Shown piece after piece: positions 1-64,000 of a DNA stretch of 64,000 nt. The notes under the pieces were generated by a model, which had not been told where the DNA came from, ran no database searches, and saw only the letters and a list, made by a program, of their open reading frames with translations. How positions within the stretch are numbered: position 1 is the stretch's first letter; every line of letters starts with the position of its first letter. The translations under genes and the position numbers were made by a program. Source of the stretch: an uncultured Actinomycetes bacterium (GTDB taxonomy: Bacteria; Actinomycetota; Thermoleophilia; UBA2241); contig CAVWIH010000024.1 in NCBI GenBank assembly GCA_963755025.1, positions 8,744 to 72,743 of the forward strand, read 5' to 3'.

Positions 1-1224
1 GACCTGGAATCCAAGCGACGTCCACCCCTGTGGGAAGTCCATGGTTTGAATGCGCGAACGAACTTCGAGCCATCCTAGAGTCAACGTCGGAAATCTTCAA
101 GGGGGACTCGCGTTGCATTCTCAATGTGAGGCTGGGGCCGTGGGAACCCGTCACACACGAACCCAGAACCCGTCGCCACGAAAACGCCCATTTTCGGGAT
201 TTCACAAGGGCGCCGGGCGGGCAGGGTCGGGCATTCGGCGTTACAGTGATTGACCCCCATACCCCACGTCGACGCGATCAGCGTCTGCGGACCGGGGAGG
301 GGCAATGGTACCTCGGGGTAGGAACCTCCCCGCCGCCGGCGCCGTGTGCGTGCACAGAGAGGACCACTCCGGGCGGCGCCAGCGGCGCGCAGAACGCACA
401 TGGAGAGTTCCAAGACGCGCTGTAGAGTGATGCCAGCAGGTGGCGACCGCAGGGGGAATCGGCATGGACACAGCGTGGCAGGAGACCTTTCTTCACCGCA
501 TGCGGCGCTTCGCGGCGCCACAAGAGCACGAAGAGGACGACGTGCCGGTCTCGATCAAGGTGCGCGTCGCGTCGGGTGTTTTCACCGAGAGCACTCACCG
601 CGTGCCTATCGCATGGTCGACCACTACATGGACGACCTGCGCCCCGACGAAGTTGACTTCGCTCTCGAGGAACACGAGAGCGGTCCCGAGGTCCTGGTCT
701 GGGTCGCGGTCGCGACCGCCGGGATCACGTTAGCGAAGAGCGTCGTCGACCTCATCACGGTCGACTTTCAAGGGCCGCTCCGAAGGGGTAGTGAAGGCCG
801 GCGACCGGCCGTCCCATCCGCTGGAGCTAATCGTTCGCCGAGTAGCAGAAGCGAGGCGTCCGACAGGACCCGTCCTGCGCGGCCACAAGACGACGACGAC
901 GACACGCGATCGATCGAGCGCGTGCTCACCGACGCGCTTCAGCGCCTCCTCGAGCAGCCGAGCGACCAGGGCAGGTAGCGAGAAAGTCGACGGCGAATTC
1001 CCGGTCGCTGGTGAGGTCTCAGAGCGCGCGGGTCGTCGGTTCTGGCTCCAGGCCAGCACTCCGGCGTGCGGCCTGTCCGGTCTGCCGCTCCTGTCGCGCA
1101 GCCGACCATCGTGGTAGCCTCTGCCCGTGGCCGATAACACCCTCTTCTACGGCGACCACCTCGGCGGACTGGTTGGGCATGACGGCGACCGGTTCGTCGA
1201 GCTGTCCGGCTCGGGCTCCTTCTC

Positions 1225-4200
1225 GTGACCACAGGCGCATCGCAGGGCTCCCGGGCCGCTTTCCGTGACTACCTCCAGGAAGTCGCCCGCAATCTCGAAG
1301 CCGGCAACGCCACCGAACACACCCACGGCCCGCACTCCAGGCTCTGCTTCAGGCGCTAGACCCTGGCGTGCGCGCGGTCAACGAGCCTAAACGCGTGGCC
1401 TGCGGCGCACCTGACTACATCGTCACGCGCAACGAGCTCCCTGTCGGCTACGTGGAGGCCAAGGACGTCGGCCGCTCGCTGGACAAGATCGAGCGCAACG
1501 AGCAGCTCAAGCGATACCGCGAGAGCTTGAGCAACCTCATTCTCACTGACTACCTGGAATTCCGCTGGTACCGCGACGGTGAGAGGAAGGATGCGGCGCG
1601 CCTCGCCTGCGTCGGCGACTCTGGCAAGCTACGCTCCGACGGCGAGGGCCAGGCGAAGGTGGCCTCTATGCTCAGTGCCTTCTTTGCACAAGAGCCACCA
1701 ATCGTGGGCAAGCCTGAGGACCTCGCAAGACGCATGGCCTCCTTGGCGCGAACGATTCACGACGTTATCAAACTGGCGTTCGAGACAGACCGCAGCGGCG
1801 GCTCACCGCTACGTGATCAGTTGGAGGGTTTTCGGCGTGTCCTGATCCACGACCTCGACGAAGAGCAGTTCGCCGACATGTACGCACAGACCATTGCTTA
1901 CGGGCTCTTTGCTGCGCGCGTGAACGCCCCGGCCGATGAGCACTTCAGCCGCCAGCACGCCGCCTACGACCTGCCGAAGACGAACCCGTTCCTGCGACAG
2001 ATGTTCGGTCAGATCGCCGGTCCCGAGCTCGACGACCGCATCGTCTGGGTGGTCGACGATCTGGCCGAGCTGCTCGCGCGAGCCCGCATGGACCTCGTGC
2101 TCGCAGACTTCGGCAAACGCACCCGTCAGGAAGATCCTCTGGTTCACTTCTATGAGACCTTCCTGAAAGCCTACGATCCGAAGATGCGCGAAGCGCGCGG
2201 AGTCTATTACACACCCGAGCCGGTGGTCAGCTACATCGTGCGCAGCGTCGACCACATCCTAAAATCCGAGTTCGGCCTGCCCGACGGCCTTGCTGACAAC
2301 TCGTTGATCGAGGTGCCGGTGCCGGGCAAGCCGAAAGAGAAACGCATGGTGCACAGGGTGCAGATTCTTGATCCAGCCTGCGGCACCGGCACCTTCCTCG
2401 CCCAGGTCATCGAAACGATTCGCGACACCGTGGTGACCGAGCATGGCGCCGGTATGTGGCCCGGCTACGTGCACGATCACTTGCTGCCGCGCCTGCACGG
2501 CTTCGAGCTGCTTATGGCGCCCTATGCCATCGCACACCTGAAGCTCGGCCTGCGCCTCAAAGAGACCGGCTATGACATCGAGCAAAGCGAGCGTCTGCGC
2601 GTGTATCTCACGAACTCACTTGAGGAGGCGCACGAGCGCGAGCACGGCCAGCTCACCGGCACGTGGCTGGCCGAAGAGGCTTCACTGCGCGAGCGAAGTC
2701 AAACGCGAGCTGCCGATCATGGTAGTCCCTCGGGAATCCGCCATATTCCGAATAGCTCGCAAAACACGGGCGAGTGGATATCTACTTATCGGTGACTACA
2801 AGCGGGGCCTTGGCGAACGCAAAGTGGAACCTCGACGACGACTACGTGAAGTTCATCCGTTTCGGTCAATGGCGAATTGACCAGACGGGCTCGGGCATCA
2901 TGGCGCTCATAACAAACCATGCGTTTCGCGACAACGCGACGTTCAGGCAGATGAGACGGTCGCTTATGACCTCCTTTGACGGCTTGTCCATCCTTGATTT
3001 GCACGGAGACAGTAGGCGCGGCGAAGCAAGCCCCGATGGACTCCCAGATACGAACGTGTTCGACATCCAGCAGGGAGTGTCAATTGGCCTCTTCGTGAGG
3101 CACGAGCAGAAGCCTCACGGAGGCTGTAAGGTCAGGTTCTCTGAGCTCTGGGGCACCAGGCCGCACAAGTACGAGGTCCTCCTGGCGACTTCCTGCGAAA
3201 GCAGCGAGTGGAGCCCTCTGCAGCCCCGCGAGCCCCAACTACTCCTCAAGCCTCAGGACGACGAGTTGGCAGAGGAGTACTACGGGGCACGCCGGTCACC
3301 GCATCTTCACCGAATACACCGACTGCGATCCAGACTGCGAGAGATTCGCTCGTCGTTGCATTCACTGCCGGCGAGCTTCGATCCAAACTGGGCGCATTTG
3401 TGGACCCGGTGGTCACTGACGAGGAGATACGGGGGCGTTTTGGAGTGGCCGACGGTCGCGGTTGGACGGTCCGAGAGGCACGAAGCGCGCTACGCGATGC
3501 CGGCATTCGCGATGACCTAGAGATGCCCTATTCGTACAGGCCCTACGACCAAAGGGTTGTCTACTACTCGCCAATCGTCGTTGCCTGGCCGCGCAATCGG
3601 ATCGAGCGGCACGTCGCAGGTAGAGCAAATCTAGTGCTGTTGTGCACACGTAACAGCAACAGCCCGTCTGATGGTATTGCTCTCGAAGTCGCGGTCTCGC
3701 CGACAAGAGACTGCTCGGGGTTCGCGTGGTGAGGCGAAGTACATGTACCTGTACAGGTGGGAGTCCGGGTTCGATTCGCCAGCCGGCTTCCAGCCCCCGG
3801 ATGGAAACGCCGCTGGCTCTCCTACGCCCAACCTGGATTCCACGTTCGTGAGGCGTCTTACGGAGGCGACTGGTCTTGAGTTCGTTCCAGCTGGGGCCGG
3901 GGACTGCCAAACAAGCGTTGGGCCTGAAGACATCTTGAACTACATGTTCGCAATTCTGTCGTCGCCGTCATATCGCAACAGATACGCGGACTTCCTGAGG
4001 TCGGATTTCCCTCGTATTCCGCTTACGTCCGATGCCACGCTCCTGCGGCAGCTCTGTCTGCTCGGCTCGCGGCTCGTCGCGCTCCACCTCTCAGAGGCCG
4101 ACGATCTTGTTCCTGGCGCCCGATTCGAAGGGATCGGCACTAATCGGGTCGAGACTATTCGCTACACGGAATCAGTCCAGGGTGGCGAGCACCGGCTGCG

Positions 4201-4432
4201 TGTGGATCAACAGCACCCAGTACTTTCAAGGGGTGCGCCCAATATCTGGGCATTTCACGTGGGCGGCTTTCAGGTTTGTGCCAAGTGGCTCAAAGACCGC
4301 AAGGGCCGTCAGCTCACCTACGACGACCTGGCGCACTACCAGTACATCATCGGCGCACTCGCCGAGACCATCGCGCTCATGCGTGAGATTGACGAGCTGA
4401 TCGATGCCAATGGAGGGTGGCCGATCGGCTGA
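1225..4432 (+). pseudogene. Type IIG / type ISP-like N6-adenine DNA methyltransferase-restriction enzyme, multiply frameshifted
   Basis: The N-terminal block FRDYLQEVARNLEAGNATEHTH shifts frame near 1325-1330 and continues as RPALQALLQALDPGVRAVNEPKRVACGAPDYIV. SAM motif ILDPACGTGTFL lies in ORF 1368..2795. Catalytic GNPPYSE (2732-2752) runs straight into TAG 2753-2755. Family-typical sequence continues in ORFs 2774..3520, 3208..3732 and 3671..4432, in alternating frames. Confidence 0.75.
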
Positions 4433-4513
4433 CGTAGTGTGCCTTGCCAGGGACGGCGAACATCGAGGCAAAGCTCCTAGCCTGTCTCGACCCGGGCACG
4501 TATGATGCCAGCC

Positions 4514-5757
4514 ATGAGCGGGAAGAGTCACCGGCCATCACGAGAACCTTGGGCGCGGAGCTTGGCGACTAGTCGCCAACCTGCCGCCTGTCGTCACTGG
4601 ATGGCAAGCGGCGCTACCCCGCACGACAAAGGTCGTCCACGCGAAGGGCGTTCGGGCAGCCGGTAAGGCCCTCGCCGACTGGCTCGCCGAACTCGAGGCC
4701 CACGACTGCACGGATCCCGATCGCCTGACCGTGGGCGAGGTCCTGCGGCGCTGGCTGGCCGAAGACGCAAAGCGGACGGTGCGCCCGAAAACCTACGAGC
4801 GGTACGAACAGCTCGTTGACAAGCACCTCAAGCCCTCGCTCGGCGCCATGCACGCCGCGGAGCTCACGCCAGCCGACCTCTCGGCTTTCTACGCCGCCAA
4901 ACAGGAAGGCGGTCGTCTCGACGGTCGCGATGGAGGTCTGTCGGCGCAAACGTGCCTTCACATGCACCGCGTCCTTCACCGCGCCTTCCAGTGGGCAGTC
5001 TACGGTGACCTGATGGCGCGCAACCCGGCCACGCGCGTGCGCAAGCCGCCGAGCCCGAGCGGCCCACGGCGCCGCACCTGGACTGACGAGCAGATCGCCG
5101 ACGCGATCGAGCTCGCGCGCGCCCACGATGCTCTACGTGCCGACCGTCCTGGCCGGCTGGGGCGGCCTGCGCCGCGGCGAGATCTGCGGCCTGGTCTGGA
5201 CGACGTCCTCTGGGACGCAAACGCCGTGGTGGTACGCACCTCGGTTGAGCAGACCAAGGACGGTCTCCACGACCTGCCGACCAAGACTCGCGCCGGCGAG
5301 CGCGTGGTCGGGCTGCCCACCAGGCGATCGACGTTCTGCGCGAGCATGCACCCGCCAGGACGAGATGAAGATGGCCAAGGGTCGACGCTGGAACGCTCTC
5401 GGCCGCGTGATTTGCCGCGCCGATGGGTCGCCGATGCCCCCGAATGCGCTCTCGAACCGCTGGTCAGAGTGGGTAGTGCGCAAGAAGCTTGAGCCGCGCA
5501 TCTCCTTCCACGATTTGCGCCATAGCCACGCGACCATCCTCTACCACGCCGGCGTGCGCACCACGACGGTTTCCGAGCGCCTCGGGCATTCGACGCCGGC
5601 GATCACACGCGCCATATACCTGCATGGCACGGAGGCGACAGACCTCGCCGCGGTGACTATTCTCGAGGAGCGCATCAAGGTGGCGCAGATTTCGCACTCG
5701 ATTAGCACTTTGACCTTTGACCCATCAGAGCAGGTCGAAGAAAACTCCTGCAAATAG
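4514..5757 (+). pseudogene. Tyrosine recombinase / phage-type integrase, multiply frameshifted
   Basis: Starts MSGKSH. The arm/core-binding part is in ORF 4731..5492. GLRRGEICGLVW and the catalytic C-terminus HDLRHSHATILYHAGV..ERLGHSTPAITRAIYLH are in ORF 5128..5757. Reading switches frame at least 3-4 times (about 4550, 5125, 5200, 5320-5345). Confidence 0.8.
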
Positions 5758-5763
5758 GCACAT

Positions 5764-5861
5764 GGAGCGGCTTCCGGTCCGGTGACCGGCGCGGTCTTCA
5801 AAACCGTCTGCGGGGCGGTGCTCCCGTCCTGGGTGGGTTCGACTCCCATGCCGCTCCGCCA
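5764..5861 (+). tRNA. selC: tRNA-Sec (anticodon UCA), CCA encoded
   Basis: Hand-folded. 8-bp acceptor stem GGAGCGGC/GCCGCTCC. 6-bp D stem CCGGTC/GACCGG with a 4-nt loop. Anticodon loop CTTCAAA (TCA at 5798-5800). Long variable arm (5811-5826). 5-bp T stem with loop TTCGACT. Discriminator G followed by CCA. This is the classic bacterial 8/5 tRNA-Sec architecture. Confidence 0.9.
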
Positions 5862-6216
5862 GCCAGTGAGGACGCTGATGTCCAACAAGTGAGCTGCGGG
5901 GCAGTGTGAGTCGCTAAGCTGCCCTGCGCTTGCGCGCCGATTGTCCTGTCGCGGCGCAGGCGACGGGGACCTGCGCTGGTCCAAAATGGTAGGCTGTCGC
6001 TGTGAGCCACTCATCCCGCACGCGCGCGAGCAGACCCCGAGCGGCAGCCCGTTGGCTGCCCGGTTGTCAGTGCTGGACCCTGGAGCCCCTCGTTCACATC
6101 TGAGTCGAGCCGCGGGCCAACGTCGCCCTTTGACCGCGTTCCAGCGCCGCAGAACCGCGCTCGCGGCGGCTGCAAGACCTTCTCTTTCGCAGACCCCTTC
6201 GACCAACGGAGTGACC

Positions 6217-7677
6217 ATGACAGACACCGACGGAAACGGCCTTCGCCTTCAGGCCGGGTTTCTCGGCGACGACGACAAGCAGGCCATCTACGACGCCGCG
6301 CTTGAGATCGCCGAAACGGTAGGCATGCGCGTGCACCAGAAAGAAGCGCTCGAGCTGCTGCGCGCCGCCGGCGCCGAGGTGGTCGGCGACGACCTCGTGA
6401 AGCTGCCCCGGCGCCTCGTCGAGCGCGCGCGCTCCACGGCTCCCTCGGTGGTGCCGGTCTTCGACCGCAACGGCGAGCCCGCCATGCGCCTGGGCGGCCG
6501 GCGCAGCTACTTCGGCACCGGCTCCGACCTCATGAACATCTACGACCTCGAGACCGGCGAGCGGCGCCTGTCGGGGCTCGACGACGTGACCCGCGCGGCC
6601 AACCTTTGCGACGGCCTGCCCAACATCGACTTCGTCATGTCGTGCGCCTACCCCAACGACGTCGAAGACCCGCACCAGGCCTACGTGGCCGAGTTTCGCG
6701 CCATGGTCATGGGCACCACCAAGCCCATGGTCGTGACCGCCGAAGGCGTCGACGACCTCGAGGTCATGTGGCAGATCGCCTCCGCGGTGCGGGGCGGCGC
6801 CCAGGCGCTCGTCGAGAAGCCTTACTTCGTCATGTACGGCCAGCCCAGCAGTCCGCTCGAGCACCCGCGCGACAGCCTCGACAAGCTGCTCTTCTGCGCC
6901 GACAAGGGCATTCCCGCGATCTACTCGCCGGCGCCGCTGGCCGGCGCCACCGCGCCGATCACCGTGGCCGGGCACATCGCCCAGGGCACGGCCGAGTCGC
7001 TCTTTGGCCTCGTCATGCACCAGCTCCGCAACCCCGGCGCGCCGTTCCTGTTCGGCATCGGCCCGGCGGTCCTCGACATGGCCACCGCGCAGTCGTCGTA
7101 CAACGCTCCCGAATACCTCATGACCTATCTCGGCGCCATCGAGATGGCGCGCTGGCTCGACCTGCCGAACTGGGGCTACGGCGGCACCAGCGATTCGCAG
7201 CTGGTCGACGCGCAGGCCGGCATGGAAGCCGGCGAGCTCACCCTGCTCGCCATGATGGCCGGCTCCAACTTGAACCACGACGTCGGCTACCTCGACTACG
7301 GCATGACCGGCGCGCTCGAGCTCGTCGTGATCGTCGACGAGTTCGTCGCCATGAACCGCCGTCTGCTCGGCGGCATCACGGTCGACCGCGAGACCCTGGG
7401 GCTCGACGTGATCGCCGCGACCGGCCCCGGCGGCGACTTTCTGTCGACCAAGCACACCGCCAAGCACATGCGCGCGGCGCAGTGGCGCCCGACGATCATG
7501 AACCGCAAGGGCTACGAGCGCTGGACCGAGAGCGACAGCCCCGACCTGCGTGAGGCGGCGCGCCTGAAGGCGCAGCGCCTACTCGCCACGCACGTCGCAC
7601 CGCCGGTCGCCGCCGACGTGGCCGCCACGATCGACGCGCTCGTCGAGGGCTTCGCGCCGGCGGGTCGCCAGGGCTGA
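6217..7677 (+). CDS. MttB-superfamily methyltransferase (non-Pyl), paralogue 1
   Basis: ATG at 6217 is preceded by GGAG. Family blocks present: NIDFVMS, TKPMVV, SPAPLAGATAP, HDVGYLDYG, GPGGDFLS. The ORF is uninterrupted with no in-frame TAG. The upstream part of ORF 5941..7677 looks non-coding. Confidence 0.85.
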   Translation: MTDTDGNGLRLQAGFLGDDDKQAIYDAALEIAETVGMRVHQKEALELLRAAGAEVVGDDLVKLPRRLVERARSTAPSVVPVFDRNGEPAMRLGGRRSYFGTGSDLMNIYDLETGERRLSGLDDVTRAANLCDGLPNIDFVMSCAYPNDVEDPHQAYVAEFRAMVMGTTKPMVVTAEGVDDLEVMWQIASAVRGGAQALVEKPYFVMYGQPSSPLEHPRDSLDKLLFCADKGIPAIYSPAPLAGATAPITVAGHIAQGTAESLFGLVMHQLRNPGAPFLFGIGPAVLDMATAQSSYNAPEYLMTYLGAIEMARWLDLPNWGYGGTSDSQLVDAQAGMEAGELTLLAMMAGSNLNHDVGYLDYGMTGALELVVIVDEFVAMNRRLLGGITVDRETLGLDVIAATGPGGDFLSTKHTAKHMRAAQWRPTIMNRKGYERWTESDSPDLREAARLKAQRLLATHVAPPVAADVAATIDALVEGFAPAGRQG

Positions 7678-7679
7678 CC

Positions 7680-8777
7680 TTGAGCGCTCCGTCTCGACAC
7701 GATGCGCCGGGGCCCGCGAGGGGCCCGGCGCCCGTGGCGCTCCACCCGGCCGCGCTCGGCCCGGAGTTGCGCGCGGCGCTGACCGGGCCGTGCGGCGCTC
7801 CCGAGCTCGCGCTGCCCTGGATCGACCGCTTCTTCGAGCCCGACGAGCTGCGCCTCGTCGCCGTGCTGGCGGCCGGTCCGCTTACGCTGCCGGCCGCCGC
7901 GTCGGCGCTTGGTCGCCCGCTGCCGCCCGAGTTCCTCGAGCGCGCCGTGCGTCGGGCGGTCATCGACCGCCCGACGCACGACACCGTCGCGCTGGCCGAC
8001 TTTGCCTCGCGCTTCGAGGTCTGGACGCTCTTCGAAGGCTGGAAGGACCTGCCTCACGATGTGCGACGCGCCTTGGCCGACTGGTCGCTCGCGCGTTACA
8101 TCGAAGCCAAGCGCCCGCAGGTCGAGAGCCTGCTCGCGGGCGAGGCGCCGCAGCCCGGCCTCGAGAACGCCGAGTACCTGCTGCTGCCCGAAGCCGAGGC
8201 GCTGCTCGCCCGCGCTGCGCACGTCTACCTGTGGCCGTGCGACTGCCGCGCCGCCATGGAACGCTGCCGCAAACCGTCGCTCGTCTGCCTGCGCTTCAAC
8301 AACGACCGCGGCCTGGGCTGGGAGATCTCGCACGAACGCGCCGTCGAGGTGCTGCGCGATGCCGACCGCCACGGCCTCATGCACACCGGCGAGGTCGCCA
8401 CTCCCGGCGAGCTCACGCCGATCACCGCCGGCGCCATCTGCAACTGCTGCGGCGACTGCTGCTTTCCGCAGCTCGCCGCCGACGAGCTCGGCGCCACGCG
8501 GGTCTGGCCGCGGGTACGCTACGTCGCCGAGCGCGACACGGCGACCTGCACGTCGTGCGCGCGCTGCGCGCGCCGTTGCCCGTTCGGGGCCTTCACGGTC
8601 GAGTCCGGTGCGCAGTCCGAAAGCGCCGCGCAGGCCGAAGGCGCCGCGCAGACCAAGGGCGCCGCGCGCCGGTCCGCGCCCGTCACGTTCCACCCCGAGC
8701 TCTGCCGCGGCTGCGGGCTCTGCGCGACCGGCTGCCCCGAAGGCGCCATCACCATGGCGCCGCTGCCCGGCGCCTGA
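7680..8777 (+). CDS. Cys-rich iron-sulfur protein with C-terminal 2x[4Fe-4S] ferredoxin motifs
   Basis: Starts 2 nt after the mttB stop (TTG; exact start uncertain). Contains WPCDCRAAMERCRKPSLVC, CNCCGDCC, CTSCARCARRCP and CRGCGLCATGCP. Three in-frame 18-bp repeats (SESAAQ/AEGAAQ/TKGAAR) lie between the two ferredoxin motifs. Confidence 0.6.
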   Translation: MSAPSRHDAPGPARGPAPVALHPAALGPELRAALTGPCGAPELALPWIDRFFEPDELRLVAVLAAGPLTLPAAASALGRPLPPEFLERAVRRAVIDRPTHDTVALADFASRFEVWTLFEGWKDLPHDVRRALADWSLARYIEAKRPQVESLLAGEAPQPGLENAEYLLLPEAEALLARAAHVYLWPCDCRAAMERCRKPSLVCLRFNNDRGLGWEISHERAVEVLRDADRHGLMHTGEVATPGELTPITAGAICNCCGDCCFPQLAADELGATRVWPRVRYVAERDTATCTSCARCARRCPFGAFTVESGAQSESAAQAEGAAQTKGAARRSAPVTFHPELCRGCGLCATGCPEGAITMAPLPGA

Positions 8778-8918
8778 GGCCGCTCGGCCGGCGCGGTGCG
8801 GCGCGCCGCCCGCCTCGCCGCCGGCGGGCGTCGCTTCGCCGGCACTCTGCGGCGCACGCCTGCCGACCTGAACAGCTCGCGACGCTTCCGCGCCCCGCCG
8901 CCGGGCAATAAAGGTGGC

Positions 8919-10406
8919 ATGACGGTCCTTCTGAGCGGCGCGGCGCTGACTCTCGACGAGCTCGTGCGAGTGGCGCGCGGCGGCGAGGCCGTCGGGCTTG
9001 CGCCCGACGTCGCGCCGCGCATGGCGCGCTCGCGCGCGGCGGTCGACGCGGCGCTCGCGCGCGGCGACGCCGTCTACGGCCTCACGACGGGGGTGGGCGT
9101 GCTCAAGCGCGTGCCGCTGGCCGCCGACGAGGTGGTGCGCTTCAATCGCCGTCTGCTGCAGAACCACCGCGTCGCCCAGGGCGTGCCGGTGGCGCCCGAC
9201 GTGGTGCGCGCCACCATGCTCCGCCTGGCCAACGGCTTCGCCGCCGGTCATGCCGGCGTGCGCTATGAACTGGCCCAGCGCCTGGTCGAGGCGCTCAACC
9301 GCGGCGTCTGCCCGGTGGTGCGCGAGCTGGGCTCGCTCGGCGAATCGGACCTGGCGCCGCTGGCCGACCTGGCGGCCGGCCTGTTCGGCGACCCCGACCT
9401 GGCTGCCGGCGAGGGGCTCGCCGTGCTCAACAACAACGCCTTCTCCACCGCCACGGCCGCCCTCGCCGTGCACGACGCGGGGCGCCTGCTCGACGCCGCC
9501 GACGCCGCCGGCGCGCTCAGCCTCGAGGCGTTCGCCGCCAACCTCACCATCCTGCACCCGGCGATCGTCGCGGCGCGGCCCGACAAAGGCCTCGCGCTGG
9601 CTGTCGGGCGACTGCGCCGCCTGCTCGACGGCAGCTACCTGTGGCGCGAAGGCGCCGCCCGCAACCTGCAGGACCCGCTCACCTTCCGCTCGCTCCCGGG
9701 GGTGCACGGCGCCTGCCACGACGCTCTGGCCTACGTGCGGCAGCGTCTGGCCGTGGAGCTGAACGCCGCCCAGGGGAACCCCCTGGTGGTGCCCGGCGAG
9801 CAGCGCCTGATCTCGGTGGCCAACTTCGAGGTGCTGGCGCTCGCCGCGGCGCTCGACCTTGCGCGCATCGCCCTGGCGCCGCTGCTGACGAGTGCCGACG
9901 AGCGCGTCGTCAAGCTCCTCGAGACGCCCTGGTCGGGGCTGCCCACCGGCCTTGCGGTGGCGCCCGGCACGGCGGAGAGCGGCCTCAGCATCTACGCGAT
10001 CGCCGGCGAGGCCATGACGGCCGAGGCCCGCACGTTGGCGCAGCCGGTCTCGTTCGAGCTGGCGAGCAGCGCCGGCGCCGAGGGCATCGAGGACCGCGCC
10101 ACGATGCTGCCGCTCGGCGCGCGCCGCCTCGCCGCCATGACCGGCCTCGGCGAGCGCATCCTGGCCATCGAGCTGCTGGTGGCCGCCCAAGCGGTGGAGC
10201 TGCGCGGCAGCGGACCGCTGGGGCGCGGCACGCGGCGCGTGTTCGAAGAGGTGCGCGAGCGCGTGCCGTTCGTGGGTCAGGACGATCCCCTGCCGGCCGA
10301 CCTGGACGGCCTGGTCGAGCTCATTCGCGGCGGCGCGCTCGCCGGTTCGATGGGTGTGGCCACGGCGCCGGCTTCGCCCGCGGCGCCCGTGTCGCGCGTG
10401 CCCTGA
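8919..10406 (+). CDS. Histidine/phenylalanine ammonia-lyase-fold protein lacking the MIO-forming Ala-Ser-Gly triad
   Basis: ATG 8919 is preceded by AAAGGTGG. HAL blocks VYGLTTGVG and NLQDPLTFRS are present. The MIO segment reads GSLGESDLAPL (9330..9362) rather than GS.GASGDLAPL. Confidence 0.8.
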   Translation: MTVLLSGAALTLDELVRVARGGEAVGLAPDVAPRMARSRAAVDAALARGDAVYGLTTGVGVLKRVPLAADEVVRFNRRLLQNHRVAQGVPVAPDVVRATMLRLANGFAAGHAGVRYELAQRLVEALNRGVCPVVRELGSLGESDLAPLADLAAGLFGDPDLAAGEGLAVLNNNAFSTATAALAVHDAGRLLDAADAAGALSLEAFAANLTILHPAIVAARPDKGLALAVGRLRRLLDGSYLWREGAARNLQDPLTFRSLPGVHGACHDALAYVRQRLAVELNAAQGNPLVVPGEQRLISVANFEVLALAAALDLARIALAPLLTSADERVVKLLETPWSGLPTGLAVAPGTAESGLSIYAIAGEAMTAEARTLAQPVSFELASSAGAEGIEDRATMLPLGARRLAAMTGLGERILAIELLVAAQAVELRGSGPLGRGTRRVFEEVRERVPFVGQDDPLPADLDGLVELIRGGALAGSMGVATAPASPAAPVSRVP

Positions 10407-10470
10407 ACCGGGCTCGCCGACGATCGCGGCTCACGGCCGACGACCGCGGCCCAATGCCGCCGGGTCAGGG

Positions 10471-10770
10471 CTACCGATCGACCTCTGAGCGCTCTGGCAA
10501 GGCCGCGGCAGGTCGAGTGGCGGAAGACTGCGCCGCTGCAGGCGGCGCGCCGACAAGCTGCGCGCCGGCACGCGGCGCGGCGGCAAGCTGCGCGCCGACA
10601 AGCGGCGCGGCGCCAGACGGTGCGGCGGCATCGATCGGCAGTGACGGCAGTTCATCGTGGTTGCCGGGCAGCAACTCGACCAGCACCACGGCCGACACCA
10701 CAAAGGCAATCGCCACGACGACCATCATCAGCCAGACCATGGGGTCGAGCTGCGACAGCAGGTGGACCAT
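10471..10770 (-). CDS. Small membrane protein (hypothetical)
   Basis: ATG 10770 is preceded by GGAGGGA. One clear TM helix (MVWLMMVVVAIAFVVSAVVLV) is followed by an Ala/Pro-rich tail built from short DNA repeats. Confidence 0.4.
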   Translation of the reverse strand: MVHLLSQLDPMVWLMMVVVAIAFVVSAVVLVELLPGNHDELPSLPIDAAAPSGAAPLVGAQLAAAPRAGAQLVGAPPAAAQSSATRPAAALPERSEVDR

Positions 10771-11265
10771 GGGGTGTCCCTCCAGACGGCGTTTTCCCGG
10801 TGTCATCCTTCCCGTCGGGGCCGAGTCGTAACGAGAAGGTCGACCAGGGGGGCGGACGGTGCGGCACGACGCCTGGCGCGGCGCGTCACGCGCGTGGCAC
10901 ACCGCCGCATCGGCGCTGCAGGCACAGAGAGTTGTGTTGCATCGCCGGTCGTCGTAACATGCGCGCACACCGTCTCCACGTCGGATTCGGCACACCACGT
11001 CACTGTCGTTGTTCAGACGTTCCGGGGGAGAGACCGATGTCTGGCGCAGTACGGTCGCTCAGAGCCAATCGCCGCAGGGCCCGCGGGCCGGGCGTCCCTC
11101 CCTACGTCCTCACGCAAGACAGCACGAGCTTCGACTCCCACGCTCCCTGACGGCCCACCGGCCGCCGACTGACACTCGGTCGCCGTCACCGTCACATCCG
11201 TTTTCTCTTTCGCGGCGCCGCCCCACCGGGCGCGTCGTCCTAGACGAATCCTTAGGAGACATGAC

Positions 11266-11932
11266 ATGGGAGACAAGCTGACGCTACGGATGCTCTCCTC
11301 CGACGAGGTCGGCAAAGTGCGCGAGCAGTGCCTGCACCTGCTGTCCGAGATGGGCATGAAGATCGACCACGAAGCCGTCCTGCGCATACTCGCCGACGCC
11401 GGCGCGCAGGTCGACTTCGAGACCAGGGTCGTGCGCTTCCCGGCCGCCCTGGTCGAGTCGGCCATAAAGACGGTCCCCGGCGAGCTCACGGTCAAGGGCG
11501 CCGAGGAGCGTCACGACTGCAAGATCCCGCACCCCGACGGCCTGTTCTACTCCTGCACGAACATCCAGAGCATGCTGCACCACGACCCCGACACCGGGCG
11601 CTTCGTCGACAACACGGCCCAGAAGTACGCCGAGTGGTGTCAGGTCGTCGAGCTCCTCGACCACGCCGACATCTGCGCCATTCAGACGCCCATGGACGTG
11701 CCGGCCGAGAGCGCCGAGGTGCACGCCCTCGCCATCCAGATGCAGAACACGACCAAGCCGCTCTGGATGCACGCCTTCAGCCGCGAGGCCGTACCCTTCA
11801 TGTTCGAGCTCATGGTCGCCCGCGTGGGCAGCGTCGAGGCCCTGCGCGAGCGCAGCCTCGTCATCATCAACCCCGGCACCGTCTCGCCGTTCATCATCAA
11901 GGAGATGGACGCCGAGGAGATCACGGTCGGCA
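11266..11932 (+). pseudogene. MttB-superfamily methyltransferase, N-terminal fragment only (paralogue 6)
   Basis: ATG 11266 follows TTAGGAGAC. About 222 aa match the N-terminal half of the other paralogues (..TTKPLWMH..VSPFIIKEMDAEEI). Homology stops near 11932, where the antisense of a permease begins. Confidence 0.7.
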
Positions 11933-12482
11933 GCAGCGAGTTGCGCAGCACGTGGGTGAAGAGCACGCGCCGCGGCGACAGGCCGTTCAGGTTGGCGGTG
12001 CGCACGTAGTCCATCTGCAGCACGTCGACGGTGCTCGATCGCGTCATGCGTACCACGTAGGCCAGGCTGGTGAGCGCCACGGTAATCGCCGGCAGCACGA
12101 GGTAAGGGAACGCCTGCGTGAAGCTCGAGTGCGGGTCGATCGCCGAGCTCGCCGGGAACCAGTGCAGTTTCACGGCGAAGATCGAGATGAGGATGACGCC
12201 GCTCACGAACTCGGGCAGACCGATGAAGGCCAGCGAGCCTATGGAGATCGTCTGGTCGAGCCAGGTGTTTCGTCGCAGGGCGGCGATCATGCCCAGGAAG
12301 ATGCCCAGCGGCACGTAGAAGGCAAAAGCCACCAGGGCGAGCATGAGGGAGTTGCGCAGCCGCTCGAGGATCACGCCGCGCACCGGCTCGTTCATGCTGA
12401 CCGAGGTGCCCCAGTCGCCGCGGATGTAGCTCGAGACCCAGCGCTCGTACTGCGTGGGGATGGGCTTGTCGAGGCCGGCATA
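11933..12482 (-). pseudogene. Opp/Dpp-type ABC permease, internal fragment in inverted orientation
   Basis: The minus strand reads GLDKPIPTQYERWVSSYIRGDWGTSVSMNEPVRGVILERL...YVRTANLNGLSPRRVLFTHVLRNSLLPTV. It lacks roughly the first 50 aa and the C-terminus. Confidence 0.7.
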
Positions 12483-12686
12483 GGCTGGCTCATCGGCGGC
12501 CTCATCATCACCGAGTCGGTCTACTCGTACCCGGGCATCGGCCGGCTGCTGCTCTTCGCCATCACCAACCGCGACCTCAAGCTGGTGCAGGCCACGGCGT
12601 TGCTGATCGTCATCATCTACGTGGTCGCCAACTTCGTCGCCGACATCATCTACGCGCTGCTGAACCCGCGCATCAGGTACCAGTAG
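12483..12686 (+). pseudogene. Opp/Dpp-type ABC permease, C-terminal fragment
   Basis: The plus strand reads AGIGWLIGGLIITESVYSYPGIGRLLLFAITNRDLKLVQATALLIVIIYVVANFVADIIYALLNPRIRYQ*. This is exactly the continuation expected after ..LLPTV on the opposite strand. Confidence 0.7.
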
Positions 12687-12762
12687 GGATCAGTAGGGCG
12701 ATGCCGGCGCGGCGTCGCCGCGCGGCCGGGACGCGCGGTCGCCGCGCGGCCGGGGACGCGCG
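12681..12762. repeat. Tandem duplications at and after the permease stop codon
   Basis: cagtagggat/cagtagggcg is a 10-bp duplication that includes the TAG. It is followed by gtcgccgcgcggccggg(g)acgcgcg x2 (24/25 bp). Confidence 0.8.
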
Positions 12763-12825
12763 GCGACGCGCGCTGTTGCGCGACGGCTATGATGTCGGGG
12801 TCGCCGTCGTCGCAAGGAGGGATTC

Positions 12826-14211
12826 GTGCTCAAGCACCCCCGCAACCCGAGGCGCGTGCAGCGTGACCTCGAGGTGCCGCCCATCTTCACCGCCGAGCTT
12901 TCGCGCGTGCCGCGCGACGAGCTGCCGGCGCGCGGCATGCCGCCCGACGCCGCCTACCAGATCATCCACGACGAGCTCATGCTCGACGGCAACGCCCGCC
13001 TGAACCTGGCGACCTTCGTGACGACCTGGATGGAGCCCCAGGCCGACAAGCTCATGGCTGAGACCTTCGACAAGAACATGATCGACAAAGACGAGTACCC
13101 GCAGACCGCCGAGCTCGAGCTGCGCTGCGTGAACATGCTCTCGCGCCTCTGGCACGCGCCGGCCGCCGACGAGGCCGTGGGCTGCTCGACCACTGGTTCG
13201 AGCGAGGCCTGCATGCTCGGCGGCCTCGCCCTCAAGCGCCGCTGGCAGAAGCGGCGGCGGGCAGCGGGCCTGCCCGCCGATCGCCCCAACATGGTGATGG
13301 GCGTCAACGCCCAGATCTGCTGGGACAAGTTCATGAACTACTGGGACGTCGAACCCCGCCTGGTGCCCATGGAGGGCGACCGCTACCACCTGGCGGCCGA
13401 CGAGGCCGTCGCCCTGTGCGACGAGAACACGATCGGCATGGTCGTCATCATGGGCTCGACCTACGACGGCAGCTACGAGCCGGTGGCCGACACCTGCCGG
13501 CTGCTCGACGAGCTCCAGGCGCGCACCGGCATCGACGTGCCGGTGCACGTCGACGGCGCCTCGGGGGCGATGGTCGCGCCCTTCATCGACCCCGACCTGC
13601 AGTGGGACTTCGCCCTGCCGCGCGTGGCCTCGATCAGCACCTCGGGACACAAGTACGGCCTGGTCTACCCCGGCGTGGGCTGGGTGGTGTGGCGCGACGC
13701 GCAGGCGCTGCCCGAGGAGCTCATCTTCTGGGTGAACTACCTGGGCGACGACATGCCGACCTTCGCCCTGAACTTCTCGCGGCCGGGCTCGCAGATCGTC
13801 ACCCAGTACTACAACTTCCTGCGCCTGGGCTTCGACGGCTACGCCAGGGTGCAGGGCTACTCGCGCGACGTCGCCCTCTACCTGTCCGACAAGATCGCCG
13901 GCCTGGGGCCGTTCGAGCTGCTCACCCGCGGCGACGAGCTGCCCGTCTTTGCCTTCACGCTGGCGGCCGACGTGAAGAACTTCAGCGTCTTCGACGTGGC
14001 CGACTGCCTGCGCGAGCGCGGCTGGCTCGTACCGGCCTACACGTTCCCCAAGAACCGCACCGACCTGGCGGCGCTGCGCATCGTCGTGCGCCGCGGCTTC
14101 ACGCACGACGTCGCCGACCTGCTGCTGGCCGACTTCGCCCGTCAGCTGCCACGCCTCGCCAGGCAGACGGCGCCGGCCAACGAGGGCTCTGCGTCATCCT
14201 TCCATCACTAG
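12826..14211 (+). CDS. gadB: Glutamate decarboxylase (PLP-dependent)
   Basis: GTG 12826 follows GGAGG. Contains NLATFVTTWMEP, DKDEYPQTAELE and STSGHKYGLVYPGVGWVVWR (PLP lysine). Confidence 0.9.
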   Translation: MLKHPRNPRRVQRDLEVPPIFTAELSRVPRDELPARGMPPDAAYQIIHDELMLDGNARLNLATFVTTWMEPQADKLMAETFDKNMIDKDEYPQTAELELRCVNMLSRLWHAPAADEAVGCSTTGSSEACMLGGLALKRRWQKRRRAAGLPADRPNMVMGVNAQICWDKFMNYWDVEPRLVPMEGDRYHLAADEAVALCDENTIGMVVIMGSTYDGSYEPVADTCRLLDELQARTGIDVPVHVDGASGAMVAPFIDPDLQWDFALPRVASISTSGHKYGLVYPGVGWVVWRDAQALPEELIFWVNYLGDDMPTFALNFSRPGSQIVTQYYNFLRLGFDGYARVQGYSRDVALYLSDKIAGLGPFELLTRGDELPVFAFTLAADVKNFSVFDVADCLRERGWLVPAYTFPKNRTDLAALRIVVRRGFTHDVADLLLADFARQLPRLARQTAPANEGSASSFHH

Positions 14212-14324
14212 ACGCACCACGAAGTCATGCCTGTCTGAGCGGTGCCGACGAAGTCGGGCGACGGCCTAGACGCACCACGAAGTCATGCCTGTCTGAGCGG
14301 CGCCGACGAAGTCGCGCGACGGCC
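14209..14324. repeat. 58-bp tandem duplication (2 copies) beginning with the gad stop codon
   Basis: tagacgcaccacgaagtcatgcctgtctgagcgg.gccgacgaagtcg.gcgacggcc occurs at 14209 and 14267 with 2 mismatches. Confidence 0.9.
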
Positions 14325-14330
14325 CGGGCT

Positions 14331-15710
14331 CTACCTCAGGCAGAACTCGTCGAGCTGACGGCGCGTGACGTCGTCCAGGTCGTCGGGCGGCTCGTGGGCG
14401 GCGAGGCGGCGCTCCACCTCGGCGCGCGCCGCGGCGCGCACGTCGCCGTCGCCCAGGGCGCGCCAGCGCTCGGCGCTCTCGCGCACCAGGAACGTGGCGC
14501 GGTCGAGGTCACGGCCGTGGCGGCGCGTGTGCCCTTGACCCAGGTAGTCCCCGCCGGGGCCGACCGCGGCGATCACGTCGGTCGCCAGCGCCTCGGCGTC
14601 GGCGGCCGTCGGGGCGGCGGCGAGGCGCAGGGCGCAGATGAGCTCGTCGTCGAGCACGTACTTCTCGAGCGACAGCACGTTGAACGAGCTCAGGATGCCG
14701 GCGGCCTGAAAGAGAAAGTCGCCGCCGGCGTCGGCCGAGGCCGACAGTCCCATGGTCGACTCGAGCAGCGCCTGGGCGTCGGGCACGTGCGAGTCGGTGA
14801 CGGCTCCGCCCGCGCGCACCGGCAGTCCGGCGTGGTGGGCGAGGCTCACCGTCGCATTCGCCATCAGGGCGAACTCCGGTGTGCCGAAGTGGGCGGCGCC
14901 GGTGCGCATGCTCGACATCGTCGAGACGGCGCCGTAGATGAACGGCGAGCCCTCGCGCGCGGCCTGCCCCAGCACCAGCGCGGCGAGCACCTCGGCGTGC
15001 TGCACGGTCAGCGTGCCGGCCGGCGTCGCCGGGCCGGTCGCGCCGCCCATCACGCAGGCGGTCACGCAGGCGGGCTGACCGAGAGCGGCCCAGCGCCGCA
15101 GGATGCGCGCGGTCTCCACCGACAGCAGCAGCGGAGAGTTGGTGTTGAGCACGATCAGCGCGCGCGGAGTGTCGGCCCACTGCGCGCCGTAGAGGATCTC
15201 GTTCATGGCGATCGCCTCGTCGACGTCGGGCTCGAGCGACGCGGTCCACTCCATCGATTTGTCGCTCAGCGTGAGGCGAGCGTGGTCGGAGCGCCGCGTG
15301 CGCTGCTCCTCGGGCAGGTCGAGCGGCTCGATGCAGTCGCTGTTGAAGTCGAGGCCCGGCGACAGATGGCCGAGCTTGACCGTCGCCTGCGCGTCGGCCA
15401 GGGTGCCGGGTCGCACCACGGCGCCGTCGAGTACGTAGGCTGGCCCCGAGCCGCTGCCGAACACCGGCTGACCATCGCCGAAGCGCAGGTCGCGCCCCGG
15501 GTTACGCCCGGTCAGGGTGAATGCCCTCGGTGTACCGGAGAGGGCGCGCTCGACGACCTCGCGCTCGATGAACACGCGGCGACCGTCGGCACGGGCTCCC
15601 ACCGTCTTGAGCAGCGCGACGGAGTCGTCGTCCATGACGACCACGCCGGTCTGGGCCAGCACCCGCAGGGCGGCCTCGTGGATGGCGACGATGTCGGCGG
15701 GCGCGAACAT
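14331..15710 (-). CDS. MttB-superfamily methyltransferase, divergent paralogue 2
   Basis: MFAPADIVAIHEAALRVLAQTGV...GPGGDYLG. It is collinear with the other paralogues but the most divergent. The upstream part of ORF 14331..16463 is not coding-like. Confidence 0.75.
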   Translation of the reverse strand: MFAPADIVAIHEAALRVLAQTGVVVMDDDSVALLKTVGARADGRRVFIEREVVERALSGTPRAFTLTGRNPGRDLRFGDGQPVFGSGSGPAYVLDGAVVRPGTLADAQATVKLGHLSPGLDFNSDCIEPLDLPEEQRTRRSDHARLTLSDKSMEWTASLEPDVDEAIAMNEILYGAQWADTPRALIVLNTNSPLLLSVETARILRRWAALGQPACVTACVMGGATGPATPAGTLTVQHAEVLAALVLGQAAREGSPFIYGAVSTMSSMRTGAAHFGTPEFALMANATVSLAHHAGLPVRAGGAVTDSHVPDAQALLESTMGLSASADAGGDFLFQAAGILSSFNVLSLEKYVLDDELICALRLAAAPTAADAEALATDVIAAVGPGGDYLGQGHTRRHGRDLDRATFLVRESAERWRALGDGDVRAAARAEVERRLAAHEPPDDLDDVTRRQLDEFCLR

Positions 15711-15730
15711 CAGCGGCTGCGCGCGGCGAA

Positions 15731-15820
15731 GGCCGGCGACCGAGGGGCTCGCGAGATGGGGACCGGCGGCCACAGGGCTCGCGGGGCGAGGGCCGGTGAC
15801 CAAGGGGCTCGCGCGCGCGA
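15731..15820. repeat. Imperfect 30-bp tandem repeat x3 just upstream of the mttB paralogue 2 start
   Basis: Units start at 15731, 15761 and 15791 and share ggccgg.gacc..ggggctcgcg. Confidence 0.7.
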
Positions 15821-16121
15821 GGGCGGTCTGAGCGTCGATCTGTCTCCCACTGTGCCGTCTCCTTGGTCGTGCCGTCAGATGCGTCGTGCGCGCCGCACAC
15901 GCCGCAGCTCGTAGCATAGGCAATCGCGCGGCGCGTTGCTTCCGCACCGGCGCCTCCCCACGTGCCGCGCTCACGCGACCTGTGCGATCCCCGCGTGCGC
16001 GCTCACGCGCCTGTGCGATCTCCACGCGCCGCGCTTTCCGGCCGCTCGGCGCGGTTTGGGCGACCGGCGAAACCGTGCAGAACCAAACCGACACCCGGCC
16101 ACGACGAAATGAGGACCCCAG

Positions 16122-16637
16122 ATGCTCGACCAGCGCATGCAGGACGCCCTGAACAAGCAGATCAACGCCGAGATCTACTCGGCCTATCTGTACCTCTCGA
16201 TGTCGTCGCAGTTCGCCGAGCTGGGCATGGCGGGCGGCCAGAACTGGATGCACATCCAGTTCCAGGAGGAGCTCTTCCACGTGCAGAAGTTCTTCGACTA
16301 CGTCGTCGAGCGCGGCGGCCGGGTGCTGCTGACGGCCATCGACCAGCCCGACCAGGAATGGCCCACGGCGCTCGCCATCTTCGAGCAGGCCCTCGCCCAC
16401 GAGCAGAAGGTCACCGCCCTCATCAACGGCCTCGCCGACTTGGCCGTGGAGCTGCGCGACCACGCCACCCTGCAGGAGCTGCAGTGGTTCATCGGCGAGC
16501 AGGTCGAAGAAGAGGCCACCGCCGGCGACATGGTCAAGAAGCTGCGGCTCATGGAAGGCGCCCCCGGCGCGCTCTACGAGATCGACAAAGAGCTCGCCAC
16601 CCGCGTGTACACGGCGCCGGCGATCGCCGCTACGTAA
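16122..16637 (+). CDS. ftn: Ferritin (non-haem, bacterial)
   Basis: ATG follows GAGGA. Contains LNKQINAEIYSAYLYLSMS..QEELFHVQKFFDY..ALAHEQKVT. Confidence 0.85.
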   Translation: MLDQRMQDALNKQINAEIYSAYLYLSMSSQFAELGMAGGQNWMHIQFQEELFHVQKFFDYVVERGGRVLLTAIDQPDQEWPTALAIFEQALAHEQKVTALINGLADLAVELRDHATLQELQWFIGEQVEEEATAGDMVKKLRLMEGAPGALYEIDKELATRVYTAPAIAAT

Positions 16638-16648
16638 GAGCGGGCGCG

Positions 16649-17314
16649 GTGGCCCACCCGGCGACAGCGACGCTGCGGCTGCACTTCGCGCGCCACGGCG
16701 AGACCGTGTCGAGCACCGAGGGCCGCTTCTGCGGGGTGACCGAGTGCGCGCTCACCGCCGACGGCCGCCTCATGGCCGAGCTGCTCGCAGAGCGCTGCGC
16801 GGCCGGCGGTCAGTGGCGCGCGGTCGTGGCGAGCCCCCTGGAGCGCTGCCTCGCGACGGCGCGGCCCGCGGCCGAGCGGCTCGGCTTGCCGGTCGACGTC
16901 GAAGCGGGGCTGCGCGAGATCGACCACGGCGTCTGGGAAGACCGCCCCGCGGCCGAGATCGTCGCGAGCGACGCGGCCGCCTTCGCCGCCTGGCGCGAGC
17001 ACCCCGGCCTGCGCGGCGCGCCGGGCGGCGAGACGGGCTACGCCGTCGCCGCCCGGGCCGTGCCGGTCGTCGAGGCGCTGCGCAGCGCTTACGGCGACGG
17101 CGACGTGCTCGTGGTCAGCCACAAGGCGACGATCCGCATTCTCGTCTGCGTGCTGCTCGGCGTCGACGTCGACCGCTACCGCGACCGGGTGGCGTGCCCG
17201 GTCGGCTCGGTCACGACCTTCGCCTTCACCGCTGGCGACGATCCCCTGCTGCTGGCGCTGGGCGACGTCTCGCACCTGCCGGCGCGCCTGCGCTCGGCCG
17301 GCGACGGCACCTAG
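16649..17314 (+). CDS. Histidine phosphatase family protein (phosphoglycerate-mutase-like)
   Basis: Contains LHFARHGET, SPLERCLATA and VSHKATIRIL. GTG start 16649 is inferred. Confidence 0.75.
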   Translation: MAHPATATLRLHFARHGETVSSTEGRFCGVTECALTADGRLMAELLAERCAAGGQWRAVVASPLERCLATARPAAERLGLPVDVEAGLREIDHGVWEDRPAAEIVASDAAAFAAWREHPGLRGAPGGETGYAVAARAVPVVEALRSAYGDGDVLVVSHKATIRILVCVLLGVDVDRYRDRVACPVGSVTTFAFTAGDDPLLLALGDVSHLPARLRSAGDGT

Positions 17315-17348
17315 GACGGGCCGGCGCTATGCTCGCATCCGCGCCGCC

Positions 17349-17477
17349 GCGCCGCGCCGCGCCACCTCGTCCGCGCGCCGCGCCGCGCCACCTCGTCCGC
17401 GCGCCGCGCCGCGCCACCTCGTCCGCGCGCCGCGCCGCGCCACCTCGTCCGCGCGCCGCGCCGCGCACCTCTGCCCG
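17349..17477. repeat. 26-bp tandem repeat, 4 perfect copies plus 1 degenerate copy
   Basis: gcgccgcgccgcgccacctcgtccgc occurs at 17349, 17375, 17401 and 17427. A degenerate fifth copy ends at the OsmC stop codon (17478). Confidence 0.95.
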
Positions 17478-17924
17478 TCAGCCCTGTTCGAGGGTGGCGG
17501 TCACGGTGACGTCGACGTTGCCGGCGAGGGCCTGCGACACGGGACAGCCGTCGCGGGCGGCGTCGGCGGCCGCGGCAAAGCCCGACTGGTCGAGGCCCGG
17601 CACGACGCCCTTCACTTCAAGGCGCGAGCTCTCGACGCGAAAGCCGGCGGCGCTCTGGGCGAAGGTGACGGTGGCCGTCACCTCGAGGCTCTCGGGCGGC
17701 GTGCCGGCGTCGGTCAGGCCTCCCGAGAAGGCCATCGCAAAACACGAGGCGTGGGCGCCGGCGATGAGCTCCTCGGGGCTGGTCTTGCCCTCTGAGCGAG
17801 CAGTGCGCGAGGCCCAGGTGACCGCCATCTCGGGTGCGGCGCCGCTTGTCAATCGCAAGCGCCCTTCGCCGGCGGCGAGCGTGCCGCTCCAGCTGACCTG
17901 AGCGCGGCGTTCGGCAGAGATCAT
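17478..17924 (-). CDS. OsmC/Ohr family peroxiredoxin
   Basis: Contains ELIAGAHASCFAMAF and DGCPVSQAL. Confidence 0.85.
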   Translation of the reverse strand: MISAERRAQVSWSGTLAAGEGRLRLTSGAAPEMAVTWASRTARSEGKTSPEELIAGAHASCFAMAFSGGLTDAGTPPESLEVTATVTFAQSAAGFRVESSRLEVKGVVPGLDQSGFAAAADAARDGCPVSQALAGNVDVTVTATLEQG

Positions 17925-18047
17925 GGTTCCTCCTCGAAGGGTGGTCGACGTACGTCGGTGTCCCTACCTACCCTAAAAGGCGCGTCACCTATGCGGCGGC
18001 CGTCTCGGGCGCGCCACCCCTGCGGCGGCTGTTCCGGGAACGGCACG

Positions 18048-18677
18048 TCACCTGGTCGGCTGCCGCCCGGCGAGCGCGAGGCGGCGGTCCCAGGCGGCGA
18101 CCACCTCGGGGGCGTAGCGCGTGAGCCGGTCGCCGATGACCGCGCTGTGCACGGTGCGCTCGGGCTGCAGGTGCACCACCTCACCGCCGGCGTAGACCAC
18201 GAAGTCGGCCACCATGGAGCGGTGGCAGCGCCACCAGAGCGCCTCGGCGCAGAGGATGGCCAGGTCGCCGCGGCCGCCGGCGAGCAGCAGCTCGCCGGCC
18301 GCCGTCAGGAACTCGTCGCTCGCCATGTGCCACATGTAGTTCTCGAAGCCCTCGGAGCGCCAGCGCGGCTGCGGTTCGGCCGGCGCGGCGAACAGGGTCA
18401 GCGGCGCGGCGTCGGGCGGCGCTGCGTCGGGCGGCGCTGCGACGGGGGCGGGCGGCGCGGGGCGCGCATGCGCCCCGCGCCGCCCGCCCAGCTCGCGCAC
18501 CCAGCGGTAGCTCACGCCGGCGCCCGCGAGGCGCTCCTGGAGCGCCTCGCGGGCAAACCAGGGCCAGTGCGACGTGGGGTAGGAGCGTATGTCCCACACC
18601 GCCGCGACCGGCGCCGCGGCGAGCAGCGCCTCGAACTCCTCGGGGGCAAGCGAGGAGTGTCCGACGCTGAAGATCAC
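18048..18677 (-). CDS. DUF488 family protein
   Basis: GTG 18677 follows AAGGGG. Contains IFSVGHSSLAPEEFEALL..VWDIRSYP..ILCAEALWWRCHR. An internal 15-bp duplication gives PPDAAPPDAAP. Confidence 0.7.
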   Translation of the reverse strand: MIFSVGHSSLAPEEFEALLAAAPVAAVWDIRSYPTSHWPWFAREALQERLAGAGVSYRWVRELGGRRGAHARPAPPAPVAAPPDAAPPDAAPLTLFAAPAEPQPRWRSEGFENYMWHMASDEFLTAAGELLLAGGRGDLAILCAEALWWRCHRSMVADFVVYAGGEVVHLQPERTVHSAVIGDRLTRYAPEVVAAWDRRLALAGRQPTR

Positions 18678-18728
18678 GGCGTCGCCCCTTGGCTCGCCGA
18701 GGGCGAAACACGATAGAGTAGCGCCATC

Positions 18729-19850
18729 ATGCGTCTCGATCCCTTTCAGCTCGAACGCTACTTCGGCCAGTATGAGTTCTCGGTGCCCTTCCCGCTGGCC
18801 GCTTCCGACTGCGACGGTTTGCCCCTGAGCGAGGTGCTCGAGCTCGCCGACGCACCCACTCGCGAGCTCTGGGACGCCCTGCAGCTGGGCTACACCGAGA
18901 CGCAGGGCCACCCGCTGCTGCGCCGGGCGATCGCCGACATGTACGAGGGCTGCGAGCCCGACCAGGTGCTGGTGGCCGCCCCCGAAGAGCTCATCTTCAT
19001 CGCCGCGAACTGCCTCGTGCGCAACGGCGACCACGTCGTCTGCACCTTCCCCGGCTATCAGTCGCTGTATTCGGTGGCCGAGGCGCTGCACGCCGAAGTC
19101 GGCCATTGGGAGCCCGACGAAGCCCAGGGCTGGTACTTCGACCCCGACCGCCTGGCCGCGCTCATCCGGCCCAGCACGCGCCTCATCGTGCTCAACTTTC
19201 CCCACAACCCGACCGGCGCGCTGCCCAGCGCCGCCGACTACGACCGCATCCTCGAGATCGCCGAGCACTATGGCATCGCCGTCTTCTCCGACGAGATGTA
19301 CCGGCTGCTCGAGCTCGACCAGGCCGATCGCCTGCCGTCGGCGGTCGAACGCTACGACAAGGCGGTCACGCTGTCGGGCGTCTCCAAGACCCTGGGGCTG
19401 GCCGGCCTGCGCATAGGCTGGCTCATAGTGCGCGACCCGTCGCTCATGCGCCGCCTGATCGCCCTCAAGGACTACACCACGATCTGTAGCAGCGCCCCCA
19501 GCGAGATCCTGGCGATAGCCGGGCTGGGCGCGCGCGACGAGATCGTCGACCGTCACCGGCGGCGCATGACGCGCAACCTCGGCCTGCTCACCGGGTTCAT
19601 GGCCAAGTACGAGCCGCTGTTCTCGTGGACGCCGCCTCGCGGCGGCACGGTCTGCTTTCCGCGCTTCAAGCCCGACTCGATCGGCACCACCGAGTTCTGC
19701 CGGCTGGTGCGCGAAGAGGCCGACGTCATGCTGGCGCCGTCGGCGGTCTTCGACTACGGCGAGCGCCACCTGCGCATCGGCGTCGGGCGCGAGAACTTTC
19801 CCGAAGGGCTCCTGCGCCTGAGCACGTTCCTCACCAGCAGGCGCACGTAG
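18729..19850 (+). CDS. Class I/II PLP-dependent aminotransferase
   Basis: Contains NFPHNPTG and SGVSKTLGLAGLRIGW. Confidence 0.8.
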   Translation: MRLDPFQLERYFGQYEFSVPFPLAASDCDGLPLSEVLELADAPTRELWDALQLGYTETQGHPLLRRAIADMYEGCEPDQVLVAAPEELIFIAANCLVRNGDHVVCTFPGYQSLYSVAEALHAEVGHWEPDEAQGWYFDPDRLAALIRPSTRLIVLNFPHNPTGALPSAADYDRILEIAEHYGIAVFSDEMYRLLELDQADRLPSAVERYDKAVTLSGVSKTLGLAGLRIGWLIVRDPSLMRRLIALKDYTTICSSAPSEILAIAGLGARDEIVDRHRRRMTRNLGLLTGFMAKYEPLFSWTPPRGGTVCFPRFKPDSIGTTEFCRLVREEADVMLAPSAVFDYGERHLRIGVGRENFPEGLLRLSTFLTSRRT

Positions 19851-20000
19851 GAGCAGCGGCCCGTGGGCGCCCGCTGCGGGCGCTCAGCCGACAGTCGCGA
19901 CCGGATGGCCGTCGGGCCCGGTCGCGGCCCTCAGCGCTCACCGGCCCGGGCGCGGCTCAACGGCCACCCGGCCCGTCAGCGGCCACCCGGCTCGGCCGCG

Positions 20001-20100
20001 GCCCTCAGCGGCTCCTGCGACCATTCGGCCTCGTCGGTCGCCCTCAGCGGCTCCTGCGACCCTTCGGCCTCGTCGGTCGCGCTCAGCGGCTGTCGCGCAG
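20001..20100. repeat. 39-bp tandem repeat (2 copies plus a partial copy) running into the 3' end and stop of the GNAT gene
   Basis: gccctcagcggctcctgcgacc.ttcggcctcgtcggtc occurs at 20001 and 20040. A third partial copy at 20079 contains the GNAT stop (20083-85). A 19-bp duplication lies at 19961/19980. Confidence 0.9.
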
Positions 20101-21057
20101 GATCTGCTCGTAGAAGTCGTGGACGAGCGACACGCGCATGCCGAGGCGCTCGTACAGGCTCACGGCGCCGCTCGGGTTGTCGGCGTCGACGCCGAGCACC
20201 GCGTTGCTGCAGCCGCGCTCGCGCAGCGCCGTGAACGCGGTCAGCAGCAGCAGCGAGCCCACGCCGCGGTGGCGCCAGGGCTTGCGCACGGCGAGCTGGT
20301 CGACGTAGCCCCCGTAAGGCTCGACGTAACTGATGGAGTAGCCGACCATCTGGTCGTCGTCCCAGGCGGTGAACCACAGGTCGGTGTCGACTTCGTCGGT
20401 GAGCGTCGAGGGTAGCCACTCTTCGAAGGGCTGGTCGGTAAAGCGAAAGTGCTCGGCGAAGGCGTCTTCGCCGGTGGCCCACAGGGCGCGCTCGTCGCGG
20501 CGGCGCGTGAAGCGGCGCACCTCGAGCCCGGGCGGCGGAGCGTAGGCCGGGCCGTCGCCGGGCAGCTCGTCGAGCGCCAGGCGCATGCGCAGGAACGAGC
20601 GCACCCGGGCGAAGCCGGCGCTCCGGTAGAGCTCGGCGCGGCGGTCGCGGCGGTCGCACCACACGCCCAGCGACACGCGGGCGTCGGCGGCCGCTCGGGC
20701 CGCGATCTCCGCCCCGTAACCTTCGAGCCATTCGAGCAGCGGCGCTTCGAGGCCGCGCCACTGGTGGTCGGGATGCACGACGAACTGGCCGTCGATCGAG
20801 GTGTGGGCGGCCGTCACGTCGAGCGCCCACGCCCAGGCCGCGAGGCCGCCGTCGGGCGCGACCACAAGCCAGGCGTCGCGCCCGAGGTCGAAGCGGGCGT
20901 GGGCCCAGTCGGCGCGCAGGTCGTCGCGGCTCGCCAGTGTCTCGCCCGAGACGGCCAGGTCGACGGCGGCCACCAGGGCGACGACCTCGTCGAGGTCGTC
21001 GCCGCGCGGCCGCCGCGGGCTGTAGCCCGACGGCAGGCCGCGCGGCGCCGAGGTCAT
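20083..21057 (-). CDS. Two-domain GNAT N-acetyltransferase (MshD-like architecture)
   Basis: Contains QLAVRKPWRHRGVGSLLL and VHPDHQWRGLEAPLL. Its ATG overlaps the upstream gene's stop (ATGA at 21054-57). Confidence 0.75.
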   Translation of the reverse strand: MTSAPRGLPSGYSPRRPRGDDLDEVVALVAAVDLAVSGETLASRDDLRADWAHARFDLGRDAWLVVAPDGGLAAWAWALDVTAAHTSIDGQFVVHPDHQWRGLEAPLLEWLEGYGAEIAARAAADARVSLGVWCDRRDRRAELYRSAGFARVRSFLRMRLALDELPGDGPAYAPPPGLEVRRFTRRRDERALWATGEDAFAEHFRFTDQPFEEWLPSTLTDEVDTDLWFTAWDDDQMVGYSISYVEPYGGYVDQLAVRKPWRHRGVGSLLLLTAFTALRERGCSNAVLGVDADNPSGAVSLYERLGMRVSLVHDFYEQILRDSR

Positions 21058-22877
21058 TCCTCGACCGCGCGCGGCCGCCGCCGCAGCACGAAGATGAGGA
21101 CCACGATGATCACCACGACCACGGCCGCGGCGATGGCGGCGATCAGGCCGCCCCTGGCGCCGCCGGTCTTGGTGGCGGTCGCGTTCAGCGCCAGGTTCCG
21201 GTAGGTGTCGATGTTGTTGTAGTTGTAGATGGCTGCTCCCACGCCCGCCGGGGCCTTGGTCCAGCCCGTCAATCTGTTCGTGTTCCAGGCCTCGAGCTGG
21301 TAGGGGTAGGCCATGATCGCGTACGGCGAGGCGGTGTAGAAGATCTGCTGGGCCTGCTGCACGAGCGGGATGCGTTGCGCCTGGTCGATGGTCGTCGCGG
21401 CCTCGTTGGAGAGCTTGGTGTAGGCCGGGTCGGTCCACAGGCAGTCGTTCCAGCCGGAGCCGGTCGACTGGAGCGGCGTGTAGATGCTCACCATGAAGGC
21501 CGGGTCGACGTCTTGTGTCCAGTACCACATGAACATGTCCCAATCGGGCGTGTAGGTCTTGCCGGTGAACTCGTACTGCGCGCTGGTCAGCACGCCCGGG
21601 TCGACGATCGACAGATTGACCCTCACGCCGACGTCCTTGAACCACTGCACGGCGAGCTTGCCGGCCACTTCGTTGGCCGGCGAGTCGGTCGTGACCATGA
21701 GGCGCAACGTGAGCGGCTTACCCTGCTTGGTGGTGCGGTACCCGTCGGCGCCCTTCTTGTAGCCCGCGGCGTCGAGCATTTGATTGGCCTTGGCCGGGTC
21801 GTAGGTGAAGGCCGTGGCGGCCGGCGGCTGCCAATGGTAGGGCGAGTAAGGCACGATCAGTGACGAGCCCGGCATGGCGTAGCCGTTGAACGCGGTCGAG
21901 ACGATCTTGTTGCGGTCGATCGCGTAGTTCAGGGCCTGGCGGAAGACCTGGTCGCGCAGCACCGGGTTGCCCTTCGAGTTGGGGCTGGCGTAGCAGTTGA
22001 AGGCGAGCTCGGAGAACTGCCACGAGGCGGCCTTGCTGGTCTGGATGCCCTTCACCGTCGAGAGCGACTTGAACTCGGCGAACGGCACGTCGACGGCGGC
22101 GTCGATGTTGCCCAGCTTGAGGTCGCTCGCCATGGTGTCGGCGTTGGTGTAGGTGAGGATGTAGAGGTCGGAGATGTGCGGCGCGCCGCCCCAGTAGTTG
22201 GGATTGGCCTTGAGGTGGACGTACTTGCCGGTCTGCCAGCCGACGACCTGGAAGGGGCCGGTGCCCACGATCGGCGGCTTGTTCTGGAACGTAGAGGCAG
22301 CCGCCTTGCCCGAGATCTTCGACCAGATGTGCTGCGGCAGGATAGGCACCACCATGCGCAGCATGTTGGCCTTGGGCGCGTTGGTGTAGACCTCGACCGT
22401 GTTCGGGCCGGTGGCCTTGGCGCCGGTGATGCCGTCGGTGTAGACGGCCAGGTTGGAGAGGTCGTTCTTGACGATGTAGTTGAAGGTGAAGGCGACGTCG
22501 GCGGCCGTGAACGGCACGCCGTCCTGCCATTTGACGCCCTGGCGGGTGGTGAAGGTCCAGGTCTTGCCGTCGGGCGACACGCTCCACTTGGTGGCGAGCT
22601 CGGGGCGCGGCGCCAGCGTCTTGGCGTCGAAGCCCACGAGGAAGTCGTAGTTCAGGTGCCAGATCTGGTAGTCGAGCCCCTGGATGCCGATGAACGGGTT
22701 CAGGTTGTCGGGGTTCTGCAACTGGCCGATGCGCACGACGAGCGAGCCGCTCGACGGCGCCGCGCTGGGCGCCGAGCTCGAGACGGCAAAGGCGGTGCCG
22801 GCGGCGACCGCGCCGATCGCGACGACGGCTACGGCCAGACAGAGCAGGCGCACAAGGCGTGTGAGGGTCGGCGACAT
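21054..22877 (-). CDS. ABC transporter substrate-binding protein, family 5 (peptide/opine/nickel type) with signal peptide and C-terminal TM anchor
   Basis: ATG 22877 follows AAGGAG. Contains LATKWSVSPDGKTWTFTTRQGVKWQDG. The C-terminus is GGLIAAIAAAVVVVIIVVLIFVLRRRP. Confidence 0.85.
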   Translation of the reverse strand: MSPTLTRLVRLLCLAVAVVAIGAVAAGTAFAVSSSAPSAAPSSGSLVVRIGQLQNPDNLNPFIGIQGLDYQIWHLNYDFLVGFDAKTLAPRPELATKWSVSPDGKTWTFTTRQGVKWQDGVPFTAADVAFTFNYIVKNDLSNLAVYTDGITGAKATGPNTVEVYTNAPKANMLRMVVPILPQHIWSKISGKAAASTFQNKPPIVGTGPFQVVGWQTGKYVHLKANPNYWGGAPHISDLYILTYTNADTMASDLKLGNIDAAVDVPFAEFKSLSTVKGIQTSKAASWQFSELAFNCYASPNSKGNPVLRDQVFRQALNYAIDRNKIVSTAFNGYAMPGSSLIVPYSPYHWQPPAATAFTYDPAKANQMLDAAGYKKGADGYRTTKQGKPLTLRLMVTTDSPANEVAGKLAVQWFKDVGVRVNLSIVDPGVLTSAQYEFTGKTYTPDWDMFMWYWTQDVDPAFMVSIYTPLQSTGSGWNDCLWTDPAYTKLSNEAATTIDQAQRIPLVQQAQQIFYTASPYAIMAYPYQLEAWNTNRLTGWTKAPAGVGAAIYNYNNIDTYRNLALNATATKTGGARGGLIAAIAAAVVVVIIVVLIFVLRRRPRAVEE

Positions 22878-22891
22878 GTTGACTCCTTTTG

Positions 22892-24277
22892 CTAGCTGCC
22901 GGGCGGTGCCTGCTCGACGATCTGGTCGAGTCGGCGTCGCAATGGTTGGTCGAGTGTGAAGGTCGGAGGGCTTGCGAGCAACTCCCGAGTGCGCCGCGCC
23001 ACGCGCTGCTTGAGCGTGGTCGCGCCCTCGGCCTGCCAGCGTTTGTAGACCGACTGGTCGAGCAGGCTGGACTGGCGGAACGTGCGGTAGCGGCGGCGTG
23101 TCAGGGGGCGCGCCAGGTGATTGCCGCCGGGGCCGGCGAGCATGATCTCGTCGAGGGCCAGGGCCTCGTCGTCGAAGGGCAGTCGTTCGCCGAAGGCGCG
23201 GGCGTAGCCCACGAGCTCGTCGCCGAGCACGAGGTGCTCGTACGAGCTCTGCAGCCCCGACTCGAGGTAGCCGACGTCGTGGATGAGGGTGGCGCGGCAG
23301 AGCTCGCCGAGCACGGCGCCCATGGCCGCCTCGGCTGCGGCCTGCTCGTCGTCGAGCTTGCTGTCGGAGTCGCCCGCGTAGGCCCAGCTCGGCAGGCCGT
23401 ACCAGCGCGCCAGGTCGATGCACGCCTGGTTGCCCAGGGCCACGCCCGGCGCCCGGTAGGGCTCGATCATGGTGCGCATGTTGAGCACGCCGACGCCGGC
23501 GCCGTACAGGAACGGCGCGCCGGGGTGGGCGAGCTGGTGCACGACGAGGCCGGCCAGTACCTCGGCGTTGGCCACCACGACGACCGCCGCCAGCGAGGCC
23601 GGCGCCGTGGTGCCGGCCGACGGCGACGGCGCCAGCACGGCCGGCACGTCGAGCTCGCCGCAGACGAGGAGCTTGTCGAGGCAGCCTTCGTCTAACTGCA
23701 GGGGCGGCGACGACATGGTAAGGCAGGCGAGGCTGCCGGCCCGGCCGCAGGCGGCCGCCATCTCGACCATCACACGCAGCGAGGCGCCGCCGAACGGGCT
23801 CGAGACGACGATCGGCTTGCGCGTGCCGGCCAGCATGGCGGCGAGCTGAGCCAGGTCGACGCGCTCGGGGTCGGCGTCGTCGGGCAGACCCATCGACATG
23901 ACGAAGTCGATGTTGGGGAGGGCTTCGGCGAGCCGGGCGAAGGTCTCGACGTCGGCCAGACGGGCGCGCCGCCGGCCGTCGTGCTGGTCGGCCACGTACA
24001 GGCAGTCGGGCCCGGTGCCGTACCAGGAGAGGCCGTCGCTGAGCTCGCGGTCGAGGCTGCCGTCGGCGGCGCGACCGTGCAGCACGAAGCCGCGAGGCGC
24101 GCTCGCCACCGCCTGGTCGACCAGGTCGCGCGACAGGCGGGCGCGGGTGCCGGAGACCTGCGCGCCCGCCCGGCGCAGCAGTTCGAGCGCCCGCGGGTGG
24201 CGCACCTCGACGCCGGTCTCGGCGAGCACCCGGCAGGTCGCGTCGTGCACCTTGCGGCAGGCCGCGTCGTGCCACAC
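22892..24277 (-). CDS. MttB-superfamily methyltransferase, paralogue 3
   Basis: Contains NIDFVMSMGLP, HDVGYLESGLQSS and GPGGNHLA. The GTG start at 24277 has no clear RBS, and homology suggests a few more residues upstream. Confidence 0.8.
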   Translation of the reverse strand: MWHDAACRKVHDATCRVLAETGVEVRHPRALELLRRAGAQVSGTRARLSRDLVDQAVASAPRGFVLHGRAADGSLDRELSDGLSWYGTGPDCLYVADQHDGRRRARLADVETFARLAEALPNIDFVMSMGLPDDADPERVDLAQLAAMLAGTRKPIVVSSPFGGASLRVMVEMAAACGRAGSLACLTMSSPPLQLDEGCLDKLLVCGELDVPAVLAPSPSAGTTAPASLAAVVVVANAEVLAGLVVHQLAHPGAPFLYGAGVGVLNMRTMIEPYRAPGVALGNQACIDLARWYGLPSWAYAGDSDSKLDDEQAAAEAAMGAVLGELCRATLIHDVGYLESGLQSSYEHLVLGDELVGYARAFGERLPFDDEALALDEIMLAGPGGNHLARPLTRRRYRTFRQSSLLDQSVYKRWQAEGATTLKQRVARRTRELLASPPTFTLDQPLRRRLDQIVEQAPPGS

Positions 24278-24323
24278 CCGCAGTTCGGCGCGCGGTTCGG
24301 CGCCCGGGTGTGGCGCCGCCGGG

Positions 24324-25727
24324 TCACGCTTCGCGCTCGCGCCCGGCGGCCTGCATGATCTCGGCGACGTTCGCCAGCATCGCGGGGTCGGCCACGAAGG
24401 CGCGCGTGGCGCGCAGTTCGGCGACTCTGGCCTTGACCCTGTCGAGCATGGTCAGGCGCCCGCCCGCGTGCCAGCGGTCGTAGACCGAGTGGTCGAAGAG
24501 GTCGTCGTACCAGAAGTCGCGCGAGTGGGCGCGGGTGTACTTGCGAGCCAGAAAGTTGCCGCCCGGGCCGACCGCGGTGATCTCGCCGACGGCGAGCGCC
24601 TCGTCGGTGGTGGGCACGTCTGCCATGAAGGCCTTGGCCCAGCCGATGGCGGCGTTGCCGAAGACGATCGACTCGCACGAGCTCTGCAGGCCCGACTCGA
24701 GGTAGCCCACGTCGTGGATGAGCGTGCCGCGCGGCAGGGCGCCGGCCATGGCGGTGAGGCCGTACTCGAGGGCGAACTGCTCGTCGAGCGTCTTGGAATC
24801 GGACATGGAGGCGTAGTTGAAGCTGGGCAGTCCGTACCAGCGACAGAGGTCTTCTTGCGCGGCCTGACCGAGCGGGCTCTCGGGGGTGGTGTAGGCGTCG
24901 ACCGCGGTGCGCATGTCCATGGCGCCCGTGCCCACGCCGAAGACAAAGGGCGCTCCGGAGCGGATCTGCTGGTGGTAGACGAGGCCGGCGAGCGTTTCGG
25001 CGTTGCCCACCACGGCGGTGCCGGCGATCGAGCGCGGCCCCGTGGAGCCGGCGTTGGGCGCCGCGGCCCAGATGATGGGCACTTCGTGCTCGGCGCAGGC
25101 GGCCAGCTTGGTGAGGCCGTCGCGGTCGTGCATGAGCGGCGGCGCCGGCATGGCGTAGATCATGAAGCTGTCGGGCGCGCCGGCGGCGGCGCACATGTCC
25201 TTGACGGCTTTGACGACGCCGCCGTTGCGCGTGGCCACCATGAGCGGCTTGCGCGTGCCGGCGAGCATGGCGGCCACGGCCGACAGGTCGTCGACGGCCA
25301 GCGGCGCGTCTTCGGGCAGGCCCATCGACATGACGAAGTCGAGGTGGGGCAGCTGCTCGGCGAGCGCCGCCATCTCTTCGATGTCGGCCATGCGCACGCG
25401 GCGACGCTCGCCCGAGTCGGGGTCGCGGTAGAACAGGCAGTCCGAGCCGGTGCCGAACCAGGTGAGCCCGTTACGCAGTTCGAGGTCCTTGTCGCGGCCG
25501 CGCGACCGGACGGTCCACGTCCGGGGGGCGGAAGCTAGGGCCTTGTCGACGACGGCTGCGTCCAGTCGGACGCGCGTGCCGTCGACCCGGCCGCCGGCCG
25601 CGGCGAAGACCTCGAGGGCTGGTGGGTAGCGGACGTCGATGCCGGTCTCGGCCAGCACCTGAAGCGTGGCTTGGTGAACGCGACGGCAGTCGTCGTCGCT
25701 CCAGACTACGATGCGGGCCGCTGACAT
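24324..25727 (-). CDS. MttB-superfamily methyltransferase, paralogue 4
   Basis: ATG 25727 follows GGGGAA. Contains HLDFVMSMGLP, HDVGYLESGLQSS and GPGGNFLA. Confidence 0.85.
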   Translation of the reverse strand: MSAARIVVWSDDDCRRVHQATLQVLAETGIDVRYPPALEVFAAAGGRVDGTRVRLDAAVVDKALASAPRTWTVRSRGRDKDLELRNGLTWFGTGSDCLFYRDPDSGERRRVRMADIEEMAALAEQLPHLDFVMSMGLPEDAPLAVDDLSAVAAMLAGTRKPLMVATRNGGVVKAVKDMCAAAGAPDSFMIYAMPAPPLMHDRDGLTKLAACAEHEVPIIWAAAPNAGSTGPRSIAGTAVVGNAETLAGLVYHQQIRSGAPFVFGVGTGAMDMRTAVDAYTTPESPLGQAAQEDLCRWYGLPSFNYASMSDSKTLDEQFALEYGLTAMAGALPRGTLIHDVGYLESGLQSSCESIVFGNAAIGWAKAFMADVPTTDEALAVGEITAVGPGGNFLARKYTRAHSRDFWYDDLFDHSVYDRWHAGGRLTMLDRVKARVAELRATRAFVADPAMLANVAEIMQAAGREREA

Positions 25728-26142
25728 CGGTTCCCCTTTCGTGGTGGCCCTTCGCTCGAGGGGCCTGAGGTGGACGAGCGTTGCCGCTGCGCGGACGGCT
25801 GACGCCCGAGTGCGGGGGGTGCTCGCCTGATCTTCGCTTTTCTGTGGCCGGCGGGCGGTGTGGCCGCGGGCCGCCCGGCAAGCGAAGGCGCTAAGGCGTA
25901 GGGACGAGGCGCGAGGGGCCGCGCTCGGAGAAGATCTTGAACCAGATGCCGCCGTTGAACTCGCCGTCGCAGGCGCTCGCCGCAGCGCGCGTGGTGGTGC
26001 GAACGATGTCTGCGCGAAGGTTCAGAATGCCGACCCCTGATAGCGACCGACGGACTAAGCCGGACGATGACCTTCCGAGGCCCCATCTTCTTGGAGCGCC
26101 CGGGGAGTGTCAAGGGGCGCGGTCGCCGCGGAGGCGGCGGAC

Positions 26143-26232
26143 GGGCTCCGCCGCCCGCCGGCGCGGCGCTCAGGCGGAGTAGCGGGCGGGCTCCGCCGCC
26201 CGCCGGGGCGGTGGCTCAGGCGGTGTGGCGGA
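26143..26232. repeat. About 45-bp tandem duplication containing the ychF stop codon and 3' flank
   Basis: gggctccgccgcccgccgg..gctcaggcgg.gt.gcgg occurs at 26143 and 26188. The second copy holds the real stop (26216-18). Each unit contains the ctccgcc...ggcggag inverted repeat. Confidence 0.85.
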
Positions 26233-27301
26233 AGTTCATGACGTCGCCGTCGGCGACCACGTAGGTGCGGCCTTCGATGCGCAGCACGCCCTTGTCGCGA
26301 GCGTGGGCGAACGAGCCCAGCTCGAGCAGGTCGACGATAGGCACGACCTCGGCGCGCACGAACTTCTTCTGGATGTCGCCGTGGATGCGGCCGGCGGCCT
26401 GCCAGGCGGTCCAGCCGCGGGGCAGCTGCCAGGCGCGGCTCTCGCTCGACTTGAAGTCGCCGGTGAAGAAGGTGATGTAGCCCAGCGCCCGGTAACAGCC
26501 GGCGATGAGCTCGTCGACGCCGCCCGGCGGCACGCCGAGCTCGGCGCGAAACTCGGCCGCTTCGTCGGCCTCGAGCTCGGCGAGCTCGACCTCGAGCCGG
26601 GCGGCGAGCACGACGACCTCGTCGCCGCGCTCGGCGGCCCAAGCGGCGAGGCGCTCGCCGGCGTCGAGGTGCGACTCGTCGGTGTTCAAGACAAAGAGGA
26701 CGGGCCTCTCGGTGACCAGGGCGAGGTCGCGCATGAGGGGCTCGTCGTCGTCGCCGCGCGCGATCTGGCAGGCGCGGCGGCCTTCGACCAGCTCGGCGGC
26801 GAAGCGGTCGAGGATGACCAGCTCCTTGCGCGCCTGGGCGTCGCCGGCGCGCGCCGCCTTGTTGGTCTTGTCGCGGCGGCGCTCGACCAGCTCGAGGTCG
26901 CTCAAAATGAGCTCGGTCTCGACGGCCTCGACGTCGGCGACAGGGTCGATGGCGGCGCGCGGAAAGGCGACCTCGGGGTTCTCGAAGGCGCGCACCACGT
27001 GGGCGACGGCGTCGACCTCGCGGATGTCGGACAGAAAGCGGCTGCCCAGGCCCTGGCCGTGCTCGCCGTCGCCCCCGCCCACGCCGGGAATGTCGACGAC
27101 CTCGATGGTGGCGTGCACCTCGCGGGGCGTCTGCAGGACCTCGTTCAACCTGTCGAGGCGCGGGTCGGGCACGGCGACCACGCCGCGGTTGGCCTCGGCT
27201 GCGCTGAAGGCGTAGGCGGTGGCCAGGGCGCCGGCGTGGGTGAGAGCGTTGAACACCGTCGTCTTGCCGGCGTTGGGGAGTCCGACGATACCGAGCTTCA
27301 T
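26216..27301 (-). CDS. ychF: Ribosome-binding ATPase YchF
   Basis: Contains MKLGIVGLPNAGKTTVFNAL and a C-terminal TGS-like region ..RAWQLPRGWTAWQAAGRIHGDIQKKFVRAEV. Confidence 0.9.
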   Translation of the reverse strand: MKLGIVGLPNAGKTTVFNALTHAGALATAYAFSAAEANRGVVAVPDPRLDRLNEVLQTPREVHATIEVVDIPGVGGGDGEHGQGLGSRFLSDIREVDAVAHVVRAFENPEVAFPRAAIDPVADVEAVETELILSDLELVERRRDKTNKAARAGDAQARKELVILDRFAAELVEGRRACQIARGDDDEPLMRDLALVTERPVLFVLNTDESHLDAGERLAAWAAERGDEVVVLAARLEVELAELEADEAAEFRAELGVPPGGVDELIAGCYRALGYITFFTGDFKSSESRAWQLPRGWTAWQAAGRIHGDIQKKFVRAEVVPIVDLLELGSFAHARDKGVLRIEGRTYVVADGDVMNFRHTA

Positions 27302-27326
27302 GGGTGCATCCGATCCATCTAGCGAA

Positions 27327-27965
27327 CTATATCCTCACGAGGGCGATGTACGGCAGGCCGATGACCAGGCCCAGGCAGACGCCGGCCAGCACGTCGGCCA
27401 GAAAGTGGACCCGCAGGTAGACGCGACTCACGGCCAGCACCACGGCGAGGGCGGCGAAGGCCGGCCAGAGGCTGGGGTAGAGCGCGCTCATGGCCAGGGC
27501 GCCGACCGTGCTCATGCTGGCGTGCGACGAGGGAAACGACGGCGACAGCGGCAGCGGTATGTCGGCGCGGGCCGCCGAAGGGTCGCGCTGGGTCGGGCGC
27601 CGGCGGCGAAAGATGAGCTTGATGAGGAACGTGATCCACTCGGTGGCGAGCACCGCGGCGGCGGCGTAGGCGAAGCGCCGCCCCGAAAAACCAGCCGTGC
27701 CGGCGGCCGCGCCGACGGCGGCCAGCACGACCCAGACGACTCCGTAGTTGCCGGTGAGCGAGATCGCGCCCAGCGGCAGGGTGAGGTAGCGCGGGTGCGG
27801 CCAGCGCGTGCCGATGACGGCCGAGAGGGCCACGTCGCGCGCCTCGAGGCGCGCGAGCCACCCGGCGCGCGGCGGGCGCTGCGGGGCGTGGGGGCGTGCA
27901 GAGCCGGCGGCGGGTCGCCCCGGAGCGGCGGGGGGCCCCGCATCAGGTGTCGTACTGGTCGGCAT
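27327..27965 (-). CDS. PAP2 family phosphatase
   Basis: ATG 27965 follows GGAGG. Contains SFPSSHAS..SRVYLRVHFLADV. Confidence 0.8.
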   Translation of the reverse strand: MPTSTTPDAGPPAAPGRPAAGSARPHAPQRPPRAGWLARLEARDVALSAVIGTRWPHPRYLTLPLGAISLTGNYGVVWVVLAAVGAAAGTAGFSGRRFAYAAAAVLATEWITFLIKLIFRRRRPTQRDPSAARADIPLPLSPSFPSSHASMSTVGALAMSALYPSLWPAFAALAVVLAVSRVYLRVHFLADVLAGVCLGLVIGLPYIALVRI

Positions 27966-28026
27966 CGATAACCGCCTCCAGTATACTATCGGCCGTACTC
28001 GCCCCCGGCTCCGAGGCAAGGTCGCC

Positions 28027-28317
28027 ATGTCCGATCAACCACCCCGTACGAGCGTCATCGTCACCGCTCTCGGCGCCGACAAGCACGGCCTGCTTGCGGC
28101 CGTCGCCACCACCATCGCCAACGCCAACGCCAACGTCGACGACGTCAGCCAGACCGTCACCGGCGGCATGTTCACCATGATCATGTTCGTCTCGTTCGCC
28201 ACCGGCGAGACCACCATGGCGGCGCTACAGGAGGCGCTGGTCGAGACCGGCCTCAAGACCGGCCTGCAGATCACCGTGCAGCACGAAGACATCTTCCGCT
28301 ACATGCACCGCATCTAG
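28027..28317 (+). CDS. ACT domain protein (UPF0237 type)
   Basis: Contains VIVTALGADKHGLLAAVATTIANANANVDDVSQT. It shows the usual pairing with the following UPF0210 gene. Confidence 0.8.
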   Translation: MSDQPPRTSVIVTALGADKHGLLAAVATTIANANANVDDVSQTVTGGMFTMIMFVSFATGETTMAALQEALVETGLKTGLQITVQHEDIFRYMHRI

Positions 28318-28328
28318 CGGCCGGCGCC

Positions 28329-29693
28329 ATGGTCTTCATCACAAACGAAGAGATCCTCGAGACCGTCCGCATGATCCAGGACGAGAACCTCGACGTGCGC
28401 GCCGTCACCATGGGCATCTCGCTAAACGACTGCGCCTCGCGCGACGTCGGCCGCGTCTGCCAGCGCGTGCACGACAAGATCGTCGCCCGGGCCGGCCGCC
28501 TGGTCTCGGTGGCCCTCGAGATCCAGGAGAAATACGGCGTCCCGATCGTCAATCGCCGGGTGTCGATCACGCCCATCGCGGGCGTCCTCGCGGCCGGCGG
28601 TCCCGAGGCGTTCGTGCAGGTCGCCCACGCGCTCGACGCGGCGGCGGCCGAGATCGGCATCGACTTCGTGGGCGGCTTCTCGGCGCTCGTGCAGAAGGGC
28701 TTCACCGCCCGCGACACGGCGCTCATCCAGGCCATCCCCCAAGCCATCGCCGAGACGCAGCGCGTGTGCTCGTCGGTCAACGTGGCCTCCACGCGCGCCG
28801 GCATCAACATGGACGCCGTCACGCGCATGGCCGACGTGCTGGTCGACGTCTCGCGGCGCACCGCCGACCGCGACTCCATCGGCGCCGCCAAGATCGTCAT
28901 CTTCTGCAACGTCCCCGAGGACAGCCCCTTCATGGCCGGCGCCATGCACGGCAGCGGCGAGCCCGAGACGAGCATCAACGTGGGCATCTCGGGACCGGGC
29001 GTCATTCGCAACGTGGTGGCCCGCCACCCCGAGCTGCCCTTCACCGACCTGGCCGACCTCATCAAGCGCACCACCTTCAAGATCACCCGGGTCGGCGAGC
29101 TCGTGGCGCGCGAGGCAGCCCAGATGCTCGACGCGCAGATGGGCATCATCGACCTCTCGCTCGCGCCCTCGCCGGCGATCGGCGACTCGGTGGCCGAGAT
29201 CCTCGAGGCGATGGGACTGGCGCGCACCGGCGCGCCCGGCACCACGGCGGCGCTCGCCATGCTGAACGACGCCGTCAAGAAGGGTGGCCTCATGGCGACC
29301 TCGTCGACCGGAGGCCTCTCGGGCGCCTTCATCCCGGTGAGCGAAGACGCCGGCATGGTGCGCGCCGCCGCCGAAGGCGTGCTCAGCATCGAGAAGCTCG
29401 AAGCGATGACCGCGGTCTGCTCGCTCGGGCTCGACATGATCGTCGTGCCCGGCGACACCACGCGCGACGCGCTGGCCGGCACCATCGCCGACGTCATGGC
29501 GATCGGCATGATCAACAACAAGACGACCGGCGCCCGCCTGATCCCCGCGGCCGGCAAGGCCGCCGGCGACTGGGTCGAGCTCGGCGGCCTCTTCGGGGCC
29601 GCCCCGGTCATGCCCCTGAGCCTGGCCGGCAACAGCGCCTTCATCGCTCGCGGCGGGCGCATTCCCGCGCCGCTGCAGAGCCTGAACAACTAG
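28329..29693 (+). CDS. UPF0210 / DUF711 (PFL-like) protein
   Basis: Contains ILETVRMIQDENLDVRAVTMGISL..VNRRVSITP. Confidence 0.8.
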   Translation: MVFITNEEILETVRMIQDENLDVRAVTMGISLNDCASRDVGRVCQRVHDKIVARAGRLVSVALEIQEKYGVPIVNRRVSITPIAGVLAAGGPEAFVQVAHALDAAAAEIGIDFVGGFSALVQKGFTARDTALIQAIPQAIAETQRVCSSVNVASTRAGINMDAVTRMADVLVDVSRRTADRDSIGAAKIVIFCNVPEDSPFMAGAMHGSGEPETSINVGISGPGVIRNVVARHPELPFTDLADLIKRTTFKITRVGELVAREAAQMLDAQMGIIDLSLAPSPAIGDSVAEILEAMGLARTGAPGTTAALAMLNDAVKKGGLMATSSTGGLSGAFIPVSEDAGMVRAAAEGVLSIEKLEAMTAVCSLGLDMIVVPGDTTRDALAGTIADVMAIGMINNKTTGARLIPAAGKAAGDWVELGGLFGAAPVMPLSLAGNSAFIARGGRIPAPLQSLNN

Positions 29694-29708
29694 GCGGTCA
29701 CGACAAAC

Positions 29709-29755
29709 GCGGCGGGCCGGGCGCCAAAGGCGCCCGGCCCGCCGCGCTCTTGGTC
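29709..29755 (+). terminator. Intrinsic-terminator-like hairpin
   Basis: 17-bp perfect stem gcggcgggccgggcgcc/ggcgcccggcccgccgc with loop aaa, followed by a weak T-containing tail. Confidence 0.6.
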
Positions 29756-29782
29756 CTTAGTCCTCTGCTCTCGTTCGAGCCT

Positions 29783-30775
29783 AGATGATTGATTCCACGC
29801 CCACAGCCTCAGGCGCAGTAGTCGACCAGGGCGCGGCTCGGCCGTCCCAGCCGGTGGTTGAGGCTGATGCAGACCGCCAGGCAGCAGAAGCGTTGCAGGA
29901 TACGCTCGCGTAGCCCCGCCATGGTGCGTGCCCCGTGGCGCTCCAGGGTGAGCAGATCCTTGGCCGTCCAGAAGATCGACTCGATGCGCTGGCGGATGGG
30001 CGCCAGGTACGGGCCGGCTGCGGTCTCGTCCTTGCGCGCAGGTCGCACCACAGCGACGCCGCGCTCGGCGGCCCCGCGAGCGAACTCGCGCCCGGCGTAG
30101 CCCTTGTCGCACAGAAGGACCTCACCGCCGCGCGCCGCGCGTCGCAGCAGCTCGAGGGCCACCTCGCGTTCGCCGCGGGCGGGATCGGCGAGCGTAAAGG
30201 CCCGCGGGGTACCATCGGGAGCCACCAGCAGGTGGAGGCGAAAGCCCCAGAACCAGCGCGAGTGGGCGGCACAGTAGCCGTAGCCGGCGGCCTCGCCAAG
30301 CGCTGAGCGCTTGGCCGTCTCGCGGCTGGCGGCGCAGGGCAGCGGGGTCGAGTCGCACAGCAGAAGGTCGTCCGTTAAAGCCCGGGCTTTTGCTGGCGAA
30401 GACGCCCGTGAGCCACTCGATCGTGTCGGCCAGACGGCGGCGGCGTTTGTGATAGCCGGCCTGGCGAGGCACGTCGGGGAACAGATGGACGAGGCGCTTG
30501 CGGGCCGTCGCCAGGAAGCGCCGGTCGGATGGGATCCCCATGATCGCCTGGGCCACGCAGAGGGTAACGACCTCGGCGTCGCTCACGCGGCGGCGGGCGT
30601 TACGCCGTGCCTCTGGCAGAAGATCGTCGGCTGTGCAATAAACCACGGTGCAGAGAGTGTCGAGGTCGGCGTCCATCGTGGCCTCCGGGCAGACGGTGAC
30701 TTAGGGCACCGTCGGCTTCGGCCTCTCTGCTTCTACTTTCCTTGCCTGAGGCGAATCTCGTGGAATCAATCATCT
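29783..30775 (-). mobile_element. IS982-family insertion sequence (993 bp)
   Basis: Perfect 17-bp terminal inverted repeats AGATGATTGATTCCACG at 29783-29799 and 30759-30775 enclose the transposase. No target duplication was recognised. Confidence 0.8.
29809..30676 (-). pseudogene. IS982-family transposase with one frameshift
   Basis: The N-terminal part is in ORF 30122..30676 (MDADLDTLCTVVYCTADD..). The DDE part (DDLLLCDSTPLPC..LLCDKGYAGREF..RQRIESIF) is in the frame of ORF 29809..30225. The frame switch lies near 30371-30395 (aaaagcccgggc). Confidence 0.75.
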
Positions 30776-30786
30776 GGGGGCGCGGC

Positions 30787-31737
30787 TCAGATCTGGAGCT
30801 CGCCGAGCAGCGCCTTCACCTCGCTGAGGGTGTCGTCGAGGCCGAGCGCCGTGCAGGCCTTTTCAGCCTCGGTGAGCTGCAGGATGGCGTCGAGGGTCTG
30901 TCCCTGGCTGCGGTAGGCCTTGGCCAGGGCGACCTCGTCGTCGACCAGCGAGGTCAGCAGGGCGCGCACGTCGGGGTCGGCCAGGTCGAGTTGCCCGTCG
31001 CCGCTCGTCACGATGACGTCGGACAGCGACGCCGCCTCGGCGGGCGGCGCTGCGGGTGCGGCCTGGGCCGGTCGAGGCGCGGCTTCGGCTGCCGGCGCCT
31101 CGTCGACAGGCGCCGCGGGCGCGGCCTGGGTCGGCGGCGTGGCGGCGTCCGGCGGCGTGGCGGCGGCCGGCGGCGTGGCGGCGGCCGGCGGGAAGATGTC
31201 GTCGTGCGAGCCGAACGGGTCGACCGGGAAGGGGCCGGACGGCTGTGCGGCCTTCTCGGGTTCGGTCCGTTTACCCAGACCCTCGAAGCCGCGCGACAGC
31301 GGTTCGTCGAGGAACGAGCCGGCGGTCGCCGGCGGCGCGGCGGTAACGAGCGGCCGCGGCGCGGGCGCGACGCCGGCGCTCGGCGCGGCGGGAGCGGCGG
31401 TCGCAGGCGGGCCCGCCGGTGCGCTCGCAGGCGCGGTGCTCGCCGGCGCGGCTGGTGCGGCGGCCAGGGGCGCCGGGTCGGGCGGCCCGGCGGCCGGTGG
31501 CGCCGGCGCAGCGGCGGTCGTCGGGGCGGCCGGGGCGGCCGGGGCGGCCGCGGCCGCGCCGAGGCCGGTCCAGCCCGGCGGCGGTCCTGCGCCGAGGTCG
31601 GTCGGCTTGTCGGGCCTCGATGCCATCAGCCGTTCGTCTTCGCCGCGGTGGCGGACCAGGACGACGATGAGCAGCGCGGCGACGATGAGCGCCGCCACCC
31701 CGACTCCAAGCCATTGCATCTGGATCGCTGCGATCAT
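30787..31737 (-). CDS. Membrane-anchored Pro/Ala-rich protein with a conserved-looking C-terminal domain (hypothetical)
   Basis: ATG 31737 follows AAGGGGAA. There is an N-terminal TM helix, 18-bp DNA repeats (AATPPAAATPPDAATPP), and a C-terminus DVIVTSGDGQLDLADPDVRALLTSLVDDEVALAKAY. Confidence 0.6.
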   Translation of the reverse strand: MIAAIQMQWLGVGVAALIVAALLIVVLVRHRGEDERLMASRPDKPTDLGAGPPPGWTGLGAAAAAPAAPAAPTTAAAPAPPAAGPPDPAPLAAAPAAPASTAPASAPAGPPATAAPAAPSAGVAPAPRPLVTAAPPATAGSFLDEPLSRGFEGLGKRTEPEKAAQPSGPFPVDPFGSHDDIFPPAAATPPAAATPPDAATPPTQAAPAAPVDEAPAAEAAPRPAQAAPAAPPAEAASLSDVIVTSGDGQLDLADPDVRALLTSLVDDEVALAKAYRSQGQTLDAILQLTEAEKACTALGLDDTLSEVKALLGELQI

Positions 31738-31833
31738 GGCGTTCCCCTTAGGTCACGTGAGTCTCGAGTGCCAAGTTCTTCTCTTGTCGACCGTTCCCTC
31801 CGGTCGCTTGAAGGGGGCGGTAGAATCGGCGGC

Positions 31834-32846
31834 ATGATCGACCCAGCCGTGCTGCGCGCAACGATGACCGACCTCGACCAGCCGGCGTATCGCGCCACCC
31901 AGGTCTACCAGGCCCTCACGCGGGGCCTGGTCACCGACTTCGCCGCGATCAACGTGCTGCCGGCAGTCCTGCGGGGCGCCCTCGCCGAGCGCCTGCAGCC
32001 CGTCTCGCTGACGCCGGTCGAGAGCCGCGCGGCGGCCACCGGCGAGGCGCGCAAGACGCTGTTCGCCACCGCCGATGGGCGCGCCGTCGAGGCGGTGCTC
32101 ATGGTCTACCCCCGTCGTGCGACGGTGTGCGTGTCGAGCCAGGTCGGCTGCTCGGTGCGCTGCGCCTTCTGCGCGTCGGGCGCGCGCGGCCTGGTGCGTG
32201 ACCTCACGGCCGAGGAGATGGTCGACCAGGTGCTGCACTTCGCCCGCGAGCTGCGCGGCGCCGGCCGGGCCGTCACCAACGTGGTCTTCATGGGCATGGG
32301 AGAGCCGTTCCACAACTACGACGGACGCTGCGCGCCTGCCGCCTGCTGAACGACCCCGACGGGTTCGGTCTCGGGGCCCGCGGCGTGTCGATCTCGACGG
32401 CGGGGGTCGTGCCGGCCTTGCGGCGCTTCACCGACGAGGAGTCGCAGATCAATCTGGCCGTGAGCCTGCACGCCGCCACCGACGAGCTGCGCGACCGGCT
32501 CGTGCCGCTCAACCGCCGCTACCCGCTCGACGTGCTGCTCGCGGCATGCGCCGACTACGTCGCGCGCCGCCGCCGCAAGCTCTTCTTCGAGTACGTCGTG
32601 CTGGCCGGCGTCAACGACGGCGACGACCAGGTAAAGGCCCTCGTGCGGCGTCTGCGCAAGCCGCTCTATCACCTGAACCTGATCGCCTACAACGAGACCG
32701 GCGGCGAGTTCGCGCGCCCCCGGGCGCGCGAGCTCGCCGCCCTGGGCGAACGGCTCGCCGCCGCCGGCCTGTCGTGCACCGTCAGGCGCTCGCCGGGGGG
32801 AGAGATCGAGGCGGCCTGCGGCCAGCTCGCCGGCGCGCGCGCCTGA
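31834..32846 (+). pseudogene. rlmN: 23S rRNA/tRNA A2503-C2 methyltransferase RlmN (radical SAM), single frameshift
   Basis: GCSVRCAFCASG and MGMGEPFHNYD lie in frame 1 up to about 32320. TLRACRLLNDPDGFGLGARGVSISTAGVVP..CGQL continues in the frame of ORF 32385..32846. This could be a sequencing error. Confidence 0.7.
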
Positions 32847-32872
32847 TCGGCTCGCGGCCGGTCCGTAGTCGG

Positions 32873-33931
32873 TCAGAACGAGGAGGCAGGCAGACGTTCG
32901 CGCAGGCGAGCGGCGGCGTCGCGCGGGTCGACCGGGTCGACGCTGATGCCGGTGCCCAGCTCAAAGCCGGCGGCGGTCGTGAGGCGCGGGGCGATCTCGA
33001 TGTGCCAGTGGAAGGGCGGCCCGTCGCCGCCCTTGGGGGCGCCGCAAGGGACGGTGTGCAGCCAGGCGTTCAGCGGTGCGTCGGCGGTGGCCGCGGCGAC
33101 CGCGCTCAGGGCGCGCTTGAAGGCCGCGGCGACGGCGCCCGGGTCGGCGCCCAGAGCGTCGGCCTGGTGTGCGCGCGGCGCGAGGCGCAGCTCGTAGGGC
33201 CAGCGCGAGGCGTCGGGCGTCCAGGCCACGAGCGGCTCGTCGAACACCAGGCGCGAGCCCTCGTCGACGATCGCGGCCATCATGTCGCACAGGAGGCAGC
33301 GGCCGTACTTCACCTGGTAGCGCGCGAACTGCTCGAGCTCGTCGGTGAGCACGGGCGGCACGATCGGCGTGGCGAAGATCTGGGAGTGGGGATGGGCCAG
33401 CGACGCGCCGGCGGCGCGGCCGTGGTTCAGGATGACCGTGACCGCGGCCGCGCCGCCGGCGCACAGCGCGGCGATGCGCCGCTGGTACATGGTCACCACG
33501 GCGGTCACTTCGGCGAGCGGCTGGGCGTACAGCGGCAGGTCGTGGCGCGGCGAGTGCACGACGACCTCGTGGCCGCCCTCGAAGACCGGGAACTTGTTGG
33601 GCACGACGCGCACGGTCCAGCCCGGCGTGTCGGGGGCGCCGCCGGCCGGGCGCAGGGCGTCGAGCTCGGGCGGGGTCAGGCCTTCGTGGCCCTCGCAGAA
33701 CGGACAGTCGGCCGCGGTCGCATGGGCCGCCGGCGCGGGGGTCGCCGCCGGCGCGGGCAAGGCCGCTGTCGCGGCTGTCGCGGCTGGGGCGGCGTTGTCG
33801 GTATCGCGCGCGTCGGCGACCGCGGTGTCGTGATGCGCCGCGTCGTGGGGACGGGCGCCGCGGCGCGGCGCGATCACCGTCCAGGCGCCGCTCAGAGGAT
33901 CGCGCCGCAGGCCGCCCGGGGAGTCGCTCAC
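32873..33931 (-). CDS. GalT-family (HIT-like) nucleotidyltransferase, galactose-1-phosphate uridylyltransferase-like
   Basis: Contains CPFCEGHE, VVPNKFPV and AHPHSQIFA. GTG start. Confidence 0.75.
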   Translation of the reverse strand: MSDSPGGLRRDPLSGAWTVIAPRRGARPHDAAHHDTAVADARDTDNAAPAATAATAALPAPAATPAPAAHATAADCPFCEGHEGLTPPELDALRPAGGAPDTPGWTVRVVPNKFPVFEGGHEVVVHSPRHDLPLYAQPLAEVTAVVTMYQRRIAALCAGGAAAVTVILNHGRAAGASLAHPHSQIFATPIVPPVLTDELEQFARYQVKYGRCLLCDMMAAIVDEGSRLVFDEPLVAWTPDASRWPYELRLAPRAHQADALGADPGAVAAAFKRALSAVAAATADAPLNAWLHTVPCGAPKGGDGPPFHWHIEIAPRLTTAAGFELGTGISVDPVDPRDAAARLRERLPASSF

Positions 33932-33977
33932 CGCCGCGCGAGCCGGCCGCCGGCCGCCTGGGGAGCGCCGGGAGCGG

Positions 33978-34955
33978 TCACGGCTTGAAGACGAACGTGT
34001 CGCCGCCGGCCTGCTTGGCTTCGTAGAGCGCGCCGTCGGCGCGCGCCAGCACGAGCGCGCCGCTGTCGTCGTCGGGGCGCACCAGGGTGGCGCCGATCGA
34101 GATGGTCATGGCGAGCGACTCTTCGCTGGGCGTGACAAAGCGCGAGCCGCGCACCGAATGCAGGGCGCGCTCGCCGAGGCGGCGCAGATCGTCGTCGGCG
34201 CCCACGGCGCTCACCACCACGAACTCGTCGCCGCCGTAGCGCGCCAGCAGGTCGACCTTGCGGGTGCCGTCGGACAGGATGGTGGCCACGAACTTCAGGG
34301 CCTCGTCGCCGGTGGCGTGGCCGAAGGAGTCGTTGACCGGCTTGAAGTCGTCGATGTCGATCTCGATCACGCCGAAGCGCTGTCCGATGCGCTTGTACAG
34401 GTCGATCTGCTGGTCGAGCACGATGTCGATGTAGCGGCGGTTGAAGAGGCCGGTGAGCGGGTCGGTGACCGCCGAGTCGGAGAGCTTCTGGATGAGGCGC
34501 GTGACCTCGCGGCCGGCCACCGTTTCGAGCTCGCCGAAGACCTCGACGCCGTAGTAGCCGCCGTCGAGCGAGAAGCGCCGTGTCTTGACGTAGACCGCCA
34601 GGCGCTCGCCGTCTTCGCGCTTGAGCAGCACTTCGTTCACCGAGCGCGCGTGGCCGTCGGCGATGCAGCTCTGGAGCGGGCAGGCGTCGGTGCAGAGCTT
34701 GTGCCCGTAGACGTCCTGGTGGACCAGGATGTCGTCGTAGCAATGGCTGCCCACCACGTCGGACGCCGGGTAGCCGGTGATGCGCGCGGCGCCCTCGCTC
34801 CAGTAGACGATCTCGCGCTGGTCGTTGGTGACGTAGAGGCCTTCGGGGATGGCGTCGATCAGGTCGGTGAGGAACCGGTCGAAGGTACGCCGTCCGGCAG
34901 ACGCGGCCCGGCGCTCGAAGTCGGGCGGCGGCCGGCGCAGGGGGTCGGTGCTCAT
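33978..34955 (-). CDS. PAS-GGDEF diguanylate cyclase
   Basis: The PAS-like N-terminus has a Cys cluster. Contains DPLTGLFNRR, RYGGDEFVVV and ADGALYEAKQAG. The start overlaps the upstream stop (ATGA at 34952-55). Confidence 0.85.
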   Translation of the reverse strand: MSTDPLRRPPPDFERRAASAGRRTFDRFLTDLIDAIPEGLYVTNDQREIVYWSEGAARITGYPASDVVGSHCYDDILVHQDVYGHKLCTDACPLQSCIADGHARSVNEVLLKREDGERLAVYVKTRRFSLDGGYYGVEVFGELETVAGREVTRLIQKLSDSAVTDPLTGLFNRRYIDIVLDQQIDLYKRIGQRFGVIEIDIDDFKPVNDSFGHATGDEALKFVATILSDGTRKVDLLARYGGDEFVVVSAVGADDDLRRLGERALHSVRGSRFVTPSEESLAMTISIGATLVRPDDDSGALVLARADGALYEAKQAGGDTFVFKP

Positions 34956-35704
34956 GGGTCGATGCCGAGGTGGCCGTCGGACCCCAGGGCGGTTTCGAGC
35001 GTGGGCTTTTCGGAGCCTTCGCGCGATTTGTAGAGGAGCTGCGAGTCTTGCACGCGCTCGTAGTCGTCGTCGATGATCGCCCCCATGCGGCGCCACAGGC
35101 AGAGGTCTTTCTTCAAGTACTTCTCCTTGATGCGCGGGCTGCACTCGGCGGCGACGGGGCAGCCGTAGCACACCTCGTTGTCGACCACCGTCTTGCTCGT
35201 CTTCATGACCTCGCCCTCGTCGATGCGCCGGTAGGCGTCGAGCAGCAGCGCCTGCACGCTGCCCACGATGCGTATGGTGAACTCGGGCATGGCGTCGGAT
35301 TCGTCGAACTCGAACACGCCGTTCTGCCAGTGCGCCAGCGCGAAGATCTGGTCGAGGGTCTGTTTGGCCATGATATCGCGCACCTGGTCGGCGGTGATGT
35401 AGCCCTTGTCGAGCAGGCGCTGGCCGAGCGGCTTGGCCTTCTTCTGCTCTTTGCTGAGCAGCGTGTCGGCCATGAGCACCTCGGAGAGCTGTTGCTCGGT
35501 GAGCAGGCCGGCGCGCACCAGGCGGGTGCCCAGCTTTTCGTCGGTCATGGGCAGCGAGATTGCCTGCACACGCCCGTCGATCAGGTAGATGAACCCGAAC
35601 TCGTCGAAGTCGCGCACCTCGATGATGCCCGTCGCTTGACCCTGCGCCAGAAACTGCAAGACGCTCGCCAGGTCGAACCTTCGTATGGAACCAGACAGCA
35701 GCAT
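34952..35704 (-). CDS. DUF4388 (PATAN-like) domain protein with C-terminal Cys motif
   Basis: Contains GSIRRFDLASVLQFLAQGQATGIIEV plus CYGCPVAAEC..C. Confidence 0.7.
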   Translation of the reverse strand: MLLSGSIRRFDLASVLQFLAQGQATGIIEVRDFDEFGFIYLIDGRVQAISLPMTDEKLGTRLVRAGLLTEQQLSEVLMADTLLSKEQKKAKPLGQRLLDKGYITADQVRDIMAKQTLDQIFALAHWQNGVFEFDESDAMPEFTIRIVGSVQALLLDAYRRIDEGEVMKTSKTVVDNEVCYGCPVAAECSPRIKEKYLKKDLCLWRRMGAIIDDDYERVQDSQLLYKSREGSEKPTLETALGSDGHLGIDP

Positions 35705-35808
35705 GGGTATTTGCTTCGCTCCCCTTTCCTGCTGGTTTTCGGCAGAGTATGGCAGAAATGTTAGGATGGTCTGACGTTGCCGGCAAGCCGCGAGGGCTCG
35801 GGTGCGCG

Positions 35809-35838
35809 TTGACCCTGCCTCGCGGGGCTGGCTATACT
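35809..35838 (+). promoter_or_regulatory. Sigma-70-like promoter for rpmH
   Basis: TTGACC (35809-14), an 18-nt spacer, then TATACT (35833-38), about 37 nt upstream of the rpmH GTG. Confidence 0.5.
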
Positions 35839-35874
35839 AACCCCTTTGGATGTCAGTGAACGAGCGAGGACGCT

Positions 35875-36009
35875 GTGAAGAGGACCTATCAGCCCAACAC
35901 CCGCAAGCGCAGCAAGACCCACGGATTTCGCAAGCGGATGAGCACAAAGGCGGGTCGGTCGGTGATCAAGCGGCGGCGTCAAAAGGGACGCAAGCGGCTA
36001 AGCGCCTGA
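35875..36009 (+). CDS. rpmH: 50S ribosomal protein L34
   Basis: GTG follows GAGGA. Sequence is [43 protein letters not shown]. It is below the ORF-track length cut-off. Confidence 0.9.
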
Positions 36010-36020
36010 CCGAACGGCGC

Positions 36021-36401
36021 ATGGCGGCCAAGCGCTCGCGGCTCTCCCGCTCCAGCGATTTCCAGCGTGTTTACCGCCAGGGTCGCTCGACCGCATCGCG
36101 ATTTCTGGTGTTGCACTACTTCGCCCAACCGGCCGGCACGGTCGACCAGGCGCCGCGTCTCGGCCTGTCCGTGTCCAAGAAACTCGGCGGGGCGGTCGTG
36201 CGTAACCGCGTCAAACGCCTCTTGCGCGAGGCGTTTCGTGCGAACGCCGAACGGCTGCCCGGAGACTACGACTACGTGCTGATCGCCCGCCCGCAACTCA
36301 CCGAACTGCTCGACGCTCCCGACAAGGGCGCCGTGCCCGCGGCCGTACGCGACGTCTTCGTGCGCGCCGGCTTGCTCGAGAAAGGTCAAACCGAGGCATG
36401 A
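36021..36401 (+). CDS. rnpA: RNase P protein component
   Basis: Contains [41 protein letters not shown]. Confidence 0.85.
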
Positions 36402-36622
36402 TCCGCAAGCTCTTCATCGCCCCGATCAGGTTCTACCAGTACGCCATCTCGCCCCTGTTCGGGCCGCGCTGCAAGTACTACCCAAGCTGTTCCGAGTACA
36501 CGGTGCAGGCCATCCGCGAGCACGGACCCCTGAAGGGCATCGGGCTCGGCGCCTGGCGCATCCTGCGCTGCAACCCCTTCAGTCACGGCGGCGTCGACCA
36601 CGTGCCGCCGCGGCATGCCTAG
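36398..36622 (+). CDS. yidD: Membrane protein insertion efficiency factor YidD
   Basis: Contains [29 protein letters not shown] overlap with rnpA. Confidence 0.9.
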
Positions 36623-36625
36623 CCC

Positions 36626-37690
36626 ATGCTGACGCTCCTGCCGCATCTCGCGACCGTAGTCGCCAGCTTCCAGCACAACCCGGTCTTCCACGCGCTCGGT
36701 CAGATCTTCGGCCCGCTGGTCGACCTGCTGCGCGGTATCCTGCGCGCCATCCACGGCGTCATCGGCAGCTGGGGCTGGTCGATCATCATCCTCACCATCA
36801 TCGTGCGGCTCATCCTCATGCCGCTCACCTTCAAGCAGTACCGCTCGGCGCAGTCCATGACCAAGCTGCAGCCCAAGATCAAAGAGCTGCAGCGCAAGTA
36901 CAAGAACGACAAGCGCAAGCTGCAAGAAGAGACCATGAAGCTCTACCAGGAGTATCGGGTCAACCCGTTCGCGTCGTGCCTGCCGCTCCTGTTGCAGATG
37001 CCGATCTTCATCTGCCTGTACTACGCGATCAGGTTCACCCCCGAGATCCGCACCTCGAGCTTCTGGATCATCCCGTCGCTGGGCAAGCCCTACCTGCCGC
37101 TGTTCGCGATCTACATCATCTCGCAGTTCGTCTCGACCGAGCTCATGATGCAGCCCGAGACCGAGAAGCAGCAAAAGTGGCTCATGCGCGGCATGCCGAT
37201 CATCTTCATCTTCATCCTCTTCCGGTTCCCCTCGGGCCTCATGCTCTACTGGGTCACGACGAACCTCTGGACGATCATGCAGCAGGTCATCATCCGTAAG
37301 ACCGCGCCCAAGCACGCGCCCGAGCCGCTCGGACCAAAGCCGCCAGGCCGCTTCATGCGCGCCCTCTCGCAGGCGCAGGCCAAGGCGGCCGAGACGGCGC
37401 AGAGCAAGACCGATGGCGCCGTGCCGCGCGGCACGAGCGACGGCGCCAAGGGTTCCGCCGGCCGGCAGGGCGCCGGCAAGAGCGGCTCCGCCAAGGGTTC
37501 GGCACGGCCGGGCACCGCCAAGAACTCAGCCTCAAAGCAGGGCACCGCCAAGAACGGCGGCGACCGCCCGACGCAAAAGCGACCAGGCCAGCAGCGGCCG
37601 GCGGGCAAAGGCGGGGCGCAACCGGGCGGCAAGCGTCCCCCTCGACCGAGTGGAGCGAGCGATGGACCAAAGCGTAAGCCCACCTCCTGA
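36626..37690 (+). CDS. yidC: Membrane insertase YidC with long basic C-terminal tail
   Basis: Contains KLQPKIKELQRKYKNDKRKLQEETMKLYQEYRVNPFASCLPLLLQMPIF. Confidence 0.9.
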   Translation: MLTLLPHLATVVASFQHNPVFHALGQIFGPLVDLLRGILRAIHGVIGSWGWSIIILTIIVRLILMPLTFKQYRSAQSMTKLQPKIKELQRKYKNDKRKLQEETMKLYQEYRVNPFASCLPLLLQMPIFICLYYAIRFTPEIRTSSFWIIPSLGKPYLPLFAIYIISQFVSTELMMQPETEKQQKWLMRGMPIIFIFILFRFPSGLMLYWVTTNLWTIMQQVIIRKTAPKHAPEPLGPKPPGRFMRALSQAQAKAAETAQSKTDGAVPRGTSDGAKGSAGRQGAGKSGSAKGSARPGTAKNSASKQGTAKNGGDRPTQKRPGQQRPAGKGGAQPGGKRPPRPSGASDGPKRKPTS

Positions 37691-38390
37691 CGAGCAGGCC
37701 GACGAGACCGACTTCGCCACGGTGGCCAGCGCGCCCACCGTCGAGGCGGCCAAGCAGAAGGCGCTCGAGCAACTGCGCAAGGTCGTGCCCTACGTTCGCG
37801 AAGAAGACATCGAGTTCATGGTCGTCGACGAAGGCGGCCAGGGCGGCTTTCTAGGGATGGGCAAGTCGCAGCCGCGGGTCGAGGCCCGCGTGCTGCCCGG
37901 CGCATCGGCGGCCGTCGGCGACGTGGTCGACGCCGACGACGCCCTCGAAAAGCTCGACGCCTTCATCACTCGCGTGACCACCGGCATGGGCCTCGACGTC
38001 GACGTCGAGGTCTCGCAGTCCGGCGAGGCCGTCGTGGCCGACATCGCGGGCGACGACCTCGGGCTGCTGATCGGCCGTCACGGCCAGACCCTCGACGCGC
38101 TGCAGTACCTGGCGGCGATCGTCGTCAACGGACACGCGCACGCCCGGCGCCAGGTCATCGTCGACGCCGAAGGCTACCGCAACCGCCGCGAGGTCTCCCT
38201 CAAGTCGGTCGCCGAGCACGCCGCGCAGAAGGTCGAGCGCACGCACAGCGAGCTCGTGCTCAAGCCCATGACGGCCGCCGAGCGCAAGATCGTGCACCTG
38301 CACCTCAAGGACCACCCCCAGGTCGAGACCCGCTCCGAAGGCGACGAGCCGCAGCGCTCGGTGATCGTCTCTCCGCGCAAGCGCGTGTAG
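37662..38390 (+). CDS. jag: Jag/KhpB KH-R3H RNA-binding protein
   Basis: Contains GLLIGRHGQTLDALQYL (KH) and ERKIVHLHL (R3H). Overlaps the yidC 3' end. Confidence 0.85.
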   Translation: MDQSVSPPPDEQADETDFATVASAPTVEAAKQKALEQLRKVVPYVREEDIEFMVVDEGGQGGFLGMGKSQPRVEARVLPGASAAVGDVVDADDALEKLDAFITRVTTGMGLDVDVEVSQSGEAVVADIAGDDLGLLIGRHGQTLDALQYLAAIVVNGHAHARRQVIVDAEGYRNRREVSLKSVAEHAAQKVERTHSELVLKPMTAAERKIVHLHLKDHPQVETRSEGDEPQRSVIVSPRKRV

Positions 38391-38505
38391 CACCCGGTCA
38401 AGCCCGGCGGCGCTGCCGCCGATAGAGGTCAGTACCATCACGTTGAAGAGGCATCGGATCGCGATGCGTGGCTATGGCCTCGCGCGGCCCGAGAAGGGAG
38501 CGCTC

Positions 38506-39462
38506 ATGCGAAAAGCCCTCGTCATCATCCTCGGCGCCGCGCTGATCGCGCTCGCGTCGGTGGCGGCCGCGTGCGGCTCGTCGAGCCCAAGCGCCTCGTC
38601 ATCATCGACGGCGCCGCCGGCCACGGCCGGAGGCATGACCGCCGCCCAGATCCTGACGCGCGCCCAGCACGCCATGGGCAAGGTCAGCAGCGCACGCTTC
38701 GCGGCCGACGTCACGCTCAAGATGGCGTCGAACGGCTCGAGCGCGCAGGCCGCGCTCCTGGGCCAGGCGCCCGTCGCCCTGCACGTCGCCGGCAACGCGG
38801 GCGGCGCCGGCAAGGCCCCCGCCGCCAACCTCTTCCTCACGCTCCAGGTCGCCGGTCAGCACCTCACCTACGGCGTCAAGGTGTCCGACAAGCGCGTGTG
38901 GGTGCAGTACCACGGCAAGTGGTACGTGGCGTCCGCCTCGAGCACCGGAGCGGCTTCGAAGAAGAGTTCGAGCGCCTCACGGCTCGGCGTCGGCATCGAC
39001 CCGGCGAAGTGGGCCGCCTCGAGCACGGTCACAGTCGTGCAACTGAACGGCGCCAAGGTCTACCACGTCACGACCACCGCCAACACGGCCAAAGTCGTGA
39101 GCGACCTCATCAAGGCGCTCAACGTTCCCGGCGTGGCCAGGTCGGCCGGCAGCGGCGCCGCCGCCCTCGGCCAGCTCAAGAGCTCAGGCCAGCTCAAGAG
39201 CATCGAGAAGTCGCTGGCCTCGGCGTCGGTGCAGTACTGGATCGACGCCTCCACGTTCCTCGTGCAGAAGGGCACGATCGACGCCAAGCTCAAGTTCGGC
39301 GGCGCCACGGCCGCGTCGGGCGTGAGCGGCCTGGGCGTCCACATCGGCTACGCGCTCGACCACTTCGGCGCGCCCGTCACGGTGAGCCCGCCCAAGCACG
39401 CGCTGCCGCTCAAGTCGCTCACCAACAGCCTGTCGCCGCTCGCGGCCGGGATCGGCGCCTGA
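38506..39462 (+). CDS. Lipoprotein (LolA/LppX-like fold suspected), hypothetical
   Basis: ATG follows GAAGGGAG. Lipobox is LASVAAAC, followed by a Ser-rich linker. Confidence 0.6.
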   Translation: MRKALVIILGAALIALASVAAACGSSSPSASSSSTAPPATAGGMTAAQILTRAQHAMGKVSSARFAADVTLKMASNGSSAQAALLGQAPVALHVAGNAGGAGKAPAANLFLTLQVAGQHLTYGVKVSDKRVWVQYHGKWYVASASSTGAASKKSSSASRLGVGIDPAKWAASSTVTVVQLNGAKVYHVTTTANTAKVVSDLIKALNVPGVARSAGSGAAALGQLKSSGQLKSIEKSLASASVQYWIDASTFLVQKGTIDAKLKFGGATAASGVSGLGVHIGYALDHFGAPVTVSPPKHALPLKSLTNSLSPLAAGIGA

Positions 39463-39516
39463 CGGCCCGGCCCCAGGCGAGTCGCCGTCGGGGCGACTGA
39501 CTCCCCAAGGCAAAAG

Positions 39517-39553
39517 AAGCGGCGGGCGGCCCCATTGGGGCCGCCCGCCGCTT
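39517..39553. terminator. Bidirectional intrinsic terminator hairpin
   Basis: aagcggcgggcggcccc attg gggccgcccgccgctt, flanked by aaaag / ttttg, between convergent genes. Confidence 0.75.
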
Positions 39554-39613
39554 TTGCGTGAAGAGAGGAGCGCTGCGCGGCCGTGGGCCGCGTAACGGGT
39601 GTCGGGTACCGCT

Positions 39614-40914
39614 TTAGCGACCCCAGTCGAAGTCGGGGGCCCGCTTTGACTTCCAGTCGGCAGGTACGTTCTCGTCGTCGGTGCGCTGGCCCATCATCGA
39701 CTTCGAGATGATGACGCCGCTCGTGACGTTGGTGGGCTTTGGGTCGGAGGTGTCTTTGGGCGTGGGCGCCTTGATCTGGCTGGGCGCGAGCTGGACCGTG
39801 CCGTCGGTGCGCGAGCTGGCGTTGGGGCGCAGGTCGACCCGCTCCTCGTAGCCGCGGTCGGCCAGCGTGATGCGGCCGGCGTCGACGAGCTCGACGCGGA
39901 ACTGGTACCAGCCCATCGTCCACATGAACGTGATGAGCAGGCTGTCCTGGTTCTCGCAGCCCACGTGTACCTGGGGGATGCCGAGGTTCTCGTTGGTCTC
40001 GACCACGCGCTTGGGCACGGCGCTCACGTTGAGCAGATCGACACCGCGCTGCAGGATGGTGAGGGGCACGAAGTCGTCGGTCTCGGGCTCGGGTTCGAAG
40101 CCCGCCGCCACCGGCGTCGCCGCGCGGTCGTCGAACGGCGCCGCGCGCGGTCGTCGAACGGCGCCGCGCCGCCCGGCGTGGCCGCGAAGGTCTCGTGCGG
40201 CCCGTCGTCGAAGGGCGCTCGCGCGCTCGGCGGGGCCGCGGTGTCGGCGCCGCCCTGGTACTGGGCGGCAAGCGCGCCGGCGCCGGCCTCGGCTCGCGCC
40301 GCGTCGCGCAGCGCTTTGCCCAGCCCCGGATCGGTGTGCTCGAGATGGCGGGTCGCCGCCGCTACCGGCGCGTCGCTCGCCAGTGCCGCGATCTCGCCGC
40401 GCTCTGTGGCCGGCGGCTCGGTGGCATCGACGGCGTCGACGTCTTTGAGGTCGGCCGCCGAGTACTCGGCCGTCTCGGCGCCGACGTCGTCGTGCGCGGC
40501 CGGCCCGGCAGGCGCCTCGGTCGGCAGGGGCACGAGCGGCACCACCGCGGCGACGTGGCCGCGCGACTCGGCGAGCTGTGCGGCGAGCTCCTGGTTTTCG
40601 GCTTCGGCGCGCGCCAGCAGGCCTTCGAGGCGGGCGATCTCTGTGTCTTTGTCTTTGAGCGCGCGCCAGAAGGCGTCGCTGTCGTTGCGCGCCGGCCTGA
40701 CGCGTCCGTTGGTGACGGTGGCGCCGTCGTCGACCGGGTCGGCCGTGGCCGAAACGTCGCCGGAACGGGCGCACAGCGCGCAGATGAAGCGCTCGGTCCC
40801 GTCGTTGTCGACCACGCGCTGCGTCCACTCGCCGGCCAGCAGGGTGCGTCCGCAGGTGCTGCAGACGGTGTCGTCGCGATCGTCCTTCGTGCGTCCGAAA
40901 AGGCGTCCTAGCAT
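39614..40914 (-). pseudogene. Zn-ribbon / coiled-coil protein with conserved C-terminal domain, frameshifted by a 23-bp tandem duplication
   Basis: The N-terminal part is in ORF 40024..40926 (MLGRLFGR..CSTCGRTLL..FICALCA..coiled coil). The C-terminal part is in ORF 39614..40978 (DFVPLTILQRGVDLLNVSAVPKR..). Deleting one 23-bp unit joins them into 426 codons. Confidence 0.75.
40122..40167. repeat. Perfect 23-bp tandem duplication
   Basis: gcgcggtcgtcgaacggcgccgc occurs at 40122-40144 and 40145-40167. Confidence 0.95.
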
Positions 40915-41040
40915 GGTCCGCTCCACGGTTTTCGGGGGCTGTAGTCAGGCTGGGGCAGTAGCCCACAAGGCCATTCATGGTACCAGACTTCGCAAGCCCC
41001 CGGTCGTCCCGCCGTGGTCACCACGCGCGGAACCGGACGG

Positions 41041-41286
41041 CTACCCCTCGTCTTCGGGAGGGTCGAACTCGAGGCCCACCGTGTCGGCCCGTGAGATCAC
41101 GTCGTGGGCCAGCGGCAGGTCCTGCTCGCTCACGAGCACGTCGATCGCTCCGAGTCCCGATGTCCCCGGATAGACGTCGTGCAGGCCGCCGCGCAGGGTG
41201 GCGGCGATGCCTGCTTCGCTCAGCACGTTCGAGATCGCGGTCGCCTGGCTGAGATCGTTCGCGGTCGTCGCTCGGTGAAGTTCCAT
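41041..41286 (-). CDS. DUF2007-like small protein, copy 1
   Basis: 81 aa. Contains ..ATAISNVLSEAGIAATLRGG..IDVLVSEQDLPLAHDVI. Confidence 0.6.
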   Translation of the reverse strand: MELHRATTANDLSQATAISNVLSEAGIAATLRGGLHDVYPGTSGLGAIDVLVSEQDLPLAHDVISRADTVGLEFDPPEDEG

Positions 41287-41496
41287 CGTGACACCTCGCT
41301 TTCGTGCTCACTGGGGTTGTCTCGCACTGGCCACGGCACCCCCGAGCTGTATACCCATTCGGCGACGGCGGTCACCAGCGAGCGTGGGGCTGCGTCGCGA
41401 GCCGCCGTCGCGCGAGTCGGGCAATCGCGGGCGCGCCCGGTCGGCGAAAGCGTGGGCGCGCCCCGAGGAGCGGCGCCGCGCCGCGCGACCGTGCGC

Positions 41497-41748
41497 TCAG
41501 GAACCGGGCAGCGGCGAGTCGGGGTCGTCGACGACGGCGTCGGCCTGCAGGTCGGCGAGCAGGCGGCGCGCCTCGTCGTAGTCTTCGTCGCGCACGATGA
41601 TCGTGATCGCGCCCATCGAAGGGATGTACGCATAGACGCGGTTCATGGCGCCCCCGAGGAGCTCGGCGGGAATGCCGGCCGACACGAGCAGGTCGCGCCA
41701 GATCGTGGCGAGGACGGGATCGGCGAGACTGGCGACGACCTTGCTCAC
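41497..41748 (-). CDS. DUF2007-like small protein, copy 2
   Basis: GTG 41748 overlaps the copy 3 stop (GTGA). Contains LATIWRDLLVSAGIPAELLGG..ITIIVRDEDYDEARRLL. Confidence 0.6.
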   Translation of the reverse strand: MSKVVASLADPVLATIWRDLLVSAGIPAELLGGAMNRVYAYIPSMGAITIIVRDEDYDEARRLLADLQADAVVDDPDSPLPGS

Positions 41749-42002
41749 CGGTCGTGCGGCGGTCCCTGCCCCGTGGGCGGTTCCTGCCCCGCGCCGCTTT
41801 GCAGCTCGTCGACCAGCCGGCTCGCTTCGTCGTAGCGGGCCGCCGGCACCACGATGCCGTAGCCGCCCATCTGGGGCATGCCGGGGAACGCGCTCGAGCG
41901 TCCGCCCACGAGCTCGACCTCTATGCCGCCCGACTCGAGCAGCTCCTTGAGGCTGGTCGCGGTCAGCAGGTCGAGTCCCTCGGCCACCATCCTGGTCTCC
42001 AC
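41745..42002 (-). CDS. DUF2007-like small protein, copy 3
   Basis: GTG 42002 follows AGGAGG. Contains SLKELLESGGIEVELVGG..GIVVPAARYDEASRLV. Confidence 0.6.
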   Translation of the reverse strand: METRMVAEGLDLLTATSLKELLESGGIEVELVGGRSSAFPGMPQMGGYGIVVPAARYDEASRLVDELQSGAGQEPPTGQGPPHDR

Positions 42003-42004
42003 GG

Positions 42005-42859
42005 TCAGGCCTCCTGTGCACGCAGTGCGTGCAGGGTGTCGAGGTTGGCGCGGTCGGGGCCTAGTCCGTCGTAGCCGGGAACCTCGAGTATGCCGGGAAT
42101 GTCGTCGAAAGCGGGGTGATTGACGAGCAGCCGCATGGCCTCGCGCCCGATCTCGCCCTCGCCGATGTTCTCGTGGCGGTCGCGGTTCGAGCCCAGGGCC
42201 GACTTCGAGTCGTTCAGGTGCACCATCACGAGGCGCTCCAGGCCGACGCTCTGGGCGAACGAGGCGAGCATGGCTTCGAGGCCCTCGGCGGTGCGCAGCT
42301 CGTGGCCCGAGGCCAGCAGGTGAGCGGTGTCGAGGCAAACGCCCAGGCGCTCGTCGCCGCCGGTCGCTTCGATCATGGCGGCCAGCTCGGCGAAGTTCAC
42401 GCCCATAGTGCCGCCCGCGCCGGCGGTGTTCTCGAGCAGCAGTCGGACCCTGGAGTCGCCGACCTGTTCGAGGGCGCGCCGCAGGGCCTCGCGCACGCGC
42501 TCGAGGCCGGCGGCGAAGCCCGCTCCCTGGTGCGAGCCCACGTGCGTGACGATCGCCTCGACGCCGAGCTGCTCGGCGGCCGCGACCGCCCCGACCAGGG
42601 CGATGACCGACTTCTCGTAGAACTCCTCGTTCATGGTGGCGAGGTTGATCAGGTAGATGGTGTGGATGACCGTGAAGCGGATCGACGAGCCGGCCCGCGC
42701 GTCGCGAAAGCGCGCCGCGTCGTCGGCCCTGTACGTCTGCGGCTTCCAGGTGCGCGGGCTGCCCGCGAAGAACTGAATCGCCTGCACGTCGAGCGCCTCG
42801 CCGCGTTCGATCGCCGTCCAGACCCCGCCGCTCGCCTTTACGTGCGCTCCGAAGTACAT
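42005..42859 (-). CDS. nfo: Endonuclease IV
   Basis: Contains HTIYLINLA, LLENTAG and HLNDSK..G...DRHENIGEGEIG. Confidence 0.9.
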   Translation of the reverse strand: MYFGAHVKASGGVWTAIERGEALDVQAIQFFAGSPRTWKPQTYRADDAARFRDARAGSSIRFTVIHTIYLINLATMNEEFYEKSVIALVGAVAAAEQLGVEAIVTHVGSHQGAGFAAGLERVREALRRALEQVGDSRVRLLLENTAGAGGTMGVNFAELAAMIEATGGDERLGVCLDTAHLLASGHELRTAEGLEAMLASFAQSVGLERLVMVHLNDSKSALGSNRDRHENIGEGEIGREAMRLLVNHPAFDDIPGILEVPGYDGLGPDRANLDTLHALRAQEA

Positions 42860-42978
42860 GCGCGCCTCCGGCCTTCTCGTCTCGCTTGTTCAGTCGCCGG
42901 CGCTGGCGCCGGCCGGGCAACGTTTCGCCGACTCTACTGGCCGTCTCGGGCGCGAGACAAGCGGCAAGCGGTCGCCGG

Positions 42979-43047
42979 CTACCCGCGCACCAGCACGAGC
43001 AGCACGGCGACGAGGATGATCACGATGGCGATAGCCAGACCGTACAC
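42979..43047 (-). CDS. Possible 22-aa hydrophobic mini-protein
   Basis: GTG follows GAGGAG after an 8-nt spacer. Sequence is (M)YGLAIAIVIILVAVLLVLVRG*. This is speculative. Confidence 0.25.
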   Translation of the reverse strand: MYGLAIAIVIILVAVLLVLVRG

Positions 43048-43112
43048 GTGGCGCACTCCTCTCGTTCACGCCACGTTCCCCGAGCGGGCGCGCGGTAAGC
43101 CGTGGACGCCGC

Positions 43113-43928
43113 TCAGCCGGCGGCCGGCGGCGCGCCCGGGAGGTGCGCGTCGAACCAGTCGACCAGCAGCGCGATGGCCTCGTCGAGGTGGCCCTCGAGG
43201 CTGTGCGGCGAGCCGGCCAGCAGCTCGACCCGCGAGCCGGGCGGCAGCAGCGGCAGCCCGCGGCGCGCGTTGGCCAGGGACTGGCGCTCTTCGTCGTCGC
43301 CGTCGCCGTCGATCAGCAGCACGGGACAGCGCAGGCGGCCGAACAGCGCCGCCTGGTCGCAGTCGGCCAGCGCTTCGAGCAGCTCGGCCGAGGTCACGAC
43401 CGCGGCGCGGGCGCGGCCCTCGCCCTGCGGCATGACGACCCGCCCGGTGCGCTCGAGCTCGGCCATCTGGGCGGCCGTGAAGTAATCGCGCCAGTCGTAG
43501 CGCATGGCGGCGGTGGGGGCGCCGGTCGTGGCGATGGCGACGACCTGCCGCGGGGCGGCCGCCAGGCAGACGCGCCCGCCCAGGCTGTGGCCGTGGAGCG
43601 CGAGCCGGCGGTAGCCGAGCGAGCGCGCGTGGGCGAGCGCGGCGTGCAGGTCGTCGATTTGATGGTCAAGGGTGAGCACGTCGTCGTCGCTCTCGCCGCA
43701 GCCGGCGAAGTCGAAGGCAAGCGAGGCGATGCCGGCGGCGGCAAGCGCCGCGGCTATGGCCGGGAACCGGCCGCGCGCGCGGCGGTCGCTGGCAAAGCCA
43801 TGGGCCATGACGACCAGCGCGTCGCCGGCGGCCGGCGTGAGGTCGCCGCCCAGCGCGTCGCCGCCGGCCGGCGTGAGGTCGCCGACCAGCCGCAGGTCGC
43901 GAGCGTTCCGAAAGGTCACGCGTGACAT
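43113..43928 (-). CDS. Alpha/beta hydrolase
   Basis: Contains VVMAHGFAS and LHGHSLGG (nucleophile elbow). Confidence 0.75.
   Translation of the reverse strand: MSRVTFRNARDLRLVGDLTPAGGDALGGDLTPAAGDALVVMAHGFASDRRARGRFPAIAAALAAAGIASLAFDFAGCGESDDDVLTLDHQIDDLHAALAHARSLGYRRLALHGHSLGGRVCLAAAPRQVVAIATTGAPTAAMRYDWRDYFTAAQMAELERTGRVVMPQGEGRARAAVVTSAELLEALADCDQAALFGRLRCPVLLIDGDGDDEERQSLANARRGLPLLPPGSRVELLAGSPHSLEGHLDEAIALLVDWFDAHLPGAPPAAG
43814..43885. repeat. In-frame 36-bp tandem duplication inside the hydrolase N-terminus
   Basis: Units at 43814 and 43850 differ by 1 mismatch and encode GDLTPAGGDALG/GDLTPAAGDALV. Confidence 0.9.
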
Positions 43929-44042
43929 GCGCCAAGGATACTTGGTTCGACATTCTGTCGAACAGGGGCTTTGTGGGCTCCGCAGCGCTCGCACGGACGG
44001 CCAGAGGCGCGGGCGACAGCCCGCGCCTCGCGCCCCGGCTCG

Positions 44043-44705
44043 TTACGCGCTCGGGACCAGCGCTTCGAACCGCGGATCGTTGCGGATGGGCGCGAGGTCG
44101 GAGTCGAGATGCGCGTCGGTGGCCAGCGAGGGCCGCTCGTTGACGGCCGCGCTCAAGTGCTGGAGCGCCGCGTCGGTCTCGCCGAGCTGGGCTTCGGCGC
44201 AGGCCAGGTTGTAGAAGATGGTGCTGCGGTCGTCGTAGCGTTCGAGGGCGTCGTTCAGCAGCTCCTTGGCCTGCCGGTAGCGGCCGTCGTCGAAGAGCTG
44301 GAGCACGTCCAGGTTGGTCTCCCAGGCGCGCGGCCGGAAGGCCTCACCGGGCTTGCCGCCCACCGCCAGGATGGTGGTGTCGGGCTCGCGGGCTTCGGCG
44401 CCGCGGGTGGCCTTGGGATCGCGCACGAAGACGATGGTGCCGGCGGGGGCGTCGATGCGCTCGTTGCCCACGGTGAAGGTGGCGCGCCCGGCGATGACCA
44501 GGTAGAGCTCCTCGTGGCGCGATGAGCGCTCGTCGTGCTCGAGGATGATCGATTCGCGGGCCTCATGCGCGGTCCAGGCGTTGATGCCGAACGCCTGTAC
44601 CCCGAGGCTGCGACGAATGGGAGACCAGCCGCTGGGCCCCTCGAGATCGGCGAGCTGCGCCGTCTCATATGGCTTCTCGGTCACGGCTGCCTCCCCGCTC
44701 GTCAT
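44043..44705 (-). CDS. Cupin domain protein with C-terminal TPR-like region
   Basis: A cupin-type beta-barrel region (EELYLVIAGRATFTV..APAGTIVFV) is followed by TPR-like YNLACAEAQLGETDAAL. Confidence 0.6.
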   Translation of the reverse strand: MTSGEAAVTEKPYETAQLADLEGPSGWSPIRRSLGVQAFGINAWTAHEARESIILEHDERSSRHEELYLVIAGRATFTVGNERIDAPAGTIVFVRDPKATRGAEAREPDTTILAVGGKPGEAFRPRAWETNLDVLQLFDDGRYRQAKELLNDALERYDDRSTIFYNLACAEAQLGETDAALQHLSAAVNERPSLATDAHLDSDLAPIRNDPRFEALVPSA

Positions 44706-44760
44706 GGGTCCGACCAGCCGATGCTACCAGTCCGTGTGACGCGTGAGCGCGTTTTGGCCC

Positions 44761-45393
44761 TCAGGGGGTGACGTCGGCCCAGCGCCACTCGTGGTCGACC
44801 ACGCGGGCCTGCCCGCCGGTGAGCTGGGCGACGAGCTGGTCGAGCCCGGCGCGCTGGCTCGTGGTGACGTCGAGCACGAGCGTGGCGCGCGCCTCGTAGA
44901 CGACGTCGGTGACGAGCACGCCGCGGGCGCGCAGCTCGTTCTCGAGGCGGCCGGCGTCGGCGTGTGCCATGGCTACGCTCACGCGCTGCACGTGGCGGCG
45001 CTCGCTCACCCCGGCCGCCTCGGCCGCCGCGCGCAGCGCCTCGCTATAGGCGCGGATGAGGCCGCCTGTGCCCAGCAGGGTGCCGCCGAACCAGCGCGTG
45101 ACCACGGCGACGACGTCGGAGAGGCCGCGGCCGCGCAGCACCTCGAGCATGGGTGCGCCGGCCGTGCCCGAGGGCTCGCCGTCGTCGCTGGCGCGTGCGA
45201 CCTCGCCCAGCGGCCCCAGGATGTAGGCCGAACAGTGGTGGCGCGCCTCCCAGTGGCGCTTGCGGGCGGCCTCGACTGCGGCGAGGGCGGCCGCCTCGTC
45301 GCCGGCGCGCTCGAGGCGCGCCAGAAAGCGGGAGCGCTTGACCTCGATCTCGGCTTCGGCCGTGGTGGCGATGGTCAGGTAGGAGTCGCTCAT
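44761..45393 (-). CDS. yigZ: YigZ / IMPACT family protein
   Basis: Contains IEVKRSRFLA, HHCSAY and DDGEPSGTAGAPML. Confidence 0.8.
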   Translation of the reverse strand: MSDSYLTIATTAEAEIEVKRSRFLARLERAGDEAAALAAVEAARKRHWEARHHCSAYILGPLGEVARASDDGEPSGTAGAPMLEVLRGRGLSDVVAVVTRWFGGTLLGTGGLIRAYSEALRAAAEAAGVSERRHVQRVSVAMAHADAGRLENELRARGVLVTDVVYEARATLVLDVTTSQRAGLDQLVAQLTGGQARVVDHEWRWADVTP

Positions 45394-45521
45394 GCGGGGT
45401 CTCATGCTACCACCGGCCCGTGAGTGGAGAAGGCGGCCCGTGGGCATGCACGGGTTGAACGAGCGGGCGGTCGCGGGCCGGCGCTCTCACAGCGACAGGA
45501 CAGAAAAGGACGGCAGGTCAC

Positions 45522-45887
45522 ATGACGGAACAACTGGTCGACGTCAACGGCTATCGCGAACAGCTCGTGCAGAGGTGCGAGTCGCTCTCGGCGTGGCGCG
45601 CCCGCGAGGCCGCGGCCCACCCCGACGACGAGCGCGACGCGCAGTCGTCGAAGGCGCTGCGCGCGACGGCCGCCGAGCTGCTCGCCATGGCCGACGACGA
45701 CCCCACGCTGCACGGCCTCGCGAGCGTCTGCCAGGTGCACAACGACGCCGAGCGCTCCTTCTACGTCGACGAAGAGGACCGCATCGTCGGTCACCACGGA
45801 TTCGGTCCCGAGGCCACGCAGAGCACCGCCGACCTGCTGGCGGCCCTGACCGCTGCGGCCCACGAGGCCGCGCGCCGGTCGGAGTAG
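45522..45887 (+). CDS. Hypothetical protein
   Basis: 121-aa acidic ORF followed by a strong terminator. No motif recognised. Confidence 0.45.
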   Translation: MTEQLVDVNGYREQLVQRCESLSAWRAREAAAHPDDERDAQSSKALRATAAELLAMADDDPTLHGLASVCQVHNDAERSFYVDEEDRIVGHHGFGPEATQSTADLLAALTAAAHEAARRSE

Positions 45888-45911
45888 GCGCCAAGGTCGC
45901 GCCGCACGCGC

Positions 45912-45961
45912 GCAGGGCCGGCAGCGAGCTTCGCTGCCGGCCCTGCGGATGCGCCGTTTTT
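45912..45961 (+). terminator. Intrinsic terminator
   Basis: 15-bp stem gcagggccggcagcg/cgctgccggccctgc with loop agct, then ..gccgttttt. A second hairpin, cggccggcg aga cgccggccg, faces the convergent gene. Confidence 0.75.
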
Positions 45962-45996
45962 CAGTCGATCGGCCGGCGAGACGCCGGCCGCGACCG

Positions 45997-46944
45997 CTAC
46001 TTGCCCTGGTTGACCAGCGCCGAGGTCACCGCCAGCGAAGCCTCGTTGTACTTGTTGAGGATCTGCCCGTAGGTGCCGTCGGTGATGAGCGCCTGCAGCG
46101 CCTTCTGCACGGCGTCGCGGAGCTGGGTGTCGGTCTTGGGGACACCGATGCCGATGATGCCGTTCGAGAAGGTGGTGGCGATCGTCGGGTCCTGCAGCAG
46201 CACGAACGTGTTGCCGTTGTTGAAGGTCTTCACCGTGTAGGCGGCGACCGACTGGTCGTCCATCTGGGCCTGCGCCTTGCCCGAGGTCACGGCCAGCAGT
46301 GCGTCGCTGTCTTGCGGGAACTGCAGGATGGTGAGCTTGGGCTTGCCGGCAGTGGCGAAGGTCTTCGCGAGCTTCTGCAACTCGCCGACCTGCGCGGTGC
46401 CGCTCTGCACGGCGACGGTCTTGCCGGCCAGGTCCTGGATCGAGGTGATGTTGTCGGGGTTGCCCTTGGGCAGCAGGATGCCGTAGCTGTCGGTGGCGTA
46501 GTCGACGAAGTCGAGCTGCTTCTGGCGCGTGGCGTCGTCGAACATCGAGGCCATCACCATGTCTTCTTTGCCGGCCAGCAGCGCCGGAATAATGCTGTCG
46601 AACACGGTCTGGTCGAAGCTCGCCTTGACGCCGAGCTTGGCGGCGATCGCCTGCGAGAGGTCGTAGTCGATGCCGGTGGCCTGCTTGCTGCCGACTGCGG
46701 TGTACATCTCCCACGGCGGGTAGGGGATGTTGGTGGCCACGCGGATGGTGCCGGCCGACCTGATGGCCGCCGGCAGCATGGCGTTCAGCGTCGCGTCGGC
46801 GGTGACGCCGCCGCTGGTGGCGCTCGGGCTCGCGCTCGTGCTTGCGCTCGACGAGCTCGACGGTGAGCTCGACCCGCAGGCGGCCAGAACGGCTAGCACG
46901 ACGAGCAGTACCGCCGCCAGAACCGCGGCTTTCGCAACCCTCAT
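45997..46944 (-). CDS. Amino-acid-type ABC substrate-binding lipoprotein (family 3)
   Basis: ATG follows AAGGGGGAAG. Lipobox is LAAC. Contains GIDYDLSQAIAAKLGV..FDSIIPALLAGKEDMV. ATGA overlap with the upstream gene. Confidence 0.8.
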   Translation of the reverse strand: MRVAKAAVLAAVLLVVLAVLAACGSSSPSSSSSASTSASPSATSGGVTADATLNAMLPAAIRSAGTIRVATNIPYPPWEMYTAVGSKQATGIDYDLSQAIAAKLGVKASFDQTVFDSIIPALLAGKEDMVMASMFDDATRQKQLDFVDYATDSYGILLPKGNPDNITSIQDLAGKTVAVQSGTAQVGELQKLAKTFATAGKPKLTILQFPQDSDALLAVTSGKAQAQMDDQSVAAYTVKTFNNGNTFVLLQDPTIATTFSNGIIGIGVPKTDTQLRDAVQKALQALITDGTYGQILNKYNEASLAVTSALVNQGK

Positions 46945-48347
46945 ACTTCCCCCTTGTGTAGTGGTGACGAGACGGGCGTCAGCGCCGTCGTGACTTGCGT
47001 CAGGAACTCGCAGACCCGTTCAGTATCCTCCATGCTCCAGATTCGAGCCAGAATATCGTGCGCCGCGGGGCCGGGGAGCTGGCCGGCGGTGAGCCAGGCG
47101 AACTTGGCGCTCATCTCGTCGGCGGTCCACGCCGGCTCCGGGTACAGCACGTTCTCGACGACCCCGCTCGACACCGTGCGGCCGTCGCGCAGCCTGAGCG
47201 TGACCACGGCCGCGTCCTTGCCGCGCGGGTCGTTGGCTTCGGAGAGGTAGTAGAGGCGGGCGAGCTCGTCGGAGACGCGCACCTCGACGCGCTCGCACAG
47301 GGCGCGCACCTTGGCGCTCGCCAGGCGCGGCTCGAGGACCTGCCGGGGGCCGACCTCGCCGTCGACCAGAAAGACGGCGAGCGGCCAGGCCATGTTGAAC
47401 TGCGCCTCTTCGGTGGTCGTGGGCAGGCGGGTGCCGAGGCGTACGGCGTCGGGGTAGGTCTCGACCAGGATGTGCTCGACCGACGCCGGGCCGATGCCCT
47501 CGCAGGCGATGAGCCCCTCGAGGGCCAGCAGGGCCGGGTGCGTCCAGGCGCACGAGCAGAAGCGCTTCCAGGTGATGCCGACCGGCAGCAGGTACGACTC
47601 TCCCAGGTCGGCGACGAAGTCGTGAAAGGCGTCGAGCTCGAGGCTCGAGGCGACGCCGGTAAAGCCGCGGGCCGCGAGGTCGGCGGCCATGAGCCCGGTG
47701 AGCGCGCCCACGCCGACGCCGTGCTTGACCATGGCCGGGCGGGCCACGTCGCGCATGATGGGCAGGTCGGGGGAGTGGTACTCGGCGATGCCCAGGGCGT
47801 TGCTCGTCTGCGCGGCGGAGAGGCGCGCCACATTGGCCGCGATGGCAGCGCAGGCCGGCGCGCCCCACGCGCCGCAGCCGCGAAAGGCGCGCTCGGCCGA
47901 GGCCACGGCGGTGAGCTCGTAGTTGAGGCAGCGGCCGGCGCGAAAGGCAATCTCGTAGCCGACCACGATGGCGGTGAGCAGGTCTTTGCCGCTGTGGGCG
48001 CCGCGGTCGGTGAGGGCCAGCGCGGCCGGCACCACCTGGGCGCCGGGGTGGCCCCAGGTGTAGATGCCGCAGTCATCGACGTCGAGGGCGTTGGCGGCCA
48101 CGGCGTTGGCAAAGGCCGCGCCCGGCGCCGACGCTCGCGCGCCGTCGTAGACAAGGCGCGCCTCGGGCGCCGGCCACCAGGCGCCGGCGAGCTCGGCGGC
48201 GATGCGTGTCGAGGCCGTCTGGCGGCCGGCGATCATGGCCGCCAGGGTGTCGGCCAGGCACATCTTGGCGCGCAGCACGACGTCGGCCGGCAGGTCGTCG
48301 AACGTGAGACGTGCGGCGAACTCGACGGCCCTCGTCACGGCCGTCAC
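46941..48347 (-). CDS. MmgE/PrpD family protein
   Basis: The GTG start overlaps the mttB stop (GTGA). Contains FDDLPADVVLRAKMCLADTLAAMIAG..LDVDD..HPGAQVVPAALA. Confidence 0.75.
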   Translation of the reverse strand: MTAVTRAVEFAARLTFDDLPADVVLRAKMCLADTLAAMIAGRQTASTRIAAELAGAWWPAPEARLVYDGARASAPGAAFANAVAANALDVDDCGIYTWGHPGAQVVPAALALTDRGAHSGKDLLTAIVVGYEIAFRAGRCLNYELTAVASAERAFRGCGAWGAPACAAIAANVARLSAAQTSNALGIAEYHSPDLPIMRDVARPAMVKHGVGVGALTGLMAADLAARGFTGVASSLELDAFHDFVADLGESYLLPVGITWKRFCSCAWTHPALLALEGLIACEGIGPASVEHILVETYPDAVRLGTRLPTTTEEAQFNMAWPLAVFLVDGEVGPRQVLEPRLASAKVRALCERVEVRVSDELARLYYLSEANDPRGKDAAVVTLRLRDGRTVSSGVVENVLYPEPAWTADEMSAKFAWLTAGQLPGPAAHDILARIWSMEDTERVCEFLTQVTTALTPVSSPLHKGEV

Positions 48348-49750
48348 CGTCCGCGTAGCCGGAGCCTGTCGGCGAGCAGGGCCGCGAGCCGCGCCGCGGC
48401 AGCTTCGTCGACCAGCACGGGGCGCGGCCGGGCGAGCAGCTCTTTGGCGGCGGCGCTGGTGCGCTCGCGCAGCGTCTGCGACCCCTCGGAGCGCCAGCGG
48501 TCGTGCATGGTGTGGCTGAAGAGGCTCGTCTCCCAGAAATCGCGGTAGTGGCTGCGCGTGTAGCGCGTCGCCAGGTGATTGCCGCCGGGACCGGCCGCCT
48601 TGATCTCGTCGAGGGCCAGCGCCTCGTCGTCGAACGAGGTCTCGCGCAGAAAGGCGCGGGCGTAGCCCACCAGCTCGTTGCCCAGCAGGATCGACTCGTA
48701 CGAGCTCTGCAGGCCCGACTCGAGGTAGCCCACGTCGTGCAGCAGCGTGGCTTTGGAGAGCGCCCCCAGCAGCGCGGTGAGGGCGGCTTCGGCCGACCAC
48801 TGTTCGTCGAGCGTCTTCGAGTCGGACACGGCGGCATACGAGAAACTGGGCAGGCCGTAGTGCCGGGCCATGTCGACGCCCGCCTGGTGGCCCAGGAAAC
48901 TTTCGGGCACGACGTAGGGGTCGATGCCGGTGCGCATGTCCATGACGGCGACGCCGGCGCCGTAGACGAAGGGCGCGCCGGCCGCGGTGAGCTGGTGCAG
49001 CACGAGGCCGCTCAGCACCTCGGCGTTGCCGACCACGAGGCTGGCCGCTACCGAGCGCGGCGCGGTGGCGCCGGCGTTGGGCGCCGGCGCGTAGACCAGC
49101 GGCACGCCGAGCTCGGCGCAGGCGATCACCTTGGTGAGCGCGTCGCCGTCGTGCATGAGGGGCGGCGAGGGCATGGCGTAGATGATCACGCTGTCGGCGG
49201 CGCCACAGGCGGCGGCCATCGCCTTGATGTCGGCGATCACGTCGCCCTGGCGCGGCGCCACCACGAGGGGCTTGCCGGTGCCGCGCAGCATGGCGGCGAC
49301 CTGGGCGAGGTCGTCGACGGCCTGGGGGACGTCGGCCGGCAATCCCATCGACATGACGAAGTCGATATTGGCGAGGCGGTCGCAGAAGGCGGCCATGGTC
49401 TCGATGTCGGCGGTCGTCGCGCGGCGCCGCTCGGAGGTCTCGGGGTCGCGCACGTAGAGGCAGTCGGAGCCCGTGCCGAAGTACGACTCGGCCGCGCTCA
49501 GCCGCAGCGCGCGGCCGTCGTGGCGGGCGCGCACCGTGGCCGAGCGCGGCGCCGACTCGAGCGCGGCGCGCACCAGCTCGCGGCTCAGACGCACCCGGCG
49601 GCCGGCGACACTGGCGCCGGCCGCCGCCAGCGTCTCGAGGGCGGGCTCGTAGAACACGTCGACGCCGACGGTCTCGAGCAGGTCGACGGTCGCGTCGTGG
49701 ACCCGCCGGCAGTCGCCGTCGTCGAGCAGTGTGAGACTGGCGTGGGCCAT
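48344..49750 (-). CDS. MttB-superfamily methyltransferase, paralogue 5
   Basis: Contains NIDFVMSMGLP, HDVGYLESGLQSS and GPGGNHLA. ATG follows GGGGAACC. Confidence 0.85.
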   Translation of the reverse strand: MAHASLTLLDDGDCRRVHDATVDLLETVGVDVFYEPALETLAAAGASVAGRRVRLSRELVRAALESAPRSATVRARHDGRALRLSAAESYFGTGSDCLYVRDPETSERRRATTADIETMAAFCDRLANIDFVMSMGLPADVPQAVDDLAQVAAMLRGTGKPLVVAPRQGDVIADIKAMAAACGAADSVIIYAMPSPPLMHDGDALTKVIACAELGVPLVYAPAPNAGATAPRSVAASLVVGNAEVLSGLVLHQLTAAGAPFVYGAGVAVMDMRTGIDPYVVPESFLGHQAGVDMARHYGLPSFSYAAVSDSKTLDEQWSAEAALTALLGALSKATLLHDVGYLESGLQSSYESILLGNELVGYARAFLRETSFDDEALALDEIKAAGPGGNHLATRYTRSHYRDFWETSLFSHTMHDRWRSEGSQTLRERTSAAAKELLARPRPVLVDEAAAARLAALLADRLRLRGR

Positions 49751-49801
49751 GCGGGGTTCCCCGATCGTCTGCGCGGCGGGCGTTCAACCGCGGCGCCGTG
49801 G

Positions 49802-49898
49802 GTCACTTGCTTTGTGCTACCGTAAACTGGTCGGCCAGACAACAGGCATTGGCTTAAGCGGAACGAGGCGGCGGACCCTGCGCGTACAAGCAAGTGAC
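49802..49898. promoter_or_regulatory. Inverted repeat pair in the mttB5 / TetR divergent intergenic region (candidate operator)
   Basis: GTCACTTGCTTTGT (49802-15) and ACAAGCAAGTGAC (49886-98) flank a relatively AT-richer 70-bp core. Confidence 0.4.
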
Positions 49899-49925
49899 TC
49901 GGGGCGCTCGCGCGAGGAGGCGCGG

Positions 49926-50987
49926 GTGCAGGAGGAGGCGCCGCATGCAGGCGCGACGGCTCACCTTCGCGACGAGGCGGCCGCGCTCGACGTGCTGTGG
50001 CGCGTGTACTGCGCGCCCGACGGGCGCACGGCGGTCTGCCCGGGCTGCGCCGAGGCGCGGCGCTTTCATCGCGTCTCGCGGCGCCGCGCCTACGCCTGCG
50101 ACCGCTGCGGCGCGCACATCTACCCGGCCGCGGCCACGCCCTTCCGCCGCTCGGCGCTGCCCCTTTCGGACTGGCTCACCGCCACGGCGATCGTCGTCGA
50201 GTCGGGCGGCAAGGTGACCCCCGCGCGCCTGGCGCGTGCGCTCGGCGTGGAGTACCGCACGGGCTGGCGCATGAGGGAACGCCTCACGGGCGCGTTGCGC
50301 TCAGACGGCGATGCAGTGGAGCGGCTCGAGGCCTGCGCTCGCGCCTGGCGTAACGCCGGGGGGTCGCCCGACGAGCCGCTCGTCGACGCCCAGCGGCCCG
50401 AGGAGCGCATTCGCGCCGCCGCCTGCCGCGTGCTGGCCGAGCGCGGGTTGAGCTCTACCCGTGTGGCCGACATCGCCCGCGAGGCCGGCGTGTCGAGCGC
50501 CGCCATCCACTATTACTTCAAGAGCAAAGACGAGGTCCTGCTCTCGGCGCTGCTCTGGACCGGCGAGCAGTTGCACGCGGGCTTGCGGCGGCTGACCGAA
50601 GAGCCGGCCGACGCACTGACCCGGATGCGCCGCCTGCTCGACATGAGCGTGCCCAGCGACCAGCGCCTGCACGACGAGTACCTGCTCTGGCTCGAGGTCT
50701 GGGTACGCGTGCGCAGCCACCCCGACTTTCTCGACGAGTGCATGCGCATGTCGCGCCAGTGGCACGAGGCCGTGACGACCGTCATCGCCCGGGGCGTCGC
50801 CGAAGGCGCCTTTCGCCCGATCGTGCCGCTGGCGGAGCTCTGCGACCGCTACGTCGCCATGGCGGAGAGCCTCGCCTATCGCGCGGCTCTCGGGTACGAG
50901 GGGTTCACCCCCGAACGGTCCCGGCAGATCCTGGCCCGCTTCACGGCCGAGCAGCTGCAGGTCGCGCCGGGGGCGCTCGACGCGTAG
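49926..50987 (+). CDS. Fusion regulator: IS1595-type transposase zinc-ribbon/HTH N-domain + TetR family repressor
   Basis: GTG 49926 follows GAGGAGG. N-domain: CPGC..YACDRCG..TPFRRSALPLSDWL..LARALGVEYRTGWRMRERL. C-domain: RVADIAREAGVSSAAIHYYFKSKDEVL plus a TetR ligand domain. Confidence 0.7.
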   Translation: MQEEAPHAGATAHLRDEAAALDVLWRVYCAPDGRTAVCPGCAEARRFHRVSRRRAYACDRCGAHIYPAAATPFRRSALPLSDWLTATAIVVESGGKVTPARLARALGVEYRTGWRMRERLTGALRSDGDAVERLEACARAWRNAGGSPDEPLVDAQRPEERIRAAACRVLAERGLSSTRVADIAREAGVSSAAIHYYFKSKDEVLLSALLWTGEQLHAGLRRLTEEPADALTRMRRLLDMSVPSDQRLHDEYLLWLEVWVRVRSHPDFLDECMRMSRQWHEAVTTVIARGVAEGAFRPIVPLAELCDRYVAMAESLAYRAALGYEGFTPERSRQILARFTAEQLQVAPGALDA

Positions 50988-51078
50988 AGCGTGAGGCGGG
51001 GCTCCGCGCGGAGCAATACGCGGCGCGACGGTCGGCACGCCGCGCCGGCGCCGCGCCGGCGGTTCGCGACGAAGGCGC

Positions 51079-51678
51079 TCAGCGCGCCGCGGCCGACCCT
51101 TGCGCCGGGCGCGCGTCGAGCGGATCGAGCGCGACCCGGCCGTCGTCGGCGACGTGCGGCGTCCAGGCCGTCCCGTCCCAGTAGCGGTGCGTGTGGCGGC
51201 CGGTCGGGTCGGGGTGCCAGGCGGCGGGAACGGCCTGATACTGCGGGCGGGGCGTCTGCTGCCGGCCTGCCGGCTCGGGCCGCGGCGGCCGGTAGGCGGC
51301 GAACCAGGCGGTCGCCGGCCGTCCGAACAGCAAGACGATGGCGACCGCGCGCATCGCCGTGTCGCAGGCAAACCAGGCCAGCGACACGGTGGTGTGGTGC
51401 ACGGTGAGCAGGGCCGGCAGGCTGATCAGCGCGCCGAGCACGAACAGGACCGTGTACACGATCAGCGCCCAGCGCCTGCCGAACGCCATGGCGGTCACCA
51501 GGCCGATGGCCACCGCGAAGCCGATGATGGCGGCGCCGCGCAGGGGCCAGACCAGGGAGGCGGCGGGGTTCGACAGCGAGGCCAGCCTCACGGAGACGTC
51601 CACGATGAGCGCCCAGCCGATCAGGCAGACGGCTACCGTGACCGCCGTCGGCCTCGCCGGGCGTACTGTGGCGACCAA
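51079..51678 (-). CDS. DUF2510-containing membrane protein
   Basis: Four predicted TM helices are followed by WHPDPTGRHTHRYWDGTAWTPHV. The start (TTG 51678) is uncertain. Confidence 0.6.
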   Translation of the reverse strand: MVATVRPARPTAVTVAVCLIGWALIVDVSVRLASLSNPAASLVWPLRGAAIIGFAVAIGLVTAMAFGRRWALIVYTVLFVLGALISLPALLTVHHTTVSLAWFACDTAMRAVAIVLLFGRPATAWFAAYRPPRPEPAGRQQTPRPQYQAVPAAWHPDPTGRHTHRYWDGTAWTPHVADDGRVALDPLDARPAQGSAAAR

Positions 51679-52022
51679 GAGATCCCCCTTAGGCGGGCGG
51701 GTCGCGACGCGCGCCCGCGTCGGGCGCGCTCGAGACCCGCGTTCGCAGACCATCGCTCTCTCTTCAAGGTCGACACGCCGCGCCCGGCGCTTGAATTGCA
51801 GGCGCGCGCGGCGCGCGAACAGGCGCGGCCGCGCGAGAGGCGCGCGCCGCGCGAGAAAGCCCGGCCCGCGGCGGGCCGACGCAAGAAGGGCGCCGGGGCG
51901 GTGCGCGCCGCGGCGCCCTTCGGGGCGTCGACCCATGCTCTTACGCGGAGCTCACGGGAGAGTCCTCGGGCGGACCCGCGGTGAGCTCGGGCGCGGCGCC
52001 CGCGGGCGCCGCCGCTCAGGCG

Positions 52023-53303
52023 TCAGTCGTCGAAGTTCCCTGCGGCGCCCTTGTCGGTGTCGAGCGAGGCGGCGCGCTCGGCGATCTTGGCGTCGGTCCA
52101 CTCGGCGGGGTCTTCGAGGCGGCCCGTCTTGGGCTTGAGGTCGTAGGAGCCCGCGGTGAGGATGGCCTCGATGGCCAGCGGCGCGGTGTCGCGCGCGTTG
52201 AAGACCTCGGTCATCATCTTGAACGTGAAGTCCTCGACCCGCTGCGCCATGCGCTCGCGGATCTCCCTGGGCTGCGCCAGGAACGGGCTCTCGAAGGGCA
52301 GGTTGAGGCTCTTGTAGTCGCCCTTGTGCCAGCCCTTGTCGTCGGCGTAGGCGACCACCTTGGCCCACATCTCCTCGGTCACGCCCTCGCCCTTGACCTT
52401 GATGAAGTTGCCGTCGGCGTCGAGGATCGCGTTGCCGTAGTCGTTGACCTCGAGGCCCCAGGAGACCATCTGCAGGGCGGTGGCCACGTTGGCCTTGGTG
52501 GTGTGCGTCTGGGCGGCGATCTCGCGCAGGCGCTCGGAGCTGTTGCCCGAGGTGCCGTGCTGGGCGCCACTCACCTCGTAGGGCGCGAGGACCTCGTGGA
52601 CCTTGGCGGTGAGCTCCACCTGGATGCCGGCGCTCGATGCCTCGATGCCGTGGGTGGTGCCGTTGTTCAAGGCGATCCAGTCGGCGAAGACGTCGTGCGC
52701 GTTGAGGCCCTGGATGAGGAACAGCGCCTCGTCGGGCGTAGAGAGCCCGGAAGAGCCCTTGATCTCGCCGACCTCGGTCTCGAGACCGGCCCACGCCGGG
52801 ATGTGCGGATTGACGGCGAGGTTGGCCAGCAGGTTCTTGTCGTTGGGCTGGTGCGAAGCGTCGATGGCGATCGACGTGATGCCCGCCTCGAACATGGTGG
52901 GCACCTCGACCATGGCCTGCGCGAGGTCGGCGTCGTTCTTGATGCCGTAGTGGTCGGCGTGCACGGCGACCGGGACGGTGATGCCCATCTCGTTGCACAG
53001 CGAGTCGACGATGCGCGCCATGTTCCAGTAGTTCACCGGGCAGTAGGCCTTCTGGCCGCCCTCGGACTTGGCGATCTCGATGATGAGGGCGGCGTTGGCC
53101 TTTTGCGCGGCGCGCAGCGCCCCGCGGATGACGAACGAGTTGCGCCCGTTGGCGGCCATCGCGATGGCGTGGCCCTTGGCGCGCATGGCGCGGTCGATGA
53201 CCTTGCCGCTGACGATCAGCGCCTTGGAGTTCGGGAACAGGGACGCGACGGTGGGCGGACGGCCCACCTGGACGGCTTTCTCGAAATCCTTGTCGTACGC
53301 CAT
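52023..53303 (-). CDS. fba: Class II fructose/ketose-bisphosphate aldolase (long type)
   Basis: ATG follows GAAGGAGA. Contains VAVHADHY, ETEVGEIKG, NNGTTHG and SGAQHGTSG. Confidence 0.85.
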   Translation of the reverse strand: MAYDKDFEKAVQVGRPPTVASLFPNSKALIVSGKVIDRAMRAKGHAIAMAANGRNSFVIRGALRAAQKANAALIIEIAKSEGGQKAYCPVNYWNMARIVDSLCNEMGITVPVAVHADHYGIKNDADLAQAMVEVPTMFEAGITSIAIDASHQPNDKNLLANLAVNPHIPAWAGLETEVGEIKGSSGLSTPDEALFLIQGLNAHDVFADWIALNNGTTHGIEASSAGIQVELTAKVHEVLAPYEVSGAQHGTSGNSSERLREIAAQTHTTKANVATALQMVSWGLEVNDYGNAILDADGNFIKVKGEGVTEEMWAKVVAYADDKGWHKGDYKSLNLPFESPFLAQPREIRERMAQRVEDFTFKMMTEVFNARDTAPLAIEAILTAGSYDLKPKTGRLEDPAEWTDAKIAERAASLDTDKGAAGNFDD

Positions 53304-53347
53304 GGACGGTCTCCTTCAGGGGTCATGGATGCGGTATGGCCGCGCTG

Positions 53348-53368
53348 TAAACGATTGCATAAACGATT
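53348..53368. promoter_or_regulatory. Direct repeat TAAACGATT-N3-TAAACGATT in the fba upstream AT-rich patch
   Basis: Copies at 53348-56 and 53360-68, 45-65 nt upstream of the fba start on the minus strand. A TAGAAT-like -10 element is adjacent. Confidence 0.35.
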
Positions 53369-53437
53369 CTATCCAATCCGGACGGTGGGGGCAGCGGAGC
53401 CGTGGCTTCTGTTGAAGCGGCCATGTTCGAGTGAGCG

Positions 53438-54115
53438 CTACCCCGCCAGCCCAATGATCCCCTTGCCGATCAGCAAGGCCCCGAAGACGAGGAGCAGCGA
53501 ACAGGCGACGGCCGCGTCGTGTGCGACCAGCCAGACTTTCCAGTCCTGGAGCCGTTCCCCCGCTTTACGACCTCTGGCGAGATAGACCGCCACGGGCGCC
53601 AGGATGCCGAGGCTGCCGATCACGACGAGGACTACCACGGCCAGGGCCTGGTCGGCCGCCGACAGCGACCTCTGGGCGACGGCCAGGGCCGCGACAGCGC
53701 CCAGCACGAACGTCTTGGGACTCACAGATGACAATATGAAAGACAGGCCCAGGGCTCGGGGCGGGGTCGTGCGGTCCAGCTCCTTCATCCACCTCGGAGT
53801 GGGTGGGTCCTGCCCGCGCTTGGGACGCCGCCGAAACTCGAGGCCCGCCAGTACCAACAGGATGAGACCAAGCACGAGCTTGACGAGGCCGACCCAGCTT
53901 CGCTCATGCGACGACGACGTGACCCCGAGTGACTCGCTGACGATCAGCACGACCGTCGATACCGCCGCCAGGCCCACCATCCAGCCGAGCAGAAACGAGA
54001 CGCCGTTCGCCCGAGCCCTGGGGGTGATGAGCATGAGGATGACCGCGATGATGGCCAGCGGGCTGATGGCGATGCCCATCGCCAACGGCAGAATGTCCCC
54101 CAGTGCCTGTGCCAC
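53438..54115 (-). CDS. GAP family (DUF2910-like) membrane protein
   Basis: GTG start. Six hydrophobic segments. Begins MAQALGDILPLAMGIAISPLAIIAVILML. Confidence 0.6.
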   Translation of the reverse strand: MAQALGDILPLAMGIAISPLAIIAVILMLITPRARANGVSFLLGWMVGLAAVSTVVLIVSESLGVTSSSHERSWVGLVKLVLGLILLVLAGLEFRRRPKRGQDPPTPRWMKELDRTTPPRALGLSFILSSVSPKTFVLGAVAALAVAQRSLSAADQALAVVVLVVIGSLGILAPVAVYLARGRKAGERLQDWKVWLVAHDAAVACSLLLVFGALLIGKGIIGLAG

Positions 54116-54133
54116 GGTCGCTCTCTCGCCTAG

Positions 54134-55486
54134 CAGGCTACTGAAGATCGCCTCGCCTCAAGCTCTCCGAGAGCCTTCCGGAGGATGACCCTCGCCGCCT
54201 CGCGAACCTGCTAGTGTGCGGCCAGGCAGGCGACGGGGAGGGGCTCAGGATGCGCGGTGACGAGGAGCGGCAGGCGGGGTTCATCGTCATGACCACGCTC
54301 GAGGACGTGGTGCCCGACGATCATCCCCTGCGCGCCATCCGCGCCCTGGTCGACGTCGCCCTTGGGCAGATGAGTCCCGAGCTCGAGACTCTCTACGCCG
54401 AGCGCGGTCGCCCCTCGATCGCCCCCGAGTACCTGCTGCGCGCCCAGCTTGCCCAGATCCTCTACGCCATCCCCTCCGAGCGCCGCCTGGTCGAACAGCT
54501 GCGCTATAACCTCCTGCTGCGCTGGTTCGTGGGCCTGCCCTTCGACGAGCCGGTCTGGCATCCGACGACCTTCACCAAGAACCGCGACCGCCTGCTCACG
54601 AGGGAGGTCGCCGAGGCCTTCTTCTCTGCCGTGCGCTGCCAGGCCGCCTCGCGCAAGCTGCTCTCCCGCGAGCACTTCTCCGTGGACGGCACGCTCCTTG
54701 AGGCGGCCGCCTCCTTGAAGAGCCTGCGGCCCCGCGAGGAGGGTGAAGATGGGGAGCCGCCGGCCGGCGGCGGCGGGCGCAACCGCAGCGTCGACTTCCA
54801 CGGCGAGAAGCGCGGCAACGAGACGCACCGCTCGACGACCGACCCCGACTCACGCCTGGCCAAGAAGGGACGCGGCAAGGAGGCGCGTCTCTGCTACGCC
54901 GGCCACAGCCTCACCGAGAACCGCCACGGCCTGATCGTCGACTGCGAGCTGACTGCGGCCACCGGCAGCTGCGAGCGTGAGGCCGGCCTGCGGCTGCTCG
55001 CCCGTCAGCGGCGCCGCTCCGGCCGCGCTCGCCTGAGCGTAGGCGCCGACCGCGGCTACGACACGGCCGGCTTCGTCGCCCGGGCTCGCGAGCTGCACAT
55101 CACCCCGCACGTGGCCGCCAAGGACCGCTTCAGCGCCGTCGACGGCCGCACCACCCGCCACGCCGGCTACGCCACAAGCCAGCGTCGACGCAAGCTCGTC
55201 GAGGAGCCCTTCGGCTGGATGAAGACGGTCGGCGGCCTGCGCAAGCTGCGCCACCGCGGCGCGGCCAGGGTCTCGGCCATCTTCACCTTCGCCTGCGCGG
55301 CCTACAACCTGGTGCGCTTGCGGCGGTTGCTGGCGGAGCCGGCTCTGAGGTAGGGCCAGAGGCCCGGAAGGGCTCCCAAAGGGGCTGCCTTGCGGGGCTC
55401 GACAGCTCCAGAAACCACCTCATCCGTCTCGCCACGGCTCCTGGCTGCACGACACTCTCCGGAGGGCGCGCTTGTTCAGCAGCCTG
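54134..55486 (+). mobile_element. IS5-family insertion sequence with CTAG target-site duplication
   Basis: Terminal inverted repeats CAGGCTACTGAA (54134-45) and TTCAGCAGCCTG (55475-86). CTAG flanks both ends (54130-33 and 55487-90). Confidence 0.75.
54250..55353 (+). CDS. IS5-family transposase (DUF772 N-domain + DDE)
   Basis: ATG follows GGGGAGGGG. Contains LEDVVPDDHPLRAI, SERRLVEQLRYNLLLRWFVGL and VGADRGYD. The reading frame is intact. Confidence 0.85.
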   Translation: MRGDEERQAGFIVMTTLEDVVPDDHPLRAIRALVDVALGQMSPELETLYAERGRPSIAPEYLLRAQLAQILYAIPSERRLVEQLRYNLLLRWFVGLPFDEPVWHPTTFTKNRDRLLTREVAEAFFSAVRCQAASRKLLSREHFSVDGTLLEAAASLKSLRPREEGEDGEPPAGGGGRNRSVDFHGEKRGNETHRSTTDPDSRLAKKGRGKEARLCYAGHSLTENRHGLIVDCELTAATGSCEREAGLRLLARQRRRSGRARLSVGADRGYDTAGFVARARELHITPHVAAKDRFSAVDGRTTRHAGYATSQRRRKLVEEPFGWMKTVGGLRKLRHRGAARVSAIFTFACAAYNLVRLRRLLAEPALR

Positions 55487-55559
55487 CTAGAGGCTCCTGC
55501 GGCGCTACACCTTTCTCGATAACGACCACGTCGGGTCGTCACTCGAGGAGGTCAGGGTC

Positions 55560-57040
55560 GTGCTCGTGGAGCTGGGGCTGGTGGAGCAGCGGCATCAGGC
55601 GGTGTTGGAGGTCCTTGCGGGATCGACGGTGGGCAGCGTCGCCCTGCGCTACGGCGTCGCCCGCCAGACGGTCCACCGCTGGCTGCGCCGCTACGGCGAC
55701 GCCGGCCTGGCAGGACTCGTCGACCAGCCCTCGCGCCCCGCCACCTGCCCCCATCAGATGGCGCCCACAGTGGAGGCCCGCATCGTCGAGCTGCGCCTGG
55801 CCCACCCGGGCTGGGGGCCGCGCACCCTGGGCCATCGCCTGGCGGTCGAGGGAGTCACGCCCCCGGGCGCTCCTCGATCTACCGGGCCCTAGTGCGCCAT
55901 CGCCTGATCGAGCCCCATCCCCGGCGCCGCAAGCGCGCCGACTACCGCCGCTGGGAGCGCAGCCGCGCCATGGAGCTCTGGCAGATGGACGTCATGGGCG
56001 ACGTGCGCCTCGCAGACGGCCGCGAGCTCAAGGTCATCACCGGCATCGACGACCACTCGCGCTACTGCGTGAGCGCGGCGCTTGCCTGGCGCGCCACGGC
56101 GCGCCCGGTCTGCGAGGCGCTGCTCGCCGCCCTGCAGCGCCACGGCGCCCCCGAGCAGCTGCTCACCGACAACGGCAAGGTCTTCACGGCGCGCTTCGGA
56201 CGGGGCACCGGCGAGGTGCTCTTCGACCGCCTCTGCCGCGAGCACGGCATCCGCCACCTGCTCACGGCGCCGCGCTCGCCGACCACCACCGGCAAGGTGG
56301 AGCGCTTCCACAAGACGGTGCGCGCCGAGTTCTTGGGCAAGCGCAGCTTCGCAAGCCTCGCGGAGGCCCAGGCCGCGCTCGATGACTGGGTCGCCCACTA
56401 CAACAGCGAGCGTCCCCACCAGGGCATCGGCATGGTGGCGCCCGCCGAGCGCTTCGCCCTGGCCCACCCAGAGCCTGTGGCGCGACTCACCCTGGCCGCC
56501 AGCCACGAAGAGGCCGAGACGCCCGAGGGACCCGTGGTGCGCGCGGTCACCCGGCGCGTGAGCTTGCAGGGTCGCATCAGCCTGGCGGGCTACCCCTACC
56601 ACGTGGGCGTCTGGCTTGCCGGGGAGGTAGTCGAGGTGGACCTGCGCCCAGACGGGCTGCTTGAGATCGTGCACCGCGGTGTGCTGGTCGTCTGCCACGC
56701 CCGGCGCCACTCCGCCACGGTCGATCCCGCCTCCCGGCCGCACAAAGAGCGGGCGCCGCGCGTGGGGCCCCAGCACCCGCGGCCGCAGACCGCCGGACGA
56801 CCGGTGCTGCGCATGGTTGACAAGCGCGGCGCCATCAGCTTCGCCGGCACCACCTACCGGGTGGGCGTCGCCCAGGCCCGCCAGCAGGTCGAGGTGCGCG
56901 TGGTGGGCGACACGGTGCAGATCTCGCAGCAGGGCCGCCTCGTCCGCACGCACGCCGCACGACACGATCGCAGCAAGGAACACGGCGCCTTCGCCACTCC
57001 GGCCGGCAGGCCGCGCAGGCCCAAGGTCTCTCAAGAAGGA
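55560..57040 (+). pseudogene. IS481-family transposase with a frameshift and no in-frame stop of its own
   Basis: The HTH part is in ORF 55560..55892. The frame changes in the ccccc-ggg run near 55858-55870. The integrase core is WQMDV..DDHSR..TDNG..TTGKVERFH..NSERPHQG. The ORF then runs on to 57577. Confidence 0.7.
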
Positions 57041-57125
57041 GTTACAGGTGTAACAGAGCTACTGGAGCCGATCTGTAACGCGGGTACCGGGACTCGACAC
57101 AACAAACGACCAAGGAGGCCGAAAC

Positions 57126-57577
57126 ATGGCGGCGACACTCGTCGCGCCGCGGCCGTGGCACGACACGAGGCCGCGGCGGCACGAGCGACAACGCCGGCGG
57201 CACCCTCGCCCCCGGGCGGCGGGTACAGCCCCTCCGGCTGGGCGCAGGCGCTCCTGGGCGATCTCGGCATGCCGCGCAGCGCCCAGAACGTCACGGCAAT
57301 CACGGCTTGGGAGATGGCCGAGGGCGGCAACTGGTTCAACTCGGCACGCTACAACCCCCTCGACACGACCATGCCGGAGCCCGGTTCAACGGCGATGAAC
57401 TCGGCCGGCGTGCAGGCGTACACGAGCTGGGGTCAGGGACTGGCCGCCACCGTCGCCACACTCACCAACGGCCAGTACGGTGGCATCCTCGCCGCCCTGC
57501 GGGCGGGCACCAGCGCCCTTGCGGTATCGGCTGCGGTGTCGGAATCACCGTGGGGCACGGGAGCGTTCGGCGTCTGA
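57126..57577 (+). CDS. Conserved hypothetical protein (WAQALL..AWEMAEGGNWFNSARYNPLDTT domain)
   Basis: ATG 57126 has an excellent RBS (AAGGAGG) but lies in a different frame from the conserved region. This implies either a frameshift near 57145-57160 or the alternative GTG 57155. Confidence 0.4.
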
Positions 57578-57977
57578 AGTGTCGCTACCGCCTGCGCTCG
57601 CGAGCTCTCAGCCTGCGTCGTCGTGCTATCACGCCAAGACAGACAACTGCCGCAACGCCCAGGAGAAGCGCATCGACCAGCAGGGCCGACTTCGCAGAGC
57701 GACCCGCTTCCAGCAGGCCGGTGCGGGGATCGCCGAACCACAGGGCGAAGGCCAGGATGAGCGCCACCGCGCCCCAGCGGGCAAGCCGGGCGCTTCGCCG
57801 CCCTCTTCCCCCTAAGCCGAGGCTCGACGTTTGCGTTTCAGAGGACGGTACGCCTTGGCAGGGCATCGTGTGGGTCCGACTGGCAATCTCAGCGGTTCGC
57901 GCCGTTCCGGTACTCGGCCTCTCGATCCGCAGCGTACTGGCGGCAGACGGCCCGATTGAGCCGCAGCCCCGCCTATA

Positions 57978-59552
57978 ATGCCGACGATGAGCGACCCTCC
58001 CCGGCAAGTAGCGCAGCCTACGCGTGCCTCTGAACAGGACGCGCGCCCAGTCAAGTGCCCCCACTCGCGCACCTCGGTCGGCATTGCCGTGGCGGTCATC
58101 GTCGTGCTCATCGCCTCGGCGGCCGTGCGCCTCTACGAACTGCAGCGGCCCAGCACCCTGGTCTTCGACGAGGTCTACTACGCCAAAGACGCCCATACCA
58201 TTCTCGATGGCTACCTGGGACCGAACCCTGGCTATCCCTGGGAGCCGGGCAACGAGGTCTCCTGGCCGCACCCCGAGTACGGCAAGTACGCCATCGCCGC
58301 CGGCGAGGCCGGCTTCGGCAGCACCTCGTTCGGCTGGCGGATCGTGCCGGCGCTCGTCGGCATCCTGCTTATCGCGCTCATCTATCCGCTCGCCCGGCGT
58401 CTCGGCCTGTCGCCACCGTGGGCCCTGCTCGGCCTCATCCTGGCGGCCTCAGACTTTCTGGGCATCGTACAGTCGCGGATCGCCACCCTCGACATCTTCG
58501 TCACCTTCTGGTCGGTGTTGTGCGTGTTTGTCGCGCTGCGCTATGTGCAGAGTGGGCACCGCTTACGCTGGTTGTTTCTCTGCGGCCTGGCGGGAGGGCT
58601 TGCCGTGGGCACGAAGTGGTCGGGTGCTTTTGCTTTGTTGGCGGCCGCGGCGATCATGGCGCTCTACCGGCGGCGCTCGTGGCGGGCCCCACTGGCCAGG
58701 ATCGTCGGGCAGGCCCTGCGCGATCTGGCGCTGCCGGCCGTGGCGCTCGGCGTGCTGCCCCTGGCTTTATACTTCGCAAGCTACGCCGACTACTTCTTCA
58801 GGGGTCATCACACGCTGTCACAGTGGTGGGCGCTGCAACACGAGATGTGGTGGTTCAATGAGAACCTGCACGCTTTCCACCCCTACGCTTCTCGGGCCTA
58901 CACCTGGATCGTCGATTATCGCCCGGTCTGGTACTACTACCAGAAGGCGGGCAACACGGTGCACGGCATCATCTCGATCGGCAACCCGCTGCTGTGGTGG
59001 GCCTCGGTGCCGGCGCTTCTCGGCCTCGTCGTGCTGGCCGTCCTGCGGCGCGACCGCGAGCTCGCGCTGCTGCCGCTGATCGTCGCCCTGCTCTACCTGC
59101 CATGGCTCTCCACCACCCGCACCTCGTTCATGTATTACATGACCCCGGTGGCACCGTTCATGGCGCTGGCGGTAGCCATGGCCTTACGCGAGCTCTCCCG
59201 GGGCCAGCTGCGCTGGCAGTGGGCGGTGGGCCTCTTCGCAGCCGCCGCAGTGATCACCGCGCTGTGGTGGTACCAGATCGGGCAAGCCGCGCTCTGGCTG
59301 TTCTGGCGCGATCCCACGAGGGTCTCCCCGGTCTTGGCTCGCGCCGTGCTGGCCATGGCCATCGCCGTCTTCGCGCTCGCAGTGCTGCTGCTGGTCGTGT
59401 GGCCGCGGGCCCGCGGCCTGGGGCGCTACCTCACCTGGATCTACGCGGGAGCGGTCACGGGTGTCTGTCTGGCCTTCCTGCCGATCCTCATCGACCTCGG
59501 CATCTCGGTCACGCACTACTACCACCTCATGTGGTTTCGCAACTGGATCTGA
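57978..59552 (+). CDS. pmt: Protein O-mannosyltransferase (GT39, Pmt-like)
   Basis: Contains VFDEVYYAKDA and multiple TM segments in a GT-C topology. Confidence 0.8.
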   Translation: MPTMSDPPRQVAQPTRASEQDARPVKCPHSRTSVGIAVAVIVVLIASAAVRLYELQRPSTLVFDEVYYAKDAHTILDGYLGPNPGYPWEPGNEVSWPHPEYGKYAIAAGEAGFGSTSFGWRIVPALVGILLIALIYPLARRLGLSPPWALLGLILAASDFLGIVQSRIATLDIFVTFWSVLCVFVALRYVQSGHRLRWLFLCGLAGGLAVGTKWSGAFALLAAAAIMALYRRRSWRAPLARIVGQALRDLALPAVALGVLPLALYFASYADYFFRGHHTLSQWWALQHEMWWFNENLHAFHPYASRAYTWIVDYRPVWYYYQKAGNTVHGIISIGNPLLWWASVPALLGLVVLAVLRRDRELALLPLIVALLYLPWLSTTRTSFMYYMTPVAPFMALAVAMALRELSRGQLRWQWAVGLFAAAAVITALWWYQIGQAALWLFWRDPTRVSPVLARAVLAMAIAVFALAVLLLVVWPRARGLGRYLTWIYAGAVTGVCLAFLPILIDLGISVTHYYHLMWFRNWI

Positions 59553-59635
59553 GGGCACGGCCGCGCTCGCCACAGGCCACAAATATCTGACGCCGTCGAA
59601 CATCCGCGAGCAGCTGACTGAGCGGAGGAAAAGCA

Positions 59636-59899
59636 ATGCCGGATACTCTCACCCCCAAACAGCCGCCCTACTGTGACGAGTGCGGCTGGCCGATCGGTGC
59701 GAAATGCCTGGTCTGCGGCGAGGAGGTACCGACCGGCGTCGACCCTTTTCACGTCCTGTTCGTAGCGACCGGAGCGACAAACGACGACACGGGTGAGGCG
59801 GGGCGATCGGAGTTCACGGCGGCGGTCCACGCCGGGTGTCACGACAGCCTCCTTGAGCGTCTCCATCAGACGCAGTGGCACGCCGCTGGTGGTGAGTAG
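59636..59899 (+). CDS. Small zinc-ribbon protein (hypothetical)
   Basis: ATG follows GGAGGAAAAG. Contains CDECGWPIGAKCLVCG. Confidence 0.5.
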   Translation: MPDTLTPKQPPYCDECGWPIGAKCLVCGEEVPTGVDPFHVLFVATGATNDDTGEAGRSEFTAAVHAGCHDSLLERLHQTQWHAAGGE

Positions 59900-59981
59900 G
59901 CGCCAAAGGGCCCTCTCCACTCACAGGGCGCCCTCAGCTCAGTCCCAGACAGGCCACATCACCTGCGGCGATACTTGCCCT

Positions 59982-61402
59982 GTGGAGGGAAGCGCAACAG
60001 CCTTTGACACCGGGCGCGCCCGTACCAGGGCGGTGCCGCTCGAGCTTGTCGCCTGCCTTGCCGTCTTTGCCGCCTTCTGCATCGCCGTGCTGACCAGGTC
60101 GGCCCAGATGCTCGAGCCCGACGACTACGCCTACCGGGCCTCGATCGTCGCCCTCACCCAAGGCCATCTGCTGCTCACTAACGCCCAGTACCTGGCCTTG
60201 GGCCAACAGCTGGCCGCCCAGGGCGGCCAGGGCATCCTGCAGTGGCACCGCCTCGCCTCCGGTCTATGGATCAGCGGAAGAACCCCGGCTATCCCTTCTT
60301 TGCCGTGCTCTTCTACCTGCTCGGCCTGCTGCGCGTCACGCCACTCTTCTACGGCGCCCTCGCCTGCATCGGCCTGTTCGTCGGTGCCTGTCGCTGGCTC
60401 GGGCGCTGGGCCGGCCTGTGGGCGGTCGTGCTGTACTGCTCCTCAGGCGCCGCGCTGGTCTTTGCCTGGCGCGCCACCATGCCCTCCTTTACCGACGCCT
60501 CGCTTATCGCCGCCGGAGCGGGCCTGCTGCTCTGGGCGCTGCTTGCCTGCGAGGCGCGGGACCGGCGGCGACTGGTAGTCGGTCTGCTGGCATTGCTCGC
60601 CCTGGAGAGCGCCGTCTTCATCCGCTACACCAACGTAGTCGAGCTGCTTGTCGCCGTCGCTGCCGTGCTGGGCATGCGCCGCATCGCCCGTCTGCCCTGG
60701 CGCACCCTCACCGTGTGGTGTGTCTGCGTCGTGCTCTTCGGCGCTGCCCTGCTTGGCTTCAACCGTCTGGTCTACGGTGGCTTTAGCTCGACGGGCTACT
60801 CCGCCGGTGAGATCACCTTCGCGACCTCGGCCCTGCTGCCCAACCTCAAGCACATGCCCGCCCAGCTTGTGCGCGCCATGCCTATGGCGCTGCTCGCGCT
60901 GGCCGCCCTTACCTGGATCGCGGTGCGCCTGGTGCGCAGTCGCGGGTGGGCGTCAGCGAGCGAGCGAGCCCGGGCGCAGCGTGACGCGCTCGTCGCCTGT
61001 GGCTTGCTGGCCGGCTGGTCCGTCTTGTGGGGGCTCTATGCCGCCTACACCTGGACCGCCCAGAACGGCGGAGGTGGTGGCGGGGTCGGACAGTCCATGC
61101 ATGTGATTCGCTTTTACCTGCCCGCGATCGGCCTCATCGCCCTGCTCGGCGCCTGGCTGCTTGCGCGTCTGCCGCGCTGGATGCCGCCGGCGACCCTGGC
61201 GGTCGTTGCGGTGCTTGGGCTGCTTACGTTTCAGAGCATGGCCGGGCAGGTTCTCGGCGGAGGTTTCGGCCGCCCCGGCGGGCCCGGCGGCGGACCGCGA
61301 CTGCAGCAGAGCGGGTCCGGGGGAGCACCGGGCCAGGGTTTCCCCGGGGGCGGGGCGCAGCCGCAAGGGGCACCGCCTGGCGGAGCCGCACCCTCGGACT
61401 GA
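59982..61402 (+). pseudogene. GT-C-fold membrane glycosyltransferase-like protein, one frameshift
   Basis: The N-terminal part (..LEPDDYAYRASIVALTQGHLLL..QWHRLASGLWIS) is in ORF 59793..60578. The continuation (KNPGYPFFAVLFYLLG..) is in ORF 60242..61402. The shift lies near 60271-60280. The C-terminal tail is Gly/Pro-rich. Confidence 0.6.
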
Positions 61403-61530
61403 ACCGATTGGCGAGTGTGCGTCTCCTCGGCATCGTGTCGGGCGGTACGCCAACATCGCCTGCCTCCCGGGTTTGAATGCCGACGATGTAGTCGCTAGTC
61501 TCAGCGCCATGCTCGCCGCCCCCAAGATGC

Positions 61531-62340
61531 TTGACTGACTGGGCCGCAGTGGGCGTGCTGAGCCTGGTGGGCGCGGTCTCCGCGTGGGGCTCGTCGGTCA
61601 TCGTCGGGCTCGCCGCAGCGCTTGTTGTGGTGATCGTCGCGGGCCACCGCCGCGCCGCTCGCACCCGCAAGAGCCTGCGGCGCTGGTGGCTTGTCTTGCT
61701 GCTGCTGGTGCTCGCACCACTGTTCGTCTTCGTGAGCATGGCGGCCTACGTGGTCGTCCAGGCCGGCACCAACTGGGACATCCCGATCCTGGTCTACGTC
61801 GCCGACCATCAGGTCCACGCCCTGTCGAGGGTCGTGGCAGTGGCCACCGAGGGAGGCAGCGTACCTGTCGTCTGCCTGCTGCTCGCCGGAGCGGTGGTCG
61901 CGCTGCTCGTCGCGCGGCTGTACTGGGAGGCGGTCTTCCTGGCCATCGCCACCACCTCGTCCATGGCGGTCGACGGCATCATGAAGCTGGTCTTCGCCCG
62001 CCCGCGGCCGACGCTGTTTGCCCAGCCGCCGGGGGGCTGGTCGTTTCCGAGCGGTCACACGATGAGCGCCACCGGATTCGCAGCGGCGCTTCTCATCCTC
62101 TGCTGGCACACGCGATGGCGCGTGCCAGCCACGATCGCGGCGGTGCTTTATGCCGCGTTCATCGGCGTCTCGCGCGTGTACCTCGGCGTGCACTACCCCT
62201 CCGACGTCGTCGCTGGCTGGGCGTTGTCGCTCGTGGTGGTGGGTGCGGCCTGGCTGGTGTTCTGGGAGCAACTCGCAGAGACACGCGACGGGTCCCTCCC
62301 GGTGACCTCGTCGAACTGCGCCGAGAGTGATCCGACCTAA
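61531..62340 (+). CDS. PAP2 family phosphatase
   Basis: Contains KLVFARPRP, SFPSGHTM and SRVYLGVHYPSDV. The start is uncertain. Confidence 0.8.
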   Translation: MTDWAAVGVLSLVGAVSAWGSSVIVGLAAALVVVIVAGHRRAARTRKSLRRWWLVLLLLVLAPLFVFVSMAAYVVVQAGTNWDIPILVYVADHQVHALSRVVAVATEGGSVPVVCLLLAGAVVALLVARLYWEAVFLAIATTSSMAVDGIMKLVFARPRPTLFAQPPGGWSFPSGHTMSATGFAAALLILCWHTRWRVPATIAAVLYAAFIGVSRVYLGVHYPSDVVAGWALSLVVVGAAWLVFWEQLAETRDGSLPVTSSNCAESDPT

Positions 62341-62511
62341 GTTCGCTGGTCGTCAGAGGAGAGCCGCGTGCTTCGTGCTGGGGCGGGGTGGTGCGCGGTT
62401 AGGTGACCCCGAGGCCATGGAGCGCGACGGCGTCATGTCCGAGCCCCTCGTCGTCTGGCTGCAGAAGGACGAAAGGCGTCTCTCACGAGCGCGGCGACAT
62501 GCAAAGCTGCG

Positions 62512-62952
62512 CTACCTGGATCCGTGGCCGCTCGCAGGCTCATCGCAAAGAGGGATGCCGACCCTCTCGAGGAACGCAGTGGCAGCGGCTTTCGAGCAGG
62601 CGGCGCTGACTCTGACGCAGAACACGACACGCGAACCCGACTTCGTAAAGACGGTGATCGTGCTCGGCTTGGCGCCCTCCAGGCCAGCCCGGGCCAAAGC
62701 GGACCTGCCTCTGGTCGGTGCCCGGCTATCGGCCATCGCGACGCTAGCCACTTCGGACAGCGGGATCCGAACATCGGAGGGCATCTTCTTGCCGAGGCCG
62801 ATTGCCTCTTCAGTGAACCATAGCGTGCCGAGTGAGCGTTCCGGCAGCTCTTCAAGGCCGCCAAGGTACGCGGCAAAGCGCCAGCTCACCGACCACGTCT
62901 GTTCGGCTCGTGGCTCGCCCGATTTGCCCTTGCGCACCCGGCTCCAGAACAC
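62512..62952 (-). CDS. Hypothetical protein (bacterial PH-like pattern)
   Basis: Contains AAYLGGLEELPERSLGTLWFTEEAIGLG..IPLSEVASV. Preferred over the antisense ORF 62327..63007. Confidence 0.45.
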   Translation of the reverse strand: MFWSRVRKGKSGEPRAEQTWSVSWRFAAYLGGLEELPERSLGTLWFTEEAIGLGKKMPSDVRIPLSEVASVAMADSRAPTRGRSALARAGLEGAKPSTITVFTKSGSRVVFCVRVSAACSKAAATAFLERVGIPLCDEPASGHGSR

Positions 62953-63090
62953 GACGAATCCTCTTCACAGTGACGAGGCTTCCTGGCTCACCCTAGTGCC
63001 AGCGTAGCGATGGCCCGAGTACCCCCGAGTCTGGCGCGTGCGCCCTCGATGCCGGCGCAGGGACTTGAACCGACACAGACCCTGCGGCTC

Positions 63091-63669
63091 CTAGGACCGC
63101 GGCGAGCCCAGCAGGTGCTCGACGTTGAGGCGATGGAGCTCGCGCTGCAGGCTTGAGTCGAGGTGGCCCGCCGCAAAGTGGTCGAGGTAGTCGTGCAGAT
63201 CGCCGTTCCAGCCTGGCGTCACCTGGGCCAGGAAGTGAGCCGTCCTTGAGTGGTGCACCGTGGCCGAGAAGGGCACGAGCCAGTAGGGCACAAGCAGCAA
63301 GGCGCCGGTCACAAGCCAGATGGCAAGGCAGCCCACAAGGAGGCCGACAAGCACTCCCCCAAGACGGTTGGCCGTGCCGACCAGCGGGATACGCTTGATC
63401 AGGCCGCTGAGCAGGCCGCCGGCCAGACGAAGCGCAAGGCCCACGACCACCACGATCACCAGGAAGGCGACGATGCGAGCCTCGGTCGCATCCAGGCCGT
63501 GCAAAAGCCGGGGCAGCAAGCGGCCCAGCGCTGCGTCGAAGCTGAAGGCCAGAGCCACAGCGGCAGCGAAGGCGACCAGGCCGATCGCCATGGCGATCAG
63601 TCCGCGGCGCAGGCCGCGCACGGCAAGCAGGACGAGGATCACGAGGACGATCACGTCGTAGGCGTTCAT
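63091..63669 (-). CDS. cvpA: CvpA family membrane protein
   Basis: Begins MNAYDVIVLVILVLLAVRGLRRGLI and has four TM helices. Confidence 0.75.
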   Translation of the reverse strand: MNAYDVIVLVILVLLAVRGLRRGLIAMAIGLVAFAAAVALAFSFDAALGRLLPRLLHGLDATEARIVAFLVIVVVVGLALRLAGGLLSGLIKRIPLVGTANRLGGVLVGLLVGCLAIWLVTGALLLVPYWLVPFSATVHHSRTAHFLAQVTPGWNGDLHDYLDHFAAGHLDSSLQRELHRLNVEHLLGSPRS

Positions 63670-64000
63670 GGCACGCGCCCTAGCCTTCGCGACGTACTGT
63701 CGGCGACCTTGGGAGCCAGGCTCAGAACCACGGCTTGGTCCTGGGCCTCGAGGGCGACCACGCGACGCAGGGCGCGGCAGGCCACCTTGAGCTGCTCGCG
63801 CTGCGGCTCGCGGGTGGTCAGGCAGCGTTGCAGCGTCTTGCCGGCGCACAGCACGACCCGGCAGATGGTCAGCTGTGGCCGCCGCGTGACCAGGCGGAAG
63901 AGCTCAAACGACAGGGCGATCGCACACACCGAGTAGAGCGCCGAGAAGCCCTCACCGGGCAGGCGCTGGCTCAGCGGCAGATAGGCAAGTGAGAGCACGA
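63666..64000 (-). CDS. Partial CDS continuing beyond the window end (unknown)
   Basis: The open frame is translationally coupled to cvpA (ATGA at 63666-69). Identity was not recognised. Confidence 0.3.
   Translation of the reverse strand, partial: VLSLAYLPLSQRLPGEGFSALYSVCAIALSFELFRLVTRRPQLTICRVVLCAGKTLQRCLTTREPQREQLKVACRALRRVVALEAQDQAVVLSLAPKVADSTSRRLGRVP

Follow-up and report, generated by a model that had tools for sequence, protein, structure and literature searches.

We identified three intact genes in a row in a 64-kb stretch of DNA from a Thermoleophilia-like soil actinobacterium (the window, meaning the whole stretch that was analysed). They encode a non-pyrrolysine MttB-superfamily methyltransferase (MttB1), a cysteine-rich Fe-S protein and a HAL-fold lyase that lacks the MIO triad (Table 1), and all three are full length relative to their own families. 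We propose, with a probability of about 55%, that this trio forms a module for breaking down an N-methylated histidine, a compound of the kind represented by hercynine (histidine betaine). Taken together, the features of the lyase, the conserved gene order, the orthologues found in histidine-utilisation (Hut) operons and the recurrent pairing with methyltransferases largely support this reading. The sequence features on which the original prediction for this locus was built were all found in place.

Table 1. Features of the trio and its downstream neighbours (positions in the window)
Feature	Position	Strand	Evidence
MttB1, non-pyrrolysine MttB-superfamily methyltransferase, 486 aa	6217..7677	+	PF06253, MtgB similarity, orthologue context
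Fe-S protein, 365 aa (TTG start at 7680) or 347 aa (GTG start at 7734)	7680..8777	+	ferredoxin-domain match, Cys conservation, context
MIO-less HAL-fold lyase, 495 aa	8919..10406	+	PF00221, ergothionase 6s7j match, invariant residues, tree
GSLGESDLAPL, segment in place of the MIO-forming loop	9330..9362 (residues 138-148)	+	alignments to solved HALs and ergothionase
MttB2 remnant, first ~219 codons (N-terminal part) of another MttB paralogue	11266..11922	+	PF06253 profile positions 31-234 only
Glutamate decarboxylase gene	12826..14211	+	TIGR01788 649 bits, above cut-off
MttB3, second intact MttB paralogue, 4 kb downstream	14331..15773	-	PF06253 E 1e-104

The lyase matches PF00221 (E 9e-111) and falls below the cut-offs of all NCBIfam HutH, PAL and TAM models, for HutH by a wide margin. 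A shortened loop without Ala-Ser-Gly had been noted in the original prediction, and alignments to solved HALs and to ergothionase bear this out: compared with GS(V/L)GASGDLAPL the loop is one residue shorter, with Glu-Ser replacing Ala-Ser-Gly. The motifs YGLTTGVG and NLQDPLTFRS are present. Within the 120 closest homologues the loop reads GS.G-X-X-DL in all 118 in which it was located. Across diverse cluster representatives and reference sequences, a two-residue loop occurs together with QDP in 71 sequences and ASG or SSG together with QDA in 23, and the MIO-less group accounts for the majority of the 150 best-scoring 50%-identity clusters. Phylogeny separates the lyase clade from the MIO enzymes and places it in a clade of its own apart from ergothionase. 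The protein is thus a MIO-less, ergothionase-like HAL-fold enzyme, and its top PDB match, in sequence as well as in fold, is the ergothionase of Treponema denticola (ergothioneine trimethylammonia-lyase, 6S7J; sequence E 5e-57). Fold comparison does not discriminate between ergothionase and HAL (TM 0.89 vs 0.90), and the clade is ~30% identical to the former and 33-36% to the latter.

The residues Y53, H83, Q251, R257, N287 and E391 are invariant in the lyase clade. In HAL and ergothionase their counterparts bind the substrate carboxylate (Q251, R257 and N287 in the numbering of the window lyase) and the imidazole (H83 and E391), and provide the catalytic tyrosine (Tyr53). The lyase is predicted to yield urocanate, by eliminating the methylated amine of a histidine derivative that is methylated at N-alpha.

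The MttB1 reading frame starts with ATG, preceded by GGAG, and covers profile positions 34-492 of 500 of the Pfam family PF06253 MTTB (E 9e-82); its TGA stop (7675-7677) is followed after 2 nt by the TTG at 7680. Among solved structures MttB1 is closest to MtgB, the glycine betaine methyltransferase of D. hafniense (2qne/9yce; E 1.5e-61), and it has a Thr where 7xcl has its pyrrolysine. Of the residues with which MtgB binds glycine betaine, Y97/R312/H348/F356, only the His is kept; the aligned residues in MttB1 are S/W/H/G. Identity is 62-71% to the MttB encoded directly upstream of a lyase gene in five contigs, where the lyase is a canonical HAL (L014, L018) or MIO-less (L017, L103, L031). 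The prediction for MttB1 is that it demethylates a methylated histidine derivative, with a corrinoid protein as methyl acceptor. Against this, neither aromatic amino-acid betaines nor tertiary or secondary amines are, to our knowledge, substrates of any MttB member without pyrrolysine.

Gene-neighbourhood comparison recovered the same gene order in many independent contigs and established the trio as a conserved unit: it is kept in at least 14 related contigs with lyase identities of 62-96%, with overlaps of 8 and 4 nt between its genes in L103. In the window a gap of 141 nt (8778-8918) separates the Fe-S stop codon from the lyase ATG, which is preceded by AAAGGTGG. The link to a methylated compound derived from histidine becomes stronger because orthologues of both MttB1 and the Fe-S protein lie in full histidine-utilisation operons (L014, L018, L100) that also encode an MtgC-like corrinoid protein and a methyl-THF:corrinoid methyltransferase (NF005719 above cut-off). 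HutI is encoded in the same operons (TIGR01224 above cut-off), as are urocanase, FTCD, cyclodeaminase and a regulator of the GntR/UTRA type, for which all NCBIfam matches, HutC included, fall below cut-off.

Methyltransferase genes also recur beside the lyase more widely. Flanking sequence of 1.5 kb or more on each side was available for 42 MIO-less-lyase loci, which are not phylogenetically independent, and 34 of these have a methyltransferase gene within 2.5 kb. It is an MttB gene in 14, and a MetE-like (PF01717) and/or homocysteine S-methyltransferase (PF02574) gene in the other 20; two non-homologous methyltransferase systems are therefore paired with one lyase clade. In many loci the stop codon of the MetE-like gene overlaps the lyase start. 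In minor contexts the lyase gene neighbours one for a HutI-like amidohydrolase or one of the arginase family (HutG-like). Against the proposal, part of the pathway is missing locally, since the 64-kb window holds no gene for a corrinoid protein, methyl-THF methyltransferase, hutU, hutI or FTCD, and transporters near the trio are of the SBP_bac_5 type, not of the known betaine-binding types. The original prediction knew of no described operon of this composition; likewise, our literature search found no description of the gene combination and no paper joining MttB to hercynine or ergothioneine.

The Fe-S protein may start at the GTG at 7734, as in public calls of 99%-identical proteins (347 aa). 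Its 365-aa form contains WPCDCRAAMERCRKPSLVC, CNCCGDCC and two CxxCxxCxxxCP motifs (CTSCARCARRCP and CRGCGLCATGCP), and the 17 motif cysteines are invariant or 99% conserved in 120 homologues. A winged-helix-like N-terminal part and a Cys-rich centre precede a C-terminal 2x[4Fe-4S] ferredoxin domain, which is the sole match in Pfam and NCBIfam. Residues 1-269 gave no Pfam match even at E<=5, and a PDB fold search with the AF2 model (pLDDT 91.5) returned no match past the ferredoxin domain. By these searches the central domain (CxCx6Cx6C, CxCCxxCC) is novel. The family has 314 members, mainly in Thermoleophilia, and occurs in MttB, lyase and Hut operons; the gene is absent from 5 of 19 MttB-linked loci. 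A role as redox or activation partner is plausible.

Further MttB genes lie downstream of the trio. MttB2 has an intact counterpart of 480 aa in L004 (94% identical); DNA homology to that contig stops at ~11922, where a minus-strand ABC-permease fragment (11682-12689) begins; a rearrangement has truncated the gene. MttB3 shares 42-45% identity with the additional MttB copies in the Hut-type operons L014 (b, c) and L100, and 57% with an MttB fragment in L017; it is syntenic in L009 and L013 and may belong to the same pathway as the trio. The glutamate decarboxylase gene is a conserved downstream neighbour, directly following the lyase gene in L013 and L009. The Hut pathway ends in glutamate, which might link this gene to the trio, and its membership in the module is uncertain.

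In the pathway that we propose, MttB1 would remove a methyl group from the methylated histidine, and this group would travel via a corrinoid protein, whose gene lies elsewhere, to tetrahydrofolate. The lyase would catalyse beta-elimination of the still-methylated alpha-amino group with Tyr53 as base, and the resulting urocanate would enter the ordinary Hut pathway towards glutamate. The Fe-S protein could serve as an accessory redox protein of the MttB/Hut system, its likeliest job being to supply low-potential electrons that keep the corrinoid as Co(I). We prefer an order in which MttB1 acts first and the lyase then eliminates dimethylamine from N,N-dimethylhistidine. Alternatively, the lyase may act on the betaine directly and release trimethylamine, with MttB1 acting on the same or a sister compound.

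The trimethylammonium group is strictly required by the characterised MIO-less lyases, which disfavours elimination of dimethylamine and makes a demethylase and a lyase for one betaine look redundant. Each enzyme would keep the chemistry of its family if MttB1 and the lyase acted on different methylated histidines and were grouped only because both feed histidine or urocanate into the Hut pathway: MttB1 might remove a methyl from a ring nitrogen or one of those on N-alpha, and the lyase might take trimethylamine from hercynine. We consider this rather unlikely. A MIO-less lyase for N-pi-methyl histidine betaine is known, so multiply methylated histidines are real substrates, and both the pairing of MttB1 orthologues with canonical HALs in L014 and L018 and the several MttB paralogues within one Hut-type operon would fit. 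However, the tight coupling, with the overlaps in L103 and between MetE-like and lyase genes, agrees better with consecutive steps or a complex, and we know of no precedent for ring N-demethylation by any MttB enzyme. The original prediction had instead let the lyase release or reshape the betaine and the MttB homologue handle the methylamine; in this order of events the lyase would cleave a histidine betaine to urocanate and trimethylamine, which MttB1 would then demethylate via a corrinoid protein. Every characterised MIO-less HAL-fold enzyme is indeed a trimethylammonia-lyase, trimethylamine methyltransferase is the founder of the MttB superfamily, and MttB1 scores 364 bits on TIGR02369. 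That score is nevertheless under the cut-off of 525, and pyrrolysine is considered necessary for trimethylamine activation. Because MttB1 has Thr at the pyrrolysine position, is closest to the betaine enzyme MtgB and has orthologues (62-63%) encoded immediately before canonical MIO HALs, enzymes whose leaving group is ammonia instead of trimethylamine, this order is improbable; MttB1 more likely demethylates the histidine derivative itself. Of the predicted module for trimethylated amino acids, the hercynine-type breakdown is largely supported, not least by the Hut-operon orthologues, and the use of released trimethylamine by MttB is not.

The lyase could also be a decayed or non-catalytic HutH paralogue in a neighbourhood that reflects incidental synteny, as its scores below the HutH cut-offs and the long synteny among the closest relatives, which takes in unrelated genes (ferritin, aminotransferase), would allow. 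This is very improbable given that the catalytic and ligand residues are invariant in a clade with a mean column identity of 69% (37-40 sequences), that MIO-less sequences dominate the best-scoring clusters and that the methyltransferase link is repeated with non-homologous partners and at 58-63% identity. For the Fe-S protein, an alternative that we judge possible, if unlikely, is that it does not carry electrons for the corrinoid system and instead binds DNA as a regulator that senses redox state, or catalyses a step in the urocanate branch. Its N-terminal 100 residues are modelled as three consecutive helices and a beta hairpin with Foldseek matches to SmtB, MarR and IclR regulators, and its gene shares 4 nt with hutI in each of L014, L018 and L100. 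In L101 the gene and that of urocanase point away from each other and MttB genes are absent from the surrounding 8 kb, and in L102 and L104 it stands alone in unrelated contexts. Yet those matches are weak (E>=0.3), and 17 conserved cysteines, enough for up to four clusters, are more typical of electron-transfer proteins. The gene lies inside enzyme operons, adjoins AFOR-family genes in L017, L018 and L103, and accompanies a GntR/UTRA regulator already present in the Hut-type operons.

Among known enzymes, ergothionase shares with the lyase the HAL fold, the lack of the MIO triad, a loop of equal length with Glu in the same place (SIGEGDI vs SLGESDL), the QDPLSFR motif (QDPLTFR in the lyase) and the Tyr, His, Glu, Gln, Arg and Asn ligands. 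It belongs to a different sub-clade, and the described partners of its genes are thiourocanate-processing or flavocytochrome genes, not methyltransferases. Ergothioneine itself is an unlikely substrate because the thiolate-binding Lys384 of ergothionase is Ile in the lyase. Two further MIO-less HAL-fold enzymes, the histidine betaine trimethylammonia-lyase Swoo_3913 of Shewanella woodyi and the N-pi-methyl histidine betaine lyase SO_3299, convert sulfur-free histidine betaines to (methyl)urocanate and, from their descriptions, likewise have a neutral residue (Asn or Gln) at this position. Both are periplasmic and coupled to urocanate-reductase flavocytochromes in anaerobic respiration, whereas the window lyase lacks such a partner and has MttB. 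HutH resembles the lyase in fold and substrate-binding residues, with urocanate as the presumed common product, and occupies the same operon slot after the MttB1 orthologue in L014 and L018, but it carries Ala-Ser-Gly (MIO) and QDAYSLR, both absent from the lyase.

The quaternary-amine methyltransferases MtgB, MtpB, MtcB and MtyB are, like MttB1, TIM-barrel MttB proteins without pyrrolysine. They go with a corrinoid protein and a methyl-THF methyltransferase, and MttB1 orthologues likewise have genes for an MtgC-like corrinoid protein and for a methyltransferase of the Pterin_bind family beside them. Our literature search found no paper on any MttB member with histidine-utilisation or HAL-fold lyase partners; these partners set the MttB1 type apart from the four systems, as do the replaced MtgB ligands. 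The Fe-S protein recalls the RamA-type (RACE) reductive activators, whose genes also lie beside those of corrinoid-dependent methyltransferases; the analogy is functional only, since outside the ferredoxin domain of the Fe-S protein, Pfam, NCBIfam and PDB sequence and fold comparisons detected no homology to any named family.

All three genes of the trio are intact, and the gene arrangement and altered MIO site reported in the original prediction were confirmed. The window is a chromosome segment with a G+C content of about 70%, and its closest relatives are metagenome-assembled Thermoleophilia and Actinomycetota genomes. MttB1, the Fe-S protein gene and the lyase gene are adjacent and co-oriented in related loci from other genomes (L004-L007, L009, L012, L013, L021-L023, L025 and L031) with lyase identities of 68-96%. 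Loci L017 and L103 keep the same gene order at 62-63% lyase identity with an AFOR-family gene upstream, and the trio genes of L103 overlap by 8 and 4 nt. The conserved neighborhood, proposed earlier as a check, is therefore found in relatives down to 62% lyase identity. The Fe-S gene is absent from five MttB-linked loci, L008, L028 and L029 among them. No riboswitch or other RNA was found upstream of MttB1, tRNA-Sec being the sole Rfam match in the whole window, and simple scans, uninformative for this phylum, turned up neither a sigma-70-like promoter nor an intrinsic terminator between positions 5500 and 13000.

Coordinates of features in the window and in related loci of other genomes
Feature	Sequence	Position	Strand	Details
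Lower-G+C stretch	window	1368-5492		G+C 0.60-0.65; type ISP restriction-modification fragments (N6_Mtase, Type_ISP_C); N-terminal part of a phage-type integrase
tRNA-Sec	window	5764-5861	+	ARAGORN; Rfam 72.8 bits; 355 nt upstream of MttB1
MttB1	window	6217-7677	+	full-length PF06253 protein
Fe-S protein gene	window	7680-8777	+	365 aa; TTG start 2 nt past MttB1 stop; alternative GTG start at 7734 is the choice of public gene calls
Lyase gene	window	8919-10406	+	PF00221; 141-nt gap before start; good ribosome-binding site
MIO-site segment	window	9330-9362	+	GSLGESDLAPL
MttB2 fragment	window	11266-12009		truncated MttB paralogue
ABC-transporter permease fragment	window	to 12689	-	inverted; abuts MttB2 fragment
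Glutamate decarboxylase gene	window	12826-14211	+	TIGR01788, 649 bits
MttB3	window	14331-15773	-	intact MttB-family gene
MttB-family gene	window	22892-24277	-	intact
MttB-family gene	window	24324-25658	-	intact
MttB-family gene	window	48344-49750	-	intact
yidC and jag	window	36.6-38.4 kb
AFOR-family gene	L017	4986-6941
AFOR-family gene	L018	2725-4638
AFOR-family gene	L103	4625-6559
Fe-S/hutI-type overlap	L014	10993-10996		4 nt
Fe-S/hutI-type overlap	L018	11101-11104		4 nt
Fe-S/hutI-type overlap	L100	8993-8996		4 nt
Cysteine-dioxygenase-like/lyase region	L088	5640-9871

The lyase belongs to the HAL fold (PF00221, E 9e-111), and its best sequence match among solved structures is the Treponema denticola ergothionase 6s7j (E 5e-57), narrowly above the HALs. 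Siting the lyase nearer to ergothionase or to HAL by fold does not discriminate (TM of the AF2 model 0.89 to 6s7j and 0.90 to 1b8f), nor does pairwise identity (about 30% to ergothionase, 33-36% to canonical HAL); the loop and QDP signature and the tree are more informative. In the alignments the MIO triad is absent, the lyase reading GSLG-ES-DLAPL against GSVG-ASG-DLAPL in HAL and SIG-EG-DI in ergothionase. A functional triad at another site, which would speak against the original prediction, was not encountered, as no Ala-Ser-Gly occurs elsewhere in the aligned core. The ergothionase loop (SIGEGDI) and that of the lyase (SLGESDL) are of equal length with Glu in the same place, and QDPLSFR of ergothionase corresponds to QDPLTFR in the lyase, whereas HAL has QDAYSLR. 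Besides lacking ASG, the lyase falls below the cut-offs of both HutH models (TIGR01225, 319 bits against 539; NF006871, 334 against 524).

The two-residue loop G-X-X-D is shared by 118 of the 118 homologues in which the loop was found, from the 120 closest examined. A profile search against 1.84 billion cluster representatives yielded 14,805 relatives; the full-length sequences within the best 150, taken with reference sequences, include 71 that combine the two-residue loop with QDP and 23 that combine ASG or SSG with QDA. In a rough neighbor-joining tree the MIO enzymes form one clade, and the MIO-less enzymes fall into sub-clades with different residues in the column of ergothionase Lys384 (T. 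denticola numbering). Ergothionase activity depends on this lysine, the ligand of the ergothioneine thiolate. The column is Lys throughout the T. denticola ergothionase clade, Arg or His in other clades, and I, V, N, P or H in the clade of the window lyase, which has Ile361 and on this residue is not an ergothionase proper. The carboxylate ligands Q251, R257 and N287, the imidazole ligands H83 and E391, and Tyr53 are invariant in the clade (alignments A2 and A3); according to the literature, the catalytic Tyr is the beta-proton acceptor, Gln, Arg and Asn hold the carboxylate, and His and Glu the imidazole. We conclude that the protein is a functional MIO-less HAL-fold enzyme for an imidazole-bearing substrate other than ergothioneine, and that it belongs to an uncharacterised sub-clade of MIO-less lyases. 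The earlier view of the lyase was largely right in proposing a MIO-less enzyme and a histidine-derived methylated substrate, and ergothioneine itself is unlikely because Ile361 stands in place of Lys384.

MttB1 is an MttB TIM-barrel over its full length (PF06253 profile positions 34-492 of 500) and aligns end to end with the Desulfitobacterium glycine betaine enzyme MtgB (2qne, E 1.5e-61). Its reading frame is uninterrupted, Thr occupies the pyrrolysine (X) position of Methanosarcina MttB (7xcl), and it scores 364 bits against a TIGR02369 cut-off of 525. The MtgB glycine-betaine ligands Y97, R312, H348 and F356 correspond to S103, W319, H354 and G362, so that His alone is kept. With three of four ligands replaced and no pyrrolysine, MttB1 is a non-pyrrolysine member whose substrate would differ from glycine betaine and is probably larger. 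The known substrates of non-pyrrolysine MttB enzymes are glycine betaine, proline betaine, carnitine, gamma-butyrobetaine and choline, and these enzymes are active in aerobes too.

More distant homologues of the Fe-S protein (43-53% identical) sit in large operons. The order in L018 is AFOR, MttB, MttB, lyase, corrinoid protein, Fe-S, amidohydrolase, FTCD, cyclodeaminase, urocanase, Pterin_bind and GntR/UTRA; that in L014 is corrinoid protein, MttB, lyase, MttB, MttB, Fe-S, HutI, FTCD, cyclodeaminase, Pterin_bind, GntR/UTRA and corrinoid protein, with urocanase just upstream; and L100 has MttB, Fe-S, HutI, FTCD, Pterin_bind, cyclodeaminase, GntR/UTRA and corrinoid protein. HutI and the methyl-THF:corrinoid methyltransferase score above the NCBIfam cut-off in these operons, the MtgC-like corrinoid protein scores below it, and so does HutC, one of the regulator's matches. 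L014 and L018 have as their lyase a canonical HAL, with GSVGASGDLAPL and QDAYSLR, and the MttB directly upstream of it is 62-63% identical to MttB1; the other L014 MttB genes and the L100 MttB resemble MttB3 of the window at 42-45%. Genes for a corrinoid protein and a methylcorrinoid:THF methyltransferase accompany the MttB1 orthologues of L014 and L018 and the MttB3-type gene of L100.

MttB1-type, MttB3-type and Fe-S genes are thus combined either with a MIO HAL and the whole Hut pathway or, as in the window, with a MIO-less lyase, which connects MttB1 with a substrate that derives from histidine and is acted on ahead of the lyase. The same arrangement argues against trimethylamine as the MttB1 substrate, which we judge unlikely with orthologues sitting before a MIO HAL in Hut operons. 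The task originally assigned to the MttB homologue, handling released trimethylamine, is probably wrong. No corrinoid protein, Pterin_bind, HutU, HutI or FTCD gene was found in the 64-kb window (the last three by tblastn), and the pathway is workable only with genes elsewhere in the genome. Genes for hutU, hutI and FTCD were seen in the distant relatives L014, L018, L100 and L101 only.

A second methyltransferase context was found for lyases 58-63% identical to the window lyase, mostly from soil metagenomes and Gaiellaceae. Their neighbors are a stand-alone MetE-like gene (PF01717), which in many cases overlaps the start of the lyase gene, and a gene for a homocysteine S-methyltransferase (PF02574); genes for a nucleoside hydrolase and for an Opp-type ABC transporter commonly come next. 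The operon of MetE-like gene, MIO-less lyase, homocysteine S-methyltransferase, RihA-like nucleoside hydrolase and Opp-type ABC transporter is very common in soil metagenomes (L002, L003, L040-L042, L054-L057, L090, L091 and many others). Altogether, 19 of 94 MIO-less lyase loci are MttB-linked and 53 are linked to MetE-like/S-methyltransferase genes; the figures are 14 and 20 for the 42 loci with at least 1.5 kb on both sides. A methyltransferase gene lies within 2.5 kb in 34 of these 42 loci, which are not independent samples. The repeated pairing of the lyase with two unrelated methyl-transfer systems points to a methyl donor as the substrate of the clade. Minor contexts include a HutI-like amidohydrolase (L047), an arginase-family gene (L011) and a cysteine-dioxygenase-like gene (L088). 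In L088 a clade lyase with Pro at the Lys384 column lies between cysteine-dioxygenase-like cupin and isochorismatase-family genes, along with an Amidohydro_2 gene and an IclR regulator, and this lyase may have a different, sulfur-related substrate.

The only part of the Fe-S protein that matches any family is its C-terminal 2x[4Fe-4S] domain. Nothing beyond the ferredoxin domain came from Pfam (residues 1-269, E<=5), NCBIfam or the PDB profile search, and Foldseek with the model (pLDDT 91.5) found no PDB neighbor beyond that domain. The family has 314 detected members, mostly from Thermoleophilia, and keeps 17 Cys across it (CxCx6Cx6C, CxCCxxCC and two ferredoxin motifs). The protein may deliver the electrons that reactivate the corrinoid, and the AFOR-family enzyme of three lineages might be its electron source. 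In L017, L018 and L103 an AFOR-family gene (aldehyde:ferredoxin oxidoreductase, tungsten/molybdopterin) immediately precedes the MttB-(Fe-S)-lyase genes; none was found in the window. Alternatively, the Fe-S protein may have a regulatory or other role. Such a role would fit the N-terminal 100 or so residues, whose model bears a weak winged-helix likeness, and the Fe-S genes without an MttB gene within 8 kb in L101, L102 and L104. It would also fit the 4-nt overlap of the Fe-S stop with the start of a hutI-type (imidazolonepropionase) gene in three lineages, which may reflect a functional connection with the Hut branch as well as with the MttB system.

On the best-supported reading, the trio is a module that breaks down an N-methylated histidine of the hercynine type. 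In it, MttB1 would harvest a methyl group through a corrinoid protein, and the MIO-less lyase would eliminate the methylated amine to give urocanate, which would enter the Hut pathway. For the order of the two steps, we infer that demethylation would come first and dimethylamine elimination second. Such sequential action would explain the tight coupling of demethylase and lyase in two versions, and requires chemistry not yet seen, as characterised MIO-less lyases strictly need a trimethylammonium group; the substrates known for trimethylammonia-lyases are ergothioneine, histidine betaine and N-pi-methyl histidine betaine. Alternatively, MttB1 and the lyase may be parallel feeders of the Hut pathway, or the lyase may release trimethylamine directly while MttB1 acts on the same betaine. 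Extended to its furthest form, the hercynine-type module would make the lyase clade a new reaction class, the MIO-less HAL-fold elimination of dimethylamine or methylamine from a partly demethylated histidine betaine, after methyl harvest either by an MttB/corrinoid system specific for hercynine or by enzymes of the MetE-like and homocysteine S-methyltransferase kinds. The Fe-S protein would then activate corrinoid methyltransferases, or donate electrons to them, without ATP, in a way not known before. We regard this full combination as unlikely, at roughly one chance in five.

The surroundings of the trio are partly rearranged. The tRNA-Sec keeps its place upstream of MttB1 in 10 of 12 relatives, at a distance between 0.36 and about 4.8 kb, and the lower-G+C stretch before it looks like a mobile-element remnant at tRNA-Sec. 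Downstream, the MttB2 remnant runs for about 219 codons; its counterpart is intact in L004 (480 aa) and absent in L009, marking the stretch between lyase and glutamate decarboxylase as a variable, rearranged spot. A recoded stop (Pyl/Sec read-through) in this fragment was rejected: translation past about 11900 is not protein-like, the intact L004 orthologue diverges at about 11922, and the high third-position G+C continuing past the stop comes from the minus-strand permease fragment. The window carries five intact MttB genes and one truncated, two of the intact ones in tandem beside an SBP_bac_5 solute-binding protein gene and a GNAT gene, and non-pyrrolysine MttB genes are markedly expanded in the source genome. 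The glutamate decarboxylase gene directly follows the lyase in L013 and L009; since glutamate is the end product of histidine catabolism, this placement may not be coincidental.

To our knowledge, non-pyrrolysine MttB homologues that still lack an assigned substrate number in the thousands. The literature searched contained no paper mentioning MttB with hercynine and no description of this gene combination. The conserved link to Hut genes and HAL-fold lyases offers a concrete, testable MttB substrate class, hercynine and related methylated histidines. If the module's furthest form is true, no MttB enzyme before this one would have had a substrate that comes from an aromatic amino acid. The analysis further delineates a large, uncharacterised MIO-less lyase clade and a new Fe-S protein family with 17 conserved Cys and no structural relative. 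Fungi and actinobacteria make hercynine and ergothioneine in quantity. The proposed methyl-harvesting route appears in two versions: that of Thermoleophilia would depend on B12, and that of Gaiellaceae and other soil-metagenome bacteria would use methyltransferases dependent on homocysteine. The breakdown routes for hercynine and ergothioneine that we found in the literature all start with a trimethylammonia-lyase, and a route that also harvests methyl groups would change the view of how carbon, nitrogen and methyl groups flow from these compounds in soil.
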